From a bacterium (GTDB taxonomy: Bacteria > Zhuqueibacterota > Zhuqueibacteria > Zhuqueibacterales > Zhuqueibacteraceae), in assembly GCA_044869275.1 (NCBI GenBank), contig JBIOXB010000223.1, positions 32,001 through 96,000 on the forward strand: a stretch of DNA of 64,000 nucleotides. The letters run 5' to 3'. Numbering within the stretch: position 1 is the first letter of the stretch; the number at the start of each line of letters is the position of its first letter. Positions 1-64,000 of the stretch are shown here, in pieces. Under the pieces are notes generated by a model that saw nothing but the letters and a program-made list of their open reading frames with translations, did no database searches and had not been told where the DNA came from. The translations under genes were made by a program, and so were the position numbers.

Positions 1-1
1 T

Positions 2-802
2 CACCGCAAATATCTGCACGCCACGGCGGCCAAAATTTTTGCCGATGGCGTGATCGAGTCACGCACGGCCGCGATGCTGGAGCCTTATCTGGATCGCCCG
101 GATGATCGCGGCATTCCGAATTTGGCAGCGCAGCAGTTCAAGTCATTGGCAGTGGCTTTGGATTCGGCCGGTTTTCAAATCCACATCCATGCCATCGGCG
201 ACCGCGCGATCCGCATGGCGCTCGATGCGCTGGAAGCGGCGCAGCAAACCAACGGCCGGCACGAGGCGCGCCATCACATTGCGCATCTCGAGCTGATCGA
301 TCCCCAGGATATTCCCCGTTTCAAGGCATTGGGCGTGATTGCGAATTTTCAACCGCTCTGGGCGTATGCCGACCTTTACATTACCGCATTGACCGAGCCG
401 GCTTTGGGGCCAGAACGCTCGCGCTGGCTGTATCCGATGGCGAGCGTGGCGCAAACCGGCGCGATGATTGCCGCCGGCAGCGACTGGTCGGTCTCCTCGA
501 TGAATCCGCTGGACGCCATGCAAGTCGCCGTCACCCGGCGCGCGCTGGATGATTCCACCGGCCCGGCGTGGCATCCGGAAGAACTGGTCGATTTGCCCAC
601 GATGATTGCCGCTTACACCATCAATGGCGCGTATGTTAATCATCAAGAAAAAGAGACCGGCTCTCTTGAAGTGGGCAAGGCCGCGGATTTGATCGTGCTC
701 GACCGCAACTTGTTCAAAATTCCCGTACACGAGATTCATCGCGCCCAAGTTTTGCTCACCTTGTTGGAAGGGCAGGAAGTTTATCGCGCAAAATCTTTCT
801 GA
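2..802 (+). CDS. Amidohydrolase (YtcJ-like, amidohydrolase_3), 5'-truncated by window edge
   Basis: Frame open from nt 2 (KIFADG); motifs HIHAIGDRA, IAHLELI, GSDW and GSLEVGKAADLIVL are typical of metal-dependent amidohydrolases. Confidence 0.92.
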   Translation, partial: HRKYLHATAAKIFADGVIESRTAAMLEPYLDRPDDRGIPNLAAQQFKSLAVALDSAGFQIHIHAIGDRAIRMALDALEAAQQTNGRHEARHHIAHLELIDPQDIPRFKALGVIANFQPLWAYADLYITALTEPALGPERSRWLYPMASVAQTGAMIAAGSDWSVSSMNPLDAMQVAVTRRALDDSTGPAWHPEELVDLPTMIAAYTINGAYVNHQEKETGSLEVGKAADLIVLDRNLFKIPVHEIHRAQVLLTLLEGQEVYRAKSF

Positions 803-810
803 GCAATGAT

Positions 811-1077
811 ATGAAACGTCAAAAAAAACTTTCTGATAGGACGTCGAAAGCGCAAGCCGCTTCCGGAAATGCCCGTCTCGCCAAGCAAAGCGATGTTCGG
901 AAGAAAAGGCGTTCCCTGGCCTTGGACAAGCGCGTGCGCCAGATTGAGAATTGGCACAAGCGCCTGGCACCTCAATTTCCGGACATTGATCCGCACGATC
1001 TTCATTTGATTATTGCGTCATTGCTCAGAACCAGGAAGGAGCGGATGGAAATCATGTTTCTCAAGCGGAGAAAATAA
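811..1077 (+). CDS. Small basic hypothetical protein
   Basis: 88-aa ORF fitting between the amidohydrolase stop and the CDGSH start (TAA-ATG abutting); no family recognised. Confidence 0.55.
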   Translation: MKRQKKLSDRTSKAQAASGNARLAKQSDVRKKRRSLALDKRVRQIENWHKRLAPQFPDIDPHDLHLIIASLLRTRKERMEIMFLKRRK

Positions 1078-1308
1078 ATGCCCACCAAAATCACGATCAA
1101 CAACAACGGCAGCATTCGCCTCGAAGGCGATTTCGAGATATTCGATCAAAACGGGAATCCATTCGATTTGGCCGGGCGCACGGCCATTTCACTCTGCCGT
1201 TGTGGGCAGAGCAACAACAAGCCGTTTTGTGACAGCTCGCACCGCACCACGGGATTTCAATCGGAAGTGGTGGCGCGGAAACTGGACCCGCCCAAGCCGA
1301 AAAGCTAA
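1078..1308 (+). CDS. CDGSH iron-sulfur domain protein
   Basis: LCRCGQSNNKPFCDSSH matches the CDGSH/NEET [2Fe-2S] motif. Confidence 0.93.
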   Translation: MPTKITINNNGSIRLEGDFEIFDQNGNPFDLAGRTAISLCRCGQSNNKPFCDSSHRTTGFQSEVVARKLDPPKPKS

Positions 1309-1468
1309 ACGAGCCTCATATGCCGCGCCTGGGCATGGGCGAATGCTCTGAAATCTGACAGCGCCGGACTGATGCTGGCGTGTATCTTTTTGAGGTCAAC
1401 TTTTTCATAGGCATGCACGAGCAAGTTTCTCATTGTTGCGTTTTGCTCTTAACGATGTGCGGGGACAT
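1305..1468 (-). pseudogene. hepT: HepT/DUF86 (HEPN RNase) toxin remnant with internal deletion
   Basis: Manual translation: MSPHIVKSKTQQ* (ATG 1468, overlapping the antitoxin end), then out of frame MRNLLVHAYEKVDLKKIH...RLV* (1433-1305) carrying the HEPN R-x4-H-x-Y motif. Confidence 0.75.
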
Positions 1469-1868
1469 TTTTCATCTCCTGCACGCGACGGGCGAGCACG
1501 GCATCACGAAAACGGCGAAGCGGCTCGGTGTCTTCGAAGATTCTGAACGCTCGGATTTTTTGCTCGAAAAACAATCCGGGTTTCGCTTCGTAAAGGGCTT
1601 TGCCTTTCTGAAAGATTTCGAGAAGTAGAACGGGATCGGTTACGGCATCAATAATGGCAACGTCGACCTCTTGCTGAAAAAGATCTTCCATTTCGCCATA
1701 CAATCGGATAACGTTTTCCCGCAAAGGTGCGGTGCGCGAAGACAGTGCGATGTCAACATCGCTGCGCGCCTTAGTTTTACCTGTTGCTTGCGAGCCAAAG
1801 AGGATCATTAAATCAATCCCGCGCTCTTGGCACCATGACGATAGTATTTGTTGGTCCAAATCAAGCAT
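1449..1868 (-). CDS. mntA: MntA-type minimal nucleotidyltransferase antitoxin
   Basis: LFGSQATGKTKARSDVDIA (GS-x10-DxD) and VDV; start probably ATG 1868 or GTG 1874 rather than 1937. Confidence 0.88.
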   Translation of the reverse strand: MLDLDQQILSSWCQERGIDLMILFGSQATGKTKARSDVDIALSSRTAPLRENVIRLYGEMEDLFQQEVDVAIIDAVTDPVLLLEIFQKGKALYEAKPGLFFEQKIRAFRIFEDTEPLRRFRDAVLARRVQEMKNVPAHR

Positions 1869-1972
1869 GATCACGGATTTTTGTTTTTGGGAGACGCTTG
1901 CTTGAAAGATAAGCGCAAATCTGTTGAGTTGCAACATGGATTCTTCACGATCAGATACCGCTAGAAGGTGCG

Positions 1973-3064
1973 ATGCACATCTCCGACCTCAAATACGATT
2001 GCCGGCATTTTCGTGGTGCCATTCCCTGCACGCCGAACAAACTGCGCGGCAAAGTTTGCGGCGCCTGCGACGAGTACGATCCCATACGCACGCGTATTTT
2101 AATCATCAAGCTGGGCGCGGCCGGCGATGTCATTCGGACCACGCCGTTATTGCAGCGCTTCCGCCGGGAATATCCCAGCGCACATCTCACCTGGCTCACC
2201 TTGACACCCGAGGTTCTGCCGGCAAGCCGGATCGACAAAATTTATAAGTTCGATTTCAAAGCCGTATACGCGCTGCGGCAATTGCCATTCGATATTGTGG
2301 TCAATCTCGACAAAGACCTCGAAGCCTGCGCGTTGCTGGAAGAAATCCCTGCGCCGAAAAAATTCGGTTTCGGTTTGAAACGCGGCCATATTTATCCGGC
2401 GAACGAGCCGGCCGCGCAGAAGCTGCTAACCGGCGCATTCGACCATCTTTCGAAGCAAAATCGCAAAAGTTATTTGCAGGAGATCTTTGCAATCTGCGGT
2501 TTTGATTTTCGCGGCGAGCCTTATGTTTTGGAAGTGGAGGAGCGCCATCAAAAAATGTGGCAGGAGCTGCATCAAAAAGCGCGCGGCAGAAAAGTCATTG
2601 GCCTGAACACCGGCTGCGGCGAGCGCTGGCTCACGCGCCTGTGGCCGGAGGTATACTGGTTGGAACTCGTGCACAGATTGCAGCAGCAGAACTACTTTCC
2701 GGTGCTGCTCGGCGGGCCGGCGGAGGACGCGCAGAATATTTTGTACGGGCAGAAATCCGGGGCTTATTATCCCGGCCTTTTCCCTTTGCAGCAATTTATC
2801 TCGCTGTCCGCGCAATGCCATGTTATCGTTTCGGCCGTCACCATGATGATGCACATTGCCATTGGCTTGCGCGTACCGCTGGTCTTATTCAACAACATTT
2901 TTAATCCACACGAATTCGAATTGTACGGCAACGGCTTCATGGTGCAGCCCGAATCCGGCTGTGATTGTTATTTTGGCAATACTTGCACCCGCGCGCGGCA
3001 TTGCATGCACGATCTTCATGTCGAAACCGTTTTGCTCGCAATCGAGAGAATGGCGAAGCGTTGA
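1973..3064 (+). CDS. Glycosyltransferase family 9 (LPS heptosyltransferase-like)
   Basis: ILIIKLGAAGDVIRTTP, RLWP and MHIAIGL motifs. Confidence 0.9.
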   Translation: MHISDLKYDCRHFRGAIPCTPNKLRGKVCGACDEYDPIRTRILIIKLGAAGDVIRTTPLLQRFRREYPSAHLTWLTLTPEVLPASRIDKIYKFDFKAVYALRQLPFDIVVNLDKDLEACALLEEIPAPKKFGFGLKRGHIYPANEPAAQKLLTGAFDHLSKQNRKSYLQEIFAICGFDFRGEPYVLEVEERHQKMWQELHQKARGRKVIGLNTGCGERWLTRLWPEVYWLELVHRLQQQNYFPVLLGGPAEDAQNILYGQKSGAYYPGLFPLQQFISLSAQCHVIVSAVTMMMHIAIGLRVPLVLFNNIFNPHEFELYGNGFMVQPESGCDCYFGNTCTRARHCMHDLHVETVLLAIERMAKR

Positions 3065-3065
3065 C

Positions 3066-4199
3066 ATGAAAATCGCGTATCTCTCCACTTTTTATCCCTT
3101 CCGCGGTGGTATCGCACAATTCAACGCCTCGCTGCTGCGCGCATTGGAAAAGCAGCACGAAATTCGCGCGTTCACGTTCACGCGACAATACCCCGCCTTG
3201 CTCTTTCCCGGTGCCACCCAGTATGTTACGTCCGGGGACGTGGTGGACAAAATCCCCGCTGCACCGCTTTTGGATACGATCAATCCGATTTCATATTTCA
3301 AAACCGCCGCGGCCATACAGAGGTTTCGTCCGGAGCTATTGGTGATGAAATTCTGGATGCCGTTCTTCTCCCCCGCGCTGGGAACCGTCGCCGGACGCCT
3401 GCGCAAAAATGGCACGCGCACCGTCGCTATTCTCGATAATCTAATTCCGCACGAGCGGCGGCCGGGCGATTTGCTTTTGATCAAGTACTTTCTGCGGCGC
3501 AATGACGGTTTTGTTGCCATGAGCAAGACCGTGGAAAGGGATTTGCTGAACATTCATTCGCGCGCGAAATACGTGCTCAGGCCGCATCCGCTCTACGATC
3601 ACTTCGGGCCGGCGCTTCCGTCGCCGGAAGCCAAGGCGCGGCTCGGTTTGCCGGCCGACAAACGCATTCTGCTTTTCTTCGGTTTCATTCGCGATTACAA
3701 AGGCCTGGACGATTTGATTCGCGCGACCGCGCATTTGCCCAGTGATTATTTGCTGGTGATCGCCGGCGAGGTTTATGGCAGTTTCGACAAATATCAAAAT
3801 TTGATTGCGGCAATGGGAACGGCAGACCGCATCAAGCTTTTCGTGCGTTATATTGACGATCGCGAAGTGCCGGATTTCTTCTCTGCCGCGGAGGTTTGTG
3901 TGTTGCCCTACAAGTCCGCCACACAAAGCGGCATCGTGCAGATCGCTTTCAATTTCAACTTGCCGGTGATCGTCACCGAGGTTGGCGGGTTGTCGGAAAT
4001 GGTCGAAGACGGAGAGACCGGCCTGATTTTGCGTGGACGCGAGCCACAAGAAATGGCAGGGCGCGTCATGGAATTTTTTCAAAAGAATATGCGTGCACAG
4101 ATGTCCAGAAATATTGCGATGCGGCGACCACAGTATGGCTGGGCGGGGTTTGCGGAGGCGATCTTGCAGCTCTATAAGAAGCTGGGGCCAGCAAAATAG
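3066..4199 (+). CDS. Glycosyltransferase family 4
   Basis: Start MKIAYL at 3066; FFGFIRDYKG, LPYKSATQSG, PVIVTEVGGL. Confidence 0.92.
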   Translation: MKIAYLSTFYPFRGGIAQFNASLLRALEKQHEIRAFTFTRQYPALLFPGATQYVTSGDVVDKIPAAPLLDTINPISYFKTAAAIQRFRPELLVMKFWMPFFSPALGTVAGRLRKNGTRTVAILDNLIPHERRPGDLLLIKYFLRRNDGFVAMSKTVERDLLNIHSRAKYVLRPHPLYDHFGPALPSPEAKARLGLPADKRILLFFGFIRDYKGLDDLIRATAHLPSDYLLVIAGEVYGSFDKYQNLIAAMGTADRIKLFVRYIDDREVPDFFSAAEVCVLPYKSATQSGIVQIAFNFNLPVIVTEVGGLSEMVEDGETGLILRGREPQEMAGRVMEFFQKNMRAQMSRNIAMRRPQYGWAGFAEAILQLYKKLGPAK

Positions 4200-4237
4200 C
4201 TTCGGATTGAGAACTAGAAGACTTCCCCATTTCTCAA

Positions 4238-4297
4238 ACTGCGAATGAACGCGAATAGACGCGAATTGAGAACATATTAGCGTACATTCGCGGTTTC
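4238..4297. repeat. REP-like imperfect palindrome (ACGCGAAT units / ATTCGCG)
   Basis: aactgcgaatgaacgcgaatagacgcgaat...attagcgtacattcgcggttt downstream of the GT4 stop. Confidence 0.6.
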
Positions 4298-4462
4298 AAA
4301 AAACGGGCAAGTTATCTAAACGGTGATCGTCAATGACCCCGAGCCAAGAAAAACGCCTTGTTTGCAATTTGGACGCGCAGTACATTATGATGGTTCTTGA
4401 ATGGAGTAGCTCCTCGCAGGACAGCGCGATGAAGTTCATTCCAAACTCCATGGGAGGTCGTC

Positions 4463-4681
4463 ATGGCAGAGCAAAACTGGGAAGCGGTTGAAGTTTATTG
4501 CCGTTATGATGAATGTGCGGAGCAGATTCAAGGGTTGGACAACAAACCGCGGCTTTCAAAAAGGAAGATGAGATTTACCGGCCAGGAGTTCTGGGGCGCG
4601 GCGGTGTTCACCTGTCCGCTGTGTGGACGCCAGCGCAAGTTCAAGGAGCGAACATTCGGCACGGGCTTCACCGAGATTTAG
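4463..4681 (+). CDS. Small Cys4 (putative zinc-ribbon) protein
   Basis: RBS GGGAGG; C-x4-C...C-x2-C; paralogous to the C-terminus of the downstream TIR protein with many synonymous differences. Confidence 0.8.
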   Translation: MAEQNWEAVEVYCRYDECAEQIQGLDNKPRLSKRKMRFTGQEFWGAAVFTCPLCGRQRKFKERTFGTGFTEI

Positions 4682-4754
4682 TTCAACCTTTTGCGGCACA
4701 TCAGATTGGGAACGAGCTTCTTCGCATTTTCCTTCTCTCTTTGAGGAGATAAAT

Positions 4755-5537
4755 ATGCTGGTTTTTCTCAGCTGTTCTGGTGAAAGGAGTAAATCCGTTG
4801 CTGACGAATTGGCAAAATGGCTTCGTAAAGTAATACAAGCGGTTGAGCCTTGGATATATACCGATATCGAAAAAGGAGTCAAATGGGGTCCGGAAATATT
4901 TAGAAAACTGAAAGATTCCAAAGTTGGAATTCTGTGTGTGACAAAAGAGAATCTTGACTCAAGATGGATACTTTTCGAAGCTGGGGCTCTCTCAGTTAAG
5001 CAAAACGCTTACGTTTGCACACTTCTCTTAGACGTTGAGCCAACAGATGTAAAACAACCTCTTGCCCAATTTGAAGCCACCAAGATTAACAAAGAAGATT
5101 TTTATCGGCTTCTTCAGACAATTAATCGGGCAGTGGAGGAATCGGGGGAACGAGCTTTGGGTGAATTTGATCTAAAAGAATTATATGATTACCATTGGCA
5201 TCTTCTAGATGATCGATTTAAAAAGATCAACGAGGCGGGGGCATCGATTCCAATGCCGATCCGTTCTGAGCGAGAAATGCTGCAAGAGATTCTCGAATTG
5301 GTGAGGAGTCAAGTACGAGATACGAATTGGGAACCAGTTGAAGTTTATTGCCGTTATGATGAATGTGCGGAGCAGATTCAAGGATTTGACAACAAGCCGC
5401 GGCTTGCAAAAAGGAAAATGCGATTCACGGGTATTGATGATGGCGGCGCAGCGGTGTTTGCTTGTCCAGTTTGCGGTAGCGAGCGTAGATTCAAAGAGCG
5501 AACGTCAGGCAGAGGCTTTGCTGAGATTTATTCTTGA
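4755..5537 (+). CDS. TIR-domain protein with C-terminal Cys4 domain
   Basis: RBS GAGGAG then ATG 4755; VFLSCSG...DIEKG..W...GILCVT...SRWILFEAGAL (TIR_2 with catalytic Glu); C-terminal ~70 aa duplicate the upstream gene. Confidence 0.87.
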   Translation: MLVFLSCSGERSKSVADELAKWLRKVIQAVEPWIYTDIEKGVKWGPEIFRKLKDSKVGILCVTKENLDSRWILFEAGALSVKQNAYVCTLLLDVEPTDVKQPLAQFEATKINKEDFYRLLQTINRAVEESGERALGEFDLKELYDYHWHLLDDRFKKINEAGASIPMPIRSEREMLQEILELVRSQVRDTNWEPVEVYCRYDECAEQIQGFDNKPRLAKRKMRFTGIDDGGAAVFACPVCGSERRFKERTSGRGFAEIYS

Positions 5538-5579
5538 GTTTTCTGTCATTACTGGTTACCTAAAAACTGCTAGTAGCGC

Positions 5580-6599
5580 ATGATTGGCTCTTCGTTTACA
5601 GCATTTTCGCAAAGTTCTCACGCCGTGCGTCGGCCCGCATTTTCTGTACGCGGGATTCCGGTCTATGGCGATATCATTCTTGCGCCCATGGCGGGCTTTT
5701 CCGATCTGCCCTATCGCTTGATCGCGCGCGATTTCGGCTCGGCCATGAGCTACACCGAGTTCGTATCGACCGACGGCCTCCTGCACGGCAATGAAAAGAC
5801 CATGCGCATGCTCGATTTCGACCGGCGCGTCGAGCAGCCCATGACCTTTCAAGTGTTCGGCAGCGATGAGAACGTTATTGTCGAAGCCTGCAAAAAAATC
5901 GAGCAGCTCGGCCCGACGATTATTGATTTGAACATGGGCTGCTCGGTGGCCAAAGTTTCTGGTCGCGGCGCAGGCGCGGGATTGTTAAAAGAGCCGCCTA
6001 AAATCGGCCGCATCTTTGCCCGGCTCTCCAAAGAATTATCCGTGCCGGTGACGGGAAAGATTCGGTTGGGTTGGGATTGCAATTGTCGCAACTATCTGGA
6101 AGTTGCCAAAATTCTGGAGGACAACGGCGCAGCGTTACTGGCCGTGCACGGCCGCACCAAGTCACAAGCCTATGAGGGCCAAGCTGACTGGAGCGCGATT
6201 GCGGAAATCAAACAAACACTGAGAATTCCCGTACTCGGCAACGGCGATGTGAAATGTGTCGCCGATATCGATCGCATCAAACGCCTCACCGGCTGCGACG
6301 GCGTGATGATCGGCCGTGCGGCCATTGGCAATCCGTGGATCTTTGCACGTAAAGACCGCCATGAAGTGGTGTTCGAGGAAAAAGCCGCACTTATTCGCCG
6401 GCATCTGAGCTTGATGCTGGGCTACTACGGCCCGGAATACGGCCTGGTGCTGTTTCGCAAGCACGTGGTCAAATACATCACCGAAGTGCGCGGCGCCGCG
6501 GCGTTGCGTGGCAGCTTTCTCACCTGCGAGCGCGCGGAAGACTTCATTGCCTTGTTGGAAGAAGCCGAGGCACAGCAGCGGCAGTTGTTAGCGGCGTGA
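5580..6599 (+). CDS. dusB: tRNA-dihydrouridine synthase B
   Basis: LAPMAG, IDLNMGC, KIRLGW, VHGRT, GNGDV, GVMIGRAAIGNPWIF. Confidence 0.93.
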   Translation: MIGSSFTAFSQSSHAVRRPAFSVRGIPVYGDIILAPMAGFSDLPYRLIARDFGSAMSYTEFVSTDGLLHGNEKTMRMLDFDRRVEQPMTFQVFGSDENVIVEACKKIEQLGPTIIDLNMGCSVAKVSGRGAGAGLLKEPPKIGRIFARLSKELSVPVTGKIRLGWDCNCRNYLEVAKILEDNGAALLAVHGRTKSQAYEGQADWSAIAEIKQTLRIPVLGNGDVKCVADIDRIKRLTGCDGVMIGRAAIGNPWIFARKDRHEVVFEEKAALIRRHLSLMLGYYGPEYGLVLFRKHVVKYITEVRGAAALRGSFLTCERAEDFIALLEEAEAQQRQLLAA

Positions 6600-6633
6600 A
6601 ATGGTAAGATGTCACACTCGCACTTGCCTACCC

Positions 6634-7275
6634 ATGCACAACCTTCGCAAGCTGATTCTCACCGCCATTTTTATCGCCCTCGCCATTGCGGGCGGACTGG
6701 CACGTATTCAGCTTCCCAACGTCGAATTTTTGACCGTTGCTTTTTTTCTCGCGGGATTCCTTTTGGGTCTCGCGCGCGGAGTATTTGTGGGCGCGACCGC
6801 GGAATTTCTCTATTCGTTTTTCAATCCCTATGGCCCGGCGGCCCCGCCATTATTGGCCGCGCAAGTTTTCAGCATGGCCCTGGCCGGAGGGGCTGGCGGT
6901 TTCGTGGGAAAATTCTTTGAAACCCGCACGCCGCCGTTTTGGTTGTTGGGCGCTTGCGGCTTCATCTTAACCGTGATTTTTGATCTCAATACCACGCTGT
7001 CTTTCACCCTGTTCATCGACGGCAATTCGCAAAGCCTGCTCGCCGCGATTGCTTTCGGCGCGCCTTTTTATTTCGCGCACATCGGTACAAACACATTGAT
7101 TTTTAGCCTGCTCTTGCCTATACTCATTCCGCGTTTGCGCACATTGGCCATATTCCGAAATCTCTCGACCGTCGATTCAACACCACACCGTGAACATTCT
7201 TCGCCAATTTCCTCTGCTCTTCCCGCTTCTTCTCTTCACCAGCTTGACCGCGCAAGTACCGGCGAGCAAACCTGA
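6634..7275 (+). CDS. ECF transporter S component (vitamin-binding membrane protein)
   Basis: N-terminal LILTAIFIALAIA, LPNVE, about 6 hydrophobic segments; start 6634 preferred. Confidence 0.7.
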   Translation: MHNLRKLILTAIFIALAIAGGLARIQLPNVEFLTVAFFLAGFLLGLARGVFVGATAEFLYSFFNPYGPAAPPLLAAQVFSMALAGGAGGFVGKFFETRTPPFWLLGACGFILTVIFDLNTTLSFTLFIDGNSQSLLAAIAFGAPFYFAHIGTNTLIFSLLLPILIPRLRTLAIFRNLSTVDSTPHREHSSPISSALPASSLHQLDRASTGEQT

Positions 7276-9109
7276 GAACCCGGCTGATTCCTCCGCTGCT
7301 GCCGCATTGAGGCAAGTGCATGCCGATACCACACAGCCTGATTCGCTCTTGCCGCCCGTATTCGTTGCGCCCATGGACGCGATGGGGTTCGAAATGCCCG
7401 GCACGGCGTACGAAATCGAATCCTCGCATGTTCCCGAGTTTTTATTTCAAGATCTTGCTCAGCTTTTTTCGAACACGCTGCCCGGCATTCCGCTCGCTGC
7501 GGGAGAGGTGGGGCAGCCGCACTATTGGGCCAGCGGCGAGCTGCCCGCGCGTGTGATCACGACATGGGTCGATAGCGTGAACTGGATTCCCGGCGTGTAT
7601 GGCACGGTGGATCTGAGCGGCTTGCCGGAGGCCGGCGCCAATAACACGCAGTTTGACGGCCTCCATTCGCCCGTATTTGCGCCCGGCGCTGTATACACAG
7701 GATTGCGCCTCACTCGCGATTCCTTGAGCTATGACGAGCCGTTGACGCGGGTAGGTTACGCCAAGGGCCCGTTTGGCGCCGACGCCACGCGCATTAGTTT
7801 TAGCCGCGCCTTCAGCCGGCGCTTGGCCGGCGATCTCAACGTGGCCTTCAGCAATGCCGACGGCCAGTTCGTTGATTTGCCCTACAAAGGGCACAAGGCG
7901 CGTTTGCATTTCGACTATCGCCTGGGCCGGCGCTGGCGTTTGATCTATCGCCATTTCAACGTACGTAATGAAGTCGGCATCGGCGTGCCCTTCTTTCCGG
8001 AGGAATGGCCTCAGGTCGATGGAGCGTTTCACAAAGAAGAAAGGCTGTACCACGCGGTGGACGTGGCGCCCTCGCGAAAATTTCTGGCGCGTGCATTTTA
8101 CTGGCAGGTGAAGGAAGAATTGAACGACCCCGCGCGCCAAATTCGCCATCGCGTGCGCGATGGTGGTGCGGAGGCGCATGGGCAGTGGCAGCACGAGCGC
8201 GCGGCTGTGGCCGTGCATGCGCGCATCGGCAACGAACAAATTCATAGCACCTCGATTATCCCGGGTTCACGCTGGTACGGAAATATCGGCGCGACATTTT
8301 CATGGCGCCTCATTTCGCGTTTCTGGCTTCAAAGCGAGGGCCAGTACCAGCGCAAAGGCGCCTGGCCTGAGAGCCAGGCGTTGTCTTTGGCAGGCTTGTG
8401 GCGAGCTCATGCGAGCGTGCTCGTGTGGGTGCGGGCGCGGCAGCAGCGAGTTCCACCGGCGCTGTCTGAAAAGGACAACCAGTTGCTCTACCTCTCCTCC
8501 AATCTAAAATTGCAGGCGGTTGATCTCGTGCATCTCGAGGGCGGTTTTTCGTGGCGGCGAAACGCATTCGCAGGGCAGGTACAGGTCGGCAGCGCCCGCT
8601 GGCGGGAGGGTTACCTCTTCGCCGCTGACAGCGCTGCTGGACCGGCGTATTTGCGCAACGATGATCAGTCTGAGCAGACGATGGCAGCGCGTGCGCAACT
8701 GCAGTGGCAACCGAAAAGAGATATTTCCATTCAGCTCGTGGGGGCGCAAAATCTGCAAAGCCTGCCGCGGCATTATTGGTTCTGGTATCAGCCTGAAGGT
8801 TTCGCGCGGCTGCAACTCGAAGCGCGCCGGACGTTTTTCAAGAATGAGCTGGAAGTCATGCCGCGTTTTTCCGTGCGTTATCTGGGCGAACGCACCTCGC
8901 CGGTGTTCTCGGAGGAGAGCGTGCTGCCGCAATTCAAAACCTTTGCCGCCGTGACGACGTTCGACTTTCATCTGCGCTTGCGGTACGGCAGCGGCGCCAT
9001 ACTTTTTGCCTGGGAAAATCTATTGAACAACAAATACGCATTGCGCGACGGCGTGCCCGACCCCGGCCTGCTGTTTCGCTGGGGCTTTCATTGGACTTTT
9101 CGCGATTGA
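7190..9109 (+). CDS. Outer-membrane beta-barrel protein (TonB-dependent receptor or putative porin-like)
   Basis: Signal peptide, plug-like N-terminal region, alternating amphipathic strands, C-terminal ENLLN...FRWGFHWTFRD. Confidence 0.7.
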   Translation: MNILRQFPLLFPLLLFTSLTAQVPASKPENPADSSAAAALRQVHADTTQPDSLLPPVFVAPMDAMGFEMPGTAYEIESSHVPEFLFQDLAQLFSNTLPGIPLAAGEVGQPHYWASGELPARVITTWVDSVNWIPGVYGTVDLSGLPEAGANNTQFDGLHSPVFAPGAVYTGLRLTRDSLSYDEPLTRVGYAKGPFGADATRISFSRAFSRRLAGDLNVAFSNADGQFVDLPYKGHKARLHFDYRLGRRWRLIYRHFNVRNEVGIGVPFFPEEWPQVDGAFHKEERLYHAVDVAPSRKFLARAFYWQVKEELNDPARQIRHRVRDGGAEAHGQWQHERAAVAVHARIGNEQIHSTSIIPGSRWYGNIGATFSWRLISRFWLQSEGQYQRKGAWPESQALSLAGLWRAHASVLVWVRARQQRVPPALSEKDNQLLYLSSNLKLQAVDLVHLEGGFSWRRNAFAGQVQVGSARWREGYLFAADSAAGPAYLRNDDQSEQTMAARAQLQWQPKRDISIQLVGAQNLQSLPRHYWFWYQPEGFARLQLEARRTFFKNELEVMPRFSVRYLGERTSPVFSEESVLPQFKTFAAVTTFDFHLRLRYGSGAILFAWENLLNNKYALRDGVPDPGLLFRWGFHWTFRD

Positions 9110-9111
9110 GG

Positions 9112-9504
9112 ATGAGACGATTCCCGCCATTTTTCCCCTTGCGCTCAGCGCTCTACGCTTTGCCTTTTGCCTTTTGCCTTTTTCTTTTTGCTTCTTGCTC
9201 TGCCAAACCTCCGGCGCATATCACCGATCCCGGCCAGTTGATTTATCTCGGTTACACCAACCAGGAAGCCAATTGCAGCCGCTGCCACGGCGACGAAGGA
9301 CAGGGAGGAATGTTCGGCCCGAAAATTCACGGCGTGCTGCAGAAGAAGGGGGCGGAATATGTGCGCGAAACGATTCGACAAGGCAAAGGCGAAGGCGATA
9401 ATCGCATGCCCGCTTTGGCGGACCAATTGAGCGCCGAGCAAATCGCACAAGTCATTCGATTCTTGTCCACGTGGAGCGATAGCAGCAGTACTTTGTCGCC
9501 TTAG
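9112..9504 (+). CDS. Lipoprotein c-type cytochrome
   Basis: Lipobox LFASC, heme motif CSRCH, distal MPA. Confidence 0.87.
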   Translation: MRRFPPFFPLRSALYALPFAFCLFLFASCSAKPPAHITDPGQLIYLGYTNQEANCSRCHGDEGQGGMFGPKIHGVLQKKGAEYVRETIRQGKGEGDNRMPALADQLSAEQIAQVIRFLSTWSDSSSTLSP

Positions 9505-9640
9505 CCCATCACGGGTCCTTTATGCGAAAGCAAAAAAATCTTCACCAGATAGATCAAACCCATAGGATAAGTTACGATGGTGATTTTTGGGCCGGCTGAT
9601 CCCGAAGCTTCGGGATGAAGCTCTGAGAGCAGCAATTGCA

Positions 9641-9770
9641 TTAACCCACGGATTAAAAAACCACGCGGATCGTTTAAAAACTTCCGTGTGGTCTTTTGAT
9701 CCGTGTGGAACCATTTTGGTTGCGGCCCTTTCGCGTTGTGACTTCGTGTCTCCGTGTTAAAAAGGTGTTA
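9641..9770. repeat. Dispersed ~130-bp palindromic element (CACGGAT/ATCCGTG family), copy 1
   Basis: Aligns by eye with the reverse complement of 25283-25418. Confidence 0.75.
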
Positions 9771-9916
9771 AGAGAAGCGAACAGCTTTCAGACTGTAGTC
9801 CGACTTTGAAAAGCCTAATCGCTTATCCGCTGGAGTGCATCTATCCAGTGGCAATATTTTTCGAAAGAGCTTTATTGAGTTTTCGCAATGGTAGAGTCTC
9901 AGAGAGGAAGTTCGTT

Positions 9917-11104
9917 ATGCCCGTTGCCAGAAAGCTGTTTTATCGCATTCTCGTGGCCGTCTTCGCACTTCTACTCATCGTCGTTGTTCTCGCCTTCATG
10001 ATTCTTCCCAGCTACTTCGCCAAGAAACTCAATCAGCGCATGGGTGTGCAATCTTTGCCCGTCTCCTCGGCGGTCGGGGCGCTGCACCAAGAGCTTTTCA
10101 TCGTCGATTTACACGCTGATCCATTGTTGTGGCATCGCGATCTCACGCAACGCGCAAATCATGGGCACATCGATTTGCCGCGCTTGCGGGAAGGCAACGT
10201 GGCTTTGCAAGTTTTCGGTGTGGTCACCAAAGTGCCGAGCACGCTGAGTTACGAACGCAATGATGATCGCTCCGATTTGATTCTGCCACTGGCGATCACC
10301 CAGCGCTGGCCGATTGCAACCTGGAGCAGCTTGAAAGAACGCGCGTTATATCAAGCAGGCAAACTGCAGGAGTTGGCAGGCGCTGCCCCTGCCAGGCTGG
10401 TTGTGATCGCAACGAAAAAAGAACTAATCGATTTTGTGGAGCGGCGCAAGCAGCAGCCCGGTTTAGTGGCGGGTTTGCTGGCGATGGAGGGCATGCATGC
10501 GCTGGAGGGAAAATTGGAAAATCTCGAAATCTTTTACCAGGCCGGTTTTCGCATGATGGCGCCCGCGCATTTTTTCGATAATGAATTAGGCGGCTCGGCG
10601 CACGGCGTGAACAAAGGCGGGCTGACGGATTTCGGCAGGCGCGCGATCAAAAGAATGGAGGCACTGGGCATGATCGTGGATATCGCGCATGCTTCGCCGC
10701 GAACGATCGACGACATTTTGAGTATGGCCACCAAGCCGGTAGTGTCTTCGCACACCGGGGTGAAGGGCACGTGTGCGGGCAACCGCAATCTCAGCGATGA
10801 GCATTTGCGCGGCATTGCGCGCACCGGCGGCGTGGTGGGCATTGGCTTGTGGGACGGCGCCGTTTGCGCCACCGAGGTGCGCGCCACCGCCCGCGCGATG
10901 CATTACGCCGCCGATTTGGTCGGCATTGACCACGTGGGCCTCGGCTCCGATTTCGACGGCGCCATCACTGCCCCGATTGCTGCGAACGAAATGGCACAAC
11001 TCACCGCCGCGTTACTGGCCGAAGGTTTTTCAGGGGAAGATATCCACAAAGTCATGGGCGGAAACGTGCTCAGGTTGATGCTGGAGGTTCTGCCGCCGGA
11101 GTAA
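9917..11104 (+). CDS. Membrane dipeptidase (peptidase M19)
   Basis: DLHAD, MEG, VDIAH, SSHT, RNLSD, VGLGSDFDG; N-terminal TM helix. Confidence 0.92.
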   Translation: MPVARKLFYRILVAVFALLLIVVVLAFMILPSYFAKKLNQRMGVQSLPVSSAVGALHQELFIVDLHADPLLWHRDLTQRANHGHIDLPRLREGNVALQVFGVVTKVPSTLSYERNDDRSDLILPLAITQRWPIATWSSLKERALYQAGKLQELAGAAPARLVVIATKKELIDFVERRKQQPGLVAGLLAMEGMHALEGKLENLEIFYQAGFRMMAPAHFFDNELGGSAHGVNKGGLTDFGRRAIKRMEALGMIVDIAHASPRTIDDILSMATKPVVSSHTGVKGTCAGNRNLSDEHLRGIARTGGVVGIGLWDGAVCATEVRATARAMHYAADLVGIDHVGLGSDFDGAITAPIAANEMAQLTAALLAEGFSGEDIHKVMGGNVLRLMLEVLPPE

Positions 11105-11537
11105 TTTGTGCAGCCTTTTCCGCCAATGCCAGGATGAGTTCTTTGATGTTTCGATTGATGTCAAAATTCTGATCCAAAAAACTCAAAATCTCGCGCGCTG
11201 ATTCCACGCTGCCTTCATAGCCCTGCATGAATTGCGAAAGCCTCTTTGCGAATTCGCAAAAAATGCCGTCTTCAAACAGAAGCTTGTAGCCTTCCGGCGT
11301 AATTTTGAAAGAGTAGGCGAGGGGATGGATTGCGCTCAGCCAATCCGGCCGATCGAGAAATCTATGCTTCGAGCCCGGGGATGCAATGATGATGAAATCC
11401 AAGTCGGAATAGTCATCGAGACGCTCTAAATCCGGTCCGGATGAGCCCTGCCCGAGGAGCGCAAGTGCGCCTCCGGCATTTTGCAGAGCCTGACTTATCT
11501 CTTCCAAACGCTGCAATAAAGTTTCTTTTCCGCTCAT
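11070..11537 (-). pseudogene. Nucleotidyltransferase-fold protein, probably internally deleted
   Basis: GSSG...DDYSDLDF motif; GIFCEFA runs directly into KRLSQFMQGYE, which looks like a C-terminal segment. Confidence 0.55.
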
Positions 11538-11609
11538 GGTTACCTTTCACCTTCATGTGATATCAACAATCGACTTGCTTCTTTAGCCAAATTCTGTTAT
11601 GCTTTTCGT

Positions 11610-12020
11610 ATGATCGAAAACACCACCCGCATTCGCGTGCGCTACGCCGATACCGATCAAATGGGCGTCGCCTATTACGCCCGCTATCTTGAATGGTTCG
11701 AAGTGGGCCGCACCGAGATGCTGCGCGCGCAAGGTTTGCCGTACGCAGAAATTGAAAAAGAGCAGGTTGCCCTGCCGGTTTTGGAGGTGTATTGCAAATA
11801 TCGCAAACCAGTTCTTTATGATCAACTGCTGCGAGTGGTGAGCCGGTTGAAAGCAATGCCGCGCGCGAGCTTGCGCATCGACTATGAGATTTTCGACGAA
11901 GACGATCAGCTTTTGGCGGAAGGTTACACCTTGCACACGTTTATTAATTTCGCAGGCCGGCCGGTGCGGCCGCCGCAGGTTTTTATGCGGAAGGTGAAAG
12001 AGTTGTTTGAGGAAGAGTAG
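11610..12020 (+). CDS. Acyl-CoA thioesterase (YbgC/4HBT family)
   Basis: RVRYADTDQMGVAYYARYLEWFEVGR. Confidence 0.93.
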   Translation: MIENTTRIRVRYADTDQMGVAYYARYLEWFEVGRTEMLRAQGLPYAEIEKEQVALPVLEVYCKYRKPVLYDQLLRVVSRLKAMPRASLRIDYEIFDEDDQLLAEGYTLHTFINFAGRPVRPPQVFMRKVKELFEEE

Positions 12021-12022
12021 GA

Positions 12023-12163
12023 CTACAACGTTGAGTTGTTCTTGGCATTCTCATTTTGCTGTCATTCTGCAAGAATCCTTTCCAGTATAACATCCGTGCC
12101 AGTGTCTAAAAAGACCCTTCCTGGGTGACATGAAAGGGGTGGGCTTACGACTTAACGTTGTAG
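12023..12163. repeat. MITE-like element with imperfect 17-bp terminal inverted repeats
   Basis: ctacaacgttgagttgt ... acgacttaacgttgtag enclosing tgtcattctgcaagaatc...tgaca. Confidence 0.55.
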
Positions 12164-12204
12164 CGGTAATGCCCAACCCCAAAACATAACCTCAATGACC
12201 ACCT

Positions 12205-13395
12205 ATGCCGCTTCCGTCTCCGTTCCACTCCCGTACCGCTCCGCTTTGTCACAGTTCCGATTGGCGCAATTGGGCCGGTTTTTATGCGGTTAGTGTTTAT
12301 GAATACTCACACGAGCATGAATATTACGCTATTCGCAATGCCGCGGCGCTGATTGATGTCTCGCCCTTGTTCAAATATGAAATCACCGGGCCGCAGGCGC
12401 CCCAGCTCGTCGATCGCATCATCACACGCGAGGCGATGAAATGCGCGGTGGGACAAGTGTTGTACACGTGCTGGTGCGACGATCATGGCAAAGTGATCGA
12501 TGACGGCACGGTGTCGCGCCTGAGCGAGAATCATTTTCGCCTCACGGCGGCTGATCCGAATTTGCGCTGGTTTCAAGATTGCGGCTTCGGCATGAATGCC
12601 ACCGTGCGCGATGTTTCTGCGGCATTGGCGACACTGTCTTTGCAAGGGCCACATGCGCGCAAAATATTGCAGAAGGTTGTGCGCGAGGCTGAGGTCGCAA
12701 ATCTCAAGTACTTTCGTTTGACGCCGGCGAAGATCGACAATGTTCCGCTCACCATCACGCGCACCGGCTACACCGGCGATCTCGGCTATGAGCTGTGGAT
12801 CGATCCCAAGCATGCCGAACGCGTATGGGATATTCTAATGGACAAAGGCAGGGACTATGGCCTCGCGCCGGTGGGCATGGTGGCCATGGACATCGCGCGC
12901 GTGGAAGCGGCGTTATTGCTCGCGGATATCGATTATGTCTCCAGCCAAAAAGCAGTGCTGGCCTCACGCCTTTCTTCGCCTTTTGAAGTCGGCCTGGGTT
13001 GGGCTGTGAAATTGGACAAGCCAAGCTTTATTGGCCGCCAAGCTTTGCTGGAAGAAAAGCAGCGCGGCTCGATGTGGCAATTCGTTGGCCTCGAAGTCGA
13101 TTGGAACGAATTGGAATCTTTGTTTGCGAAGTTCAATTTGCCCCCGCAAGTGGCGGGCCGGGCTTCGCGCGTGGCTGTGCCGATTTACCGGCACGGCAAG
13201 CAAATCGGACAAGCCACGAGCAGCACCTTTTCACCGATTCTCAAAAAGTTCATAGCAATTGGAACCGTGGAAAGCCAATGCGCCGCGCCCGGCACGCGCG
13301 TGAACATGGAGATCACCATCGAATTCACGCGGCAGCAAGCGGCGGCCACGATCGTGAAAACACCATTCTTCGACCCGCCTCGAAAAAAAGCTTAG
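12205..13395 (+). CDS. Aminomethyltransferase (GcvT) family protein
   Basis: DVSPL, GKVIDDG, TRTGYTGDLGYEL, ARVEA, TPFFDP. Confidence 0.9.
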   Translation: MPLPSPFHSRTAPLCHSSDWRNWAGFYAVSVYEYSHEHEYYAIRNAAALIDVSPLFKYEITGPQAPQLVDRIITREAMKCAVGQVLYTCWCDDHGKVIDDGTVSRLSENHFRLTAADPNLRWFQDCGFGMNATVRDVSAALATLSLQGPHARKILQKVVREAEVANLKYFRLTPAKIDNVPLTITRTGYTGDLGYELWIDPKHAERVWDILMDKGRDYGLAPVGMVAMDIARVEAALLLADIDYVSSQKAVLASRLSSPFEVGLGWAVKLDKPSFIGRQALLEEKQRGSMWQFVGLEVDWNELESLFAKFNLPPQVAGRASRVAVPIYRHGKQIGQATSSTFSPILKKFIAIGTVESQCAAPGTRVNMEITIEFTRQQAAATIVKTPFFDPPRKKA

Positions 13396-13405
13396 GAAAA
13401 ACAAA

Positions 13406-15436
13406 ATGCATATGGCAAAAAGCATGCGGACAAAAGGTTCTTTGATTTTGATCTGCTGCAATTTGCTGGTTTTGTTGACCTCGCGAACCTCTGCACAAGT
13501 CGAGGGCAGATATTTTCTCACCACCGACAGCTTGCAACGACACGAGCGCATATGGTTGAATCGCAATTGGAAATATCATGCCGGCGACAATAATGATTGG
13601 GCAAAACCGGCTTATGTTGACAGCGCCTGGGAGACAGCCAGCACACTGCTCGAGCCTGATCAGCCTCCCCAGAGCGGATGGCCGGGCCTGGGTTGGTTCC
13701 GGCTTCATGTCTTCGTTGATTCCACGCTGTGGCATGAACCGCTGTTGCTTGCTATCGCTCAGGCCGGCGCTGCGGCAATTTATTTAGACGGCAAGTTGAT
13801 CTATGATTTGGGCGACGATGGAGGCGGGCAGGCGCCGGAAGCGCCAAGCCGCTATCGCGATTATGCCGCGTTTTCCTTTAGCAACGAAAGCAAGCATGTT
13901 TTCGCGATTCGTTACGCCAATCATGCCACTGCGACTTTCCACCGTGCAGGGCGTGCAGCAGGTTTCGCCCTCCGGTTGGGCCATGCCAACGCCATGATTG
14001 CCTTAGGCGTCAGAAATTTGGAAGCGGACTTGAGGCAACAAATGTTCTTCACCACTCTGGCGCTGGCATTTGGGATACTCCATTTGGTCTTGTTCTTGTT
14101 TTCTCCCCGGGCGAAGAGCCATCTCTATTTTACTATTTTTGTTTTTCTGTATGCCGCCAACATCTTTTTCGATTATCAACATTTTCTTGCCGACGATTTG
14201 CGCAGCAGTTTGCTCTACTTGCGGATTCATCGTGCGGTGATGCCTTATGGGCCGGCCTGTGCTTTGCTTTTCATTTATTCCCTTTTTTCCGAAAGAATAC
14301 CGAAACAATTCTGGTTCATTGCCGCGGGCTTGGCGATTACCGGCGCTCTGGCGGTCCTCAAGCCTATCGACAATTTGAACTATATTCAGATCTTTGCCGT
14401 GGCCGCCGTCATCGAAATGATTCGAGTCACGCGCCTCGCCATCCGCGAAAAAAGAGAAGGTGCGTGGATTATCGCCTCCGGATTTCTGCTGCTCTTTCTG
14501 TTTTCCTCCTATGATTTGCTGTTGGATTTGAACTTGATGGCGCCCATGCACGACATATCGAATGGCTATCCCTTCGGATTTCTGGGCCTGATCATTGCCA
14601 TGTCCGTTTATTTGGCGCGCGATTTTGCCAGGACCAATGAAAAGATACTTGCGCAAGAACGCCATGCGCAAGAACAGGAAATGCAGCAACTCCTGCTCCA
14701 GGCGGATAATGCCCGCAAGACCACGGAACTGGAGGAGGCGCGCCAACTCCAGCTCGCGATGTTGCCGCATGCCCTGCCACAGCTGCCCAATTTAGAAATT
14801 GCCACCCACATGAAGCCCGCAACGGAAGTCGGCGGAGATTATTATGACTTCAATCTCGCTGAAGACGGCACGCTCACGGTGGCGATTGGCGACGCCACCG
14901 GTCATGGTATGAAAGCGGGAACCGTCGTGACCGCCGCAAAAAGTTTATTCCAAGTTTTGGCGCCAAACCGCGAGAGCCCGCAAATTTTCCAGGAATTCAC
15001 GCAAGCGCTGAAGAGCATGAATCTCGGTCGCATGTACATGGCCATGACAATAATCAAACTCAAAAACAACAAGATCAAGGTGGCGACGGTGGGCATGCCG
15101 CCCACGCTGATCTATCGTGCGGCAACGCAAGAAGTGGAAGAGATCAACATCAAAGCCATGCCGTTGGGCAGTTTCAGCGGATTTCCTTACCGGCAAGAAG
15201 AATTGGAGATTCGTGCCGGCGATACGATCGTGTTGATGAGCGACGGCTTGCCGGAAAGGTTGAATCGCCACGGTGAGATTTTGGATTACTCCGGCGCGAA
15301 GAATTCCTTCGAACAGGTGGCGGGGCGATCGCCGCAAGAAATCATCGCGCATTTGGTCGCGGCGGGAGAATCCTGGGCGGACGGGCATCCGCAGAAGGAT
15401 GACGTGACGTTTGTGGTTATGAAAGTGAAGGGCTGA
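13406..15436 (+). CDS. Membrane sensor PP2C/SpoIIE phosphatase (sugar-binding-like extracellular domain plus 7TM)
   Basis: WKYHAGD...GWFRL extracellular domain, seven hydrophobic helices, EVGGDYYD, GDATGHG, SDGL, DDVT. Confidence 0.88.
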   Translation: MHMAKSMRTKGSLILICCNLLVLLTSRTSAQVEGRYFLTTDSLQRHERIWLNRNWKYHAGDNNDWAKPAYVDSAWETASTLLEPDQPPQSGWPGLGWFRLHVFVDSTLWHEPLLLAIAQAGAAAIYLDGKLIYDLGDDGGGQAPEAPSRYRDYAAFSFSNESKHVFAIRYANHATATFHRAGRAAGFALRLGHANAMIALGVRNLEADLRQQMFFTTLALAFGILHLVLFLFSPRAKSHLYFTIFVFLYAANIFFDYQHFLADDLRSSLLYLRIHRAVMPYGPACALLFIYSLFSERIPKQFWFIAAGLAITGALAVLKPIDNLNYIQIFAVAAVIEMIRVTRLAIREKREGAWIIASGFLLLFLFSSYDLLLDLNLMAPMHDISNGYPFGFLGLIIAMSVYLARDFARTNEKILAQERHAQEQEMQQLLLQADNARKTTELEEARQLQLAMLPHALPQLPNLEIATHMKPATEVGGDYYDFNLAEDGTLTVAIGDATGHGMKAGTVVTAAKSLFQVLAPNRESPQIFQEFTQALKSMNLGRMYMAMTIIKLKNNKIKVATVGMPPTLIYRAATQEVEEINIKAMPLGSFSGFPYRQEELEIRAGDTIVLMSDGLPERLNRHGEILDYSGAKNSFEQVAGRSPQEIIAHLVAAGESWADGHPQKDDVTFVVMKVKG

Positions 15437-16042
15437 AGCCTGGCCTGCCGCACCTACGTTTCTCGCGCCCACCGCGGGGTCTCTTAAAGTTCGGCGCCTT
15501 GGCGGCGCGCGGCCTGTGCCCGCTTAATGCCTCGCAGAATCCCCATGTGGGTCAGCGTCTTAATCAGGCAATTTCGCACTATAGTCTGAGATCTTCGGGA
15601 AGATATTCGATCTTTACTGCGGCGACTTCAAGAAGGGGATTGTTCAGAGACATTGGGAGGTCAAAGAAAGTAGCATATCCCGCGGCACTATGAAAAGAAG
15701 TTGGCTAGAATGAAATTGAGAATGACCTCAAGCTGCAGCCGAAAGAATTTCCGGCATACTCGGGCTGGAGATATGGCCGTTGCCGGTTTTGGGATCGAGC
15801 CGTAAAAAGGCGGATACGGGCGCAGAGTTGAGAATGGGCAGCAACCATTTTTTGTCGGAGGCGGCAAGCTTTTGCCGGCCATCAAAATGAATCACCATCG
15901 ATCTTGAATTTCATCGCGCATGCCAACCCCCCCTCGTTGTTCGGAATATAAAAAACTCCTGTTCTCAGTTGCAAGTATTGAGTTTTTTGACCAGATTATC
16001 GGCGCAAAACTGCACGGCACAAAACTCTTTAGATTGGACGCT

Positions 16043-17623
16043 ATGCCCAAATCCTACGACGCCATCGTGATCGGCGCAGGCCACAATGGCCTGGTGAATG
16101 CGGCCTATTTGGCGCGCGCGGGAAAGAAAGTGTTGGTATTGGAGCGCCGCCATCTCGTCGGCGGAGCGGCAGTGACAGAAGAAGTTTTTCCGGGATTCAA
16201 GTATTCCGTGTTTTCTTACGTCGTCAGTTTGTTCCGGCCGGAAATCATTCGCGACTTGAATCTGACGCAGCACGGCCTGACCATGCTGCCGTTGGAGAGC
16301 ACGCTCACACCCATGCCGGACGGCAATTATCTTTATCGCGACGGGGATTTTTACCGCACCATGCGCGACATTGCCCGCCACTCTCCGCGCGACGCCGAGG
16401 CCTATCAAGATTACGGCCGCAGCATGTATTTCATGGCCAAAGCGGTGAAATACATGCTCGGTGTCATTCCGCCCGATCCGGCTTCTTTGCATCCCAAAGA
16501 TTTGATGGGGCTCACCGGGCTGGGCAAGCATCTGCTCGGAATCGGTGAGGACAATTTGTACGTGTTAACCAAACTTATGACGATGAGTTCCGCGGATTTT
16601 TTGGAGGAATGGTTTGAAACAGATGTGCTGAAGGCGACGCTTTCTTCCAGCGGCATCATCGGCACTTTTCTCGGCCCGCGCTCGCCGGGTTCGGCATATG
16701 TATTGTTGCACCACTACATGGGCGAAATCGACGGGGCGTTTCGCGCTTGGGGATTTGCCAAAGGCGGAACCGGCGGCATTGCCAATGCCATCGCCAGTGC
16801 GGCGCGCGCGCTGGGGGCGGAGATTCAAACGAACACCCCGGTTGCCAAGGTGATGGTGAAGAATGGCACTGCTTTCGGCGTGGCACTGCCCAACGGCGAT
16901 GAGTATCATGCGAAAACTGTTGTTTCCAGTCTCGATCCCAAGCAAACCTTCCTGCATTTGCTGGAACCTGCCTCGCTGCCGGAGGATCTCGTCACCGCGA
17001 TCAAAAATTTCAACATCCGCGGCTCCTCGGGCAAAGTGAATCTGGCATTGGATGCCCCACCAAGTTTTACCTGCATGCCCGGCGCGGGGCCGCATCTGCG
17101 CGGCGCGGTTTCCATCAGCCCGAGCGTGGAGTATCTCGAACGCGCGTATGACGACGCGAAATATGGCCGCTTCTCGCGGAAACCGTATGTCGACATCATC
17201 ATGCCTTCGATGATCGACCCCGATATGGCCCCCCCGGGCAAGCATGTCATGTCCTGTTTCGTGCAATATGCGCCGTATCAATTGCAAGAAGGAACGTGGG
17301 AACAGCAGCGTGAAGCCTTCGGCGACGCCGTGATCGACACGCTTTCTGAATTTGCCCCCAATCTGAAAAGTATTATTCTGCACCGCCAGGTGCTGACGCC
17401 GTGGGACATCGAGCAGACCCTGGGCATGTCGCAGGGCAACATCTTTCAAGGCGAATTATCGTTGTCGCAATTGTTTTTCCTGCGGCCGGCCGCGGGGCTG
17501 GCGAAGTATCGCACGCCGATTCGGAATTACTATCAATGCGGCTCTGGAACACACCCCGGCGGCGGCATCATGGGCGCGCCGGGCAAACTGGCGGCATTGG
17601 AGATTCTGAAAGATTTGAAATGA
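16043..17623 (+). CDS. FAD-dependent oxidoreductase, phytoene dehydrogenase-like
   Basis: YDAIVIGAGHNGL, LERR, CGSGTHPGGGIMGAPG; start 16043 preferred. Confidence 0.92.
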   Translation: MPKSYDAIVIGAGHNGLVNAAYLARAGKKVLVLERRHLVGGAAVTEEVFPGFKYSVFSYVVSLFRPEIIRDLNLTQHGLTMLPLESTLTPMPDGNYLYRDGDFYRTMRDIARHSPRDAEAYQDYGRSMYFMAKAVKYMLGVIPPDPASLHPKDLMGLTGLGKHLLGIGEDNLYVLTKLMTMSSADFLEEWFETDVLKATLSSSGIIGTFLGPRSPGSAYVLLHHYMGEIDGAFRAWGFAKGGTGGIANAIASAARALGAEIQTNTPVAKVMVKNGTAFGVALPNGDEYHAKTVVSSLDPKQTFLHLLEPASLPEDLVTAIKNFNIRGSSGKVNLALDAPPSFTCMPGAGPHLRGAVSISPSVEYLERAYDDAKYGRFSRKPYVDIIMPSMIDPDMAPPGKHVMSCFVQYAPYQLQEGTWEQQREAFGDAVIDTLSEFAPNLKSIILHRQVLTPWDIEQTLGMSQGNIFQGELSLSQLFFLRPAAGLAKYRTPIRNYYQCGSGTHPGGGIMGAPGKLAALEILKDLK

Positions 17624-17729
17624 CAGAATTCACACGATTTACTGGATTGCATCGAGGACAGAATTTAATGTAACTCGCATCAATCCTGTCCGAAGGTTGC
17701 ACTATTTCTTGCAAGCGCAGTTGTTCTCG

Positions 17730-17798
17730 TTGCAATTGGTCAATTATCTCGCTGCTACTCGAACGGATACCGGTCTGTTGATCAACGTTGGTTCGTCA
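17730..17798 (+). pseudogene. C-terminal fragment of a GxxExxY protein
   Basis: LQLVNYLAATRTDTGLLINVGSS resembles the conserved QLxNYLxAT...GLLINFG end of GxxExxY proteins. Confidence 0.6.
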
Positions 17799-20700
17799 TT
17801 ATACCACGGAGAAAGAGATCAATCCCTTGCCCAATCCCGCGGTGACCGGCTTGTATCAGGATCGTCTGGGATATATTTGGATTTGCGCATACGGCGGCGG
17901 TTTAGTTCGTTACGACGGCCACAAAATGGAGATTTATGGAGCAGCGGATAGCCTGCCCAATGCAAAAACATGGCTCATATCCGAAGACGGCACGGGCCGG
18001 CTCTGGGCCGGAACCGAGGGCGGGGTGGTGGTTTCAGCAAAAGCGCTGACAGACTATGCCGCCGGCAAACGTCTCGCGTTTCTATCAAAAATCGGCGTAA
18101 CGAAGTTATTCGATAAAGGCGTATCCTTTGGCCGGCAAATGACGAGCGATACGGAAGGCCGAATATGGCTGGCCACCAAAGCGGACGGCATTATCCGCTA
18201 TCGCTGGCAAGGCAATGATCTGCTGGCGGCGGACACGCTCCGTACCGCCGCGTCCGGCAAGGAGGAAAATCAGCGCGTGCTCAGTGTGGAGGCGAGAAAA
18301 AACGGCACGATCTGCGCGGCGATGAAGGGGACGATCGTTGTTTGTGATTTACAAGCGCAATGGCGCGACACTTTGACCGCGAGTGAAGGCTTGCCCGGCG
18401 CCGCCACGGGCGTGCTTTATGAGGGTCCTTCCGGCACTTTATTTGGCGCCTGCGCGGATGGAACGATTTGGAGGCTCGACGAAGAAACCTCTCCTGCCAA
18501 AATCGAAATCATTCACACTGGCTTAAAGCACCCGATCACTGCACTCTGCGAAACAGCGGAAGGCAATTTGTGGATTGCCACGCTGGGCTCGGGGGTGGTG
18601 GAACTCGATCGCAGCCGGGCGTATCAGGCAAAAACGTATGGCAGCAGAAATGGCTTGCTGGGAGAAGTGTTCTGGGATGTGCTCGAAGATCGCGAGGGGA
18701 ATCTCTGGCTGGCGCAAAACAGCGGCCTGTCGAAGCTGCCGTTTAATTTTCGCGCCTTTCAATTTTATTCCGCCCAATCCCATCCAGGCCAGAGTCCGAA
18801 CTTGCCCGCTTCCGGCGTCATGGCGGTCTTGCAGACCGCCATGCCCTCGCCTGAAAACATGCTCTGCGCCGGTACGGAAAATGGCCTGGCGCTGATCGCG
18901 CCCGGGGGAAAGACTGAAACGTTGAATACCGAGAGTGGCTTGGTGAGCAACATCGTTTTTGGTGTGGCGGAAGATCGAGCCCACCGCGTTTGGATTACCT
19001 CGCGCGCCGGCGTTTATCGCAGCAGAATGCCTCTCACTGCGGCCGCATTTAAAAAGTGGCAGACCAAAGCATACAAGTTCAGTCCGTTGACCCTGGGCAA
19101 AGAAGTGATGTCGTCTGTTTTTGTTCCCGTCCTGCCACCGGGGGAGCAATTGCCGAGCCTGGGGATGGTTTGGGTCGATAGCTTGATGTGGGTCGCGGTG
19201 GACGGTGGCGTGCTGGCCGTGCGACCCGATCCGCCGAAAATTGTGGTCCGCTTCTCTCAAAAGGACAGTGTGGTGGCGGACGGCGGATTTGCCCTGAATT
19301 ATTCTCCTTTGACCCGGAAGCTGTGGCTGGGAACGACGGACGGGTTGAATGAGATCGATCCGGCCAGCCGCAAAGTCTTGCGCACGGTGAGCAAGCAAGA
19401 CGGCTTGGTGGGCGATAATTGTTGGGGCGTTTCCGCAATCAGTTTTGCCGATGCCGGCACGGTGTATTATGGCACCTCGAATAGCCTCAATCTTTATCGT
19501 CCGGAATACGATCGTGACAATGCGGTTCCGCCGGCGCCGCAGATCCGCAATGCCGTTTTTCACGAGGACGAGTGGGGACAAAACGAGATTTTGTTGGAAT
19601 ACGCTGGTCTGAGCTATGTCAATGAAAAACTGGTGCAATACAAAACTCGCCTCACCGGATATGATAAGAATTGGTCGAAAGAGACGGCGGAGAACAAGAT
19701 TCGCTATACCAATTTGCCGGCTTTTTTGTTCTCCAAGCAATATACCTTTTTCTACCGCCTGTACGAGCACGTCAATCGCCTGTGCGACGCCACGGTTTTC
19801 GGCGTCGGGATCTATCACCCGGACAAACAGCAAATCGAATACCGCCTCGCCATTGAAAAAGGCAAACGCTACGCGCCGTACACCCGCAACGCCGGCGACA
19901 AGAATCAATTTCCGGTCTGGTGCATCGAAAATCGCCGCCCGATTTTTATCAATGATGTTGCCGCCGACTATCGGCGCTATCTCAGCGAGTACAAAGACCC
20001 GCGGCGATTGCTCGAGGACGGCACATACTCCACTGCCCCGCAGTCGCTCATCTATCTCCCGCTGCTGGCACAAGAGCGCGTGCTCGGCGTCATCACGGTG
20101 CAGAGTTATGAAAAATACGCCTACACCGAATACCAGCTCAACCTGCTGCAAAACCTCGCGGCTTACACCACCATTGCGCTGGACAACGCCGATGCCTATC
20201 GCCGCCTCCATGCCACGCTGGAACACCTCAAAAATACGCAGCAGCAGCTCGTGACCCAGGAAAAGCTGGCCTCGCTCGGGCAGCTCACCGCCGGCATCGC
20301 GCACGAGATCAAGAATCCGCTGAATTTCGTGAACAACTTTGCCTCGGTGTCCAAGGAACTGGCCAGAGAGTTGCGGGAGGAGATCGAAAAGCGCCTGCCG
20401 GAAATTGGCAAGGGAGACGATTTCGAGAATCTCGCCAGCATCCTAAATGATCTGGAACGCAACGCGGAGAAGATCAATCACCACGGCAAGCGCGCCGACA
20501 GCATCGTGCGCAGCATGCTGCAGCTTTCACGCGGCAAATCCGGCGAGCGCGAGCTGACGGATATCAATGCTCTGCTGGATGAGGCCGTGAATTTGACCTA
20601 TCACGGTTTTCGTGCGCAGGAATCATCATTTAACCTCACCATAGAAAAAGAATACGATCCCGCCATCGGCAAGCTCGAGGTCGTGTCGCAGGATTTGAGC

Positions 20701-21147
20701 AGGGTGTTTTTGAATCTGCTCAGCAACGCCTGTTACGCCGTGCATCAGAAAGCGAGAGAGGGAGACGGGGAGAGTGGGAGAAAAAGAGACGGGGTGAGTG
20801 GGAGACCAGGAAAAACTGAGGACCCCTGTCACTCCGTCTCCCATTCTCCCGCTCAGAAGTTTACGCCAACGCTTTCAGTTGCAACAGAAAACTTGGGCGA
20901 CCAAATCGAAATCCGCGTCCGCGACAACGGCAACGGCATTCCGGCTGACCTGCGCGACATGATTTTTACTCCGTTTTTTACCACCAAGCCGGCCGGGCAG
21001 GGCACCGGGCTGGGATTGTCGATCAGCTACGATATCATTGTACAACAGCATGGCGGCGAGATGAAAGTCCAAACGGATGAGGGTAAATTCACGGAATTTG
21101 TGATTCGACTGGCCCGGCAGAGTCAGGCCAGTCTACGAAGTTTGTGA
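17788..21147 (+). pseudogene. Damaged propeller/Y_Y_Y/GAF histidine kinase lacking signal peptide and TM helix
   Basis: Open frame with H-box AHEIKNPL and HATPase boxes. Compared with paralog 21199 it lacks the signal peptide, about 110 aa near 19010, and the Y_Y_Y end plus TM near 19750. Confidence 0.72.
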
Positions 21148-21198
21148 TGCGCTTGAGGAAGAATCAAATTTGCTATCAGCGGACATTCTAGGAACTTC

Positions 21199-24100
21199 AT
21201 GGATCGATTGGCCATGCAGAAACTCTTCAGAACCTTGATTTCGATTATTTGTTTTTTGCTGTCGAGTTTCGTTTTTGGCCAGGAGCTCCCGTTCACACAT
21301 TACACCCAGGACAACGAAGTCGTCGCTCTGCCCTCGGCCGACGTTCGCACCATCTATCAAGATCGCGCGAGTTATATATGGTTTGTCGTCTACTCCTCCG
21401 GCTTGCTGCGCTACAATGGTCATAAAACTGATATTTATACCAAAGAAGATGGCCTACCCGATCTGACTGTCCTGCAGATTCTGGAAGATCACTTGGGAAG
21501 GCTCTGGGTTGCGACCAATCTTGGGCTCGCTGTTTCGGAAAAACCACTAAAAGAATATACCGGAAACCAGCGCATTGGCTTTAGCAACAAAATCGGAGCG
21601 ACTCAACTAATCAAAACCAGCATTGTCGCAAACCGAATGGCGGTCGATGCACAAGGAAGGCTCTGGATCGGAACCCGGGAAGATGGGATTCTCCGTTATC
21701 ACTTCAACGGACTGGATTCGGTCTCTGCGGATACAATTGGAACGCGTATTTATGGCGAAGAAAAGAATAAGGATATCCGATCCATAACTCTCCGCCGCGA
21801 TGGATCGGTTTGGGTTGGCATTGGCGGGGGAAATTTGTTGGTGTTCACCGCAGCGTCGGCAGCATATGATGTCCTCGCGGAAAAGGACGGCGCGCCCCGC
21901 TTCGAGACGGATGCGCTCTTTGAGAATCGCTCCGGTAAACTGTGGGGAGGTTGCCGGAATGGGCTGTTGTGGAGCTTGGTGGAAGAGGCGGGCCAACGAA
22001 GAGTGGAGGTTTTCAGTGAAGATCTGAAGAGTAGAATTACTTGCATCACCGGAACACAAGATGGAAAGCTCTGGGTGGCGAGCGATGGCTCCGGAATCAT
22101 GAGCATCACAGATGGCAACTTCCAGGTACCACAAAGCAGTAGTCCGCTTCGCCGCGTCATTTTCACGCAAAGAAACGGGTTGTTAGGCGACAATGTTGCC
22201 TATACTATCGAGGATAGGGAAGGAAACATTTGGCTTGCCCAATTAGGTGGCGTCTCGAAGTTGCGATCGAATTACGCGGCCTTCACGAATTTTCCCCCCA
22301 CCTCGCGTTTGGGCGAAAAATCAGCCTTGCTTAGCCCCTCCCTCAATGCTGTTCTCCCTCCCGCAGAGGGGCGCCCCTCATCGGGCATATGGGTGGGAAC
22401 ATCAGGCGCAGGTGCTGCCCTGATTGAAGCAGAGGGTAAAATCGAATTGATCCAAACCGACAGAGGGTTGCGAGAGAATTGGGTCAATGGTCTGGTTCGG
22501 GACGGCAAGGGACGAATTTGGATGGGAACCGCTGACGGCATAAACTGTCTCTCGTTCGATTCTCAAAATCCTCCTCCGCCCTCTCCGGAAATCCACAGCA
22601 TTTCCGTCCTGAATCGAAAAGGCATCATCGCGGCGTATGAACACCACACCATTTACGCCTGCCAAAAGCTGGCTTTCCCTGCTGCAGATGATAAAATAAA
22701 AAGCGTGGAAAGCCTTTGGTTCCCCGGCTATCAGCACCTTTATTGCTTTAGCGAGAATGAATGGTTCATCTTCAAGACCGCCTCCGGCCTTCCTGCTACA
22801 CTTTTTCATACCGTCGCCTTCGACGAAGCCGGAAGGCTCTTGGTTGGAACCAGGGACCGGGGTCTCTATCGCAGCAGATTTCCTCTCACGCGGACGAGGT
22901 TGCGGCAGTTGCAGGCTGAAGATGTTGGCTTTCCCATAGAGAAAGGCGGCGGAAAATTTGGCCGCGAAATATCAACCTCCATCTTCGAGCCAGTTTGGAA
23001 TCAATCGACCGGCGCGCCTTCCAATCAGATCGAGAACTTGCTGTGGCGAGACGGCATTTTATGGGTTGGAACGACGGAGGGCTTGTCGGTTCTCGAAAGC
23101 GAACCGCCCCGGATGACAACTCATCTCACCGTGGCCCAAGGTCTCAAAGCGAGCAATGTTACCAGCATGGCATTCTCTCCCGTCAGCGGCACACTCTGGG
23201 TGGGCACCAACGGCGGGCTGGCCGAAATTGATCCGCAGACTCGAAAAGTCATCCGCACGGTCACCAAGCAAGACGGTCTGGTCGACAACGAAGTTTGGTT
23301 CTATGGTTCGGTCGTGATGGCCGCAGATGGAGCAGTCTACTTCGGCACCGCAAAAGGACTCGCCATTTACCGGCCCCAGCTCGACAAGCCCAGTTCAGTT
23401 CTTCCCATCTTGCGCTTGGAGCGGGCGGACTTCACCGAAGACCACAGCGGCGACAACGAGATCGCATTTGAGTACGCCGCTCTGAGTTTTGCCAACGAGA
23501 AGCTGGTGCGATATAAAACCCGTTTGGTTGGCTACGATAAGGCTTGGACAGAGGAAAAAAGTGAGTTCAAGATTCGCTACACCAATCTGCCGGCATTTCT
23601 CTTTTCAAAGAAATACACATTTGAAGTGCTGGCTTCCAACGACGCCGGTTTTTGGACGGAAATGCCGCTGCTGCACTCATTCACGGTCCAGCCGCCCTGG
23701 TGGTTTCGCTGGTGGTGGCTGGCGTTGAATGCGGTGCTCTGGCTTGCCATTGTTTATGGCTTCAGCCGTTACCGCTTGCGACGACTCGAGATGAGGAGCA
23801 AGGTACTGGAAAGAACCGTACAGGAAAGAACGGAGGAAATTCGGCAGCAGGCAGAAGAACTGGAGACCTTAGACGGGATCGTGAAAGTGATCAACCGTGA
23901 AGTGGCGCTGGAAAGTGTTCTGCGCTCATTGCTCGAGCAGGGACTGAAGCTTTTTCCCCAGGCTGAAAAGGCCTCCGTTCTTCTCTTCGATCCTCAAATC
24001 GGCCGTTTTAAATTCGCCGTCGCTGCGGGATATGATCCCCACACGTTGAAGGATGTTTTCTTCACTCCAGAGGAATTGGTCAGCCGTTATTCGCAGGGAT

Positions 24101-25188
24101 CAGAAGAAGTGGGAAGCGGCGTTTACATCGTCCGGGATTTGCAAAATCGGTATGTCGAGAAGAAGTTGAACCTCGCCGCCATGCCGAGATCTGTGCTGGC
24201 GATGACGGCGGCATGGGAGAGCAAGCCGGAAGCGTATTTGATTTTTGATAACCTGACAAATGCCGAAGCGTTCGATCATTCCGACGCCCACAAACTCGGC
24301 CGCTTCCGCGAGCACGCGATTTCCGCCATTGCCAAAGCGAAAATGCTGCAGGAGCTCCAGGAGAAAAACGCTGAGATCATCAAAACACAAAATCAGCTCA
24401 TCATGCAAGAAAAGCTTGCTTCTCTTGGCGCTTTGACCGCGGGCATCGCGCATGAGATCAGAAATCCCTTGAACTTCGTCAATAATTTTGCCGAGCTTTC
24501 CACAGACTTGACCCAAAGCCTGCAGGAGGATCTCACCCAGCAGGAAGATCGGCTGGATCCCAAAGTGCGTGCGAATATGGAAGAGCTTGTCCAAGATTTG
24601 CAGCAAAATTTGGCAAAGATCAACCAGCACGGCAAGAGAATCGACACCATCGTGGGCGGCATGCTCCTGCACTCCCAGGGAAAAACCGGAGAACGCGTGC
24701 CGACCGAAATAAACGCTTTATTGGATGAATATGTTCATCTCGCTGATCATGGCTTGCGGGCACAGGATTCGAGTTACAGTGTCGCCATAAAGACGGATTA
24801 TGATCGATCTATCGGTGAGATTGAAGTGGTGCCGCTGGACCTCAGTCGCGTTTTTCTCAACATGGTCAAAAATGCCTGCTATGCCGCCAATGAAAAGAAA
24901 AAAACTGCACCTCCACCGTTTATCCCAACGGTTTCTGTTTGCACAAGGAACTTGAATGGTAACGTGGAGATACGTATTCGAGATAATGGCAGTGGCATTC
25001 CCAAGAACATTGTGGACAGAATTTTCAACCCTTTTTTCACGACCAAGCCGACTGGGCAGGGTACGGGGCTGGGTTTGTCGCTCAGTTACGATGTGGTGGT
25101 GAAGGAGCACAAAGGGGAAATAAAAGTTGAGACCGAAGAGGGGCAATATGCGGAATTCATCATCACGTTGCCAATGAGCAAGAAGTAG
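21199..25188 (+). CDS. Sensor histidine kinase (beta-propeller, Y_Y_Y, TM, GAF-like, HisKA, HATPase)
   Basis: Signal peptide, EDxxGxxWxxT repeats, PPWWFRWW plus TM, AHEIRNPL, DNGSG, FFTTK, GTGLGL. Confidence 0.92.
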   Translation: MDRLAMQKLFRTLISIICFLLSSFVFGQELPFTHYTQDNEVVALPSADVRTIYQDRASYIWFVVYSSGLLRYNGHKTDIYTKEDGLPDLTVLQILEDHLGRLWVATNLGLAVSEKPLKEYTGNQRIGFSNKIGATQLIKTSIVANRMAVDAQGRLWIGTREDGILRYHFNGLDSVSADTIGTRIYGEEKNKDIRSITLRRDGSVWVGIGGGNLLVFTAASAAYDVLAEKDGAPRFETDALFENRSGKLWGGCRNGLLWSLVEEAGQRRVEVFSEDLKSRITCITGTQDGKLWVASDGSGIMSITDGNFQVPQSSSPLRRVIFTQRNGLLGDNVAYTIEDREGNIWLAQLGGVSKLRSNYAAFTNFPPTSRLGEKSALLSPSLNAVLPPAEGRPSSGIWVGTSGAGAALIEAEGKIELIQTDRGLRENWVNGLVRDGKGRIWMGTADGINCLSFDSQNPPPPSPEIHSISVLNRKGIIAAYEHHTIYACQKLAFPAADDKIKSVESLWFPGYQHLYCFSENEWFIFKTASGLPATLFHTVAFDEAGRLLVGTRDRGLYRSRFPLTRTRLRQLQAEDVGFPIEKGGGKFGREISTSIFEPVWNQSTGAPSNQIENLLWRDGILWVGTTEGLSVLESEPPRMTTHLTVAQGLKASNVTSMAFSPVSGTLWVGTNGGLAEIDPQTRKVIRTVTKQDGLVDNEVWFYGSVVMAADGAVYFGTAKGLAIYRPQLDKPSSVLPILRLERADFTEDHSGDNEIAFEYAALSFANEKLVRYKTRLVGYDKAWTEEKSEFKIRYTNLPAFLFSKKYTFEVLASNDAGFWTEMPLLHSFTVQPPWWFRWWWLALNAVLWLAIVYGFSRYRLRRLEMRSKVLERTVQERTEEIRQQAEELETLDGIVKVINREVALESVLRSLLEQGLKLFPQAEKASVLLFDPQIGRFKFAVAAGYDPHTLKDVFFTPEELVSRYSQGSEEVGSGVYIVRDLQNRYVEKKLNLAAMPRSVLAMTAAWESKPEAYLIFDNLTNAEAFDHSDAHKLGRFREHAISAIAKAKMLQELQEKNAEIIKTQNQLIMQEKLASLGALTAGIAHEIRNPLNFVNNFAELSTDLTQSLQEDLTQQEDRLDPKVRANMEELVQDLQQNLAKINQHGKRIDTIVGGMLLHSQGKTGERVPTEINALLDEYVHLADHGLRAQDSSYSVAIKTDYDRSIGEIEVVPLDLSRVFLNMVKNACYAANEKKKTAPPPFIPTVSVCTRNLNGNVEIRIRDNGSGIPKNIVDRIFNPFFTTKPTGQGTGLGLSLSYDVVVKEHKGEIKVETEEGQYAEFIITLPMSKK

Positions 25189-25282
25189 CCAAGCGGCCGG
25201 GAGTCAAAAGAAATCGGAGGAGCGATAAGGGCGATGAGCGACTCAAACCTGGAATAGAATTTCAAAAGTTTTTTGCATTCTG

Positions 25283-25418
25283 ATAACAACTCTTTCATCA
25301 TAGAGAACACGGAGTTCACAGCGCGGCAGAGCCGCAACCAAAATGGTTACACACGGATCAAAAAACCACACGGAAATTTTTAACTATCTGCGTGGTTTTT
25401 TAATCTGCGTGGAATTAA
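25283..25418. repeat. Dispersed ~130-bp palindromic element, copy 2 (inverted relative to 9641-9770)
   Basis: gccgcaaccaaaatggtt.cacacggatcaaaa.accacacggaa shared with copy 1. Confidence 0.75.
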
Positions 25419-25694
25419 TCTTTGCTGTCTTGCAAAGATCTCGCTTCTATCTGTCTACGCCAGAAACCTTGTTAAAAAAGTTAAGTTTTGAGAGTTTGTA
25501 TTACAGAGAAATTTTGGGCATTTCACAGAGTAAGACTCGCTCTTTAATACAAACCTGCGAAATCTGCGGATAGAGAATCATTTGATTGTGGTTCAGCCTT
25601 GCTGTGAATCTCTATGCGCTCCGTATCTCTGTGTCGAAAAGCGCTTATATTTCAAGAACACGGCACTTGTTTTGTTCGCTGGGACGTACCCCTA

Positions 25695-27026
25695 TCAATG
25701 CCCACCTCCACCGCCGCCCGAACTGTTCAGCAGGGTGAAGACTGCAGTTGCGTCCGAGAGCGTGCCCATCGTTCCAGCCACTGTGATCGGCGCAAACTTC
25801 CCTGCAGCCCCCGCGCTGGTGGTTGAATTGCTCAGCACCAGGGATTCGCCCCAACCGAGCAAGACGAGTTGCAGCGCAGCAGCGTCAGTACCGACTATTC
25901 CAAGCCCCGCCACGTGATTGAATTCAGCGGCGAGAAGCTCCCTTTGGAGTGCGTCAAGATCGCTTTTGACGGGTTTATTCAGAAGATCAAAGGCATCCTG
26001 GAGGCCATCGCCATTTGGCAAGAGAAACGGATCGGAAGGCAGCAAAGCTCGGATCTGAATGACAAAGCCCTGAAGCATCGTTTTGGAATAATCTGCTTTG
26101 CCTTTGCCAGTTAGGGCAATCTGCAATTGCTTTTTCCAGTACGTGGCGGATCTTCCTGTCGTCACCAGCGTTCCGGATTTGAAGTCATTAATGAGCTGGC
26201 TTGCCTTGGGCTCGAATCCAAAATCATTCCCACTGGCGTCTGGACCGACAGAGACGTTGACTTCGGCCGGGGTCGTCGCTGCCAGATAGTTGGTCGAGTT
26301 CGTTTCGAGTGTGGTTTCGTCAACCTTAATCGTGTAAGCTCCGGCTGGGAAGCCCTCGAAGACATAGAATCCACTGTTGGAGGTGACAGCTGTGCCGACA
26401 ACCGAGTCATCAGAATCAAAAAGATTTAGTGTGACATTCTTGATGCCGGCTTCGTTACCGTCAAGGAGCCCACTGGTGTTTGCGTCAGTGAAAACAGTTC
26501 CTGAGATATCAAAGACGCGTGCACAAGCACCCGCAATTTCTCCAACTTGAGTCGTGCCGTTGGATTTTACGGACACCAAAACGATTCCCTCGCGAACCGA
26601 CCCTGGGTAGGTTACGGAAAAAGTGAATGTGTTCTCTTCACCGGATCCAACGCTGGGGTGCCATTCAACGCCCGGGTTGATCACGGGGTCTGGATTGGTG
26701 GTTGATCCGTTGGTTGGGGACAATGCGGACAAGGCTGGAGCACAGGAGGGGAGCTCGAGCCTGAAATGCATATCCACCGCCGGGCCGGATACCGTGTAAG
26801 TGAAAGTCGTTTGGGTACCATCGAAGGTTTGCCCATCATAATGGACATGGAAACCGGCGAGATCGAGGGCTGTCGGCGCAAGTTTTTGCAGCGCTACTGT
26901 TTCATAGTTGCCCGATTGCTGTTTTGGTGCGGATGGACTTGTAACTGGATTTTTCGTTCCGTCACAACCCGAGGCAATCAACCCGGCGACCGTGGCAATG
27001 AATGCGAGGGACAACAGCTTTTTCAT
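25695..27026 (-). CDS. Lipoprotein with SdrD B-like domain
   Basis: RBS AGGAG, lipobox IASGC, ISGTVFTDANTSGLLDGNEAGIKNVTLNL...GFYVF...GAYTI. Confidence 0.85.
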   Translation of the reverse strand: MKKLLSLAFIATVAGLIASGCDGTKNPVTSPSAPKQQSGNYETVALQKLAPTALDLAGFHVHYDGQTFDGTQTTFTYTVSGPAVDMHFRLELPSCAPALSALSPTNGSTTNPDPVINPGVEWHPSVGSGEENTFTFSVTYPGSVREGIVLVSVKSNGTTQVGEIAGACARVFDISGTVFTDANTSGLLDGNEAGIKNVTLNLFDSDDSVVGTAVTSNSGFYVFEGFPAGAYTIKVDETTLETNSTNYLAATTPAEVNVSVGPDASGNDFGFEPKASQLINDFKSGTLVTTGRSATYWKKQLQIALTGKGKADYSKTMLQGFVIQIRALLPSDPFLLPNGDGLQDAFDLLNKPVKSDLDALQRELLAAEFNHVAGLGIVGTDAAALQLVLLGWGESLVLSNSTTSAGAAGKFAPITVAGTMGTLSDATAVFTLLNSSGGGGGGH

Positions 27027-27199
27027 GGATACTCCTTTTAGAGTTGTGAAATTGACGATTACATAAACATATAAAATACAATTATTTTCCCTTGTAAAGC
27101 AAGCAGTACTTTCTCTTGTCGAAACGGAATGACTTCACTCCAACCTGTCCCAAACGGGAAAGGAAGCACTTTTTTGTGCTTTTGTGAGCTTGAATGCAT

Positions 27200-27225
27200 T
27201 ACAAACGACCAGAACAAAAGTTGGT
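27200..27225 (-). promoter_or_regulatory. Putative ECF sigma promoter for the SdrD-B lipoprotein
   Basis: Minus strand ACCAAC-ttttgttctggtcgtt-TGTA (16-nt spacer). Confidence 0.7.
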
Positions 27226-27288
27226 GAGGTTGCATGTTAATTTTTTGCAGTGTAGTTTTTGCTTGTTTTTGAAAACACTCATTTGGCG

Positions 27289-27314
27289 ACCAACTTTTTG
27301 GTTTTTCGACTGTA
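27289..27314 (+). promoter_or_regulatory. Putative ECF sigma autoregulatory promoter
   Basis: ACCAAC-tttttggtttttcgac-TGTA directly before ATG 27318. Confidence 0.72.
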
Positions 27315-27317
27315 GTT

Positions 27318-27872
27318 ATGACAGAACCCAATGACCAGGTATTTGTGCGGGAATGTCTGCACGGCAACCAGGAAGCTTTTGGCGCCCTTATTGGCCGGCA
27401 CCAGCGGGCAGTCTTCAATGTGGCATTGCGTATGACCAAAGATTATCAAGAGGCGCAGGACGTCACCCAGGCCGTCTTCATTAAAGCATATGAGAAGCTG
27501 GGCGAATACGACGCGCAATACAAGTTTTTTAGCTGGATTTATCGCATGGCCGTGAATGAGGCGCTGAATTTCATCAAACGCAAGCAGCGCTTTGAGGGAT
27601 TAAATCCGAACCAAGATTACGCGGCTCTTACCCCAAACCCGGCAGACGATTACGAGGAAAGCGAGATGAGCCGCAATATTCAAAACGCCCTGATGTTGTT
27701 GAAAGTGGACTACCGCGCCATTATCGTCCTCAAGCATTTTCAGGAGCTCTCGTATCATGAGATCGGCTATATTCTCGGTTTACCCGAAAAAACCGTGAAG
27801 TCCCGCTTGTTCACTGCGCGGCAACTATTGAAGCAGGTTCTGCTCAAACAGGGATATGTTGAAAATGATTGA
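27318..27872 (+). CDS. ECF RNA polymerase sigma factor
   Basis: AFGALI..HQ, AQDVTQAVFIKAY, FFSWIYRMAVN, LSYHEIG..LGLPEKTVKSRL. Confidence 0.95.
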   Translation: MTEPNDQVFVRECLHGNQEAFGALIGRHQRAVFNVALRMTKDYQEAQDVTQAVFIKAYEKLGEYDAQYKFFSWIYRMAVNEALNFIKRKQRFEGLNPNQDYAALTPNPADDYEESEMSRNIQNALMLLKVDYRAIIVLKHFQELSYHEIGYILGLPEKTVKSRLFTARQLLKQVLLKQGYVEND

Positions 27873-28647
27873 AGATAAATACCTCGAGCTCATACACGGC
27901 GAGATCGACCGCGCCAACTCGGCCGAGGAAAGTGCGAAGCTCAGAGCCTTTCTTGCTGCCCATGCCGAGGCGCGGCAGTTCTACGAGGAACTGACGGGCA
28001 TGACGGCCATGCTGCAGGAGGTGAAACCCGTCGAGCCGCCGCCGCATCTGCCGCAGGTGATCATGAACCTCTTGCCGATGCGCCCCTCTTCCGCCCGGGA
28101 AAAACGCAACTTCATCACTGCGGCAAGAACCTGGCTTGCGGCCACATTTCGCCCCGGCTACGCTTTCGCTTTTGCCGGGGGCGCGGTTGCCGGAGTGATC
28201 CTGCTCGTTTTGTTTTCGCAGCCGGTACTGAAGGACGAGGTCACAGATTGGTCAAAGCTGTATGGCACAATGGGAGCGCCGCAAACCGGAGAAAATGCGT
28301 CTGGTGAGAAACGCCTGGAAATCAGCCAGCCGGAAGTGACCGGCACCATCAGCTTGAAACCTGCCGGTGAAAGCATGATCATTGAGATCGTGCTCGATTC
28401 GCCGCAATCCCTCGAGCTCGTGATTTCATTTGATGAGAAAGCACTCGGCTTCAAGAGCCTTATCGAATTTGAGAAAGTGGCGCCAATTGAGATGGTCCTG
28501 AATGTGGGTTCGATAAGATTCACACACTCGAGCCGGCAGAGCTATGCCCTCGTTTTTGCGCGGCGCGCCGCCACAACACCGGCCATCGATTTCAAGGTTC
28601 TGCAGAATAGCGCGTTGTTGTATCAAAACACGCTGGAGGATCGCTAG
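27865..28647 (+). CDS. Membrane-bound anti-sigma factor
   Basis: Overlaps the sigma stop; degenerate ZAS-like N-terminus without Cys, single TM (AFAGGAVAGVILLVLF), periplasmic beta domain. Confidence 0.78.
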   Translation: MIEDKYLELIHGEIDRANSAEESAKLRAFLAAHAEARQFYEELTGMTAMLQEVKPVEPPPHLPQVIMNLLPMRPSSAREKRNFITAARTWLAATFRPGYAFAFAGGAVAGVILLVLFSQPVLKDEVTDWSKLYGTMGAPQTGENASGEKRLEISQPEVTGTISLKPAGESMIIEIVLDSPQSLELVISFDEKALGFKSLIEFEKVAPIEMVLNVGSIRFTHSSRQSYALVFARRAATTPAIDFKVLQNSALLYQNTLEDR

Positions 28648-28706
28648 CCCGGTAAATTTATAAAACTAAACCGCCGAGACGCCAGCAAAATAATTTTGCG
28701 AGCTTC

Positions 28707-28732
28707 ACCAACTTTTCAATGTTTGGATTGTA
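28707..28732 (+). promoter_or_regulatory. Putative ECF sigma promoter for the repeat-protein operon
   Basis: ACCAAC-ttttcaatgtttggat-TGTA. Confidence 0.7.
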
Positions 28733-28805
28733 TTTCAATCAGAACTGCAAAGATGAATAAGAACGCATTTATCAATTCTGCATCATGTTTCAACCGGAGG
28801 CCGTC

Positions 28806-29801
28806 ATGAGCAATAGCACCCCATTGGTCAATCGCAAGAATCTGTGGTTAATCGCCGGCGCCCTCATCGTCGTGCTGGCGATTGGTTACTATGCGCTCAG
28901 CATTCGCCCGCCTTCGCTTGAAGATACCGCCGGCACCATCGGTGGCGTGAAGAAAGCCGAGAAGTATCAAAGCGAACAAATGAGCGATAAGGACGTGGTC
29001 TTAACCTCCGCCCAAATTCAAAACCTGCTACAGAACGATCAGATTCAAAATCTCATCACCAGCTCCGAGTTCAAAGCGGTGATGGCAAACGCGGAGCTGC
29101 GCTCGGCGCTGGCGAGTCCGGAGTTGCGTTCGGCAATGGCCAGCCCGGAGCTGAGATCAGCATTGGCAAGTCCGGAACTGCGCTCAGCATTGGCGAGTCC
29201 GGAGTTGCGTTCGGCAATGGCCAGCCCAGAGCTGCGCTCGGCGCTCGCGAGCCCGGAGTTGCGTTCAGCACTGGCCAGCCCAGAGTTGAGGTCGGCTTTA
29301 GCAAGTCCGGAACTGCGCTCAGCATTGGCGAGTCCGGAGTTGCGTTCGGCAATGGCCAGCCCGGAACTGCGCTCGGCGTTGGCTAATGCCGATCTTAAAG
29401 CGGCGCTGGCGAGCCCGGAATTGCAAGCCGCCTTGGCCAGTCCTGAACTCCGCTCCGTGATGGCGAACCCGGAATTGCGTTCGGCATTGGCGAATCCAAA
29501 TTTGCAGGCGGCGATGGCAAACGCGGAATTACGTTCAGCGCTGGCGAGCCCTGAGATGCAAGCGGCCTTGGCAAGTCCCGAGCTGCGTTCCGCTTTGGCG
29601 AGCCCGGAATTGCGGTCAGCGCTGGCGAGCCCTGAAATGCAAGCGGCATTGGCGAGCCCGGAATTGCGCTTGGCGTTGGCCAGTCCGGAATTGAGTGCGG
29701 CCCTGGCGAATCCGGAAATGCAAGCCGCGATGGCGAATGCCGAGCTGCGCTCGGCGCTGGCGAATCCTAATTTTCAAGCGGCGATGTTGCAGGCGCAGTG
29801 A
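28806..29801 (+). CDS. Membrane-anchored or exported nonapeptide (SPELRSALA) tandem-repeat protein
   Basis: RBS GGAGG before ATG 28806; N-terminal TM, GTIGGVKKAEKYQSEQ segment, about 27 9-aa repeats. Confidence 0.85.
   Translation: MSNSTPLVNRKNLWLIAGALIVVLAIGYYALSIRPPSLEDTAGTIGGVKKAEKYQSEQMSDKDVVLTSAQIQNLLQNDQIQNLITSSEFKAVMANAELRSALASPELRSAMASPELRSALASPELRSALASPELRSAMASPELRSALASPELRSALASPELRSALASPELRSALASPELRSAMASPELRSALANADLKAALASPELQAALASPELRSVMANPELRSALANPNLQAAMANAELRSALASPEMQAALASPELRSALASPELRSALASPEMQAALASPELRLALASPELSAALANPEMQAAMANAELRSALANPNFQAAMLQAQ
29061..29789 (+). repeat. 27-bp coding tandem repeat, about 27 units
   Basis: Codon-degenerate units; an exact 62-bp block recurs at 29166 and 29301 (135 bp = 5 units apart). 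Confidence 0.9.
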
Positions 29802-29954
29802 GTGAGGTGGTACCGATTTCCATTGGCGTGCAGCTTCCCTCCCTTGTTTGTCATTCTGGAAGAATCTTTTTCAGCTTGAGTAAATTGCTCAGAGGCGAGA
29901 GAGATTTTCCAGAATGACTTTCTGTTTTTGAGCAAAGGCGTCCCGGAGGAAGAA

Positions 29955-32933
29955 ATGACCCGTACGATCATAATTGATCGTCAATTTTCTTGGTCTAGTA
30001 AAACTCGCGGATTGCTGTTATCCCTGCTTCTGTTCTTCTCTTCGGCCCACGCGCAATTTCAAAGCTTCGAGACTCCCAATCTGCGCCTGATCTATTACAG
30101 CTCAGCGCAAGAATATCTCGTTCCACATATCGCCCGCTGTTTTGAAAATGCCCTGCGTTTCCATCGGGGCATCTTCGATTATTCCCCAGAGGGCAAAATC
30201 ACCGTATTTCTGCAAGATCTCGCGGATTACGGCAACGGCGGGGCGGAGGTGCTGCCGCGCAACTTTGTGTATGTGCTCATGCCCTCGTTTCCTCATGCTT
30301 ACGAAATCGTGCTCGGCAACGAGCGCATGAATTGGATGATGAACCACGAGCTCGCGCACATCGTGTCGATGGACAAAGCGGCAAGCCGTGATGAGTTTTT
30401 CCGCATGCTTTTTGCGGGCAAGGTCTATCCGGAAGCCGCGCATCCCGTTTCGATGCTATATAGTTATCTCACCGCCCCACGCCGTTATGCGCCGCGCTGG
30501 TATCACGAAGGCAGTGCCGTCTTTCTCGAGACCTGGATGGCCGGCGGCTTGGGTCGTGCGCTGTCCTCGTATTATGAAATGGTATTTCGCACCATGGTGC
30601 GTGACCGCAGTTACTTTTACGATCTCGTCGGCTTGGAATCCGAAGGCACGGCGATTGATTTCCAAGTCGGCGCGAATTCATATCTGTACGGCACGCGCTT
30701 CGTCAGTTATGTCGCCGATCAATATGGGCCGGAGAAACTGATGTGTTGGCTCGCGCGCGCTGACAGCAGCAAGAGTTATTATGCCGGCCAATTCAAAAAG
30801 GTATATGGCCTCCCGCTTGATCACGCTTGGCGGCAATGGATTGCTTGGGAGCATCAATTTCAACAAGCCAACCTCGATTCGCTGCAACTTTATCCGATCA
30901 CCTCATATCGCCCAATCACACGCACCGCGCTGGGTTCTGTGTCTCGCGGATATTATGATCCGACGCGGAAAAAGTTGTATGTCGCGTTGAATTACCCTGG
31001 CCAGATTCCGCATCTGGCGGCCATCGACGCCAATACCGGCGTGATTCAGAAAATTTGCAATATTCGCGGCGGCGCTACATATTATGTCGCTGCACTCGCG
31101 TACGACGCTACCGGCCAGAGGCTTTTTTTCACCGAGAAGAACAATGCCTGGCGCGATCTCTGCGCCGTGGACTTGCGCACAGGTGAAAAGCGGATATTGC
31201 TTGAAACCGCGCGGATTGGCGATTTGGCTTTCAATCAAGCCGACAGCTCGCTGTGGGGCATTCGCAGTTCTCTGGGCCTGTCCACTCTCGTGCGTATTCC
31301 TTATCCCTACCAGGAATGGAATCAAGTGTTAACGTTCCCTTACGGCCATGAAGTCTATGATTTATCCCTCGCACCCGATGGCGCTGCGCTGGTAGCCTCA
31401 CGCACAGAAGTGAATGGCAGGCAAAAGCTCATCCAAATGGATACGAAAAAATTGCTGGCGGGTGACAGCTCTTTTGCAGTGATATATGATTTTGAATTCA
31501 GCTCGCCGGAAAGTTTCACGTTCTCTGCGGATGGAAGATATTTATACGGCTCTTCATATTACTCCGGCGTCTCTAATATCTATCGCTATGATTTCGGCCG
31601 CAAAGAAATGGAGATCGTGAGCAACGCCGAAACCGGCTTCTTCCGCCCCGTGCCGGTTTCTGAGGACTCATTGATCGCGATGTGTTACACCGGCAAAGGC
31701 TTCATGCCGGTGATGCTGCCGAATCAAAAGCCAGAATATGTCAACGCCATTCAATTTCTCGGGAATGAGGTTGTCAAAAACCATCCGCAGGTCAAAGAGT
31801 GGAAAATTCCCGCGCCGGCCAGTATCGTGCTCGATTCTCTCGCGACTGCAACGACCAGCTACAGTTCACTGCGCGACACCAAGCTGGCTTCTGCCTATCC
31901 CATCGTCGAAGGCTACAAAGCCTATACGGCCGTTGGCGCACGTGTGAAGTTTTCCAATTCGTTGCGCCTCAGCGATTTGAGCCTCACTGCTTCATATTCG
32001 CCGCTGGGTCAATTGCCTGCGGAAGAAAGAGTGCATCTCGGCTTGGATTTTCATTATTGGCAATTTAATTTCAAGTTGCGCTATAACGGCGGCGATTTCT
32101 ACGATTTGTTCGGCCCGACCAAGAGAAGCCGTAAGGGCTACTCCGCCGACCTGCTCTACAAAAAGTATCTGCAGTTTGACGAATCTTCCACCGGTTCATA
32201 TAGCGTCGATTATTATCTGCAAGCCGCAGGATATGGCGGGCTGGAACGATTGCCGGAGTTTCAGAATATCGCGGCCTCGTTTGACAAGGCGTTCTATTTC
32301 AACGCCGGTTTCAATCACCAAAATCTTGCCCGGCCTTTGGGCGCGGTCGAAGCGGAAAGGGGAATTCGCTTTCAAGTCCATTCTGAAAACAGCATCAGCA
32401 ATGCCAAGTTTTTTCCGCATCTCTACACCGCCTTGGACCATGGCTTCATGTTGCCGATCCCGCATTCGTCGCTCTGGTTGCGCGGCTCTGCGGGTTATGC
32501 CTACGGTGATCGCGACAACTCCTTTGCGAATTTCTATTTCGGCGGCTTTGGCAATAATTGGATCGATCATCTGTCGTACCAGCGTTTTCGCGAATACGAG
32601 AGTTTTCCCGGTGTGGAGCTGAACAGCATCGGCGGGACCAATTTCGGCAAACTGCTGGCGGAATGGACTTTGCCGCCGTTGCGTTTTCGCCGTTTGGGTT
32701 TGCCCACGCTGTATTGCCGTTGGGCGCGCCTCGCGCTTTTTTCTGCCGGTATCGTCACCAACGTTGACAGCGCACCGGTTCGCCGGGAAGTTTTCGATTT
32801 CGGTGGGCAATTGGATTTCAATATCGTTTTGTTTTCGAATTTGAATTCGACGTTTTCGCTGGGTTATGCCGCAGCATTCGAGGCACGGCAGCGGCTGGCA
32901 AAAGAGTTCATGATTTCGCTGAAGATTCTCTGA
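29955..32933 (+). CDS. Outer-membrane protein: HExxH peptidase-like domain, beta-propeller and C-terminal beta-barrel
   Basis: Signal peptide, NHELAH...WYHEG, TolB-like repeats (LSLAPDG, FTFSADG), amphipathic strands at the C-terminus. Confidence 0.78.
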   Translation: MTRTIIIDRQFSWSSKTRGLLLSLLLFFSSAHAQFQSFETPNLRLIYYSSAQEYLVPHIARCFENALRFHRGIFDYSPEGKITVFLQDLADYGNGGAEVLPRNFVYVLMPSFPHAYEIVLGNERMNWMMNHELAHIVSMDKAASRDEFFRMLFAGKVYPEAAHPVSMLYSYLTAPRRYAPRWYHEGSAVFLETWMAGGLGRALSSYYEMVFRTMVRDRSYFYDLVGLESEGTAIDFQVGANSYLYGTRFVSYVADQYGPEKLMCWLARADSSKSYYAGQFKKVYGLPLDHAWRQWIAWEHQFQQANLDSLQLYPITSYRPITRTALGSVSRGYYDPTRKKLYVALNYPGQIPHLAAIDANTGVIQKICNIRGGATYYVAALAYDATGQRLFFTEKNNAWRDLCAVDLRTGEKRILLETARIGDLAFNQADSSLWGIRSSLGLSTLVRIPYPYQEWNQVLTFPYGHEVYDLSLAPDGAALVASRTEVNGRQKLIQMDTKKLLAGDSSFAVIYDFEFSSPESFTFSADGRYLYGSSYYSGVSNIYRYDFGRKEMEIVSNAETGFFRPVPVSEDSLIAMCYTGKGFMPVMLPNQKPEYVNAIQFLGNEVVKNHPQVKEWKIPAPASIVLDSLATATTSYSSLRDTKLASAYPIVEGYKAYTAVGARVKFSNSLRLSDLSLTASYSPLGQLPAEERVHLGLDFHYWQFNFKLRYNGGDFYDLFGPTKRSRKGYSADLLYKKYLQFDESSTGSYSVDYYLQAAGYGGLERLPEFQNIAASFDKAFYFNAGFNHQNLARPLGAVEAERGIRFQVHSENSISNAKFFPHLYTALDHGFMLPIPHSSLWLRGSAGYAYGDRDNSFANFYFGGFGNNWIDHLSYQRFREYESFPGVELNSIGGTNFGKLLAEWTLPPLRFRRLGLPTLYCRWARLALFSAGIVTNVDSAPVRREVFDFGGQLDFNIVLFSNLNSTFSLGYAAAFEARQRLAKEFMISLKIL

Positions 32934-33019
32934 GGGTGCTTGATAATGGCTACGATTGGGAGGTCCAGCAACGTGGACGGGTTTGGTGCTAGCCAGGGAC
33001 ATATCTCTTAGAGCCTAAA

Positions 33020-36000
33020 ATGAATTCCAGAATTAACTCTCTCGTTCTGGTTACCTTGCTGCTCGTAGGCCATCTTACAATCGTGTTTCATGCTCAGTCG
33101 CAGCCTCGGCAGCAAAGTGGCGCAGAAAAATTGGCCTGGCCACCGCCATCACCTAATCTCGGGAAGGTACAGATTGAACCCCTGCAGATTCAGGGTATCC
33201 AGGCAGTGCAGGATCAGCAGGGATTTATGTGGGTTGTAACCCAAAATGGCCTTTATCGCTATGACGGTTATTCTTATATCCACTACCGGCACGATCCGCT
33301 GGACTCGACCTCCATTTCATATCCCCGGCTGGAATGCCTGTACGTGGATCGCGACGGAATCTTGTGGGTGGGTAGCTATGGCGGCGGCCTCAACCGTTAT
33401 AACCGCGAAACCGACACGTTTACCCGCTTCCGGCACAACGAAAAGGATCCGAAGAGCTTGAGCCACGACGAGGTGACGGCAATTCTGGAAGATCGTCATA
33501 GCATGCTCTGGGTCGGCACGCACGGCGGCCTCAACCGCTTTGATCGCCAGACCGGCGTGTTCACGCGCTATCTGCATGATCCACTTAATCCCGCCAGTTT
33601 AAGCTGCGATCAGGCACGGGTGCTTTATGAAGATCGGCAAGGAACGCTTTGGATCGGCACCGGCGAACCGGATATATCTGCACTCCTGCGCATCCAGGGC
33701 GGCCTTAACCGTTTTGACCCCCAGAGCGAGACTTTTGTCCGGTACCTGCACGATTCGGCTGATCCCACCAGCCTGATCCACGATCAAGTGTTATCGCTCT
33801 GCGAGGATTCTCGGGGTAATTTCTGGGTCGGCACCATGGGCGATGGGTTGCACACCATGGATCGGAAGCGGGGAACCTTCACCCGCTTGCGCTACGATCC
33901 GGCCAATCCTCGGAAATTGAGCGCTCCGTTTTTAGATGGCACTCAGGTGGTACCGGAAGAATGTAATGGCTGGTTGAATTGTGGCGGGGTCACTTTCATT
34001 CATGAAGACCGTTACGGCATGCTCTGGATCGGCCGTCTTGGCGGCGGTATCAATCGCTATGATCCGGAGGCGGGAGCTCTGGTTCATTATGAAGTAGCAA
34101 CCAGTGGCCTGTCGGATAATTTTATTTGGCGGATGTATGAATCACATGACGGCACTTTGTGGATCGGGACCTGGCTTAGAACACATAAGCTGATTTCCTC
34201 AATAACTGCGTTTCCGCTGTATTTGCCGCATCCGGTGAACGCCAATGCAGGCTTGCAGCTCGTTACCAGCTTATTGGAAGACCGTGACGGAATGATTTGG
34301 AGCTCCACCTGGGGTAATGGTGTGGTTCGTATTGACCGCAGCACCGGTGTGGTTACAGAGTACCGGCACGATGCCAACGATCCCAATAGCTTGGGAAGTG
34401 ATATCGTCCCTTGTCTATATGAAGACCGGTCAGGCGCGCTTTGGATTGGGAGTGGAGGAATAGTACTCAGTCGCTACGACCGCGCTACGCAGCGGTTTAC
34501 CCACTTCCGGCATGATCCTGCAAACCCGGCAAGCCGGGGATCAAGCACCATAACGTGCATCCTTGAAGACCGGCATGGCAGGTTGTGGGTCGGCACCGAG
34601 TTTGGAGGACTTGAGCGACGTGACCCGGCCACGGGGCTTTTCAGGCATTTCCAGCATAACCAAAAAGACTCTACCAGCGTGGCACATCAATCTATCGACA
34701 CCATCCATGAAGATCGATCAGGCGTTCTGTGGATAGGAACTGGAAATGGCCTTAGCCGTTTTGATCCGAAAACGGAATCCTTTAAAACATTTCTCTACGG
34801 CAGGCGAATTACTTCCCTTTATGATGATTCAGGTGGTCATTTCTGGATTGGTACCCTGGGAAACGGGCTGCACCGTTTCGACCGCGAGACCGGAGCGAGC
34901 ACCCGCTTTGACCAGGAAAATGGTCTGCCTAGCGAAAACGTGGCAGGCCTGGTGGAAGACAACAACGGCTTTCTCTGGGTCAGCACCTCCGAAGGAGCAT
35001 TCGCCTCCATTGGCGGGCAGTTATCAAGATTTGATCGAAAAGCTGAGACCTTTACGAACTTCAGCAGCCTAGACGGACTGCCGGACATCGGGTTTTTTAG
35101 AGGGGCTTTTCTGAAGACCAGGGATGAGAAGTTGTTTTTCGGAGGAAACGGCGGCTTTACAGCTTTCGACCCGGCAACGATCCGGGAAAACAAGCTCGGA
35201 GCACCGAAGATGGTGCTGACCGGCCTGCGAGTGTTTAATAAAGAAGTCAGGCCCGGCTCGGCGTCACCACTCCGGCAACCACTATATAAGGCCACGGAAA
35301 TCATCCTCTCTTATGACCAAAACGATTTCACGATAGACTACACGGGGCTTTCCTACCACACGCCGGAGAAGAATCGGTATTATTACAAACTGGAGCCACG
35401 CGATGCCGATTGGGTGAATTCCTACGCTCAGCGCAGTGCGCGTTACTCCGGTTTATCGCCGGGGAGTTATGTTTTTCGCGTGCGTGCGGTGGATGACAAG
35501 GGGAATGCGAGCGAGGAAGACGCCTCGATTCGGGTGGTGATTCTGCCGCCTTTGTGGCGCACGATCTGGGCTTACATACTTTATGGCTTGTTGTTCATTG
35601 CGGCAGTGTATGCGATAGACCGGTTTCAACGCCGGCGACTGTTCCGCGAAGAACGCGAGCGCGCCCGGGAAAGGGAGCTACAGCAGGCGCGGGAAATCGA
35701 AAAGGCCTATAACGAATTGCAGAAAACGCAGCAGCAGCTCATTACGCAGGAAAAGCTCGCCTCGCTCGGCCAGCTCACCGCCGGCATCGCGCACGAAATT
35801 AAGAATCCGTTGAACTTCGTCAATAATTTTGCCGTGCTCACCACGGATTTAACCAAAGAATTACGCGAAGTGCTGGAAACGCACACCGGCAAATTGGATG
35901 CAGCAGCACAAGGAGAGGTGCAGGAAGTATTGCAGTTACTGGACCAGAATATCGCCAAGATCAATGAGCACAGCAAGCGCGCGGACAATATTGTGAAAGA

Positions 36001-36628
36001 TATGTTATTGCATTCGCGTGGTGAATCCGGCGAGCGGCGGGCAGCGGACGTCAACGGCATTCTGGATGAATATGTGATGCTGGCGTATCACAGCATGCGC
36101 GGCACGGATTCAACTTTTAATATTAAAATCGAAAAAGATTACGATCCCACGATTGGCCGTGTCGAAGTTTTTCCACAGGATTTGAGCCGGGTCTTTCTCA
36201 ACTTGGTCAATAACGCCTGCTACGCCACGCACGAGAAGAAAAAAAGTTTGACGGGGAGAGTGGGGGAAGGGGAGAGCGGGAGAGAGGGCGACGGGGCGAC
36301 GGGGAGAGATGGAGAAACCGCCAGGCACAGTCACCTACTCTCCCAGTCTCCCTCTCGGCTCTTCACGCCGACGCTTTCCGTCACAACCAAAAATCTCGGC
36401 GACAGAATCGAAATCCGCATTCGCGACAACGGCAACGGCATTCCTGCGGAGATTCGCGAAAAAATTTTCAATCCCTTCTTCACCACGAAACCGGCGGGAC
36501 AAGGCACGGGCTTGGGTTTGTCGATCAGTTACGACATCATCGTGCAGGAGCATCACGGGGAAATCAAAGTGGAAACGGAGGAAGGGAGTTTTACCGACTT
36601 TATCATCAGATTGCCTCGCAAACTATAA
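33020..36628 (+). CDS. Sensor histidine kinase (Reg_prop propeller, Y_Y_Y, TM, HisKA, HATPase)
   Basis: HDPxxxSLS and EDRxGxLWIGT repeats, PPLWRTIWAY plus TM, AHEIKNPL. Confidence 0.93.
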   Translation: MNSRINSLVLVTLLLVGHLTIVFHAQSQPRQQSGAEKLAWPPPSPNLGKVQIEPLQIQGIQAVQDQQGFMWVVTQNGLYRYDGYSYIHYRHDPLDSTSISYPRLECLYVDRDGILWVGSYGGGLNRYNRETDTFTRFRHNEKDPKSLSHDEVTAILEDRHSMLWVGTHGGLNRFDRQTGVFTRYLHDPLNPASLSCDQARVLYEDRQGTLWIGTGEPDISALLRIQGGLNRFDPQSETFVRYLHDSADPTSLIHDQVLSLCEDSRGNFWVGTMGDGLHTMDRKRGTFTRLRYDPANPRKLSAPFLDGTQVVPEECNGWLNCGGVTFIHEDRYGMLWIGRLGGGINRYDPEAGALVHYEVATSGLSDNFIWRMYESHDGTLWIGTWLRTHKLISSITAFPLYLPHPVNANAGLQLVTSLLEDRDGMIWSSTWGNGVVRIDRSTGVVTEYRHDANDPNSLGSDIVPCLYEDRSGALWIGSGGIVLSRYDRATQRFTHFRHDPANPASRGSSTITCILEDRHGRLWVGTEFGGLERRDPATGLFRHFQHNQKDSTSVAHQSIDTIHEDRSGVLWIGTGNGLSRFDPKTESFKTFLYGRRITSLYDDSGGHFWIGTLGNGLHRFDRETGASTRFDQENGLPSENVAGLVEDNNGFLWVSTSEGAFASIGGQLSRFDRKAETFTNFSSLDGLPDIGFFRGAFLKTRDEKLFFGGNGGFTAFDPATIRENKLGAPKMVLTGLRVFNKEVRPGSASPLRQPLYKATEIILSYDQNDFTIDYTGLSYHTPEKNRYYYKLEPRDADWVNSYAQRSARYSGLSPGSYVFRVRAVDDKGNASEEDASIRVVILPPLWRTIWAYILYGLLFIAAVYAIDRFQRRRLFREERERARERELQQAREIEKAYNELQKTQQQLITQEKLASLGQLTAGIAHEIKNPLNFVNNFAVLTTDLTKELREVLETHTGKLDAAAQGEVQEVLQLLDQNIAKINEHSKRADNIVKDMLLHSRGESGERRAADVNGILDEYVMLAYHSMRGTDSTFNIKIEKDYDPTIGRVEVFPQDLSRVFLNLVNNACYATHEKKKSLTGRVGEGESGREGDGATGRDGETARHSHLLSQSPSRLFTPTLSVTTKNLGDRIEIRIRDNGNGIPAEIREKIFNPFFTTKPAGQGTGLGLSISYDIIVQEHHGEIKVETEEGSFTDFIIRLPRKL

Positions 36629-36643
36629 CACAAGGAGAATATC

Positions 36644-38548
36644 ATGTCCAGTGCTTATGAGCAACTCTATAAACGATCGCTTGAGGACCCGGAGGGCTTC
36701 TGGGCCCAGGCCGCCGAAGAGGTTCACTGGCTCAAGAAATGGGACAAAGTTTTCGATGATTCACGCCACCCGTTCTATCGCTGGTTTACCGGAGGCATGA
36801 CCAACAGTTGCTACAACGCTCTCGATTTGCACGTCGAAAACGGCCGCGCCCACCAACCCGCTCTCATCTATGACAGCCCGGTCACCGGCACGATCAAGAC
36901 TTTTACTTATCGCGAGTTGCTGGATGAGGTGTCGCGCTTTGCTGGTGTTCTGACTCGCCAGGGAGTTCAAAAAGGAGACGGCGTCATCATTTACATGCCA
37001 ATGGTGCCGGAGGCGGCGATTGCCATGCTGGCTTGCAGCCGAATCGGTGCGATTCACTCAGTGGTCTTCGGAGGTTTTGCTGCCAAAGAGCTGGCAAGCC
37101 GCCTCAGTGACGCCAGGCCAAAGCTGATCGTGTCCGCTTCCTGCGGCATCGAAGTCAACCGCGTTTTGCCGTACAAGCCGCTGCTTGACGAAGCGATTGC
37201 GATCGCCTCGGCGAAGCCTGAGCGATGTATTATTCTCCAACGTCCGCAAGAGAAGGCCGCCATGATCGCCGGGCGCGATCACGATTGGTCGGAGCTGATG
37301 GCGGACGCCAAGCCCGTCGCATGTGTGCCAGTGGCTGCCACTGATCCGCTTTACATTCTCTACACCTCCGGCACGACGGGAATTCCCAAGGGCATCGTGC
37401 GCGATAATGGCGGACACTTGGTTGCTCTCAAATGGAGCATGAGAAACATCTATGGCGTCGAGCCGGGTGAGGTCTATTGGGCGGCCTCCGATTTGGGTTG
37501 GGCGGTCGGCCATTCCTACATCATCTATGGCCCTCTCTTTAATGGAAACACCACTGTTCTTTACGAGGGCAAACCAGTCGGCACACCTGACCCCGGCGCC
37601 TTCTGGCGGGTCATCTCGCAACATAATGTGAGCGTCCTCTTCACGGCGCCGACAGCTTTTCGGGCGATCAAACGCGACGACCCCAACGGTGACTATATCC
37701 GCAAGTATGAATTGAGCCGCTTCCGAACGCTTTTCCTTGCCGGCGAGCGGTGCGATCCCGACACCTTATTATGGGCACAGAAGCAGCTTAATGTGCCGGT
37801 CATCGATCACTGGTGGCAAACGGAGACCGGCTGGCCAATTGGCGCCAACTGTGTGGGGTTAGGAATGTTCCCGGTCAAGCCGGGTTCCTGCACCAAGCCG
37901 GTTCCGGGCTATGACGTGCGTGTGTTGGGGGCAAATGGCACGGAAGTATCGGATGGTGAAATCGGCAACATCGTTATCAAGCTTCCCCTGCCGCCCGGCT
38001 GTCTGCCGACGCTGTGGAACAACGACGAAGGTTACCGGAATTCTTATCTAAGCGCCTTCCCCGGCTACTATTCGACCGCAGATGCCGGCTACAAGGATGA
38101 GGACGGCTATCTCTGGGTCATGAGCCGCACCGATGACATCATCAACGTCGCCGGCCACCGCTTGTCAACCGGCGCGATGGAGGAGGTGCTCGCCTCTCAT
38201 TCTGACGTCGCCGAGTGCGCTGTCTTCGGGGCTGCGGACGAGCTCAAAGGAGAAATTCCATTGGGTCTTGTCGTGCTCAAAGCCGGCGTGCAGCGTGCCC
38301 ACGACGAGATTATTCAGGAGCTGATCCGGATGGTGCGTGAGAGGATCGGCCCGGTGGCTTCTTTCAAAGTTGCGACGATTGTCAAGCGGTTGCCCAAGAC
38401 GCGCTCGGGCAAGATCGTGCGCGGCACCATCAAGAAGATTGCTGACGGTGTGGAATACCGCATTCCACCGACGATTGACGACCCGGCGATTCTCGAGGAA
38501 ATCACCGAAAGTCTGGCGGTTTTGGGCTATCCGCGGCGAGCATCATGA
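36644..38548 (+). CDS. prpE: Propionyl-CoA synthetase
   Basis: YILYTSGTTGIPKG, RDNGG, DHWWQTETG, LPKTRSGK. Confidence 0.9.
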   Translation: MSSAYEQLYKRSLEDPEGFWAQAAEEVHWLKKWDKVFDDSRHPFYRWFTGGMTNSCYNALDLHVENGRAHQPALIYDSPVTGTIKTFTYRELLDEVSRFAGVLTRQGVQKGDGVIIYMPMVPEAAIAMLACSRIGAIHSVVFGGFAAKELASRLSDARPKLIVSASCGIEVNRVLPYKPLLDEAIAIASAKPERCIILQRPQEKAAMIAGRDHDWSELMADAKPVACVPVAATDPLYILYTSGTTGIPKGIVRDNGGHLVALKWSMRNIYGVEPGEVYWAASDLGWAVGHSYIIYGPLFNGNTTVLYEGKPVGTPDPGAFWRVISQHNVSVLFTAPTAFRAIKRDDPNGDYIRKYELSRFRTLFLAGERCDPDTLLWAQKQLNVPVIDHWWQTETGWPIGANCVGLGMFPVKPGSCTKPVPGYDVRVLGANGTEVSDGEIGNIVIKLPLPPGCLPTLWNNDEGYRNSYLSAFPGYYSTADAGYKDEDGYLWVMSRTDDIINVAGHRLSTGAMEEVLASHSDVAECAVFGAADELKGEIPLGLVVLKAGVQRAHDEIIQELIRMVRERIGPVASFKVATIVKRLPKTRSGKIVRGTIKKIADGVEYRIPPTIDDPAILEEITESLAVLGYPRRAS

Positions 38549-38576
38549 AATGGAGACAAAATACTGAGTTTTTGAT

Positions 38577-39750
38577 ATGCACTTCTTGGAAGGCTATCGC
38601 GAGCAGTGGATTCATCTGGGCACCCACCGCGAGGCCACGAATCGGATTCAACGTCGGCGCTTGATCAAAGAAGAACGCGAACGGGCGGAAGCGGAACGCA
38701 AAGACCTTGAGTTAAAAAAGGCTGCAGAGCTTAAAGTCGCTTATCAGAAATTGACGGAGGCCCACGGACGCCTGAAAGCCACGCAGCAACAACTGGTCAC
38801 GCAGGAGAAGCTCGCCTCGCTCGGCCAGCTTACCGCCGGCATCGCGCACGAGATCAAGAATCCGCTCAACTTCGTGAATAACTTTGCGGTGCTGTCGGTG
38901 GATTTGGCGAAGGAGTTGCGGGAGGCGATGGCGAAGATCGAGGATGGTGGATCGAGGATCGAAGATTGTGGATCGTGAAAGACTGGCGAAGATCGAGGAT
39001 CGTGGATCGTGAAAGTTTCGCCAATATCGAGGAGATTTTGGAGACGTTGATAAAGAATGCCGAAAAGATCAACCACCACGGCAAGTGCGCGGACAGCATC
39101 GTGAGGAGCATGATGCAGCACGCGCGCGGCGTTTCCGATCAGCGCGAGTTGGCGGGTATCAATCATTTGCTCGACGAGGCTGTGAATCTCACGTATCACG
39201 GCATGCGCGCCAACGAAGCTTCTTTCAACATCACGATTGAAAAGGATTACGATGAGACGATTGGCAAGCTCGAAATCGTGCCGCAGGATATTAGCCGGGT
39301 GTTTTTGAATATCGTCAACAATGCGTGTTACGCCGCGCACCAGAAAGCGCGAGTGGGTGAAGGGGAGAGCGGGAGAAAGGGAGACGGGGTGAGTGGGAGA
39401 GGGGGAGGGGCGACGGGGAGAGAGAGGGCGAAACCGCGAGGCCCAGTCACCCACTCTCCCAGTCTCCCTCTCGGCGCTTCACGCCGACGCTTTCCGTCAC
39501 AACCAAAAATCTCGGCGACAAAATCGAAATCCGCATTCGGGACAACGGCGACGGGATTCCGGTTGACATTCGCGACAAAATTTTTAATCCTTTTTTCACG
39601 ACAAAACCGACTGGACAAGGCACGGGGTTAGGCTTATCGATCAGCTATGATATCATTGTGCAAGCACACCAGGGCAATATCCGCGTCGAAACAGATGAAG
39701 GAAAATTTACGGAGTTTATCCTCAGCCTACCCCGAAATAAAGGACACTAA
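38577..39750 (+). pseudogene. Histidine kinase pseudogene (sensor deleted, two frameshifts)
   Basis: Y_Y_Y fragment fused to the coiled coil; HisKA/HATPase split over three frames at about 38965 and 39420; final stop TAA 39748-39750. Confidence 0.85.
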
Positions 39751-39752
39751 AT

Positions 39753-39890
39753 CTAGCAGGTTGCTGAAAAACTCCTTTTTCTGTCATGCCCGCGAAAGCG
39801 GGCATGCAAAAACTTCAACAAATTCATGGATCCCCGCATTCGCGGGGATGACAGATACAAGCAATTCGAGACTTTTCAGCATCCTGCTAG
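39753..39890. mobile_element. MITE-like element with CTAG-bounded terminal inverted repeats and internal REP-like hairpins
   Basis: ctagcaggttgctgaaaa ... ttttcagcatcctgctag enclosing gtcatgcccgcgaaagcgggcat and atccccgcattcgcggggatgac. Confidence 0.75.
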
Positions 39891-39968
39891 AAAACAATTT
39901 TAATATCGCTTAGGCAAGCAGCTTGACCTTATAGAAAACGGCTTTGCGCGGCGAAGGAGTGAAAAGCC

Positions 39969-41417
39969 ATGGCAATCAAAATCCTCGTTGTGGATGATGA
40001 ACCTGACTTTCAGGACGTCGTCAACCAGCAGTTCAGGGCCCAAATACGCGCGCAGCAAATGGAATTGGTTTTTGCGGAAAACGGCGCGCGTGCTTTGGAG
40101 AAACTACGGGGTAGTCAGAACTTTGACATGCTGCTCACCGACCTCAACATGCCGGTCATGGACGGCCTCACTTTGCTCACAGAGGTGCTGACCACCTTTC
40201 CGCTGTTGCGTTCCGTCGTGGTTTCGGCTTATGGCGATATGCACAATATCCGGGCCGCGATGAACCGCGGCGCTTTCGATTTCCTGATCAAGCCAATTGA
40301 TCTTGATGATTTGGAGATCACGATTAGGAAAACCTTGCACGCCGCGCAGCAATTGCAGGAAGGCGTGCGCCTGCAGCGGGAAAAAATCGAGCTCGAACGG
40401 CGCAATCAGTTTATTCGCGCAACCTTTGGCCGCTATGTTTCCGACGAAGTGGTGGAAACCCTGCTGGCCTCCCCGGAGGCCTTGAAGCTGGGCGGCGAAA
40501 AGCGCGAGGTCACCGTTGTGCTGTCGGATTTGCGCGGCTTTACCTCCCTGTCGGAACGGCTCATGCCTGAGCAAGTGGTTGCACTCTTGAATCGTTATTT
40601 TGAAGTTATGATCGACATCATCTTGCAATACGGCGGAACGATCAATGAGTTCATCGGTGATGCCATCTTGGTCATGTTTGGCGCGCCGATCGCACGCGCC
40701 GATGACGCGCAAAGGGCCGTGGCCTGCGCCGTTGCCATGCAACTCGCTATGCCCTCCATCAACAAAAAGAATAACGAGGACGGTTTACCCGCAATAGAAA
40801 TGGGTATTGGCATGAGCACCGGCGAGGTCGTGGCGGGAAATATTGGATCGCTCAGACGCACCAAATACGGCATTGTCGGTCGGCATGTCAATCTCGCTTC
40901 CCGAATTGAGTCTTATACGATAGGCAATCAGATTCTGGTTTCAGAAGCGACTTTGGCAGCAGTGGGTTCGATGGTGAGCGTCAGCCGGCAGATCAAGATG
41001 GAAGCAAAAGGGTTTGAAAATCCATCCACGATCTATGAAGTGATGGGGATTGAAGGCCAGTATAACTTCTTTTTATCGGAAAGAAGTGACCAGCTTGTGG
41101 CGCTGCCGCGTCCTCTGACCGTGCACTGCACGATACTCGAAGGCAAACACGTAAGTGGAATGAGCTTTTCGGCGAATTTTACCGCGCTTTCGTTGCGCGG
41201 AGGAGAAGTGCAGGCCGCGCATCCCGTTGCTGTTCTGGCCTCCGTTAAAATGCGGCTCAGCGACCTGGAGGGAAAAGAAATTGCGGCGGACATTTACGGC
41301 AAGGTAATATCCCTGCTCCAAAGTGCTCACGCGGATTTTTATGTTCATTTTACTTCGGTGCCGCCCGAAGTCAAGGAGTTTTTGCATGGCCTTGTAAGCG
41401 CTGTTGGGGCGCATTGA
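39969..41417 (+). CDS. Response regulator fused to class III nucleotide cyclase, with PilZ-like tail
   Basis: REC (VVDDE, TDLNMP, KP); SDLRGFT, EFIGDA, GNIGS, KYGIVG, VNLASRIE. Confidence 0.92.
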   Translation: MAIKILVVDDEPDFQDVVNQQFRAQIRAQQMELVFAENGARALEKLRGSQNFDMLLTDLNMPVMDGLTLLTEVLTTFPLLRSVVVSAYGDMHNIRAAMNRGAFDFLIKPIDLDDLEITIRKTLHAAQQLQEGVRLQREKIELERRNQFIRATFGRYVSDEVVETLLASPEALKLGGEKREVTVVLSDLRGFTSLSERLMPEQVVALLNRYFEVMIDIILQYGGTINEFIGDAILVMFGAPIARADDAQRAVACAVAMQLAMPSINKKNNEDGLPAIEMGIGMSTGEVVAGNIGSLRRTKYGIVGRHVNLASRIESYTIGNQILVSEATLAAVGSMVSVSRQIKMEAKGFENPSTIYEVMGIEGQYNFFLSERSDQLVALPRPLTVHCTILEGKHVSGMSFSANFTALSLRGGEVQAAHPVAVLASVKMRLSDLEGKEIAADIYGKVISLLQSAHADFYVHFTSVPPEVKEFLHGLVSAVGAH

Positions 41418-42490
41418 GACCGTCGATCGAATTACGAGCCGTCGTGTATCGAGAAAGACAAATCTTGAACGCAATCGATTTTAATCCGCCAGCCCGCCTC
41501 GCTTTCAGTCTGTTGCCGGTTCTGATTTTTCTGGTGATTTTAATTTGGCTGGACAGCTTCAAACTGATGCGCTGGCGCGCCGTGCTGCAGGCCATCCTCG
41601 CCGGCGGCCTGGCGGCGCTCTTGAGTCTGGTGCTCAATCGCATAGCTTTCCGGCTTTTCGAACCGGACATGACCCTGTATTCCCGTTATGCGGCGCCGAT
41701 GATTGAAGAATCGTGCAAAGCGCTATACGTGGTTTTCTTGGTCAAAACAAATCGCGTGGGCTTCATGGTCGATAGCGCGATTCACGGCTTCGCGCTGGGC
41801 GCGGGCTTTGCTTGTGTGGAGAATGTTTATTACCTTCGTTCTCTTACCGACGCCAACTTGCTGTTGTGGATCATTCGCGGTTTCGGCACGGCCATCATGC
41901 ACGGCGGCACCACCGCGATTTTTGCCCTGCTTGCACGCAATGCTTTCGCGCAACGCGCAGCAACCCGGCTGCCGTTTTTCCTGCCGGCGCTGGGTGCGGC
42001 GGTTGCCCTGCATTCTTTTTTCAATCATTTTTTTCTGCCGCCACTGCTCTCGACGCTGACGCTGTTGATTGCGCTGCCGGTGATCATGATTTTGGTCTTT
42101 CAGCACAGCGAGAATGCCACGCGCCATTGGCTGGAGGTGGGTTTTGGCACGGATCAGGAATTGCTGGAACTGCTCACCACGGAAAAAATTTCCACCAGCA
42201 AAATCGGCGCTTATTTGCAGTCGCTCAGAAAGATTTTTCCGGGAGAAATCGTCGCCGATATGTTGTGCCTGTTGCGTCTGCGTCTGGAATTATCCATTAA
42301 AGCCAAAGGCCTGATGCTCATGAGCGAAGCCGGTTTCGTGCCCGCACTGGATCCGGAAATCGGCAAAGCATTTGATGAGCTTGCGTATCTCGAAAAGAGT
42401 ATCGGCAAGACCGGCATGATGGCGCTTAAACCGTTCGTCAGCGCGGAAAGCCGGGATTTGTGGCAATTGCAAATGTTGGGGAGAGAATGA
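41414..42490 (+). CDS. prsW: PrsW-family intramembrane glutamic protease
   Basis: IEESCK (EExxK), GFACVEN, MHG, LHSFFN; multiple TMs; exact start uncertain. Confidence 0.87.
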   Translation: MRPSIELRAVVYRERQILNAIDFNPPARLAFSLLPVLIFLVILIWLDSFKLMRWRAVLQAILAGGLAALLSLVLNRIAFRLFEPDMTLYSRYAAPMIEESCKALYVVFLVKTNRVGFMVDSAIHGFALGAGFACVENVYYLRSLTDANLLLWIIRGFGTAIMHGGTTAIFALLARNAFAQRAATRLPFFLPALGAAVALHSFFNHFFLPPLLSTLTLLIALPVIMILVFQHSENATRHWLEVGFGTDQELLELLTTEKISTSKIGAYLQSLRKIFPGEIVADMLCLLRLRLELSIKAKGLMLMSEAGFVPALDPEIGKAFDELAYLEKSIGKTGMMALKPFVSAESRDLWQLQMLGRE

Positions 42491-42545
42491 TCTTGCCAGC
42501 AAGTAACGCGGCGACAGCGTTGTAGGTCCTTAATGCACTCGAAGC

Positions 42546-42669
42546 CAGAACAATATTCTGAAAATTTCTTCGCCAACGGATGAGAAGCGACCAACGGATT
42601 CAGAATAATCCGTTGGCCGTTTTTAATCCGTTGGAGAGTTCTTTTGTTTAAAGCTGCTCCGCAAGGAGC
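42546..42669. repeat. Dispersed CCAACGGAT/ATCCGTTGG palindromic element, copy A1
   Basis: About 125-bp direct match to 53547-53669. Confidence 0.8.
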
Positions 42670-42727
42670 TTCGGCTTCCATCCCGACCCTTCGGGATGGA
42701 AATTCGATGAACATTCCTTTAAACATT

Positions 42728-43144
42728 ATGGATCAACTCTCGCTCACCCTCAAAAATGACCTGGTTGAAATAGAGCGCTTGAGCCAAAGCCTCGAAGCCT
42801 TTGGCCGGAGCCAGCAATTGCCGGAGGAGCTTTTGTACGCAGTCAATCTCGCGCTTGATGAAATTCTGACCAATGTGATTTCCTACGGCTATGCTGATGA
42901 GGCCGAGCATGAAATCACCGTTGGCCTTGGCATACAAGCCGGCGAGCTGATTGCCGAAGTTGCTGATGATGCCCTACCCTTCAATCCTTTGGCAGCGCCA
43001 CCTGCGGACGTCAATAGCCCGTTGGAGGAAAGGGCGGTGGGAGGCTTGGGGATTCACCTCGCGCGCACTTTGATGGATACGATGGAATACCGGCGCGAGG
43101 GTGACAAAAACATATTGATATTGAAGAAAAGAATTGCTTCATAG
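42728..43144 (+). CDS. RsbW-like anti-sigma / Ser kinase (HATPase_c_2)
   Basis: LALDEILTNVISY, DDALPFNP, GGLGIHL, N.L. Confidence 0.9.
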   Translation: MDQLSLTLKNDLVEIERLSQSLEAFGRSQQLPEELLYAVNLALDEILTNVISYGYADEAEHEITVGLGIQAGELIAEVADDALPFNPLAAPPADVNSPLEERAVGGLGIHLARTLMDTMEYRREGDKNILILKKRIAS

Positions 43145-43249
43145 GCATTTGGCATTCCGGGATTCCTCCCGCAGCGGCGGCACGGGAATGACTTCGAGCT
43201 GCGTGGCAAGGTTTCGAACTCAATGTGGTATTTGCTGGACGGAGAAAAA

Positions 43250-43588
43250 ATGGAGATTACACAAACCCAACAAGCCCATGCGCTGGTGTTCGCCCTGAGC
43301 GGAAGATTAGACGCGAAAACCTCGGAAGGCTTCGAGCAACAACTGCTCGCTGCAATTGCAGCAGGCAACCAGAACGTGCTCCTGGATTTCTCCAAGCTGG
43401 ATTATATCAGCAGCGCCGGTCTGCGTGTTCTGCTGCTCGCCGCCAGAAAACTGCAGGAAAGCAGTGGCAAGATCGCGCTGTGCGGCCTCAAGCCCACACT
43501 CAAAACGGTCTTCGACATTGCGGGTTTTTCTAACATTTTTTCGATCTTTGCTTCGCAGGAAGAAGCGATTGCAGGCTGGTCGAAATAA
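43250..43588 (+). CDS. STAS anti-anti-sigma factor (RsbV-like)
   Basis: GRLDA, LDYISSAGLRVLL, VFDIAGF. Confidence 0.93.
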   Translation: MEITQTQQAHALVFALSGRLDAKTSEGFEQQLLAAIAAGNQNVLLDFSKLDYISSAGLRVLLLAARKLQESSGKIALCGLKPTLKTVFDIAGFSNIFSIFASQEEAIAGWSK

Positions 43589-43632
43589 GCGCGCAACTGG
43601 TCGTCTGGACAATTGATAAGGAATTGCAGCAC

Positions 43633-44793
43633 ATGCCCACCAAAATCCTCGTGGTTGATGACGAACCTGATCTGAAAATGTTGATTAGTCAGAAGTTTCG
43701 AAAAAAGGTGCGAGACCACGAGCTCATTTTCACTTTTGCCGAAAGCGGTGTGGCGGCGCTGCACCGTTTGCAGGAGGAGCGTGATGTCGATCTCGTCATG
43801 ACCGACATCAATATGCCGGAAATGGACGGTTTGACGCTGTTGGCAAAACTCAATGAGCAATACCCACAAATCAAATCCTTGATCGTTTCCGCCTACGGCG
43901 ATATGTCGAACATTCGTACGGCACTCAACCGTGGCGCATTCGATTTCATCACCAAACCCATCGATTTTCAAGACCTCGAAATCACCCTCGACAAGACCAT
44001 TCAAGCGGCGCGCGCGCAAAGGCAATCGGAACAAGATCGCGATCAACTGGTCGCGCTGCAGCGCGAGCTGGACGTGGCACGGCGCATCCAGAGTGCCATT
44101 GTGCCGCGCACGTTTCCGCCCTTTCCGGAAAGAAAGGAATTTGAAATTCATGCGGCGATGATCCCGGCACGCGAGGTGGGCGGGGACTTTTATGATTTCT
44201 TTCTCATCGACAACGAACGCCTGGGCTTCGTCATTGGCGATGTGTCAGACAAGGGCGTGCCGGCGGCGCTGTTCATGGCGGTGAGCAAAACCTTGCTCAA
44301 AGCCACAGCACTGACCGGAGTGCCGCTGGAGGAGTGCCTGCAACAGGTGAACAGCATGCTTTGTTGGGACAATGCTTCGGCGATGTTCGTCACGGTTTTT
44401 TACGGCATCTTGCACCTGCGCACGGGCGAAGTGAGTTACAGCAATGGCGGTCATAACCCGCCCTTTATCTTGCGCGCGAACCGGCAGATCGAAACCACGG
44501 AAACCTCCGGCAGTTTGGTGTTGGGGGCGCTGCCAAATTCGAGCTACCAGGCAAAAAGCACAAAGCTGCTGCCGGGCGAAGGGCTCTTTCTCTATACCGA
44601 CGGCGTGACGGAAGCAACCGATGCCAACTACAATGCTTTTGCCGAAAAACGCTTGCAAGAAAGTCTGCAACGCCTGCACGGTGCGGCGTTGCACGACATG
44701 GTCGACCGTGTTGTTGAAGAGGTCAAAGCGTTCTCACAAGGCGCGCCCCAAGCGGATGATTTGACGATTCTGGCCTTGCGCTATCTGGCGTGA
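43633..44793 (+). CDS. Response regulator fused to PP2C/SpoIIE phosphatase (RsbU/RsbP-like)
   Basis: REC plus EVGGDFYD, GDVSDKG, NGGH, YTDG, DDLT. Confidence 0.93.
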   Translation: MPTKILVVDDEPDLKMLISQKFRKKVRDHELIFTFAESGVAALHRLQEERDVDLVMTDINMPEMDGLTLLAKLNEQYPQIKSLIVSAYGDMSNIRTALNRGAFDFITKPIDFQDLEITLDKTIQAARAQRQSEQDRDQLVALQRELDVARRIQSAIVPRTFPPFPERKEFEIHAAMIPAREVGGDFYDFFLIDNERLGFVIGDVSDKGVPAALFMAVSKTLLKATALTGVPLEECLQQVNSMLCWDNASAMFVTVFYGILHLRTGEVSYSNGGHNPPFILRANRQIETTETSGSLVLGALPNSSYQAKSTKLLPGEGLFLYTDGVTEATDANYNAFAEKRLQESLQRLHGAALHDMVDRVVEEVKAFSQGAPQADDLTILALRYLA

Positions 44794-47700
44794 TCATGCA
44801 CAAAAATCTCCCCTTCGTAACTTTAATCCTTGTCCTTGTCGCGTTCCCCACTGCGCGCGCGCAGAACGCAAACGCGGCAGCAGTACCCTCGCCTCAAATT
44901 GGCTCTGACCGCCGCGCCGAGGGGGGGCGTAACGAAATCGGCCAGCCGTTCATCCGCAATTACAGTCCTAAAGAATACTCTGGTGCGCATCCGCAAAACT
45001 GGGCCATCGTTCAAGATCAGCGTGGCGTGATGTATTTTGGCAATGGCTTGGGTGTGCTGGAATATGATGCGGTCTCGTGGCGCCTGATTGCGCTGCCGAA
45101 TGCCTCCGTGGTGCGATCGCTTGACCTGGACGTGCACGGCAGAATCTACGCCGGCGCCCAGGGTGAGTTCGGCTACCTGGCTGCAGATGCCCTCGGACAA
45201 ATGCATTATGTATCGCTGCTCGCACAAGTGCCGCCGGAGGATCGTGAGTTCACGGATGTGTGGCGCACGTTCGTGACCGAAGAAGGCACTTATTTTCAAA
45301 CGGCGACACGGCTGTTTCGTTTTACATCGGCAGCCTCCTCCATCTCCCCGCAAGATGGGACGGAGGGAGGTGTAATCTCTCAAGTGGGAATCAAGAATGC
45401 CGTCATGAAAATTTGGAAACCCACGACGCGGTTCAATCGCGCCTCGTTGGTGCGCGGCCGCTTGTACATTCCCCAAGTGGAAACCGGAATCATGGCAATG
45501 GTGGGAGACTCTCTGCAACTGCTGCCGGGCACGGAGAGATTTGCCGAGGAGATTTATGCCGTCCTTCTGCCCTTTGACGAAGCGGCGGGTTCATCCGCGC
45601 GTGAAAAGATATTGATTGCCACCGCCAGCAACGGCTTGTTTTTGTACGACGGGGCCACTGCCCGGCCTTTCGTTACTGCGGCCGACGATTTCCTGCGCGC
45701 CAGCGAAATTTATCGCGGCGCGCTGTTGCGCAACGGCACGTTTGCCTTGGCAACACGCCAGGGCGGCGTGGCTATTGTCGATCGCAACGGCCAAGCTCGC
45801 ATCATCAACAAAGAAACCGGCTTGCGCGTGAACAAAGTCTATTTCGTCTATCCCGATCGCCACGGCGCGCTGTGGCTGGGATTGGAGAATGGCATCAGCC
45901 GGGTCGAAACGCCCTCGCCGTTTTCTCTATATGGTGAGTCGTTTGGCCTAAAGAGCACGGTTTACGGCATGATCAAGCATCAAGGCAAGCTGTATGTCTC
46001 CACCAATGCCGGGGTTTTTTATTTGCGCCTTCCCGCTTCTTCGGCACCCGGCAAAATCCCGAAGTTCTTGCCCGTCCAGGGCATTGCTGAGCAGAGTTGG
46101 ACTCTTCTTGCCTTGGATGGCGACCTGCTGGTAGCGACCGGTGATGGTGTTTTCCGCATCAACGGTGATCGCGCCGTGCCCGTGAAAGCCTCCGTGAGCG
46201 CGTCTTTTGTATCGTTGGTGCTGCAACGCTCCCGGCTCAATCGAAATCGTATCTATGTCGGTCTCAGCGATGGCCTGGCGTCTTTGCGATATGATGCGAG
46301 CGTGGCGCAATGGATTGATGAAGGACGCGCGCCCGGCATTTATGAGCAGATTTGGTCGATCGTGGAAAACGAGGAAGGGGCCTTGTGGCTGGGCACGGAT
46401 GCGCAGGGTGTCATTCACCTCGAGTTTCCGGCGGCGGAGGGCTCTTCCTCCGCAGCGAGATTGCCGCGCTCGGGTACGGAAAAACCGGAAGCGCGATGGC
46501 GCAATCTCAAGCTTGCACGTTATGGCGTGGCGCATGGCCTGGCTGAAGGCGGCGTGCAGGTCTTTGCCATAGGTGGAAGTCCTATTCGGGCCGGCAAGGA
46601 ATATTTCGTTACCTCGACCGGGATCTTTGGTTTTGACCGGGAGCGTCAGGTCTTTGTGCCGGATTCAACCTTTGCGGTAGTTGGTTTTGGCAATACGCAG
46701 GAAGAATACAATCTCAGAGAAGATCGCCAAGGCGATGTTTGGGTCAATTTTGGCAAAGAATCGGCAGTGGCCCGGCGCCAGAACCATGGCGCTTATGTCA
46801 TCGAAAAAACGCCTTTCCTGCGTTTTGCCGAAGCGCCGACCAGCGCCATTTATCCCGACGAGGAGGAAGGAGTGGTATGGTTCGGCGGTGCCGACGGCTT
46901 GGTGCGTTATGATGGTGCAGTTGCAAAAGACTATGCGCAAGATTATGCCGCGCTCATTCGGCGCGTGATTGTCAATGAAGACTCCGTGATTTTTGCCGGC
47001 ACCATCACCCCTCCCTTCAGCTCTGAGGAGAGGGCCATTTCCATTCTGCCGCATTCCAACAACGCTTTGCGCTTTGAATTTAGCGCTTCTTTTTACGAAG
47101 CAGAAACCGAAAATCGCTTTCAATCTTTTTTAGAAGGATTCGACGACCACTGGTCGGCGTGGAGCAAGGAAGCCAAAAAAGATTACACCAACCTGCCGAA
47201 GGGGGATTATCGCTTCCGCGTGCGCGCCCGTAATATTTACCATTATCCCAGTTCTGAAGCGGTATTTGCCTTTGCAATTCTGCCGCCGTGGTATCGCGCG
47301 TGGTGGGCGTATCTTGCATACGTTCTCGCTTTTTCCGGCGGGATTGCCGGGCTGGTCGGCCTGCGCACGCGCCAACTGCATGCGCGCAGCCGCGAGCTGG
47401 AAAAAACGGTGCAGGAGAGAACGCAGGAAATCCGGCAGCAAGCCGTGGCCATCCAGTCGCAAGCCGATGAGCTGGAAGAAAAGAATCGGGAAATTATCAA
47501 AACCCAGGAGCAATTGATTGTGCAGGAGAAGCTGGCCTCGCTCGGTCAGCTCACCGCCGGCATCGCGCATGAGATCAAAAACCCGCTCAATTTCGTCAAT
47601 AATTTTGCGAAGCTTTCCGTGGATTTGATCGTGGAACTGCGAGAAGGTTTTGAAAAGCAGAAGGAAAAACTTGATCCGGCGGCAAAAGAAGACTTGCAGG

Positions 47701-48392
47701 AAGTGATGGGGCTGCTTTCTCAAAACATTGCCAAGATCGACGAGCACGGCCGCCGCGCGGATAGTATCGTCAAGGGCATGTTGCTGCATTCGCGCGGCGA
47801 ATCCGGCGAACGGCGGCCGGTGGACCTCAATGCCGTGCTCGACGAGTACGTGATGCTCGCGTATCACGGCATGCGCGGCACAGACGCGACCTTCAACGTC
47901 AAAATCGAAAAAGACTACGATCCCGCCGTCGGCCGGGTCGAGGTTTTTCCGCAGGACATTAGCCGGGTGTTTCTCAATCTCGTCAACAATGCTTGTTACG
48001 CGACGCATCAAAAAGCCCGAATGGGAGACGAGCAGACAGGGAGAGAAGGAGACCAGGCGAAAGGGAAGGATGGCATTGCCCCCCGTCCCCCCCTCTCGCC
48101 GTCTCCCACTCTTCCCGTTCGGCCTTACGCTCCGACCCTTTCCGTCTCAACCAAAAACTTGGGCGACAGAGTCGAAATCCGCATTCGCGACAACGGTACG
48201 GGCATTCCCGCCAGCGTGCTCAATAAAGTTTTTCACCCGTTTTTTACCACCAAGCCGGCGGGCCAGGGCACAGGACTGGGTTTGTCCCTCAGCTATGACA
48301 TCGTGGTGCACGAGCACAGCGGCGAGATCAAAGTGGAAACCAAAGAGGGGGAGTTTACGGAGTTTGTCGTGCGGTTGCCGCGTAGCGCGTAG
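44790..48392 (+). CDS. Sensor histidine kinase (propeller, Y_Y_Y, TM, HisKA, HATPase)
   Basis: Signal peptide, QNWAIVQD, YTNLPKGDY, PPWYRAWWAY plus TM, AHEIKNPL. Confidence 0.93.
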   Translation: MIMHKNLPFVTLILVLVAFPTARAQNANAAAVPSPQIGSDRRAEGGRNEIGQPFIRNYSPKEYSGAHPQNWAIVQDQRGVMYFGNGLGVLEYDAVSWRLIALPNASVVRSLDLDVHGRIYAGAQGEFGYLAADALGQMHYVSLLAQVPPEDREFTDVWRTFVTEEGTYFQTATRLFRFTSAASSISPQDGTEGGVISQVGIKNAVMKIWKPTTRFNRASLVRGRLYIPQVETGIMAMVGDSLQLLPGTERFAEEIYAVLLPFDEAAGSSAREKILIATASNGLFLYDGATARPFVTAADDFLRASEIYRGALLRNGTFALATRQGGVAIVDRNGQARIINKETGLRVNKVYFVYPDRHGALWLGLENGISRVETPSPFSLYGESFGLKSTVYGMIKHQGKLYVSTNAGVFYLRLPASSAPGKIPKFLPVQGIAEQSWTLLALDGDLLVATGDGVFRINGDRAVPVKASVSASFVSLVLQRSRLNRNRIYVGLSDGLASLRYDASVAQWIDEGRAPGIYEQIWSIVENEEGALWLGTDAQGVIHLEFPAAEGSSSAARLPRSGTEKPEARWRNLKLARYGVAHGLAEGGVQVFAIGGSPIRAGKEYFVTSTGIFGFDRERQVFVPDSTFAVVGFGNTQEEYNLREDRQGDVWVNFGKESAVARRQNHGAYVIEKTPFLRFAEAPTSAIYPDEEEGVVWFGGADGLVRYDGAVAKDYAQDYAALIRRVIVNEDSVIFAGTITPPFSSEERAISILPHSNNALRFEFSASFYEAETENRFQSFLEGFDDHWSAWSKEAKKDYTNLPKGDYRFRVRARNIYHYPSSEAVFAFAILPPWYRAWWAYLAYVLAFSGGIAGLVGLRTRQLHARSRELEKTVQERTQEIRQQAVAIQSQADELEEKNREIIKTQEQLIVQEKLASLGQLTAGIAHEIKNPLNFVNNFAKLSVDLIVELREGFEKQKEKLDPAAKEDLQEVMGLLSQNIAKIDEHGRRADSIVKGMLLHSRGESGERRPVDLNAVLDEYVMLAYHGMRGTDATFNVKIEKDYDPAVGRVEVFPQDISRVFLNLVNNACYATHQKARMGDEQTGREGDQAKGKDGIAPRPPLSPSPTLPVRPYAPTLSVSTKNLGDRVEIRIRDNGTGIPASVLNKVFHPFFTTKPAGQGTGLGLSLSYDIVVHEHSGEIKVETKEGEFTEFVVRLPRSA

Positions 48393-48772
48393 CGCATGGC
48401 GTTTGAATTCTATCAACGAGATCATCAGCGTCGTGAAATCTTATTCATTATACCAGGTGATTTGAAAATTCACTGCAGTTACTCCCCCCATCTCAACCAG
48501 GGGACCCAAAGGGATCAGTCCTGCAAAAAAGCGAGTTCTGGCGTCCAAATTTATCACCTCCCAGCGAGTGAGTGTCTATTTAGAGTCGTAAGGCGTCTTT
48601 TGTGCGGTGAAATTCCATGCCGAGGAGGCGAAACGGAGAACGGCGGGCAGAGCATGCTTAAGCCAGGGTCAAATTTTAGTAAAGCTCGGAAGAAACACTT
48701 GCAATCAATCGAACTGCGAATCCACTAAGCGCTCCCATGCGCTCATGCAACATCACAATGGAGGCAATTCTC

Positions 48773-51700
48773 ATGGCGAACAAAATCTATGCATTGCTGG
48801 TGGGCATCAATGACTATGCTCCGGAAATCGGCAGGCTGGCCGGATGTCTCAATGATGTGGATCATTTTAAGGACTATTTGACCAGCGCTTTTGACAAAGC
48901 CAGTCTCGCCATTGAAGTGCTCAAAGAAGGCGAGGCCACGCGCGACAACATCATCAGACTGTTCCGCGCCCATCTCGGCCAGGCGAAGGCTGGTGACGTG
49001 GCCGTGTTCCAATATTCCGGCCATGGCGCGCGTTGGGCCGCTGCGAAGGAATTCAAAGAGTTCTATCCCGATGGCAAAGACGAGGGTCTGGTATGTCACG
49101 ACAGCCGCCGCAAAGACGGCACCTACCCCTTTGACCTGGCCGACAAAGAATTGGCGATGCTGCTTGCCGAGGTCGCAGCCAAAGATCCTCATCTTGCCGT
49201 TATTTTGGATTGCTGCCATTCCGGCTCCGGCACGCGCGACGTGGATGCGTTCACGCATTTGAAAGCGCGGCAAACCCACGAGGTTGCCGTGGAGCGTCCT
49301 CTCGACAGCTATCTTGACGGCCATTATGCCAAGCTGCGCCAACAGGGAAAAAAGTTGTCGATCCCGAGAAGCAAGCATATTTTATTGGCTGCTTGCGACC
49401 GCAAACAAAAGGCCTATGAGGCCACAGACCGCAGCGGGCTCTTTACCAGCACGCTGCTCAAGGTGTTGGAAAAATCCGGCAGCGATATCACTTATGCCGA
49501 TCTGTTCATGCGCTGCCGGGCGGAGATTCGCAAGGAAGCCGACAATCAGACGCCGCAATTCGAGGCCAACGAGAAGTTCAACGCCCTTGGCGGCTTTCTC
49601 GGGCGTAAGGCTTCTCACACAGCGCCTCGCTTCAGCGTGTATTTCAAGGATGGCAACTGGACTATCGATGCCGGTGCCTTGCACGGACTTCCCACTGCGC
49701 CGGAAAAAAGCGTCGGCTTGGCGCTTTATCCGGAAAATGAGCAGGCGCGTTTAGCCGGGCACGCGTCGACGGTTCAAGTGGGGCCGCAGAAGAGCGAGCT
49801 GCAGCTGGATTTTACCGGCGATCAAGCGGCGCGCTATTATGCCGAAGTCACCAGTCTACCGGTTGCGCCGATTCCGGTTTATGTCGATGGCGATGAGAAT
49901 GGCAAGACCATTCTCCGCAAGGCACTCAACCCTTCCATGGGCGTCGATTTAACTGACGTCGCCGAGGGCACCCGTTATGCGATCACCGCGCAAGAGGGAG
50001 TATTTCTGCTGAAACAGCGGGAATTGGATTTGCTCATCCAGGGCGTCAAGGGCGTGCTCGTGCGCGAGCGTAGCACGGGAAAAGAGGTGGCGACATATTC
50101 CGAAGAGTCCGCGCAAGTGGCGCTTGGCATTGTCAAGCAGGTTGCGCAATGGGAAAGAAGCCTTGCGCTGCAGAATCATGGAACGAAAATGGACACCTCG
50201 CTGGTTGACTTCATTTACACCGAGCAATTAAATGCCGGAAAGGAGTATGTCCATCCCTCGGGCGAGATTACGCTCGATTTGGTGAAATCCAAGGAACAAT
50301 GGCAAGAGATTCGGGGCAAATTCAAAGCGCGGAATAGCACTGAGCAAACGTTGCATTTTATTCTCGCTTATTTCTCCGCGTCGTATGGCATTCACATTTT
50401 GCGCAACGAAGAGGTTCCCCCGGGCAAAGAATTCGTTACTTTGTGGGGGGAGGATGAGAAGGACTATTTTTATTTGGAAGATCATGCCAATGAATCGCTG
50501 GAGAATTTCAAGCTGATTGTCAGCACTGAGCGGGTCGACGACTTTTTGTTGAGCCAGGATGATTTAGAACTCGGCAAGATCATCTCCTCTTTTCGTGCCG
50601 TGGGCACGATCAAGCCGATGAAAAAGTTGGTACATGAGAATGAATGGTTTACCAAAAGTATCCGCGTCAAAGTCGTGCGGCAACTCGACCAAGTGGGCGC
50701 GAAAGACGCGGGTCTGGCTAAAGGCAAGATCGTCGTCAAAGGCCATCCTACGCTCAAAGCCAATTTGAGTTTGAGCGCCGCCAAGGCTCCTTCTCGCAGC
50801 ATCGGGGAAGGAACTGATTTCTTCAAGGCTTTCGAGCGACAAGGCTTGGAGATGCTCAACTTTGCCGGCACGCGCGGCGATAACGAGAGCATATTGGAAT
50901 TGACCGATATTGAAAACGCTGAAGCGCTGGCAAAGAACCCGCTGGAGATTGACGTGAATGTCCCGCTCAATGCCGACGAGGGGATTCTCCCCCTGGTGTT
51001 CGACGGCCAGCACGTTTTGCTCGGCGGGGATACGTATAAAGACGAGCAGGGCAACACCCATATCAGCATCGACCACATTCCCGAGGTGCCGGACAACCGC
51101 CGCAGCGTTGGCAAGGCATTGAAGCTGTACTTTTTCAAAACTTATCTCAAGCAGGATAGCGTCAATCAATTGCGCTGGGTGGAGTACAAAGCCGACGGCA
51201 CGATAGCGCAGCACAAGACTATGATTGCCGAGAAAGTGAACGCGGCGCAGAACGTGGTGGTGCTGATGCACGGCCTCATCGGCGACACCGAAAACCTTGC
51301 CAAAACTCTGCGCATGATCAATGCCGGCGGTACAAGCCTCGATCAAAAATTCGATCTGGTGCTGACCTATGACTATGAAAACCTCAGCACGCCGCTGGCA
51401 GAGACGGCGCTCGATCTCAAAAAGAAGTTGGAAGCGGCCGGATTCGGCGCGAATGACAACAAAAAGCTTACACTCTTGACGCATTCCATGGGCGGCCTGG
51501 TGGGGCGCTGGTTTATCGAGCGCGAAGGCGGCAACACCATGGTCGATCATCTCGTCATGTGTGGCACGCCCAATCAGGGCTCGCCGTTTGGCAAAATCGA
51601 CGCGGCGCGCAAAATCTTGAACGTTTTGACCGGCGTGGCGATGAATTATGTTCCCGCGCTCATCCCGTTCAACGGCGCCATCATATTCCTGCTGAACCGT

Positions 51701-52057
51701 TCGAAAAAAATCACGCCCACGCTGGAGCAAATGAACTCGTCTTCCGAATTTATCACCACGCTCAACAGCAGCGGCGATCCCGGCATCCGCTACACCCTTC
51801 TCGCCGGGGACGTGGAGGCGTATCAGGAACCCTCGGATCAATTCTTTCAGCAGCTGTTGGCGAAAGCTGGAAAAGGTTTTGTGTTCAGCGCCCTTTTTGG
51901 CAGTGGCGCACACGATCTAGCGGCCGGCGTGGAGAGCGTGCTCGGCATCGCGGGCTCGCGCAATCCCATGCCCAAGCGCGGCAATGTCGCCTGCCATCAT
52001 TTGAATTATTTTGTTTCCGAAGCTGGGCAGAAGGCGCTGGCGGGAGTGGAGTGGTGA
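48773..52057 (+). CDS. Caspase-family (peptidase C14) protease fused to C-terminal alpha/beta-hydrolase
   Basis: RBS GGAGG; ALLVGINDY, LAGCLND, YSGHG (His), LDCCHSG (Cys); C-terminal MHGL, THSMGG, GTPNQGS, CHHLNYF. Confidence 0.9.
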   Translation: MANKIYALLVGINDYAPEIGRLAGCLNDVDHFKDYLTSAFDKASLAIEVLKEGEATRDNIIRLFRAHLGQAKAGDVAVFQYSGHGARWAAAKEFKEFYPDGKDEGLVCHDSRRKDGTYPFDLADKELAMLLAEVAAKDPHLAVILDCCHSGSGTRDVDAFTHLKARQTHEVAVERPLDSYLDGHYAKLRQQGKKLSIPRSKHILLAACDRKQKAYEATDRSGLFTSTLLKVLEKSGSDITYADLFMRCRAEIRKEADNQTPQFEANEKFNALGGFLGRKASHTAPRFSVYFKDGNWTIDAGALHGLPTAPEKSVGLALYPENEQARLAGHASTVQVGPQKSELQLDFTGDQAARYYAEVTSLPVAPIPVYVDGDENGKTILRKALNPSMGVDLTDVAEGTRYAITAQEGVFLLKQRELDLLIQGVKGVLVRERSTGKEVATYSEESAQVALGIVKQVAQWERSLALQNHGTKMDTSLVDFIYTEQLNAGKEYVHPSGEITLDLVKSKEQWQEIRGKFKARNSTEQTLHFILAYFSASYGIHILRNEEVPPGKEFVTLWGEDEKDYFYLEDHANESLENFKLIVSTERVDDFLLSQDDLELGKIISSFRAVGTIKPMKKLVHENEWFTKSIRVKVVRQLDQVGAKDAGLAKGKIVVKGHPTLKANLSLSAAKAPSRSIGEGTDFFKAFERQGLEMLNFAGTRGDNESILELTDIENAEALAKNPLEIDVNVPLNADEGILPLVFDGQHVLLGGDTYKDEQGNTHISIDHIPEVPDNRRSVGKALKLYFFKTYLKQDSVNQLRWVEYKADGTIAQHKTMIAEKVNAAQNVVVLMHGLIGDTENLAKTLRMINAGGTSLDQKFDLVLTYDYENLSTPLAETALDLKKKLEAAGFGANDNKKLTLLTHSMGGLVGRWFIEREGGNTMVDHLVMCGTPNQGSPFGKIDAARKILNVLTGVAMNYVPALIPFNGAIIFLLNRSKKITPTLEQMNSSSEFITTLNSSGDPGIRYTLLAGDVEAYQEPSDQFFQQLLAKAGKGFVFSALFGSGAHDLAAGVESVLGIAGSRNPMPKRGNVACHHLNYFVSEAGQKALAGVEW

Positions 52058-52092
52058 GGCTGGATGCCGGATCCTGGATGCTGGATCCTGGG
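52058..52092 (+). repeat. Heptamer tandem repeat (CTGGATC / CTGGATG)
   Basis: ggctggatgccggatcctggatgctggatcctggg immediately after the caspase stop. Confidence 0.65.
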
Positions 52093-52479
52093 GGCCGTGC
52101 ACGGTTAACTTGAGAATCACACCCTCAACCATGTCATTCTGAAAGAATCTTGCCACGAGCTGGGCACAATGCTTAGACGGTGCTTTATCCGAGCACCTGG
52201 GAAGCTTCAGCCCGTGCGAGCACTCTCGTTTCACCGCTCAGCGGTGGAACGCATGCAATGACGCTCTGCGTCCCAGAATGCTAGTCCATTGCTCCATTAC
52301 AAGTGAAATCTGTGCTTAGAGAAGTTTTCTGTTTTGATTTCCGTGGGAGTTCAGAGTAGCCGGAATTCGAAGCACAAAGCTCAAAGGGTGTTTTGAGATC
52401 TGCAATTCGAATTTTTATTTCGCTAAGCGCCTGTCCCGGATTTATTGGCGAGCTGAAAACCGATGCCCTGCGGGCGGCG

Positions 52480-52552
52480 CCAACGGATAGATCAAGACCA
52501 ACGGATGAAGGGACGAAAATGTTTTGTCCGTTGGCCTTAATCTATCCGTTGA
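52480..52552. repeat. CCAACGGAT/ATCCGTTG palindromic element, copy B1
   Basis: ccaacggatagatcaagaccaacggat...tccgttggccttaatctatccgttg; similar to 58348-58420. Confidence 0.75.
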
Positions 52553-52628
52553 TGAAAAAAGCCAGAGTATTATATTGAATTTAATTTTCTAATTTGCCTA
52601 ACCCAGTTTATCAAAAGAAGGAACTGCT

Positions 52629-53498
52629 ATGATCACCGAAGACTCATTGAAACAAATTATGCCTAAACTCCCGGACGCCAAGCGTGCGGCATTGCTGCCG
52701 GCATTGCAGAGCGCAATGAATGAGTTCGGTGTGAACACGCCGAAGCGCGAAGCCGCGTTTCTGGCGCAAATCGCCCACGAGTCCGGGGAATTAACCGTCT
52801 TTGCCGAGAACCTGAATTACTCGGCCAAAGGCTTGATGGCAACCTGGCCCAAACGCTTCCCCGATCCCGCCACAGCGCAGAAGTATGAGCGGAATCCGGA
52901 GAAGCTGGCCAACTACGTTTATGCGAATCGCGTTGGCAACGGCAATGAAGCGAGCGGCGACGGTTGGCGGTTTCGCGGCCGTGGCCCCATTCAAATTACC
53001 GGACGCGAGAACTATCAAAAATATGGCAGTCGACTGAATGTCGATATCATCAATAATTCCGACAAAGCCGCCACGCCGGAGGTCGGGTTTCGCGTTGCGG
53101 GTTTGTATTGGAAAGAAAACGGCTTGAATGAGCTTGCCGACAGTGAAATGTTCGAGACCATCACGAAGCGGATCAATGGCGGAACCAAAGGCCTCGAGGA
53201 GCGCAGGCAATACTACACACGCGCGAAAACTGTGTTGGGCGTGCCGCTCTCTCGCGGCATGGCGATACCGGAATCCATGCAAGACATTGATCTCGTTCCA
53301 GAGTTCACGCGCGGGCGCGAGGCGCAAGAAGATACCAAGCCGCCGGTCAGGAAAACACGCAAGGCGCGCGTGAAAAAAAGCAAACGTGCGGCCGCAAAGA
53401 AAAAAGTTGCCAAGAAGAAAGTGGCCAAGAAAACCGCCGGCAGCAAAACGCGCGCACGGGCAAAGGCAAAGCCCAAAGCCGCCAAGCGCCGGAAATAA
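52629..53498 (+). CDS. Glycoside hydrolase family 19 (endolysin/chitinase-like) with Lys/Ala-rich histone-H1-like tail
   Basis: FLAQIAHES, ENLNYS, GDGWRFRGRGPIQITGRENY, TKRINGG; tail KKKVAKKKVAKK. Confidence 0.92.
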   Translation: MITEDSLKQIMPKLPDAKRAALLPALQSAMNEFGVNTPKREAAFLAQIAHESGELTVFAENLNYSAKGLMATWPKRFPDPATAQKYERNPEKLANYVYANRVGNGNEASGDGWRFRGRGPIQITGRENYQKYGSRLNVDIINNSDKAATPEVGFRVAGLYWKENGLNELADSEMFETITKRINGGTKGLEERRQYYTRAKTVLGVPLSRGMAIPESMQDIDLVPEFTRGREAQEDTKPPVRKTRKARVKKSKRAAAKKKVAKKKVAKKTAGSKTRARAKAKPKAAKRRK

Positions 53499-53546
53499 GC
53501 ATTGAGGCATTATAGTCGAATTCGTACGCCATATGGCGCTCAAAGT

Positions 53547-53669
53547 CAGAACAAAATTCTGAAAATTTCTTCGCCAATGAAGGAGAAGCGACCAACGAAT
53601 TCAGGAAAATCCGTTGGTCGTTTTTTGATCCGTTGGAGCGTTTTTGGTCTAAAGTTGCTCCGTAAGGAG
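53547..53669. repeat. CCAACGGAT/ATCCGTTGG palindromic element, copy A2
   Basis: Direct match to 42546-42669. Confidence 0.8.
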
Positions 53670-54086
53670 TTTTGGTTTTCAGCTTGTCTGAAAACATCGG
53701 AAGACAGAAAGATGGAGGACAGAAAAATGTTTGCCGTTTGCTCCATGCTGTCATTGTCCACTTCCCTGGCTTAATCGCGAACGCCATTTTTCTGTCTTTC
53801 ATTTTTCTGTCTTGGCCTTTGGTTAAGCCAATTGAACAATTCCAAGATAAGAATTCTCTATCTCTCTTTGTTCAGCCGCCCGCAGAGCTTCGATTTCTAG
53901 CTTGTTTGAAAATCTGAGGTAGAAGGTTAGTCATCTGAAACAGGTTCTCTCCCACGGAAATGGAACTGCCACGGAAAAATTGTTTTCAATTCCGTGTGAG
54001 TTCCATTTCCGTGGGCGATTTTTGGGCTTGGGCTTCAATTTGTTTCGCACTCAGTTTTTATAGCTTGCTTACGTGCAAAATAACCT

Positions 54087-57000
54087 ATGGTACAATCAAA
54101 CGATCAGCAAAACACCAAACCCGTCATCTTCCTCGCCTTCGCCCAAGACCGCGTCGAAGGCGGCGCGTATTTGCGCAACCTGCCCATCGAGCTGGACGGC
54201 ATTCTAGAAGCGTTGCAAAAGGCGGAGCAGGCAGGGCTGTGCGAGGTGAAACATCGATCCAATACCACGGTCAAGAATATTCTCGACATCTTCCAGCAGT
54301 ATCAGGATCGCATCGCCATTTTTCATTACGGCGGACATGCTGACAGCTACGAGCTTTTGCTCGAGTCCTTGACCGGCGAGCACGCGATGGCGCACAGCGA
54401 AGGGCTGGTTTCTTTTCTTGCCAAACAAAAAAGTCTGCGGCTCATTTTCCTAAACGGCTGCTCTTCTCGGCAGCAGGCATTGGACTTGACCGAGGCGGGC
54501 GTGCCGGCCGTAATCGGCACTTCGCAAAAAATCGACGATGAGATCGCAACCAATTTGTCAGGGCGCTTTTACAAAGGCCTCGCTGCCGGCCTCTCGCTTG
54601 ATCGCGCCTGGGCGGAAGCCATCGATCAAATCAAAGTGGAGAAAGGCACCAGCAATACCCGCGCACTGCATTGGAAAGGCAAAGTTGAAGCCAGCGACGG
54701 TATTCCGTGGGACATCTATTATCGCAAGGGCGCGGAGATTGTTAAGGAATGGAATCTGCCGGCGGCTGCGAATCAACCTCTGTTTGGCTTGCCGCTGCCG
54801 GAAGTTTATTACCGCAAGTTGCCGGCTGCGCCGTTTCTCTGGTTGAATGATTTCAGGAGAGAAGACGCCGCCATCTTTTTCGGCCGCGGCGCCGAGATTC
54901 GGAAACTGTACACGCAGTTGACCACCGGCATGCAACCGATCATTCTGTACTACGGAAAAGCCGGCGTGGGAAAATCTTCCCTGCTGCAAGCCGGCCTGGC
55001 GCCGCGCATTGAAAACGATTATGCCGTCAAATATATCTGCCGCCTCCCGGCGAAAGGATTGACCGGCACTTTGCTGCAGGCCCTGCAAGAAGTAGGTGAC
55101 GAGCTCGGACTGCCGCCGGTTGAACCTGCCGAGAAAGACACCCTCCGCACCAAAATCGAGGAGCTGCAAAAAGCTTTGGAGGGCAGCGCGGGATTCACCC
55201 GGCAAGTGCTGGAAAGCGAGCTGCAAAAACTCACCGCGCTTGCCGGCGAGAGCCTTTTGTTTTCAGCACATTGGCGGCGGATCGAAGATAAAACCAACCG
55301 GCCATTAGTGGTCATGCTCGATCAAGTGGAGGAAAAATCTACCCGCCCCGCGCCTGACGACAGAGAATCTGCCGATGAATTGGAGATCTTCCTCGAGACC
55401 GTGCGGAGTATTTTTGACCAACAAGACCTGCCCCTGCGGGGAAAACTCATTCTCAGTTGCCGCGAAGAATATCAGCCCGCGATGCGTGCGGCCTTGCAAG
55501 CGTTTTCACTGCCTTTTGCGGAAGCATTTCTTCCGCCACTGGGCTGGCAGGGAATTGTCGAAGCGACGGAAGGTGTGACCACGCATCCTTCGACTCGCGA
55601 TCAGTATCACCTGGAAATTGAAAATTACAAGGGTAGTAATTTGCCGGAGATCATCGCCGACGATATGCTGGAAAGCGAGGAATCTCCGCTTGCGCCGATG
55701 CTGCAAGTGGTGCTGACCGAGTTATGGAGAGGCGCAGTTAAAGAAAACACCAAAGCGCCGCGTCTGAGCGTGCGGCAATATCAGGAGCTCAAGCAATCGG
55801 GCGCCAGCATGGGTGAATTTTTCAAACAGCGCATGGCGGAAGTGCAGGAGTGGCAGAAAACCGTCGTGACGTCCGGTTTGACACTGGACTTGCTCTACCG
55901 GCATATCACGCCCGCCGGTGCTGCCGCGAGCCTGAGCCGGGAGCAACTGCATGACATCTACTGCGACCGCGAGCAGGTCATTGATCAGCTTATGGCGAAG
56001 TGCCAAGACCTTTATCTGTTGACTGATTTTCAGCTGCGCGGCACCAGCCTGGCGCATCATCTGCTCGCGCCGGTGGTGATCAAGGAATACAGCAATTCCG
56101 TTATGCCCGGCCAGCAAGCCGCCCGCATTTTGAACAGCAAGATCGAGGAATTTCGTGCCAATGAAAAAGACATCTGGCTGAATGATGCGGATTTGGAAAT
56201 TGTGGAAAACGGCAAAGCCGGCATGCGGCAGTTGCATGCCGATGAAGAGAAGCTGTTGCAGATCAGCCGGGAGCGCAAGGCGCAGCGGGAAAAAGAGCGA
56301 AAGCGCAATCGCGTCATACGCAACGTTTTGGCAACTTTCATTTTCCTGTTTGCCATATTAGCCGGTTGGCAATGGCAAGTGTCGGAGCGCAACTATAAGC
56401 AAGCCAAGGCGAGCCAACTGGCGTTCATCGCGGGCGAGGCTTTCAATTCCGACAACACGAAAGCGCTGCGCATTGCCGAAGCGGCTTACGCGATTTTGGG
56501 TGAGCATTCGCCGGCGGCGGTGACGCGAACGTTGAGTGAGATTTTTCATTCCCAAGACCTGAGGCCGTTTTATGCGGCGAATTTTCCTCACGATGAACCC
56601 GTCAATACGGCGGTGTTTTCGCCGGATGGCCAGCAAATTCTCACCGCCTCGGAAGGCGGGTCTGCCAGGCTCTGGGATCGGCGCGGAGAATTGATCCACA
56701 CTTTTGATCATGAGGGCTACGACGTCACCTCCGCCGCCTTTTCCCCCAATGGCAAGCAAATTCTTACGCTCGCCAACGATATCGTCAGGCTTTGGGAAAT
56801 GAATGGGAAACTTGTCGATGGCGATACGCTGCAACCCGAGCAAGCAACCGACTTAGCCGATTTATCGACCGACGGCATGCGGATTCTAAAAGTGTTTGCC
56901 GGTAGCGATGATGAAAAATACCGCGCGCTGATCCATCGTCTCAAGCAAGAAAATGGAATTGCCGAAGTCATTCCCGCTTCGAACCGGCAGCGGATTCTCA

Positions 57001-58328
57001 CCATCTCATCCGATGGCACTGTGACGCTGCTGAATGGGGAAGGGAAAATCCTGAAGGCAATTGATAGCAGCGTAGTTTCTGCCGCTTTGTCGCCCGACGG
57101 CAAGCGCCTGTTGACCGTGGCCTTCGACAGCCTCAGCACCATCCGGTTTTGGGACGAGCAGGGAAGTTTCCTCGGAAGTTTCAAGTATAGAGGAGAAGTG
57201 AACAAAGCCGCTTTCTCCCCGGACGGCAGGCAGATTCTCACCGCCGCCGCCGACCATACGGCAAAACTCTGGGAGGTTTCACAGAAATTCACCCAGCACT
57301 TGCCGCGCCACAGTTTGGGAGTCTCCACCGCGGTGTTTTCTCCAGATGGGAAGCGTATCCTCACTGCTTCACACGATGGATTCGCCCGGCTTTGGGATGA
57401 ACAAGGAAATCCGCTCGACAGTCTCAAGCATGGCGGCGTGGTGAACGCGGCGGTTTTTTCACCTGAAGGCAATCGAATTCTAACGGCGGCTAGGGACGGC
57501 ACTGCCCGGCTGTGGCTGCGCGATGAGGCGCGAGTGGTCAACTTGCCGCATCGGGGAGAAGTCAACTCCGCGCTGTTCTCTCCCGACAATGGCAGCCGGA
57601 TTCTCACGGCTTCAAGCGACAGCACCGCCAGATTATGGACTGGAAACGGCGTTCCGATTGATACACTTGAGCATCACGGTGAGGTGCGTGCCGCAGTCTT
57701 TTCGCCCGACGGCCGGCAAATTCTGACGGCGTCATCCGACGGCACGGCGACATTGTGGTGGGCAAGCGGCGTTTTGATCAGGATATTCAAGCATGATGAC
57801 GAAGTTATTTCGGCAGTCTATTCGCTGGACGGGAAGCGGATTTTGACCGCCTGTGCGGATGGCGCGGTAAGATTATTTGCGGTCAATGGTGATTCGCTTG
57901 GAACTTTTAAGCATCATGATAAAATCAAGCTCGCGGTTTTTTTGCCTGAGGGCCGGCGCCTGTTGACGGCAAGCAGTATGGTCTGGCTCTGGGACGAAGC
58001 GGGGAAGCCGCTCGTTAGTGTCGCACACACTGCGGCGGTCACCTCGGTGGATTTCTCCCCCGATGGCAAGCACCTGCTTACGGCTTCAATCGACCAAAGC
58101 GCCAAGCTGTGGAACCTACAAGGCGAGTTGCAGGCAGATTACGACAAACACGAACTGCCGGTGAATTCGGCGCGTTTTTCACCCGACGGCGAAAAAATTA
58201 TCACCGCCTCGGTCGATGGGCAAGTGATGATCTGGTGGACACCGCGAGCCATTTACGATTGGCTGAAAACCGCGCCGCTTTACCGGATCACGCGGCAGGA
58301 AGAAGAATTGTATGGAATCGTGCAGTAG
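54087..58328 (+). CDS. CHAT protease - STAND (nSTAND1-like) NTPase - TM - WD40 repeat protein
   Basis: FHYGGHA and FLNGC dyad, FFGR, YGKAGVGKSS (Walker A), MLDQVEE (Walker B), TM VLATFIFLFAILAGW, many FSPDG..ILTAS.D.TA.LW repeats. Confidence 0.92.
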   Translation: MVQSNDQQNTKPVIFLAFAQDRVEGGAYLRNLPIELDGILEALQKAEQAGLCEVKHRSNTTVKNILDIFQQYQDRIAIFHYGGHADSYELLLESLTGEHAMAHSEGLVSFLAKQKSLRLIFLNGCSSRQQALDLTEAGVPAVIGTSQKIDDEIATNLSGRFYKGLAAGLSLDRAWAEAIDQIKVEKGTSNTRALHWKGKVEASDGIPWDIYYRKGAEIVKEWNLPAAANQPLFGLPLPEVYYRKLPAAPFLWLNDFRREDAAIFFGRGAEIRKLYTQLTTGMQPIILYYGKAGVGKSSLLQAGLAPRIENDYAVKYICRLPAKGLTGTLLQALQEVGDELGLPPVEPAEKDTLRTKIEELQKALEGSAGFTRQVLESELQKLTALAGESLLFSAHWRRIEDKTNRPLVVMLDQVEEKSTRPAPDDRESADELEIFLETVRSIFDQQDLPLRGKLILSCREEYQPAMRAALQAFSLPFAEAFLPPLGWQGIVEATEGVTTHPSTRDQYHLEIENYKGSNLPEIIADDMLESEESPLAPMLQVVLTELWRGAVKENTKAPRLSVRQYQELKQSGASMGEFFKQRMAEVQEWQKTVVTSGLTLDLLYRHITPAGAAASLSREQLHDIYCDREQVIDQLMAKCQDLYLLTDFQLRGTSLAHHLLAPVVIKEYSNSVMPGQQAARILNSKIEEFRANEKDIWLNDADLEIVENGKAGMRQLHADEEKLLQISRERKAQREKERKRNRVIRNVLATFIFLFAILAGWQWQVSERNYKQAKASQLAFIAGEAFNSDNTKALRIAEAAYAILGEHSPAAVTRTLSEIFHSQDLRPFYAANFPHDEPVNTAVFSPDGQQILTASEGGSARLWDRRGELIHTFDHEGYDVTSAAFSPNGKQILTLANDIVRLWEMNGKLVDGDTLQPEQATDLADLSTDGMRILKVFAGSDDEKYRALIHRLKQENGIAEVIPASNRQRILTISSDGTVTLLNGEGKILKAIDSSVVSAALSPDGKRLLTVAFDSLSTIRFWDEQGSFLGSFKYRGEVNKAAFSPDGRQILTAAADHTAKLWEVSQKFTQHLPRHSLGVSTAVFSPDGKRILTASHDGFARLWDEQGNPLDSLKHGGVVNAAVFSPEGNRILTAARDGTARLWLRDEARVVNLPHRGEVNSALFSPDNGSRILTASSDSTARLWTGNGVPIDTLEHHGEVRAAVFSPDGRQILTASSDGTATLWWASGVLIRIFKHDDEVISAVYSLDGKRILTACADGAVRLFAVNGDSLGTFKHHDKIKLAVFLPEGRRLLTASSMVWLWDEAGKPLVSVAHTAAVTSVDFSPDGKHLLTASIDQSAKLWNLQGELQADYDKHELPVNSARFSPDGEKIITASVDGQVMIWWTPRAIYDWLKTAPLYRITRQEEELYGIVQ

Positions 58329-58347
58329 GGAAGATTTTAAGAAATCT

Positions 58348-58420
58348 CCAACGGATAGATTAAGTCCAACGGATAAAACTCTTAGTCTTTTCATCAGTTG
58401 GTCTTAATCTATCTGCTGGC
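58348..58420. repeat. CCAACGGAT palindromic element, copy B2
   Basis: ccaacggatagattaagtccaacggat...atcagttggtcttaatctatctgctgg. Confidence 0.72.
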
Positions 58421-58530
58421 GATAAAAAGCTGGAGTTTTATTCTAAGTTTGTTTGCCTAAGCGCCTATGCCGAATTTTCAACCGCGCTGAAAACAGAAGC
58501 TCTTCAAGCAACCTTAAATCAGAAGCTTTT

Positions 58531-58749
58531 GAACACGAATAACGCGGATGACACGGATCGTCGCAGATTTTTGTTTTTGCTGCGAATGAGCAGTTGTAAA
58601 ACAAGAAAGCCTAAGGCATACAGTCAAAAATAATTGGAAGCCAAAATCATTGAAAGAGTCTCAATCATTTTGACTTTAACACTCCCTCGAAACTTTCATA
58701 TTCTTGCTCTATCCGTGTTCCTCCGCGCAATCCGTGTCATCCGCGTTCA
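58531..58749. repeat. Long-spaced inverted repeat of nonamer units (ACACGGAT/ATCCGTGT)
   Basis: gaacacgaataacgcggatgacacggat ... atccgtgttcctccgcgcaatccgtgtcatccgcgttc between convergent genes. Confidence 0.7.
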
Positions 58750-58800
58750 AAAAATCAAGAAACTCCCAAAATATCATTCTGTGTTTGTGTGCTTTATGGC

Positions 58801-60327
58801 TTAATAGTACGCAAAATCAGTCAAGATAGCGCAGGCTTCCATCAAATAATTGAAGAGCCGCTCCTGGCTCGTCATCTCTTCCCGGTTATTCACGACAATC
58901 ACCACACCGAGAAAATCATTTTGGTCGATTGTGAGCGTGGCAAAAAGCTCGGCGACGATGGATTCACCGTCGGCGCCATAGACTACTCGATCCTTGAGCG
59001 CACCAAGATAGGGATCGTCGGGATCATCCATCCAATCTTCAATCTCATCTTCATTATTTTCTTCCACTACCCAGTTCCGTCCATCGCTCACCATGTATTG
59101 CTCAAACCAATCCCATGCTGCTTTGCTATTTTCTACGGAGGCCGTAGCCTGAACTGATAAAAACATGGTCGTGCCGGCGCGGGGGCTGGAGACCTTGATC
59201 AGGGTATGGCCGCCCTCTTGCACGGCGCTCAATTTGCTGCCGGTTGGAATGGCAATGGTCGCCCCGTTTTCCTCGTCCTGAAAAACGTCGAGGGACTGGC
59301 TGAACAACTCTTGCAGCGTGATCCTGCCATTTTCAAAGTGCTCTTCGTCTTGCAGCAGCTCCTGGATGTACTTTTGGTCCTCCTCAAACATGGTCTCATA
59401 AATCTCCTGGAAGGGCGCGCGATAGTCCAGCGCTAAAACCAATTTGTCGCCGTTGTCATCGGCAAATCTAAAGGGCTGCTCTTGGGCAGCCGCTAAAGCA
59501 CGCGCCAGCTCGGCGGATTTTGGGTCCAGATGGGGATTGTCTGCCCGCAGGCCGCTATAAAGCCTTTCAGAGGTGCATGCGCTTGCGGGAGCCGCGGTTG
59601 ATCCCGCGCTCATTAATTTGGTAAAATTGCCGGCCGCAGGTATGGCCCAAATAAAGCCTTTGCCATTGATAGGCGGGCCGCCGTCAACCATGCCGACGAT
59701 ATGGCCTTGATAAGTCAGCGGTGAGCCGGAATGCGCCTTGCGGATGTTTTTTTCCTCAAATTTAAAAACACTGGTCTTCAAGGTCGGGTAATTGCTTTGG
59801 CCATCCGAGCAGAGCGCCTGCGCCAAAGCGGCCGAGTTCTGTTCGAGCCGGTTATCCAATTGCTCCAAAGGGACGGCGCGATCGAGCTTGGTTTCCTTTT
59901 TATCCATTCTGGATATCTTCTCCGGAGCCTCCCAAAAGTTGAGCGGCGTGTCCATGGGAGCATCTCCCGGATAGACTTTGAGTGCGGGAATGTTCGGTGG
60001 GGTGGAAGCCTGCAAGCGCAAAAGCGCCAGATCAGCCGGCGTATAGATTTTTTCAAGCTTGGCGGGAAATTCTTGATTTTTCCACACGACGGTTATCGGC
60101 GACCTGCCGGCAACGACGTGAAGCGCGGTGATGATGTTGCCGGGGCTGCCATAAGCCACACCGTAACCTGAGGCCTTGCCGGCATGGACGAGCACGACAG
60201 ATTCCTGCTGGCCTGCAGCGGGTGCAACCGCCAATAACAAGGCGGCCCAAAAGAGACTGATGCAGATTGCCAAGGAGTAAACATGGACCCTCCGAGTGAC
60301 ACAGTTCATAACACAACTTTGTCTCAT
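58801..60327 (-). CDS. Secreted trypsin-like serine protease with acidic C-terminal domain
   Basis: Signal peptide, ITALHVV (His), DLALL (Asp), AHSGSP (Ser). Confidence 0.82.
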   Translation of the reverse strand: MRQSCVMNCVTRRVHVYSLAICISLFWAALLLAVAPAAGQQESVVLVHAGKASGYGVAYGSPGNIITALHVVAGRSPITVVWKNQEFPAKLEKIYTPADLALLRLQASTPPNIPALKVYPGDAPMDTPLNFWEAPEKISRMDKKETKLDRAVPLEQLDNRLEQNSAALAQALCSDGQSNYPTLKTSVFKFEEKNIRKAHSGSPLTYQGHIVGMVDGGPPINGKGFIWAIPAAGNFTKLMSAGSTAAPASACTSERLYSGLRADNPHLDPKSAELARALAAAQEQPFRFADDNGDKLVLALDYRAPFQEIYETMFEEDQKYIQELLQDEEHFENGRITLQELFSQSLDVFQDEENGATIAIPTGSKLSAVQEGGHTLIKVSSPRAGTTMFLSVQATASVENSKAAWDWFEQYMVSDGRNWVVEENNEDEIEDWMDDPDDPYLGALKDRVVYGADGESIVAELFATLTIDQNDFLGVVIVVNNREEMTSQERLFNYLMEACAILTDFAYY

Positions 60328-60590
60328 CCACCGCCTCCGCCACTGCGCACCGGTTCTCCTCTGCTGCGCCTGAATTTGATCTTGTAGGTCTGCTCACCAT
60401 TTGTTCCCGTCACTGTGCCGACCTGCTGTCCCGTGTCTTTGTCTATGACGCTCCACACTTCACCTTCTACTGTGCTTTGCTTGGATGATTCCGATGGCGC
60501 CAAGTCGATCACCAGAGCGGTGCCGCGATGAACACTCACAACGTACACGCTCTCGTTCACGAACGTAATGCTCCCCTGTGGAGCTGGCAT
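60324..60590 (-). CDS. Small all-beta protein (VHL-beta-like), translationally coupled to the protease
   Basis: RBS AAGGAGG then ATG 60590; ITFVNES...LAPSES..QST..GEVW; ATGA overlap with the protease start. Confidence 0.65.
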   Translation of the reverse strand: MPAPQGSITFVNESVYVVSVHRGTALVIDLAPSESSKQSTVEGEVWSVIDKDTGQQVGTVTGTNGEQTYKIKFRRSRGEPVRSGGGGG

Positions 60591-60708
60591 AACTCGCCTC
60601 CTTAACAATGAGTTTTGGAATGGATTGTTGTAAAAATATAACTATATTACTATGATTCGCAAGCCAAATCTCTTTAGCAGATACCACTTTGAATCCGGGC
60701 CGCCGCCC

Positions 60709-63700
60709 ATGAACCTGCATCTTCCTTTTGTCCTTTGCTCGAGCGGTATTTTTTATTGCGTCGCGTTGTCGGCCCAAACTTTTTCAACCGGCACCGGCGA
60801 GCAGCTTAAATTTGAGCATCTTTCGGTGGAGCAAGGACTTTCACAAAACACGGTGCAGTGTGTCTTGCAAGATCGCCAAGGATTCATGTGGTTTGGCACG
60901 CAGGACGGGCTGAATAAGTATGATGGATTCGGTTTTGTGGTCTACAAACCCGATCCGCAGAGTCCTCTGAGCCTGAGCGACAATCGGATCGAGTCGCTCT
61001 ATGAAGACCGCGCGGGAGTGCTGTGGATTGGAACGCGAAACGGCGGGCTTAATCAATTCGATCCGGGAACAGAAACGTTCCGGCGTTATCAACACGACCC
61101 CCAAAATCTCCAAAGCTTGAGCAACAATAACATCATCTCCATTTACGAAGATCGTTCGGGAATGCTATGGATCGGAACCGAAAACGGACTCAATCAACTT
61201 GATCGTGCAACCAAAACATTCAGGCGTTATCAACACCAGCCCGAGAATCCGCACAGCCTGCCGCACAATGCGGCCAGCTCAATTTACGAAGACCAGGAGG
61301 GAGTGTTGTGGGTTGGTACCTGGGGTGGCGGGCTTTCTCATATGAGCCGGGAGGATCGGGCCACAGTTACGTTCCGGCATTTTCAGTATGATCCCGAAAA
61401 TCCTCAAAGCTTGAGCGACAATTGGGTAAGATCAATCTCTGAGGACAAAAACGGGGTGCTGTGGGTTGCTACTAAAAGCGGCTTGGCTTGCTTAACGCGA
61501 GAGAATCGAAAGGCGGGAACCTTCCAGCGTTATCAACGCAACCGCCAAAACCCCCTGCGCTTGAGTCACAATGACGTTTGGCCACTCTATATCGACCGGT
61601 CCGGCGTGCTCTGGATCGGAACGCATGGTGGGGGACTCAATCAGTTCGATCAAGCTGCTGGAACCTTCCGGCATTTTGGGCACGACTCGCAGAATTCTCA
61701 TAGCTTGAGTAGCGATGAAGTGTTCTCCATCTATGAAGATCAATCCGGGGAAATATGGATTGGCACCAGGGAGGGAGTCAATCGCTTCAATCGAACGCCA
61801 GAACCTTTCCGGCATTACCAGCACGACGCTAATAACCCTCGCAGCTTGAGCGACAATTCCATTTGGTCGATCCACGAAGACCACTCTGGCAGCGTCTGGA
61901 TTGGAACCTTGAGTGGCGGCCTCGATCAATTTGATCGCGCGACCGAAAGCTTCAGACACTATCAAAATGACCCGAATGATCCTTATAGCTTGAGCAACAA
62001 CTCGATCTGGGCTACCTATGAAGATCGCGCTGGAGAGATGTGGGTTGGTGCGCAAGGGGGGCTTTCACGCATGAGCTGGGATGGCCGCGGCCAAGCAAGA
62101 TTTCGGAACTATCAACATGATCCCCAGAATTTCCAGAGCTTAAGTCATAACTGGGTCACCTCAATTTATGAAGACTCCGTTCAGCCGGGAGTGCTATGGA
62201 TTGGAACCTGGGGTGGCGGACTCAACCGCTTTGATCGCACCACCGGAACCTTCCGACATTTTCGACTCGATGCCAACGATCCGCGCAGCTTGAGCTCAAA
62301 TGCAGTCTGGTCGATTTATCACGATCAATCGGGAAGGTTATGGATTGCAACCGAGGCCGAGGGGCTTAATGAATTTGATCGCGCCACCGAAACCTTTCGG
62401 CGCTATCAACACGAACCCATGAATCCGAATAGCTTGAGTAGTAACTCGATCTGGTCAATTTATGAAGATCGCAATCGTGTGCTGTGGCTTGGTACCAGAG
62501 CGGGGCTCAATCAATTCGATCCCCGCAAGGAAACTTTCAAGCACTACCGGGAAAAAGACGGTTTGCCGAATGATGTGATCTACGGCATCTTGGAAGATGA
62601 TCACGGCAATCTCTGGCTGAGCACCAATAAAGGCCTATCCAGATTCAACCCCCAAACAGAGATTTTTCGAAACTTTGACGTGCGTGACGGGTTGCAGAGC
62701 AATGAGTTTAACGCGGATGCCGCTTTTCGCAGCCGCAACGGAGAAATGTTTTTTGGTGGAATCAATGGTTTCAATGTTTTTCATCCCGACAGCATCAAAG
62801 ACAATCCTTACGTTCCGCCCGTGGTCATCACCGGGCTGAAACGATACAACACCGACGTTCCGGAGGGCATTGCCCTCGCGGAAAAAGGCATGGCAGCAAG
62901 ATCAGGCATCGAGCTTTCCTATAAAGACGAAATTCTTGTCTTCGAGGTGGCGGCGCTCAATTATCGCAACAGCGCAAAGAATCAATATGCCTATAAATTG
63001 GAAGGATTGCACGACCGGTGGATTCAGCTTGGCACCAAGCGTGAGATCACTTTCACCAATCTCGATCCCCGCGAGTACACGTTGCGAGTGAAAGGCTCCA
63101 ACAACGATGGCGTTTGGAATGAAGAGGGCACGTCGCTCAAAATCACCATTACGCCGCCCTGGTGGCGAACGCGCTGGGCGTATGCGCTGTATGGGTTGCT
63201 GTTGATCGCCGGCATTTTCGCCACGGATCGGATGATGCGCCGGCGGCTGCTGGCTAAAGAACGGGCGCACGCGCAAATCCGTGAGGCCGAGCTGCGTGCG
63301 CGCGCGGCGGAGGCGCAAATCCAGGTGGTCGAGACCCAGGCGAAAGTCCTGCAAGCAGAGAATGAACGCAAGGAATCGGAATTGCAGAGGGCGGCCGAAC
63401 TTAAATCGGCTTATGAGGCTTTGGGAAAGGCTCATGAGCACTTGCAAAACACGCAGCAGCAGCTTATCACCCAGGCAAAATTGGCTTCGCTGGGCCAGCT
63501 CACCGCCGGAGTCGCACACGAGATCAAGAACCCCTTGAACTTTGTGAATAATTTTGCCGCGCTGTCGGTGGATTTGGCCAAGGAGCTGCGGCAGGAGATA
63601 ACGAAGATCGAGGATGGTGGAGCGAGGATCGTGGATCGTGAAAGCTTTGCAAACGTCGAGGGGATTTTAGAGGTGCTGATTCAAAACGCTGAGAAGATCA

Positions 63701-64000
63701 ATCATCACGGCAAGCGCGCGGATAACATTGTGAAGAGCATGATGCAGCATGCGCGTGGCGCGTCGCAAGAACGTGAGCTGTCGGATATCAATCAATTGTT
63801 GGACGAAGCGGTAAATTTAGTGTATCACGGCCTGCGCGCTCAGGATAGATCCTTCAATGTTTCGATCGAAAGAGCCTACGATGCCAACTTGAGCAAGCTC
63901 AGCGTCGTGCCGCAGGGCATCAGCCGCGTGTTTTTGAATATGATCAACAATGCGTGCTACGCGGCGCACCAAAAGGCGAAGGAGAGAACGGGTGACAGGG
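60709..64000 (+). CDS. Sensor histidine kinase (Reg_prop propeller, Y_Y_Y, TM, HisKA), 3'-truncated by window edge; absent from the ORF track
   Basis: Manual translation MNLHLPF...FEHLSVEQGLSQNTV..QDRQGFMWFGTQDGLN; the same frame gives PPWWRTRWAY and AHEIKNPLNFVNNFA. Confidence 0.92.
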   Translation, partial: MNLHLPFVLCSSGIFYCVALSAQTFSTGTGEQLKFEHLSVEQGLSQNTVQCVLQDRQGFMWFGTQDGLNKYDGFGFVVYKPDPQSPLSLSDNRIESLYEDRAGVLWIGTRNGGLNQFDPGTETFRRYQHDPQNLQSLSNNNIISIYEDRSGMLWIGTENGLNQLDRATKTFRRYQHQPENPHSLPHNAASSIYEDQEGVLWVGTWGGGLSHMSREDRATVTFRHFQYDPENPQSLSDNWVRSISEDKNGVLWVATKSGLACLTRENRKAGTFQRYQRNRQNPLRLSHNDVWPLYIDRSGVLWIGTHGGGLNQFDQAAGTFRHFGHDSQNSHSLSSDEVFSIYEDQSGEIWIGTREGVNRFNRTPEPFRHYQHDANNPRSLSDNSIWSIHEDHSGSVWIGTLSGGLDQFDRATESFRHYQNDPNDPYSLSNNSIWATYEDRAGEMWVGAQGGLSRMSWDGRGQARFRNYQHDPQNFQSLSHNWVTSIYEDSVQPGVLWIGTWGGGLNRFDRTTGTFRHFRLDANDPRSLSSNAVWSIYHDQSGRLWIATEAEGLNEFDRATETFRRYQHEPMNPNSLSSNSIWSIYEDRNRVLWLGTRAGLNQFDPRKETFKHYREKDGLPNDVIYGILEDDHGNLWLSTNKGLSRFNPQTEIFRNFDVRDGLQSNEFNADAAFRSRNGEMFFGGINGFNVFHPDSIKDNPYVPPVVITGLKRYNTDVPEGIALAEKGMAARSGIELSYKDEILVFEVAALNYRNSAKNQYAYKLEGLHDRWIQLGTKREITFTNLDPREYTLRVKGSNNDGVWNEEGTSLKITITPPWWRTRWAYALYGLLLIAGIFATDRMMRRRLLAKERAHAQIREAELRARAAEAQIQVVETQAKVLQAENERKESELQRAAELKSAYEALGKAHEHLQNTQQQLITQAKLASLGQLTAGVAHEIKNPLNFVNNFAALSVDLAKELRQEITKIEDGGARIVDRESFANVEGILEVLIQNAEKINHHGKRADNIVKSMMQHARGASQERELSDINQLLDEAVNLVYHGLRAQDRSFNVSIERAYDANLSKLSVVPQGISRVFLNMINNACYAAHQKAKERTGDR

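Follow-up and report, generated by a model that had tools for sequence, protein, structure and literature searches.

Why does a TIR protein end in a copy of the small protein encoded next to it? The window, by which we mean the whole 64,000-nucleotide stretch analyzed from a genome of the Zhuqueibacteraceae, contains a gene for a 72-residue protein with four cysteines (Cys4), followed by a TIR gene whose C terminus repeats it. A sequence-only reading of the locus had offered two answers: that the free domain caps the TIR fusion as an antitoxin, or that the fusion is an integrated decoy monitoring attack on the small protein. Taken together, these two readings are partly supported by the present analysis, as the decoy gains support and the antitoxin cap is weakened.

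The TIR gene carries a diverged copy of its neighbor

The GT4 glycosyltransferase gene, the 72-residue ORF, the 260-residue TIR ORF, and dus all lie on the plus strand (Table 1). The free Cys4 gene (219 nt) has GGGAGG upstream, at 4452-4457. For the fusion gene (783 nt), the start is most likely the ATG at 4755 and not the GTG at 4623 given by the ORF lister, because the ribosome-binding site GAGGAG (4743-4748) lies 6 nt upstream of this ATG and the homologues start at the same residue.

Table 1 Features between the GT4 gene and dus, in window positions.
Feature	Position	Strand	Basis or remark
GT4 glycosyltransferase, left flank	3069..4199	+	context
Free Cys4 gene, 72 aa	4463..4681	+	unannotated family, resident; C-x4-C ... 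C-x2-C
47-nt stretch	4487..4533	+	identical to 5337-5383
Spacer, 73 nt	4682..4754	+	holds the TIR ribosome-binding site; left part of the strain-variable segment
TIR-Cys4 fusion gene, 260 aa, AT-rich	4755..5537	+	ORF, GC3
TIR_2 domain, residues 3-112	4761..5090	+	Pfam TIR_2, E 1.1e-9; Foldseek TIR fold
Catalytic Glu75 codon	4977-4979	+	WILFEAG
Helical extension, residues 113-190, typical of the TIR family	5091..5324	+	PADLOC TIR-TM match; ends in a conserved RSxRExLxEIL helix
Fused Cys4 copy, residues 191-258	5325..5528	+	repeat alignment
Spacer and first 23 dus codons	5538..5648	+	113 other letters there in the TIR-less strain
dus, tRNA dihydrouridine synthase, right flank	5580..6599	+	context

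Residues 5 to 72 of the small protein align with residues 191 to 258 of the TIR protein, and the two copies (4475-4678 and 5325-5528) are identical at 160 of 204 nucleotides and 53 of 68 amino acids. The proposal that the small ORF recurs as the C terminus of the next gene therefore held, coordinates included, and the longest identical run, put at about 47 bp, is exactly 47 nt. Counting gave 25.2 synonymous and 18.8 nonsynonymous differences (dS 1.10, dN 0.13, dN/dS 0.12, Fisher p 3e-9), in agreement with the claim that both copies are under selection. For the fused tail compared with the orthologue in the metagenomic locus L005, dN/dS was 0.155. The two copies have different histories, as GC3 is host-like in the free gene (0.64) and TIR-like in the fused copy (0.38). 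No third Cys4 copy was found in this genome by tblastn and a profile search.

The fused copy keeps all four cysteines and a nearly unchanged N-terminal half, and its aromatic tip is gone. The changes are concentrated in its second half, where IDDG replaces QEFW and Ser replaces Phe65; Asp43 and Ser65 occur in none of the 34 other family rows.

Over the first 30 codons of the repeat, synonymous change is scarce. With expectations taken from the flanking genes and the codon window picked post hoc, the free gene and the L005 orthologue show 1 synonymous difference where 11.0 are expected (28 conserved codons, P 1.3e-5), the fused tail and the L005 orthologue show 4 where 10.4 are expected (P 0.006), and the two window copies show 3 where 10.5 are expected (P 0.001). 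Synonymous divergence in the second half is ordinary, and no 30-codon window as low was found in six flanking genes (minimum pS 0.19 vs 0.06). The conserved region spans roughly 100 nt (window 4475-4575 and 5325-5425; L005 5013-5113) and includes, near 4512-4532, an imperfect inverted repeat of the form 9-3-9. The L005 orthologue shares the stretch that is identical in the window pair, so it is not peculiar to that pair. Judged from these alignments, the conservation may reflect either a DNA-level element or recent exchange, and it would act also where there is no TIR.

Could the repeat have misled the assembly? X1 contigs break at the 47-nt repeat, and the TIR-bearing piece has a depth of 9.6 compared with 12.1 and 12.7, as an assembly artefact would predict. 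We nevertheless regard an artefact as very improbable: the copies differ at 44 of 204 nucleotides with a strong synonymous bias, an X1 piece comprises the 3' half of the free gene, the TIR, and the start of the tail, with matching pieces in X2, and a second TIR protein, P0159, shows the architecture independently. Overlapping X1 contigs support the window arrangement and X2 supports it in part; X1 may be the source run of the assembly, X2 comes from the same study, and X3 comes from a different one.

The free gene is a resident host gene

At E 0.001, the Cys4 family has 34 representatives, most of them free proteins of 68 to 104 residues, with the pattern C-x4-C, KRxM, and CPVCG; by eye, no TIR was seen among the 34. 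AlphaFold predicts the free protein to be a small beta-hairpin domain (pLDDT 80), and the same secondary-structure elements are predicted for the fusion tail. From its four cysteines, the domain probably binds zinc or another metal, and it may have a binding surface, to judge from its basic residues and the aromatic tips of its hairpins. In three representatives the domain lies, by eye, ahead of a hydrophobic, probably membrane, segment. P0010, P0021, P0032, P0039, and P0173 begin with the Cys4 domain, followed by a hydrophobic segment and, in part of the set, by an additional domain, which hints at a membrane-adjacent role for these proteins. One of the 34, P0012, is a spurious repeat.

Across strains and relatives, the small gene is repeatedly found alone. 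In L005, GT4, a small gene 81% identical to that of the window, and dus follow one another with no TIR between. In run X3, a contig of depth 4 passes from 4679 to 5649 through 113 other letters, and its flanks differ from the window at 1 of 92 and 3 of 101 letters (97-99% identity); this joint reveals a near-identical strain without the cassette and with a different dus start. G004 and G007, genomes of the same family, hold a Cys4 gene at another locus (macro domain, Uma2-like gene by eye, Cys4 gene, membrane protein), and no match to the window TIR was found in either. Since the free gene occurs without the TIR in L005, G004, G007, and the X3 strain, it did not evolve as the partner of the window TIR, and the antitoxin branch of the sequence-only reading is weakened accordingly. 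Nor does the pair show the linkage of a type II toxin-antitoxin system, in which both genes are present wherever either occurs. The free gene is a resident host gene with a life of its own.

Within the phylum, the Cys4 family occurs in 3 of 167 genomes and the window TIR family in 3 of 167, both together only in G000, the genome of the window. Around 21 dus loci from 20 relatives, GT4 is in the flank of 6 and the Cys4 gene in none. The contents of the GT4-dus gap vary: in G010 it holds a gene of 252 aa, in G003 an ORF resembling a nucleotidyltransferase, and the same-genus genome G001 (unpublished) has GT4 and dus with neither the Cys4 gene nor the TIR between. The question raised earlier, whether the two-gene arrangement recurs, thus has a divided answer: the fusion itself recurs (P0159 and P0076), but its arrangement beside the free gene was seen in the window genome only.

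Other elements lie nearby. A minimal nucleotidyltransferase gene (1449-1937, minus strand; Pfam Polbeta) is absent from the matching part of L005, and the ORF in the G003 gap is similar to it. Upstream of the small gene, at 4204-4328, there is a 125-bp palindromic, REP- or MITE-like repeat, found at 36 loci spread over 27 contigs in G000 (median identity 79%) and multi-copy in runs X1-X3; it folds as one long hairpin (z -4.1), the window copy lacks about 10 nt, and it is not apparent in the L005 gap, which is shorter. Far downstream (48737-58328), two large ORFs (1106 and 1413 aa) have N termini that look caspase-like and CHAT-like by eye, with a glycoside-hydrolase-19-like gene between them; a conflict system is possible there.

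The TIR fusion is a strain-variable insert of foreign composition

The TIR had been described as AT-richer than its flanks, and this is borne out by its GC3 of 0.37. The genome median is 0.67, and a value this low is reached by 0.19% of the 3212 long ORFs. Together with the TIR-less strain, this composition marks the fusion as a foreign, AT-rich, strain-variable insert. The best supported history is import, in which the AT-rich spacer, the TIR-Cys4 gene, and the dus start would have been recombined behind the resident gene. Import of an older fusion is favored because synonymous sites are saturated between the two copies, whereas the X3 strain is 97-99% identical, and because the insert is AT-rich. 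The stretch that runs from the end of the fusion gene into dus is probably the right end of the imported segment, since the TIR-less strain has other letters there. Loss of the cassette from the TIR-less strains is a possible alternative to import.

The TIR is related to a tested anti-phage protein

The TIR domain scores 39.3 bits against a Pfam TIR_2 cut-off of 28, and its best Foldseek matches are the TIRs of SPARTA and plant NLRs. The catalytic glutamate is kept, as had been noticed from the sequence: Glu75 is invariant in 25 of 25 and 30 of 30 aligned rows. TIRs in general consume NAD and are activated by clustering, and by analogy the window TIR may cleave NAD.

The PADLOC TIR-TM model (PDLC03016) matches residues 1-187 with E 1e-49, over model positions 1-192 of 293. 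This model fits the TIR of the P2_AC1 system end to end, and the 2TM and 1TM models match the two neighbors of that TIR. The P2_AC1 three-gene locus (2TM, 1TM, and TIR) protected E. coli from lambda, LF82_P8, and P2, according to the part of the source that describes it (PMC9122126). The window TIR belongs to the same family (39% identity over 127 aa, catalytic Glu kept), and the last 100 model positions are replaced in the window by the Cys4 domain. The likeness to Thoeris, CBASS, and Pycsar effectors drawn in the sequence-only reading was too loose; the closest tested relative is this TIR. No P2_AC1-type transmembrane genes lie beside the window TIR, whose neighbors are the Cys4 gene, GT4, and dus, and the partner models PDLC02978 and PDLC02977 gave 0 matches in the 94%-complete genome, where the controls were silent too.

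In nearly all of the best 119 of 746 TIR homologues, similarity ends at about residue 187 and an unrelated tail follows. These tails are hypervariable, as the 114 of at least 30 aa (P0159 included) fall into 93 clusters, and most look like low-information helical sequence, mostly without a recognized domain. In the window TIR, 12 of 70 conserved columns do not follow the consensus (W7C, S35Y, and Q107E among them), and the 118 others reach a maximum of 9, a count to be read with the bias of best hits to a query towards consensus; 12 of 70 departures were also counted for the P0159 TIR. These departures may indicate decay.

G000 has four other TIR_2 matches. An AT-rich pair (C167:127-3341, minus strand, GC3 0.39) encodes a 231-aa TIR_2 protein and an 832-aa neighbor, both beginning with a double CxxC zinc-ribbon-like motif, and is a possible homotypic pair of the effector-associated domain (EAD) kind. 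Two SIR2_2 genes on other contigs (C6:28834-33002 and C70:36502-38235) are candidate defence loci, one followed by a large P-loop protein and one in a lower-GC3 ORF. Phage mEp390 (L042 1995-2813) carries a lone TIR of the same family on the opposite strand, between its lysis genes and Q.

Fusions to host domains recur in the family

P0159 (309 aa) has the same kind of TIR followed by two tandem Cys4 domains, and its cluster mate P0076, among the best 119 of 746, ends in half a Cys4 domain, a truncated form. Full TIR-Cys4 fusions are thus known twice, and pairing with a free gene was seen once. Over 157 aa, the TIR of the window protein (P0001) shares 60% identity with that of P0159, and the two group together in FastTree (0.96, 120 rows) and in IQ-TREE (92/85, 33 rows, below the starred threshold). 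P0159 is therefore a probable sister in these trees; both are long branches, and a count of shared rare residues did not single P0159 out (6, tied with 7 others). In the first P0159 domain too, by eye, the aromatic tip is missing, and so is the C-terminal end.

The fused copy is 76% identical to the host's own allele and 48% identical to the second P0159 domain. In the best Cys4 tree it joins the host's free allele and close orthologues (82/78), and the two P0159 domains sit together, a pattern that suggests replacement by, or conversion to, the local allele. Matching of the fused copy to the host allele is not proven, as an AU test did not reject the alternative of the fused domains as one clade (p 0.059).

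These data bear on whether the tail matters at all. In a donor lineage, the TIR could have landed ahead of a Cys4 gene and been read through into it; recombination near dus would later have brought the fusion into this genome as a hitch-hiker, and the tail would do nothing for a TIR that may itself be decaying. The hypervariable tails, the differing GT4-dus gaps, and the 12 consensus departures fit such incidental capture, as does the Cys4 tree, in which the tail branch has roughly ten times the length of the free-gene branch (0.33-0.36 vs 0.02-0.04), and a low dN/dS can predate fusion. We consider this account unlikely, because a second, probably sister TIR carries the same domain twice, rare as it is in the phylum, and because the tail, having drifted to its TIR-like GC3, has kept an open frame, the four cysteines, and its low dN/dS against L005, which argues for selection while fused.

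Host domains are found in other tails. Four of the best 119 of 746 (P0112, P0131, P0133, and P0153) have as their tail an insertion domain of the RNA polymerase beta-prime subunit. The tails align with residues 965-1127 of E. coli beta-prime, with chain 2auk, which is 190 aa long (E 8e-22), and with the window genome's RpoC from residue 941 to just before DITGGLPRV; we take this domain to be SI3. The four TIRs form one clade (0.96) with tails 47-79% identical, so this fusion appears to be old and maintained, and the group has a cluster mate from a Nitrospirota assembly. The beta-prime-fused clade (the four with P0171 and P0172) ends at the domain boundary and was not found in viral contigs; it is a cleaner decoy candidate than the window gene. 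In a domain scan of 33 proteins chosen for long tails, P0046 and P0121 carried one and two treble-clef zinc fingers and P0079 a histidine kinase. A relative in G010 has a DUF4241 tail (DUF4241 locus L007 1498-2454).

Comparison with known defence systems

Single-gene TIR systems of E. coli provide defence, depend on the NADase site for it, and react to a range of phage proteins, as far as the source describes them (PMC11350192); the extra domains it describes are TM, AAA, TPR, and DUF4238, with no host-protein copy, a distinction drawn by description only. For Thoeris, no effector gene of the ThsA type, or of any other type, lies adjacent to the TIR, and no ThsB/ThcB model exceeded its cut-off (ThcB4 only, 12 bits vs 220). 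Searches for STALD and ThsA_Macro were blank, with controls silent too.

EADs come closer. As described in the source (PMC7159879), these are small non-enzymatic domains that occur twice in adjacent genes, one of them on an effector, with the adjacent copies closest to each other; one copy is on the core component of an NTPase system, and the domains are mostly all-helical. In the window, the second copy is instead a free 72-aa protein, beta-rich, with four cysteines, and usually alone, and neither copy is on the core component of an NTPase system. The copies are closest to their neighbor at 76% and in the best tree, with the AU result given above for the alternative.

This resemblance raises the explanation that the free Cys4 protein binds the fused copy, either as a cap that keeps the TIR off (antitoxin or guard) until a phage eliminates the small protein, or as an adaptor that recruits the TIR in the manner of an EAD. 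Adjacent copies nearer each other than copies elsewhere, one of them on an enzymatic effector, are part of the EAD pattern as that source presents it; the two tandem P0159 domains could be a free and a fused copy joined, and the N-terminal half shared by the copies is nearly invariant. This half is, however, equally conserved in the TIR-less L005, the free gene stands without the TIR in four other settings, and no NTPase ternary system is apparent among the neighboring ORFs. A homotypic cap or adaptor thus seems to us unlikely.

RAZR (PMC13017515) and Rip1 (PMC13434031) resemble the window gene in joining a small sensor domain to an effector that needs ordered assembly; RAZR has a zinc finger, the effectors of both differ from the window TIR, and the parts of the sources consulted describe no host paralogue of the sensor. 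We found no significant sequence or fold match between either and the Cys4 domain. By the same logic, the Cys4 tail could bind a phage structural protein or ring directly and template TIR assembly, its likeness to a host protein reflecting only the origin of the module. The RAZR zinc finger binds phage rings, sets specificity, and is the most variable part of the protein, according to the same part of that source; there are clusters in which a TIR is joined to another zinc ribbon (DUF5679 and Zn_Ribbon_1; scores under 0.9, leads only), and the tandem duplication in P0159 would raise avidity. We find a direct sensor of this kind quite unlikely, as such a sensor varies fast, whereas the fused domain has stayed similar to a conserved host protein that stands alone and hardly varies in its N-terminal half, and in 0 of the 34 family representatives is Cys4 fused to another defence effector.

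Taken by their defining features, these comparisons leave the TIR-Cys4 gene as a real, selected feature that is not an AC1 system, a Thoeris system, or an EAD system.

The fused domain as a possible bait

Plant immune receptors offer well-documented cases of integrated decoys. The window protein shares with plant NLR decoys the joining of an immune protein to a host-domain copy and differs in being bacterial, in having no NLR module, and in that its bait is putative. We tentatively prefer the explanation that the 260-aa protein is a one-piece anti-phage sensor-effector, in which the TIR would be coupled to a bait acquired by copying a small resident protein of the host. The fused copy would also be bound by a phage protein whose normal partner is the free Cys4 protein, the bound bait would cluster TIRs through the helical extension, and clustered TIRs would cause NAD loss or make a nucleotide signal. 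The free gene would be the ordinary host target and not a dedicated antitoxin, and the cassette would have come from a related lineage, recombining in next to the resident gene, its right end falling within the dus start.

A bait is favored because the family has a defence member, because the fusion is old and recurrent and its partner is an independent host gene, and because the fused copy keeps one surface and loses another. The fused domain is a copy of an independent host protein with a predicted stand-alone function, and its changes at positions 43 and 65, with the cysteines kept, are those expected of a bait dropping a host function. The decoy branch of the sequence-only reading gains from the recurrence in P0159 and P0076, the tested anti-phage family member, the resident free gene, and a dN/dS far below 1; a fusion unique to this assembly with dN/dS near 1, named there as the contrary outcome, is not what we found, given P0159 and the value of 0.12. 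Against the decoy, P0076 shows that the tail can be cut, and the tails of the family are mostly low-information helical sequence, so capture can be incidental.

A wider form of the hypothesis is possible but more doubtful. The TIR clade could be a platform for integrated decoys, a constant TIR with a helical stalk that captures host domains attacked by phages, with tails matched to the host allele. This would cover the Cys4 protein, the beta-prime insertion domain, the treble-clef zinc fingers, and DUF4241, and the tails would form a catalogue of phage targets. In the open-access literature, supplementary tables aside, we found no bacterial TIR with a copy of a host-protein domain as bait. Natural materials are at hand in the TIR-less allele, the double-domain form, and the polymerase-domain relative. 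If the hypothesis is true, one simple family would show bacteria building sensors by copying host targets onto a TIR, and its tails would point to phage-host interactions, one of them at an unannotated 72-aa protein.

Follow-up and report, generated by a model that had tools for sequence, protein, structure and literature searches.

A tagged repeat protein, an outer-membrane peptidase-propeller-barrel protein and a PrsW protease: components of what appears to be an undescribed export system

What is the role of a protein built of nonapeptide repeats whose gene lies just upstream of one for an outer-membrane protein combining a peptidase, a propeller and a barrel, in a locus that also encodes an ECF sigma factor, an anti-sigma factor and a PrsW protease? 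This question is raised by the window, the whole 64,000-nucleotide stretch of bacterial DNA analysed here. A first-pass annotation had proposed a system made up of the sigma/anti-sigma pair, the repeat protein, the outer-membrane protein and an SdrD-B lipoprotein, with the repeat protein as a secreted substrate, ligand or periplasm-spanning ruler handled by the dedicated barrel, and with feedback through PrsW and the anti-sigma. The open reading frames of the sigma factor, the anti-sigma, the membrane-anchored repeat protein and the outer-membrane protein were all confirmed in place. They appear to be parts of an export system that has not been described: a membrane protease would free the repeat protein, a dedicated outer-membrane protease-channel would take it over by means of a short N-terminal tag, and the sigma-factor inhibitor would undergo the same cut, switching the genes on. 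No description of the module as a system was found in a literature search, and the barrel architecture was already catalogued in 2014.

The sigma factor, the anti-sigma factor and their promoter motif

The ECF sigma factor (27318..27872, + strand) matches Pfam Sigma70_r2 and r4_2 and TIGR02937, all over cut-off; its best NCBIfam match is SigW, under the equivalog cut-off (125.7 bits vs 209). The probable start of a single-pass anti-sigma (27865..28647, +) lies at 27865, with an 8 nt overlap with the sigma stop. This protein consists of a Cys-less N-terminal domain, one TM helix (28162-28218) and a periplasmic domain, and its NCBIfam anti-sigma match (E 3.8e-7) is below cut-off. Fifteen residues past the helix stands a GTMG motif (28264..28275, +), a candidate PrsW site. 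G[TAS][ILMV] was found 5-28 aa from the TM helix in 28 of 29 anti-sigmas, as against a mean of 2.2 and a maximum of 7 in shuffles. A site-2 protease, RseP, is also encoded in the genome (TIGR00054, over cut-off).

An ECF-type promoter motif precedes the sigma gene (27290..27316, +), whose ATG lies 3 nt past TGTA, a gap kept in 26 of 38 distinct sites. The motif recurs before the repeat gene (28708..28734, +, a pattern match probably serving the barrel gene too) and before the lipoprotein gene (27198..27224, -). The pattern CCAACTTT-N13-TGTA has exactly three matches in the 6.67 Mb genome, which are these three; the claim of a common promoter motif thus held, and three transcription units are what we infer from it. 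Family genomes carry 1-6 sites of the strict pattern each, and the targets inspected are neither chaperones nor Bam genes; in genomes of relatives, other sites stand before the gene of a secreted vWA-DUF11 protein (in 3 genomes) and before that of the lipoprotein.

The repeat protein and its two-part leader

The repeat protein, the putative cargo (28806..29801, +), has its probable start at 28806, behind GGAGG, followed by a signal anchor (28848-28904), a GTIG motif, a tag and an array of 29 nine-residue units (29007..29789, +; consensus [SN]PELR[SA]A[LM]A) spanning residues 75-335 of the 338-aa frame. Its earlier description as mostly SPELRSALA repeats was right as to the array and too narrow as to the sequence: exact SPELRSALA occurs in just 9 of the 29 units, each unit position having a clear majority residue. 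Since the nine synonymous units differ from one another by 6.25 nt on average, the array is evidently maintained at the protein level.

The leader has two parts, GT[IM]G just outside the membrane and then the tag V-x-x-A-x-[RK]-Y-x-x-x-Q. The GTIG motif in the window (28932..28943, +), 9 residues past the TM helix, is a candidate PrsW site, and the tag VKKAEKYQSEQ (28947..28979, +), whose column pattern recurs in the cargo of a sister clade, is a candidate recognition signal for the barrel protein. Among genome ORFs of at least 150 aa, only the repeat ORF and the anti-sigma match a TM helix followed by the motif. GT[IM]G, common to both proteins, tracks PrsW; the tag tracks the barrel protein and is present in 37 of 44 leaders, by a pattern drawn up post hoc with the sequences already in view. 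A leader profile matched 1785 clusters at E<=0.001. The T/A variants of the motif in cargo and anti-sigma do not co-vary within loci (13 TT, 3 AT, 2 TS, 1 TA and 1 AA). At 6 loci, and in 16 of the best 150 representatives, the anti-sigma domain is fused in frame to the cargo; in these fusions the repeats make up the periplasmic domain of the anti-sigma, and the position where cargo normally starts still has a ribosome-binding site and a Met.

The outer-membrane protein

The outer-membrane protein (29955..32933, +; 992 aa) consists of a signal peptide, a gluzincin-type peptidase domain (about 30051-30890), a TolB-like propeller (about 30891-31742) and a 16-strand Omp85-type barrel (about 31881-32930), all on the + strand. 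Assignment to the gluzincin/Peptidase_MA class follows from HELAH at residue 131 (30345) and the downstream Glu ligand E185. All 115 aligned homologs keep H131, E132, H135 and E185; Peptidase_MA_2 matches 13 of 52 members, the window protein falling under the cut-off. The AlphaFold2 model (pLDDT 92, pTM 0.90) has a helical peptidase domain, a propeller and 16 C-terminal strands, in agreement with the gluzincin-like motif, propeller and barrel first recognised from the sequence.

Propeller matches filled both lists of a structure search with the whole model, and the propeller itself is best matched by TolB (Z 23.5, rmsd 2.8, 244 aligned). Several features place the barrel with Omp85: strands 11 and 12 joined by a long loop in the model's secondary structure, matches of Omp85_2 to 46 of 61 members at E<=0.1 (the window protein under the cut-off), and an Atlas score of 0.98 to a cluster 38% of whose members carry PF01103. 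The Omp85 lid-lock, to which loop 6 contributes RG[FYW] and strand 13 FxDxG (PMC11358297), was looked for in 61 members, and each half was found in just one. No POTRA domain was matched by Pfam, and the model has no room for one between the propeller (to residue 596) and the barrel (from 643). The clade, whose barrels end in Leu, is so divergent that its profile misses a canonical-type paralog on the same contig (C223:114579-117572). The barrel branch comprised 4753 clusters among 8000 candidates scored.

PrsW and the partner switch

A long-form PrsW intramembrane protease (41414..42490, +; Pfam E 1.3e-21, over cut-off) carries the motifs EExxK, FxxxEN, H and HxxxN, which all 64 aligned sequences share and which agree with the family motifs EExxK, FxxxE, H and HxxxD/N (PMC12943098). 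Both proteases, PrsW and the outer-membrane peptidase, retain every catalytic residue. The long form, with a conserved C-terminal helical domain of about 100 aa and a score of 26.3 bits vs the NCBIfam equivalog cut-off of 225, is a separate subfamily. Its start is overlapped by a gene for a receiver plus adenylate/guanylate cyclase (39969..41417, +; Pfam), which is a local addition with a homolog at 1 of 69 loci.

Downstream lies a partner-switching module, composed of an RsbW-type serine kinase (42644..43144, +; Pfam HATPase_c_2 E 3.6e-27; 26 of 30 loci), a STAS antagonist with DYISSAG (43223..43588, +; Pfam STAS E 7e-22; 30 of 30) and a receiver plus SpoIIE phosphatase (43624..44793, +; Pfam SpoIIE E 1e-50; 19 of 30). 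The ECF pair is not strictly core, sigma being less constant (21 of the 30 loci) than the partner-switch genes (STAS at all 30).

Conservation of the module and the sister clade

The repeat gene lies directly 5' of the barrel gene at 43 of 43 informative loci, those with 1.5 kb upstream, and the gap stays within 450 bp at 42 of them, reaching 464 bp at the other (L011). PrsW is present at 66 of 69 module loci and stands directly 3' of the barrel gene at 57 of the 67 having downstream room. The view of one conserved system, with the PrsW gene at 41414 as part of it, therefore came through this check of homolog neighbours.

Among 133 genomes surveyed, cargo is present in 39 of 39 close-barrel genomes, and G013 and G098 have two cargo and two barrel genes each; cargo and barrel pair one to one. 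PrsW follows the motif, not the barrel: the long form occurs in 43 of 44 genomes having cargo or anti-sigma, and in G125 and G032, at loci inside a contig, sigma, PrsW and an anti-sigma with the motif are retained although neither cargo nor barrel was matched. A cognate full-length anti-sigma was not found in four genomes with cargo, barrel and PrsW, in a search whose control was found. In G060 the gene after PrsW encodes a TM-GTIG leader on a kinase-like body. Exceptions are G061 (97% complete, 490 contigs), in which a long PrsW was found and a motif-bearing partner was not, G101, with partners and no PrsW, and G133, with PrsW, cargo remnants and no barrel. All such absences were scored in metagenome-assembled genomes, and genomes that are related do not count as independent.

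A sister clade of barrels, about 30% identical, is paired with cargo that has an ordinary signal peptide and no membrane anchor. All 34 complete cargo ORFs lying upstream, with 28 distinct N-termini among them, carry a signal that is short and hydrophobic; GTIG is absent, and the tag stands 1-5 residues past the apparent cleavage site. PrsW, ECF, anti-sigma and switch genes were found at none of 77 sister loci, 52 of which have at least 1.5 kb downstream. Taken together with the two-part leader, this clade, with its signal peptide and no regulators, suggests that PrsW is probably a regulated stand-in for signal peptidase, that the barrel protein probably receives, and probably exports, the cargo, and that the anti-sigma probably reports PrsW activity.

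Proposed mechanism and alternative explanations

The reading that we adopt, with confidence just short of an even balance, is a two-partner export pair of cargo and barrel onto which a regulatory module has been bolted. The signal anchor would insert the repeat protein in the inner membrane, where it would be stored. PrsW would then make a cut on the periplasmic face, at GTIG or adjacent to it, and so expose the tag, a step that falls to signal peptidase in the sister clade. The peptidase/propeller part of its barrel partner would bind the tag and probably trim it, and the barrel would let the repeat body out to the surface or into the medium. Because the anti-sigma carries the same motif as the cargo, active PrsW may also strip its periplasmic domain, RseP completing the cascade, and the freed sigma would re-induce cargo, barrel and a few surface proteins. 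The SpoIIE/RsbW/STAS switch may time PrsW, possibly via its extra cytoplasmic domain. Of the first-pass proposals, that of a substrate served by its own barrel, PrsW and the anti-sigma providing the feedback, is now the best reading and has a concrete basis in sequence. Counting against export are the absence of POTRA and of any known energy source, and the intact outer-membrane peptidase could equally destroy or chop the cargo.

The chopping of cargo leads to the first alternative, which we consider possible though improbable: after the same release, the peptidase would cut the array into many short peptides, as from a multi-copy signal or antimicrobial precursor, the barrel serving as exit or anchor. 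The invariant peptidase residues are consistent with this, as are the Y_Y_Y-propeller kinases beside the window's locus and sister-clade units that resemble a spacer plus a core (..QLEELG, then SRYGWTR, TRYGFVR or GRFGWTK), a single such unit being present in L242. One sister cargo also exceeds the cut-off for class I lanthipeptide leaders, with a score probably inflated by its repeats. However, among window-type units (SPELRSALA, SAEFQKLMA, NLDAKSVDALR) neither the period (9-13) nor the sequence is constant, yet an amphipathic helical pattern persists, and this suits a fold better than discrete peptides; 89 of the best 150 cargo representatives are only weakly periodic, and conserved modifying enzymes were not found in labelled loci.

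An anchored repeat protein, acting as a periplasm-spanning sensor or ruler in a system confined to reporting the envelope's state to sigma, with GTIG as an assembly motif or outer-membrane peptidase site, is unlikely. It would fit the fused forms with repeats as the periplasmic domain of the anti-sigma, and a median of 297 aa past the motif is enough for a rod. A weak Pfam match to GerD (E 7.7e-6, under cut-off), which is described as a helical rope (PMC11841064), hints in the same direction. Yet the length past the motif varies 4.8-fold, from 149 to 712 aa (n=42), and sister barrels pair with unanchored cargo and no regulators nearby, so that the ruler option of the first-pass annotation is unsupported and disfavoured; motif-bearing anti-sigmas are, moreover, kept with PrsW where the barrel is absent. 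Very unlikely is a SigW-like envelope stress module with an STI1/DP-like holdase handing over misfolded proteins for quality control by an outer-membrane protease, for although the summed STI1-HOP_DP score of the repeat protein is over the Pfam cut-off, its Atlas neighbours have that family in 10-25% of members and SigW is the best sub-cut-off match of the sigma, no DP stretch passes singly, so the match is repeat-driven, the few promoter sites lead to neither chaperones nor Bam genes among inspected targets, and the tag and the sister clade are left unexplained.

Relation to known systems

As in the SigW-RsiW-PrsW-RasP system of B. subtilis, an ECF sigma has an adjacent single-pass anti-sigma, a PrsW with four catalytic motifs, a genomic RseP and an AAC-N16-TGTA promoter at its own gene. 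The present system differs in its diderm host, in the roughly 100 extra conserved residues of PrsW, in the persistence of PrsW without the anti-sigma, and in the linked barrel, cargo and partner switch. Its putative PrsW site, a conserved motif found in a second protein too, stands 9-20 aa outside the membrane, whereas the site reported for RsiW, Ala168-Ser169, is unlike GTIG in sequence (PMC8767453).

Two-partner secretion (TpsA/TpsB) likewise places a cargo gene beside one for a dedicated Omp85-superfamily barrel, with a conserved N-terminal cargo signal before a repetitive body. The body of TpsA-type cargo is a beta-helix; here the repeats are short and amphipathic, POTRA is lacking, no TPS domain was found on the cargo by Pfam or NCBIfam, the barrel bears a peptidase and a propeller, and one branch would rely on membrane release by PrsW.

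In domain architecture, the barrel protein resembles the 'WD40-like' Omp85 subfamily, catalogued as aminopeptidase-like domain, TolB-like propeller and barrel without POTRA (Heinz & Lithgow 2014, PMC4104836). Table S3 of that catalogue has 17 rows with the same best aminopeptidase match, 1z5h, and its account of these proteins describes neither function nor partner (PMC4104836). Unlike the subfamily as catalogued there, the highly divergent barrels of the present clade no longer carry RG[FY] and FxDxG, and Leu is their last residue. The Bordetella btr locus (BtrS, BtrA, BtrU/W/V), in which an ECF sigma, a secreted anti-sigma and a switch required for secretion are reported (PMC7498569), is similar in regulatory logic only, combining an ECF sigma, an export-handled anti-sigma (positive feedback) and a SpoIIE/kinase/STAS switch; it governs a type III injectosome, and its anti-sigma is described as secreted, not proteolysed. 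Myxosortases, CPBP/PrsW-superfamily sorting or release enzymes acting on C-terminal signals with an invariant Cys (bioRxiv 10.1101/2023.06.07.544157), and polymorphic toxins in which PrsW is fused to its own cargo (PMC3482391) share the proposed cut at a short signature beside a TM helix, releasing cargo. By comparison with these accounts, the candidate signal here is N-terminal, Cys-free, used in trans and common to an anti-sigma.

A large branch of the peptidase/WD40 Omp85 proteins catalogued in 2014 thereby gains a cognate cargo and a short candidate recognition tag, and the data suggest that PrsW may be an alternative to signal peptidase that is under regulation, specific for a motif and active on two substrates. 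A broader proposal, held somewhat more tentatively than the export pair itself, is that peptidase-propeller-Omp85 barrels form an unrecognised secretion route for repeat proteins with a V-x-x-A-x-R-Y tag. One branch would be constitutive via signal peptidase; the other would store its cargo, to be freed by PrsW on demand under a phospho-switch, with the anti-sigma, as a cleavage-site mimic or a longer in-frame cargo isoform, coupling export to transcription. The system was found across many poorly cultured diderm groups, and its product may therefore be of importance in sediments, soils and sludge, whether for surfaces or for communication.

The lipoprotein and the surroundings of the locus

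The lipoprotein with an SdrD-B/prealbumin-like domain (25695..27026, -; Pfam SdrD_B E 8.4e-14) has no homolog in the 69 module loci, and it is present in 3 of 19 family genomes. The composition first proposed is thus retained for the repeat and barrel proteins and, as a pair that is not strictly core, for sigma and anti-sigma; the lipoprotein belongs to the regulon and not to the core. An unlinked ortholog in G135 retains the promoter motif, and the lipobox Cys and a Gly-rich C-terminal tail are kept across the 43-cluster lipoprotein family. On either side of the window's locus lie sensor kinases with Y_Y_Y propellers.

The module and its locus

The module is real, conserved and undescribed, and is read here as a proposed variant of two-partner export through a barrel, coupled to ECF proteolysis. 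No account of such a module turned up in the openly searchable literature, and neither the main text nor the searched part of the supplement of the ECF reclassification paper contains a comparable PrsW/STAS group (PMC7826278). The genes, motifs and coordinates of the first-pass annotation were all confirmed. They comprise an ECF sigma factor (27318..27872), its anti-sigma factor (27865..28647), a repeat protein here called the cargo (28806..29801; a signal anchor, a GTIG motif, a tag and 29 nonapeptide units) and a barrel protein (29955..32933). A long PrsW (41414..42490) and the switch genes RsbW, STAS and SpoIIE (42644..44793) lie 8.5 kb away, with a sensor kinase, an acyl-CoA synthetase, a broken kinase and a cyclase encoded in between. 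The host genome is 6.67 Mb and 94% complete, the window being part of its contig C223; tblastn and profile searches find one copy of each module gene in it, except for the ECF sigma gene, which is accompanied by 16 further ECF sigmas. Four Reg_prop/Y_Y_Y histidine kinases surround the module (17788-25188, 33020-36628 and 44790-48392), a split kinase remnant lies at 38577-39631, and similar sensors flank the module in close relatives. A caspase-like C14 protein, a GH19 chitinase-family protein and an nSTAND1-WD40 protein follow consecutively (48737-58328), possibly as a defence-type cluster.

Conservation across loci and genomes

Homologs were found at 69 loci, with records from KSB1, Calditrichota, Bacteroidota, Ignavibacteria, Acidobacteriota, Aminicenantes, Krumholzibacteriota, Eisenbacteria, Neomarinimicrobiota and others; among named homologs, the best match to the barrel protein comes from candidate division KSB1. 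The expected co-occurrence of barrel homologs with the other genes was borne out. A gene bearing the cargo leader (typically a TM anchor, GT[IM]G motif and V-x-x-A-x-[RK]-Y-x-x-x-Q tag) stands directly upstream of the barrel gene at 43/43 loci with 1.5 kb of room, within 450 bp at 42 of them and at 464 bp in L011. PrsW is encoded at 66/69 loci, two of the three misses having at most 2 bp downstream, and the 30 loci with 5 kb upstream carry STAS (30), RsbW (26), ECF (21), an anti-sigma domain (19) and SpoIIE (19). The SdrD-B lipoprotein (25695..27026, minus strand), proposed as a fifth component, was found at 0/69 loci. The leader profile matched 1785 clusters at 50% identity. Cargo length downstream of the motif ranges from 149 to 712 aa, and the units vary by lineage in sequence and period (9, 10, 11, 12 or 13) with the amphipathic pattern retained; a match of the repeats to coagulation factor V was rejected as a nine-residue low-complexity coincidence.

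Among 133 genomes of the phylum, 40 have the cargo, 39 a close barrel (all within the 40), 42 the anti-sigma and 46 the long PrsW, which is present in 43 of the 44 motif-bearing genomes. The exceptions are G101, which has no PrsW, G061, where PrsW has no partner that we found, and G089 and G026, which are contig fragments. At contig-internal loci of two genomes (G125, G032), sigma and anti-sigma occur together with PrsW and STAS, and neither cargo nor barrel was found; similar-looking loci in two others (G060, G028) lie at contig ends. In four further genomes cargo and barrel persist along with PrsW and STAS, and the anti-sigma hits are weak and N-terminal only (control 2e-75); anti-sigma absence was judged by this profile search, an earlier single-protein search having given 0/5 without a control. 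In G133, another exception and of the same genus as the host, the barrel is absent and all cargo copies are decayed. Its loci L090 and L117 present a decaying module: one cargo copy is a pseudogene following the promoter, and another, also degenerate, adjoins RsbW and PrsW. Elsewhere, the ECF gene has decayed with promoter and anti-sigma kept (L003:7016-7400). Five loci (L013, L014, L034, L055, L252) have another ECF type (~26% identical). Their cargo is extended on the cytoplasmic side by 20-30 aa, which may be a minimal anti-sigma domain, and the extension contains an internal ribosome-binding site.

The barrel protein

A confident AlphaFold2 model built from 115 sequences (pLDDT 92, pTM 0.90) contains a peptidase domain, a propeller whose fold match is TolB, and a C-terminal set of 16 strands in which a long loop joins strands 11 and 12. 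HExxH and E185 are invariant, and the terminal residue is Leu. Pfam Omp85_2 matches 46/61 members at E<=0.1 and the Atlas score is 0.98, and by these profile assignments the barrel domain is Omp85-like. Fold searches reached neither barrel nor peptidase, their lists being filled with propeller matches, and no sequence match to a solved structure was found for the whole protein, its barrel alone or its peptidase alone. Heinz and Lithgow classed proteins of this architecture as WD40-like Omp85; their Table S3 lists aminopeptidase hits, and they assigned no tested function (PMC4104836). The lid-lock described in PMC11358297 consists of RG[FYW] and FxDxG, and it is missing here, with each element in 1/61 members. 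PF01103 has 17 other matches in the genome, including a canonical peptidase/PD40/Omp85 protein of the same contig that the window-clade profile misses, so the barrel protein is a dedicated, divergent paralog and not BamA. The canonical peptidase-MA/PD40/Omp85 paralog (C223:114579-117572, outside the window) has a TFRG loop. G131 has another window-type barrel gene (47%), which has no cargo upstream and is divergent from a canonical-type paralog (L099:7343-13802).

A sister clade

The strongest mechanistic evidence comes from a sister clade of barrels. Five genomes gave a weaker barrel match, ~30% identical; in two of these a repeat protein with a standard signal peptide is encoded upstream, G051 showed none, and the matches of two lie at contig ends. 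A metagenome scan then yielded 80 loci, three window-type (L250, L252, L253) and 77 sister-type. A complete upstream cargo ORF was available at 34 sister loci (28 distinct N-termini), the remainder mostly starting within the repeats or beyond them; L175 is an additional sister cargo found later, and L194 and L249 had room with no cargo found. In each of the 34 the signal is short and hydrophobic, GTIG is missing, and V-E-[KEQ]-A-x-R-[YF]-R follows 1-5 residues past the apparent cleavage site, signal peptides being called from hydropathy and an A/S/G-then-Q pattern. Matching tag columns stand directly after GTIG in window-type leaders (counts among 43: A27, R19/K17, Y31, R23, Q35). PrsW, ECF, anti-sigma and switch genes occur at 0/77 sister loci (5 kb flanks; 52 with at least 1.5 kb downstream). 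On this evidence barrel protein and tagged cargo would form the basic unit, with anchor, GTIG and PrsW probably standing in for the cleavable signal peptide in the regulated branch.

Sister units are mostly 16-mers, e.g. SNSQLEELGSRYGWTR, and family searches with the sister cargo proteins returned repeat-driven hits only. The two-gene system (metagenome loci L174-L251; L100:10501-11532, L103:2281-2931), which places signal peptide, tag and 16-residue repeats (e.g. QLEELG then SRYGWTR) ahead of a divergent gene for a peptidase-propeller-barrel protein, may encode a multi-copy peptide precursor. One 93-aa sister cargo (L242:4170-4451) has a single unit and a short hydrophobic peptide at its C-terminal end.

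A motif shared by cargo and anti-sigma

Cargo and anti-sigma have in common [DEN]-[LV]-x-G-T-[IML]-G shortly after a TM helix, and among all genome ORFs of at least 150 aa only these two combine TM and motif. In the phylum survey, G[TAS][ILMV] lies 5-28 aa past the TM in 28/29 anti-sigmas (one short ORF dropped; 5/29 double as rows of the search profile) and in 18/118 other windows of the same domains; shuffles gave a mean of 2.2 and a maximum of 7. Co-variation of the motif between cargo and anti-sigma within loci was looked for and not found. In-frame fusions of the anti-sigma domain to cargo occur at six loci and in 16/150 top representatives; at the six, a ribosome-binding site and Met sit at the normal cargo start, and the fusion is probably a single gene with two products. 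Directly after PrsW in G060, a TM-GTIG protein has a PI4K/HipA-like kinase body (L098:8570-9487), a reuse of the motif on a different cargo. The GTMG of the lipoprotein is a chance occurrence, not conserved across its family.

The membrane part of PrsW matches APH-1 (Z 14.3, rmsd 4.0, 191 aligned); a fold search with its C-terminal domain gave no clear match. Seven helices and the charge pattern would, under the positive-inside rule, place the active site facing the periplasm and the extra domain in the cytoplasm. A complex prediction for PrsW and the cargo leader scored 0.00 and is taken as evidence neither way.

Mechanism and alternatives

Anatomy, motifs, linkage and presence/absence patterns are observed; from them we propose that PrsW would cut at the shared motif, the tag would be bound by the barrel protein and the cargo would be exported, with a feedback loop and a regulatory role for the switch genes. 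There is a fair chance that the module constitutes a distinct secretion route. That the repeat body is exported intact is our leading, if tentative, reading, placed above all three rivals. Its chopping into peptides is rather unlikely, a role as tethered sensor more doubtful still, and a holdase improbable. Bordetella btr is alike in regulatory logic (PMC7498569) and SigW/RsiW in proteolysis (PMC8767453). Two-partner secretion is alike in the pairing of cargo and barrel, but its defining domains are absent here.

Promoters and regulon

The common promoter motif of the first-pass annotation holds up: CCAACTTT-N13-TGTA has three matches genome-wide, all at the module locus. Its layout, AAC-N16-TGTA, is a typical one for ECF promoters. 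A similar strict pattern occurs in 30/44 genomes with cargo or anti-sigma vs 7/89 without (133 genomes), and within the family it has 32 matches vs 1 for a reversed control. A promoter-like fourth site (C223:121009) has no ORF nearby and was excluded from the count; scans for sigma-70 promoters and terminators gave chance level only. The gap from TGTA to the sigma ATG is 3 nt in 26/38 distinct sites (window 27290-27320), where usual ECF geometry would presumably put the transcript start within the sigma gene; this may be an anti-sigma-only, negative-feedback promoter.

Unlinked sites in relatives precede a lipoprotein ortholog (G135), a secreted vWA-DUF11 protein (G129, G135, G136), a propeller sensor (G131) and a nuclease-family protein (G135), with four other sites lacking a clear gene. 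The regulon output looks small and surface-related, and a general stress response is disfavoured. The lipoprotein family itself has a conserved C-terminal helix and SSGGGG tail (25695-25760), a possible C-terminal sorting signal.

Follow-up and report, generated by a model that had tools for sequence, protein, structure and literature searches.

A candidate proteolysis-gated cell-killing module that brings together a metacaspase-hydrolase, an endolysin-type GH19 and a CHAT-nSTAND1-WD40 protein

Why should a bacterium encode, one after another, a caspase-like protease that carries a lipase-like hydrolase, a peptidoglycan-degrading enzyme of the GH19 family that lacks a signal peptide, and a second caspase-fold protease joined to a STAND ATPase and WD40 propellers? 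The question is raised by a locus within a 64,000-nucleotide stretch of bacterial DNA (the window), where a sequence-only reading had described three co-oriented genes with these domains; the open reading frames do lie on the + strand, and profile matches are found to each of these domains (Table 1). Gene 1 has a second in-frame ATG upstream, at 48737, and the start shared with its homologues is that at 48773, just ahead of which lies a GGAGG. The same reading made no mention of the middle region of gene 1 (about 510 aa), the arginine motifs, the tail of the GH19 protein or the convergent trypsin-like gene. The answer preferred here, which is given somewhat better than even weight, is that the locus may encode a membrane-anchored, proteolysis-gated cell-killing module acting in immunity or conflict.

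Table 1. Features of the locus, in window positions.
Feature	Position	Strand	Details
Gene 1	48773-52057	+	1094 aa
Gene 1 metacaspase-type C14 domain, aa 1-280	48773..49612	+	Peptidase_C14 6-265, E 1e-24
Gene 1 middle region, aa 281-794	49613..51154	+	several beta-rich domains, no Pfam family
Gene 1 alpha/beta-hydrolase	51155..52057	+	DUF7379 830-972; lipase/PGAP1-like
Gap, gene 1/gene 2	52058..52628		571 nt, dispersed palindromic repeats, not system-specific
Gene 2	52629-53498	+	289 aa
Gene 2 catalytic GH19 domain, aa 1-204	52629..53240	+	E 1e-8, E51/E60
Gene 2 linker and Lys/Ala/Arg-rich tail	53241..53498	+	S208-R209-G210 and T227-R228-G229 in linker, then tail
Gap, gene 2/gene 3	53499..54086		588 nt, dispersed repeats
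Gene 3	54087-58328	+	1413 aa
Gene 3 CHAT protease	54087..54761	+	CHAT 13-188, E 2e-11; H84/C125; conserved R192
Gene 3 nSTAND1 ATPase	54831..56027	+	249-647, E 7e-25; Walker A 290-297, Walker B 406-416
Gene 3 single TM helix, basic stretch before it	56313..56369	+	aa ~743-761, hydropathy scan
Gene 3 WD40 propellers, predicted periplasmic sensor	56589..58328	+	profile match
Trypsin-like protease gene	58801..60327	-	convergent; signal-peptide-like N-terminus judged by eye

Do the three genes belong together at all? The 0.6-kb gaps had been counted against a single unit, a worry that is removed because the gaps consist of repeats dispersed through the genome, with up to 32 (first gap) and 72 (second gap) overlapping copies elsewhere against none for two coding control stretches, and because the GH19-STAND gap shrinks to 3 nt in seven of nine relatives examined. 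The genome-wide copies rule the gaps out as evidence against linkage; no contig bridging the second gap was found among the contigs listed for three DNA runs, and no RNA data set was listed. Linkage in other genomes, whose absence the sequence-only reading had named among its grounds for refutation, proves to be strong across phyla. At 34 non-redundant loci the gene 1 relative has a second caspase-fold protease within 8 kb in 28 cases (background in the same genomes 3.1%) and a STAND gene in 25 (background 1.0%), with no second protease nearby in the remaining 6, counts in which related sequences are not independent samples. All seven plasmid loci examined have the second protease, one of them within a single 3057-aa fusion. 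That the genes are chance neighbours is a very improbable and largely refuted explanation: the genome is rich in such genes, with 13 CHAT, 5 nSTAND1 and 3 C14 matches, and the gaps here are long, yet cross-phylum linkage, fusions, the 3-nt gaps of relatives and shared motifs all speak against it. The genes are a conserved module that recurs across many phyla, and its constant core is the caspase-middle region with a protease-STAND partner. Accessories to this core can be exchanged, namely GH19, present at only 5 of the 34 loci, and the hydrolase as well.

Gene 1 reads from metacaspase through the middle region to the alpha/beta-hydrolase, and the intact caspase dyad and THSMGG hydrolase that had been claimed for it are both borne out. 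All 96 homologues share H84 and C148 of the dyad, S905 of the THSMGG motif and D1048, and 95 of them share H1076, with S905-D1048-H1076 as the predicted hydrolase triad. The acidic residues D28 (86 of 88 full-length homologues) and D146 (88 of 88) are presumably those of the caspase S1 pocket, and a conserved T154-R155 stands just past the catalytic Cys. The fold of the domain matches 3bij (Z 27.0) and metacaspase 9 (Z 25.4), and its nearest solved relatives are metacaspases; it thus unites the His/Cys dyad, acidic S1 residues and fold that define metacaspases and orthocaspases. Metacaspases cleave after Arg or Lys, as stated in the Steens preprint. The hydrolase in turn resembles the lipase BlEst2 (Z 17.3) and the phospholipase PlaB (Z 16.5). 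The middle region between them is matched by 761 clusters at 50% identity; folded alone and without an alignment it reached a pLDDT of 35, and whole-model fold searches barely probed it; an Atlas match to DUF4384 (score 0.82) serves as a lead only.

What, then, might connect the protease to the hydrolases around it? Loops of the middle region carry conserved Arg-small-residue motifs at R608, R675, R701 and R776/777, which are putative cleavage sites. Across the 88 full-length homologues, whose median identity is 36%, the arginine is retained in 86 at R155, 80 at R675, 66 at R701, 83 at R777 and 52 at R608 (a further 13 having Lys), and R[GS] is found in 48-84% of the motif windows of gene 1 as against 4% in 37 control windows. 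The motifs of gene 1 and of the GH19 linker agree with the R↓G sites known from a caspase-hydrolase pair that has been characterised and, because they are conserved, they add sequence support to the proteolytic release of both hydrolases.

The GH19 protein had been read as signal-less, and no hydrophobic segment or signal peptide is found in it; E51 and E60 are each kept in 119 of 120 homologues. Its match to a lytic enzyme (E 4e-76) far exceeds the best plant-type match (E 2e-18), placing it nearest to phage endolysins, and this far closer match rules out a chitinase. Of 97 tailed homologues, 78 have TRG in the linker, where 2.9 would be expected. Within the phylum, 9 of the 11 genomes with a tailed GH19 have it within 8 kb of gene 1 on the same contig, and there is one orphan case (genome G018, 59% complete). 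Among 401 Burkholderiales genomes a single tailed GH19 was found. Its neighbours are a caspase and a hydrolase-CHAT gene, a setting seen for none of 18 untailed controls; it has R-R-G instead of TRG and a different surrounding architecture, and is the one independent case of a divergent tailed GH19 seen. Another sample of 401 genomes yielded 11 GH19 matches, of which one has internal stops and none has a clear tail; no GH19 match occurred in five distant genomes with gene 1, and the 15 matches listed for a tailed query against plasmids were untailed lysins. Could the lysin be meant for another cell? Polycationic tails are able to cross outer membranes, and a GH19 and a PG-binding enzyme are also found fused behind the TM of the STAND protein, on its periplasmic side, which would suit a conflict system that turns its GH19, once released, not on the cell's own wall but on a predator or competitor in the periplasm, or that uses it as a peptidoglycan sensor. 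This is quite improbable, since the standalone GH19 has no signal peptide and the conserved protease-type sites lie between catalytic domain and tail, where processing would take the tail off.

In gene 3 the second caspase-superfamily dyad and the WD40-bearing STAND ATPase were likewise as claimed, with H84 and C125 each present in 119 of 120 homologues and G290, G293, G295 and K296 of Walker A in all 120. A hydropathy scan places the TM helix in 88 of the 120, with the positive-inside pattern in 87 of these, and the WD40 region beyond it probably faces the periplasm. It is this C-terminal sensor that varies among relatives, between WD40, GH19 and a DGR-mutated Lcl_C: Lcl_C is listed for 21 of the 120 homologues, FGE and GH19 are also present, and a paralogue joins an Lcl_C sensor to a DGR TR/VR pair. 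TPR and RDD occur on STAND neighbours. Among orthologues the WD40 region is no more divergent than the STAND domain. The same-genus relative has a frameshifted gene 3 beside an intact gene 1 and GH19, and a caspase-STAND-WD40 gene is present there. With an N-terminal effector, intact Walker motifs, a C-terminal repeat sensor and sensor exchange, gene 3 has the make-up of a bacterial NLR-like nSTAND1 protease-sensor.

The surroundings of the locus show no evident defence island. Prophage origin was discarded, as the scanned proteins of the window include no phage genes; SAVED, Cas and cyclase domains were absent from the three genes and from the 24 proteins of the window that were scanned, the three genes showed no EAD adaptor, and no gasdermin gene was present among the ORFs and scanned proteins of the locus. 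The 2023 PADLOC library returned a generic caspase match and, on the WD40 region only, a generic HEAT-ARM match, and its Avs models gave none at the locus. The genes that do surround it, namely periplasmic-sensor histidine kinases and, 3' of the STAND gene, a secreted trypsin-like gene that is a recurring companion (this genome and nine relatives), allow for a non-lethal relay in envelope stress or development, whereby a periplasmic trypsin and WD40 sense the envelope, with limited proteolysis to adjust how lipids and wall are remodelled. That each of the 5 genomes in one genus has kept the module fits such a relay, which is nevertheless rather unlikely given that distribution is patchy (14 of 167 genomes phylum-wide), with related loci partly plasmid-borne and frequently rearranged, that a sensor paralogue is DGR-mutated, that the endolysin, lacking a signal peptide, is without an export route, and that a gasdermin-like gene follows a hydrolase-less gene 1 homologue. 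The latter, which takes the place of the effector, was seen at one related locus only; its ORF has no match in Pfam, PADLOC or PDB sequences and a weak one in NCBIfam (E 0.065).

How might a killing module of this kind operate? What is observed is the set of genes, their intact catalytic residues, their linkage and their conserved motifs, whereas each of the dynamic steps that follow is inferred. The periplasm-facing WD40 region would bind a foreign or damage signal, as topology and the swappable sensors suggest, upon which, by the general biology of STAND proteins, nSTAND1 would oligomerise and turn on the cytoplasmic CHAT protease. To judge by SAVED-CHAT and PCaspase, CHAT would then cut or license the metacaspase of gene 1, with R155 as the probable site. 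Against such a site, CHAT specificity need not be Arg, the CHAT of Runella cleaving after Leu. When aa 1-640 of gene 1 were modelled together with the CHAT domain, the complex scored 0.01, which is evidence neither way. The same module and outcome could be reached if the STAND oligomer instead recruited gene 1 through its middle region, the caspase activating itself by proximity as in an apoptosome and CHAT cutting other targets. The partner protease is indeed exchangeable in relatives (CHAT or C14, STAND or TPR) around a constant caspase-middle region, and the Arg sites all suit the caspase's own predicted specificity. This route is unlikely all the same, as the partner retains its dyad in 119 of 120 homologues and the nearest precedent is a CHAT that cuts a caspase directly. 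In the favoured CHAT-first cascade the Arg-specific caspase would cut its own middle-region loops at the conserved R608, R675, R701 and R777, freeing the lipase-like hydrolase, and the GH19 linker at R209 and R228, likewise conserved, with loss of the polycationic tail. The hydrolase would finally harm the inner membrane in a holin-like manner, allowing the endolysin-type GH19 to reach and degrade peptidoglycan, with lysis as the result. A bolder proposal, put forward tentatively and at clearly less than even weight, is a "bacterial inflammasome with a built-in lysis cassette", as yet uncharacterised and of wide occurrence, in which a TM NLR-like sensor of the periplasm and a two-step caspase cascade would, through a shared (T/S)R↓G code, unlock a domesticated phage-type endolysin and a holin-replacing phospholipase.

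Were this correct, a CHAT-to-caspase cascade would stand under an outward-looking membrane receptor instead of the CRISPR signals that drive the described one, and a protease-gated peptidoglycan hydrolase, kept latent by a cleavable basic tail, would join the immune effectors. A simple conserved Arg motif would also make bacterial caspase substrates predictable from sequence, with one code for other plug-in effectors. Some uncharacterised caspase and CHAT-STAND-WD40 genes of environmental bacteria are thereby offered a testable function, and direct tests are practical since the gene 1 family is large and has members on plasmids from cultured cyanobacteria, Rhizobium and Deinococcus.

How does the locus compare with what is known? 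In phage lysis cassettes a signal-less GH19 muramidase needs a breach of the membrane, and the GH19 here is signal-less as in the endolysins of PDB 9eoi, 9ms6 and 4ok7; in contrast to such cassettes it is chromosomal and non-prophage, has a protease-site linker and basic tail, and no holin or spanin was seen beside it. In the type III-B CRISPR system of Haliangium, as outlined in part of bioRxiv 10.1101/2023.06.23.546230, CHAT activates PCaspase with an abortive outcome. Both systems co-encode a CHAT initiator with a C14 executioner, here with intact dyads and similar caspase dyad spacing (H79/C146 there, H84/C148 here), and activation by oligomerisation and an abortive outcome are predicted for the present one; by that outline they differ in the trigger (cA3/SAVED there, an nSTAND1-TM-WD40 receptor here), in the absence here of CRISPR, cyclase, PCi, sigma factor and kinase, and in a caspase that bears a middle region and fused hydrolase, with a lysin attached. 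LcCaspase, in the relevant section of bioRxiv 10.1101/2025.11.14.688446, cleaves the alpha/beta-hydrolase LcHydrolase at R↓G and causes death, a pairing of caspase and alpha/beta-hydrolase already noted in a passage of PMC7159879. The caspase-fold protease with lipase-like hydrolase, the conserved R↓G sites and the STAND/beta-propeller links are alike; compared by architecture rather than by LcHydrolase sequence, the section presents LcHydrolase as separate, about 300 aa long and cut twice internally, whereas here the hydrolase follows the caspase in one protein, the putative sites precede the hydrolase core, and the locus has a second protease and a lysin in addition. The nSTAND1 counter-invader systems, including DGR-diversified CLec receptors (parts of PMC8195603 and bioRxiv 10.1101/2023.09.22.558884), share the N-terminal protease effector, nSTAND1 and a variable, at times periplasmic, C-terminal sensor, and a close paralogue of gene 3 is a DGR target; the caspase-middle-hydrolase partner and tailed GH19 do not feature in those parts of the two reports, and the present genes have no EAD adaptor. 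Bacterial gasdermin systems, so far as the corresponding portion of bioRxiv 10.1101/2021.06.07.447441 describes them, use C14 or CHAT proteases fused to WD40, NACHT or TPR in freeing a membrane-damaging effector, a scheme shared here in outline, down to the gasdermin-like gene of one related locus, except that this locus has predicted enzymes as effectors and no gasdermin. Protease-gated immunity itself is already known, and it is the putatively cleavable lysin that is the new part.

The three open reading frames proposed in the sequence-only reading are real and intact, as are the protease dyads it had claimed. H84 and C148 of gene 1, together with S905 and D1048, are unchanged in 96/96 homologues, and the CHAT dyad of gene 3 is kept in 119/120, with its Walker A motif in 120/120. 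Between the Peptidase_C14 and DUF7379 matches of gene 1 lie some 510 residues without any Pfam family, the middle region. An AlphaFold2 model of this protein, from a 96-row alignment (pLDDT 81, pTM 0.73), is metacaspase-like over residues 1-280 (3bij, Z 27.0, rmsd 2.9, 242 aligned) and lipase-like over residues 795-1094 (Z 17.3, rmsd 3.9, 224 aligned). The GH19 of gene 2 is by sequence similarity much nearer to phage endolysins than to chitinases, keeps E51 and E60 in 119/120 homologues and is signal-less as described earlier, containing no hydrophobic segment. In gene 3 a transmembrane segment lies behind the STAND in 88/120 homologues (hydropathy scan), with basic residues commoner on its STAND side in 87/88, so that CHAT and STAND probably face the cytoplasm and the C-terminal domain the periplasm.

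Features of the caspase-GH19-STAND locus and their positions in the window
Feature	Position	Strand	Remark
Gene 1	48773-52057		1094 aa
Gene 1 Peptidase_C14	aa 6-265		Pfam match
Gene 1 DUF7379 alpha/beta-hydrolase	aa 830-972		Pfam match
Gene 2 GH19	52629-53498
Gene 3 CHAT-nSTAND1-TM-WD40	54087-58328
Repeat-filled gaps	52058-52628, 53499-54086, 58329-58800
Secreted-type trypsin-like protease	58801-60327	-	convergent with gene 3

The most likely reading of this locus, held with modest confidence, is a proteolytic cascade in which sensing in the periplasm would lead to STAND oligomerisation, CHAT would activate the metacaspase, Arg-specific cleavage would free the hydrolase and de-tail the lysin, and breach of the membrane would be followed by lysis of the wall. 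Only the anatomy, linkage and motif conservation are directly shown. Counting against the cascade, PADLOC returned no system match for the locus, no defence island is evident around it, and in a same-genus genome (G001, L051:16771-20000) the orthologue of gene 3 is frameshifted within its CHAT domain. In that genome a caspase-nSTAND1-WD40 gene has been gained next to gene 1, possibly as a replacement partner. Non-lethal envelope signalling is an improbable alternative. A gasdermin-like ORF on a metagenome contig (L163:11943-12665), flanked by a caspase-middle gene without hydrolase and by CHAT-EAD11, has an Atlas score of 0.98 to clusters in which 12-33% carry Bact_GSDM and a TM of 0.53 to a gasdermin cluster, which speaks for membrane damage as the output. 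The flanks of the locus (17788-48392 and 60652-64000) are dense in Reg_prop/Y_Y_Y sensor histidine kinases, one of which is often found inside related caspase loci, and hold a PP2C/anti-sigma partner-switch set, an adenylate cyclase and PrsW.

Conservation of the neighbourhood, which the sequence-only reading had named as a check, is found. Gene 1 occurs in 14/167 genomes of the phylum, and a protease-STAND gene or gene pair lies within ~14 kb on the same contig in 11 of the 13 others, short contigs cutting the locus in the remaining two. Phylum genomes, GTDB and metagenomes (best 80 of 303) gave 95 pooled loci, labelled with profiles derived from these same loci (Pfam checks on subsets; one label added) and collapsed at 90% identity to 82. 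Of these, 34 extend 3 kb or more downstream and 1 kb or more upstream and were counted, and the 48 short ones were excluded. A second caspase-fold protease lies within 8 kb in 28/34 (within 1.5 kb in 22) against 3.1% at random positions, and a STAND in 25/34 against 1.0%, counts that include kin and thus non-independent loci, and a background drawn from this one genome. Within the same span the second protease is absent from 6/34, and a peptidoglycan enzyme is present in 7/34 and GH19 in 5/34; GH19 is a minority accessory of gene 1 loci, which counts against the cascade. Among plasmids, 107 records match gene 1, and in the best 7 of the 107 (five cyanobacterial, Rhizobium, Deinococcus; ~30% identity) a CHAT or caspase partner adjoins, lies within ~3 kb or is fused in 7/7, once as a 3057-aa fusion of gene 1 and a caspase-STAND. 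A shorter gene 1 form of ~640 aa is without the hydrolase. On these locus and plasmid counts, the constant core is the caspase with its middle region, accompanied by a second protease that is linked to a STAND or TPR sensor, and that the genes are merely chance neighbours is very improbable.

The gaps between the genes had been thought to weaken the case for a single operon. Both consist of palindromic repeats scattered genome-wide (82 and 169 matches elsewhere versus 0 for two coding controls), and GH19 is separated from gene 3 by 3 nt in 7/9 relatives examined (by 148 and 289 nt in the remaining pair); the gaps are therefore no argument against one unit. Short palindromic repeats of several families, at 20-70 copies per genome, pile up in intergenic gaps.

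A shared arginine motif would be central to the cascade. The gene 1 caspase retains D28 and D146, acidic residues of the type that forms the Arg/Lys pocket of metacaspases. Among 88 full-length homologues (rows of 1030-1230 aa plus gene 1; median 36% identity), Arg is retained at position 155 in 86, at 675 in 80, at 701 in 66 and at 777 in 83, while position 608 is Arg in 52 and Lys in another 13. R[GS] is found no more than 5 residues from these five sites in 48-84% of rows, the mean in 37 control windows being 4% and the maximum 18%; the model places all five in coil, two of them in or beside low-confidence loops. R155 is the catalytic Cys +7, and the PCaspase cut site is reportedly R153 (C146+7). 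In the GH19, R209 and T227-R228-G229 are unchanged in 12/12 locus-derived homologues. A tail is present in 97/120 homologues, and the first 45 residues past the catalytic domain hold TRG in 78 of these 97 (2.9 expected by shuffling) and [TSVA]R[GS] in 90, often amid otherwise unalignable linkers; the TRG is conserved through common descent and does not stand for independent origins. The density of [TS]RG per 1000 aa is 2.2 in the gene 1 family and 4.4 in the GH19 family, compared with 0.42 genome-wide and 0.16 for the gene 3 family. The gene 3 CHAT may not be Arg-specific, which counts against the cascade; activation of the caspase by proximity, without CHAT cleavage, is unlikely overall and the least unlikely of the alternatives. 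A Lysobacter caspase cleaves its partner hydrolase at conserved R↓G sites (available text of bioRxiv 10.1101/2025.11.14.688446), and the Thoeris IV caspase requires Arg at P1, with a preference for small residues flanking it. Clostripain-family proteases adjoin gene 1 homologues in two related loci (L136:16227-17570, with T-R-G and S-R-G; L088:81-1379). In the former (L136:9872-16329), the gene 1 frame (1118 aa) shares ~1.7 kb with a caspase-STAND frame (1614 aa) that is read from the same strand in another phase; this is either a long overlap or an alternative start.

The prediction that tailed GH19s adjoin caspases and untailed ones do not was checked. Tailed GH19s occur in 11/167 genomes of the phylum: nine share a contig with gene 1 and are no more than 8 kb from it (one of the nine from another family), another is on a short contig between CHAT and STAND genes, and the last is an orphan. 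In 401 Burkholderiales genomes one of 35 GH19 matches is tailed, ~0.2 kb from a caspase and then a hydrolase-CHAT-TPR gene, and a caspase, CHAT or STAND is present in the surrounding 16 kb in 0/18 untailed controls, selected from 34 for long flanks. With R-R-G in its linker and a different system architecture, the tailed Burkholderiales form counts as a single supporting case and no statistic. The locus (L203:9067-19969, G226:C14), which comprises the tailed GH19, the caspase and genes for a 1.9-kaa DUF7379-CHAT-TPR-S protein with several [TS]RG motifs, hydrolase-TPR-S and MAP3K_TRAF_bd, is apparently a separate caspase system with the same motif. In four other loci (L063:10343-11377, L066:18756-19844, L077:13354-14436, L112) the GH19 slot holds a MnuA-like exonuclease-endonuclease-phosphatase nuclease, and no conserved RG motif was seen in these nucleases.

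The gene 3 C-terminal domain is mostly WD40 among 120 homologues, with Lcl_C in 21, FGE in 2 and GH19 in 1. A paralogue whose CHAT is 69% identical is a DGR target adjoined by bAvd and RT, and 8/11 TR/VR mismatches fall on template adenines (TR checked in locus L233), a pattern that fits a ligand-binding sensor under diversification; nSTAND1-CLec proteins have been proposed as such sensors in the available text of Doré (bioRxiv 10.1101/2023.09.22.558884). Two loci with bAvd and RT, L233:1197-8386 (G009:C76) and L235:4673-9519 (G015:C3), have CHAT-nSTAND1-TM-Lcl_C paralogues as targets, L233 with a second Lcl_C target. GH19 and the PG-binding enzyme are each also fused behind the TM of STAND proteins. 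The nSTAND1-TM-GH19 and CHAT-nSTAND1-GH19 fusions (L060:3077-5200 and protein P0174), with the catalytic Glu kept, have a lysozyme domain where the sensor otherwise sits; that the GH19 is aimed outward or itself serves as sensor is if anything more doubtful than non-lethal signalling. The signal-less PG_binding_1 protein (L057:11486-12742; also L070, L086, L087, L103, L112, L140) lies upstream of gene 1 and is once fused behind CHAT-STAND-TM; it has a conserved H-W-G-G...W-S-E-G-C, which we take to be L,D-transpeptidase-like, and an invariant L-R-G (8/8 rows adjoining gene 1).

Other variants surround the same core. A convergent trypsin follows the STAND gene in this genome, 7 KSB1 relatives and 2 Calditrichia loci, and could produce or degrade whatever ligand the periplasmic WD40 binds; in 5 genomes paralogous STAND genes are followed by a different trypsin. 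A split module (L053:10439-17301), CHAT with a 360-aa domain without assigned family and then an effector-less nSTAND1-TM-WD40 gene, is inserted between gene 1 and GH19, likewise in G010, G012, G016, L092, L148 and L161. Directly after gene 1 in L084:13373-14551 is a 393-aa protein with no family match, which by eye resembles part of a peptidase M15 joined to a lysozyme-like domain.

The module is real and conserved. Neither its three-part architecture nor a caspase-gated GH19 was found in the literature and supplements searched (subscription papers and bioRxiv supplements lying outside), and DUF7379 does not occur in that literature. PCaspase-type modules are abundant by the count of Evans et al., whose tally may therefore include gene 1. 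As far as the available texts go, gene 3 belongs to the nSTAND1 protease-sensor class (Kaur 2021, PMC8195603; Doré, bioRxiv 10.1101/2023.09.22.558884), and the SAVED-CHAT/PCaspase cascade (bioRxiv 10.1101/2023.06.23.546230) works alike, although the locus, being without SAVED and CRISPR, is not a member of it. The caspase-hydrolase module (bioRxiv 10.1101/2025.11.14.688446; Kaur 2020, PMC7159879) also works alike in the texts available, but is fused here. What is new beside these systems is a lysin predicted to be cleavable, together with the Arg code that it shares, both directly testable.
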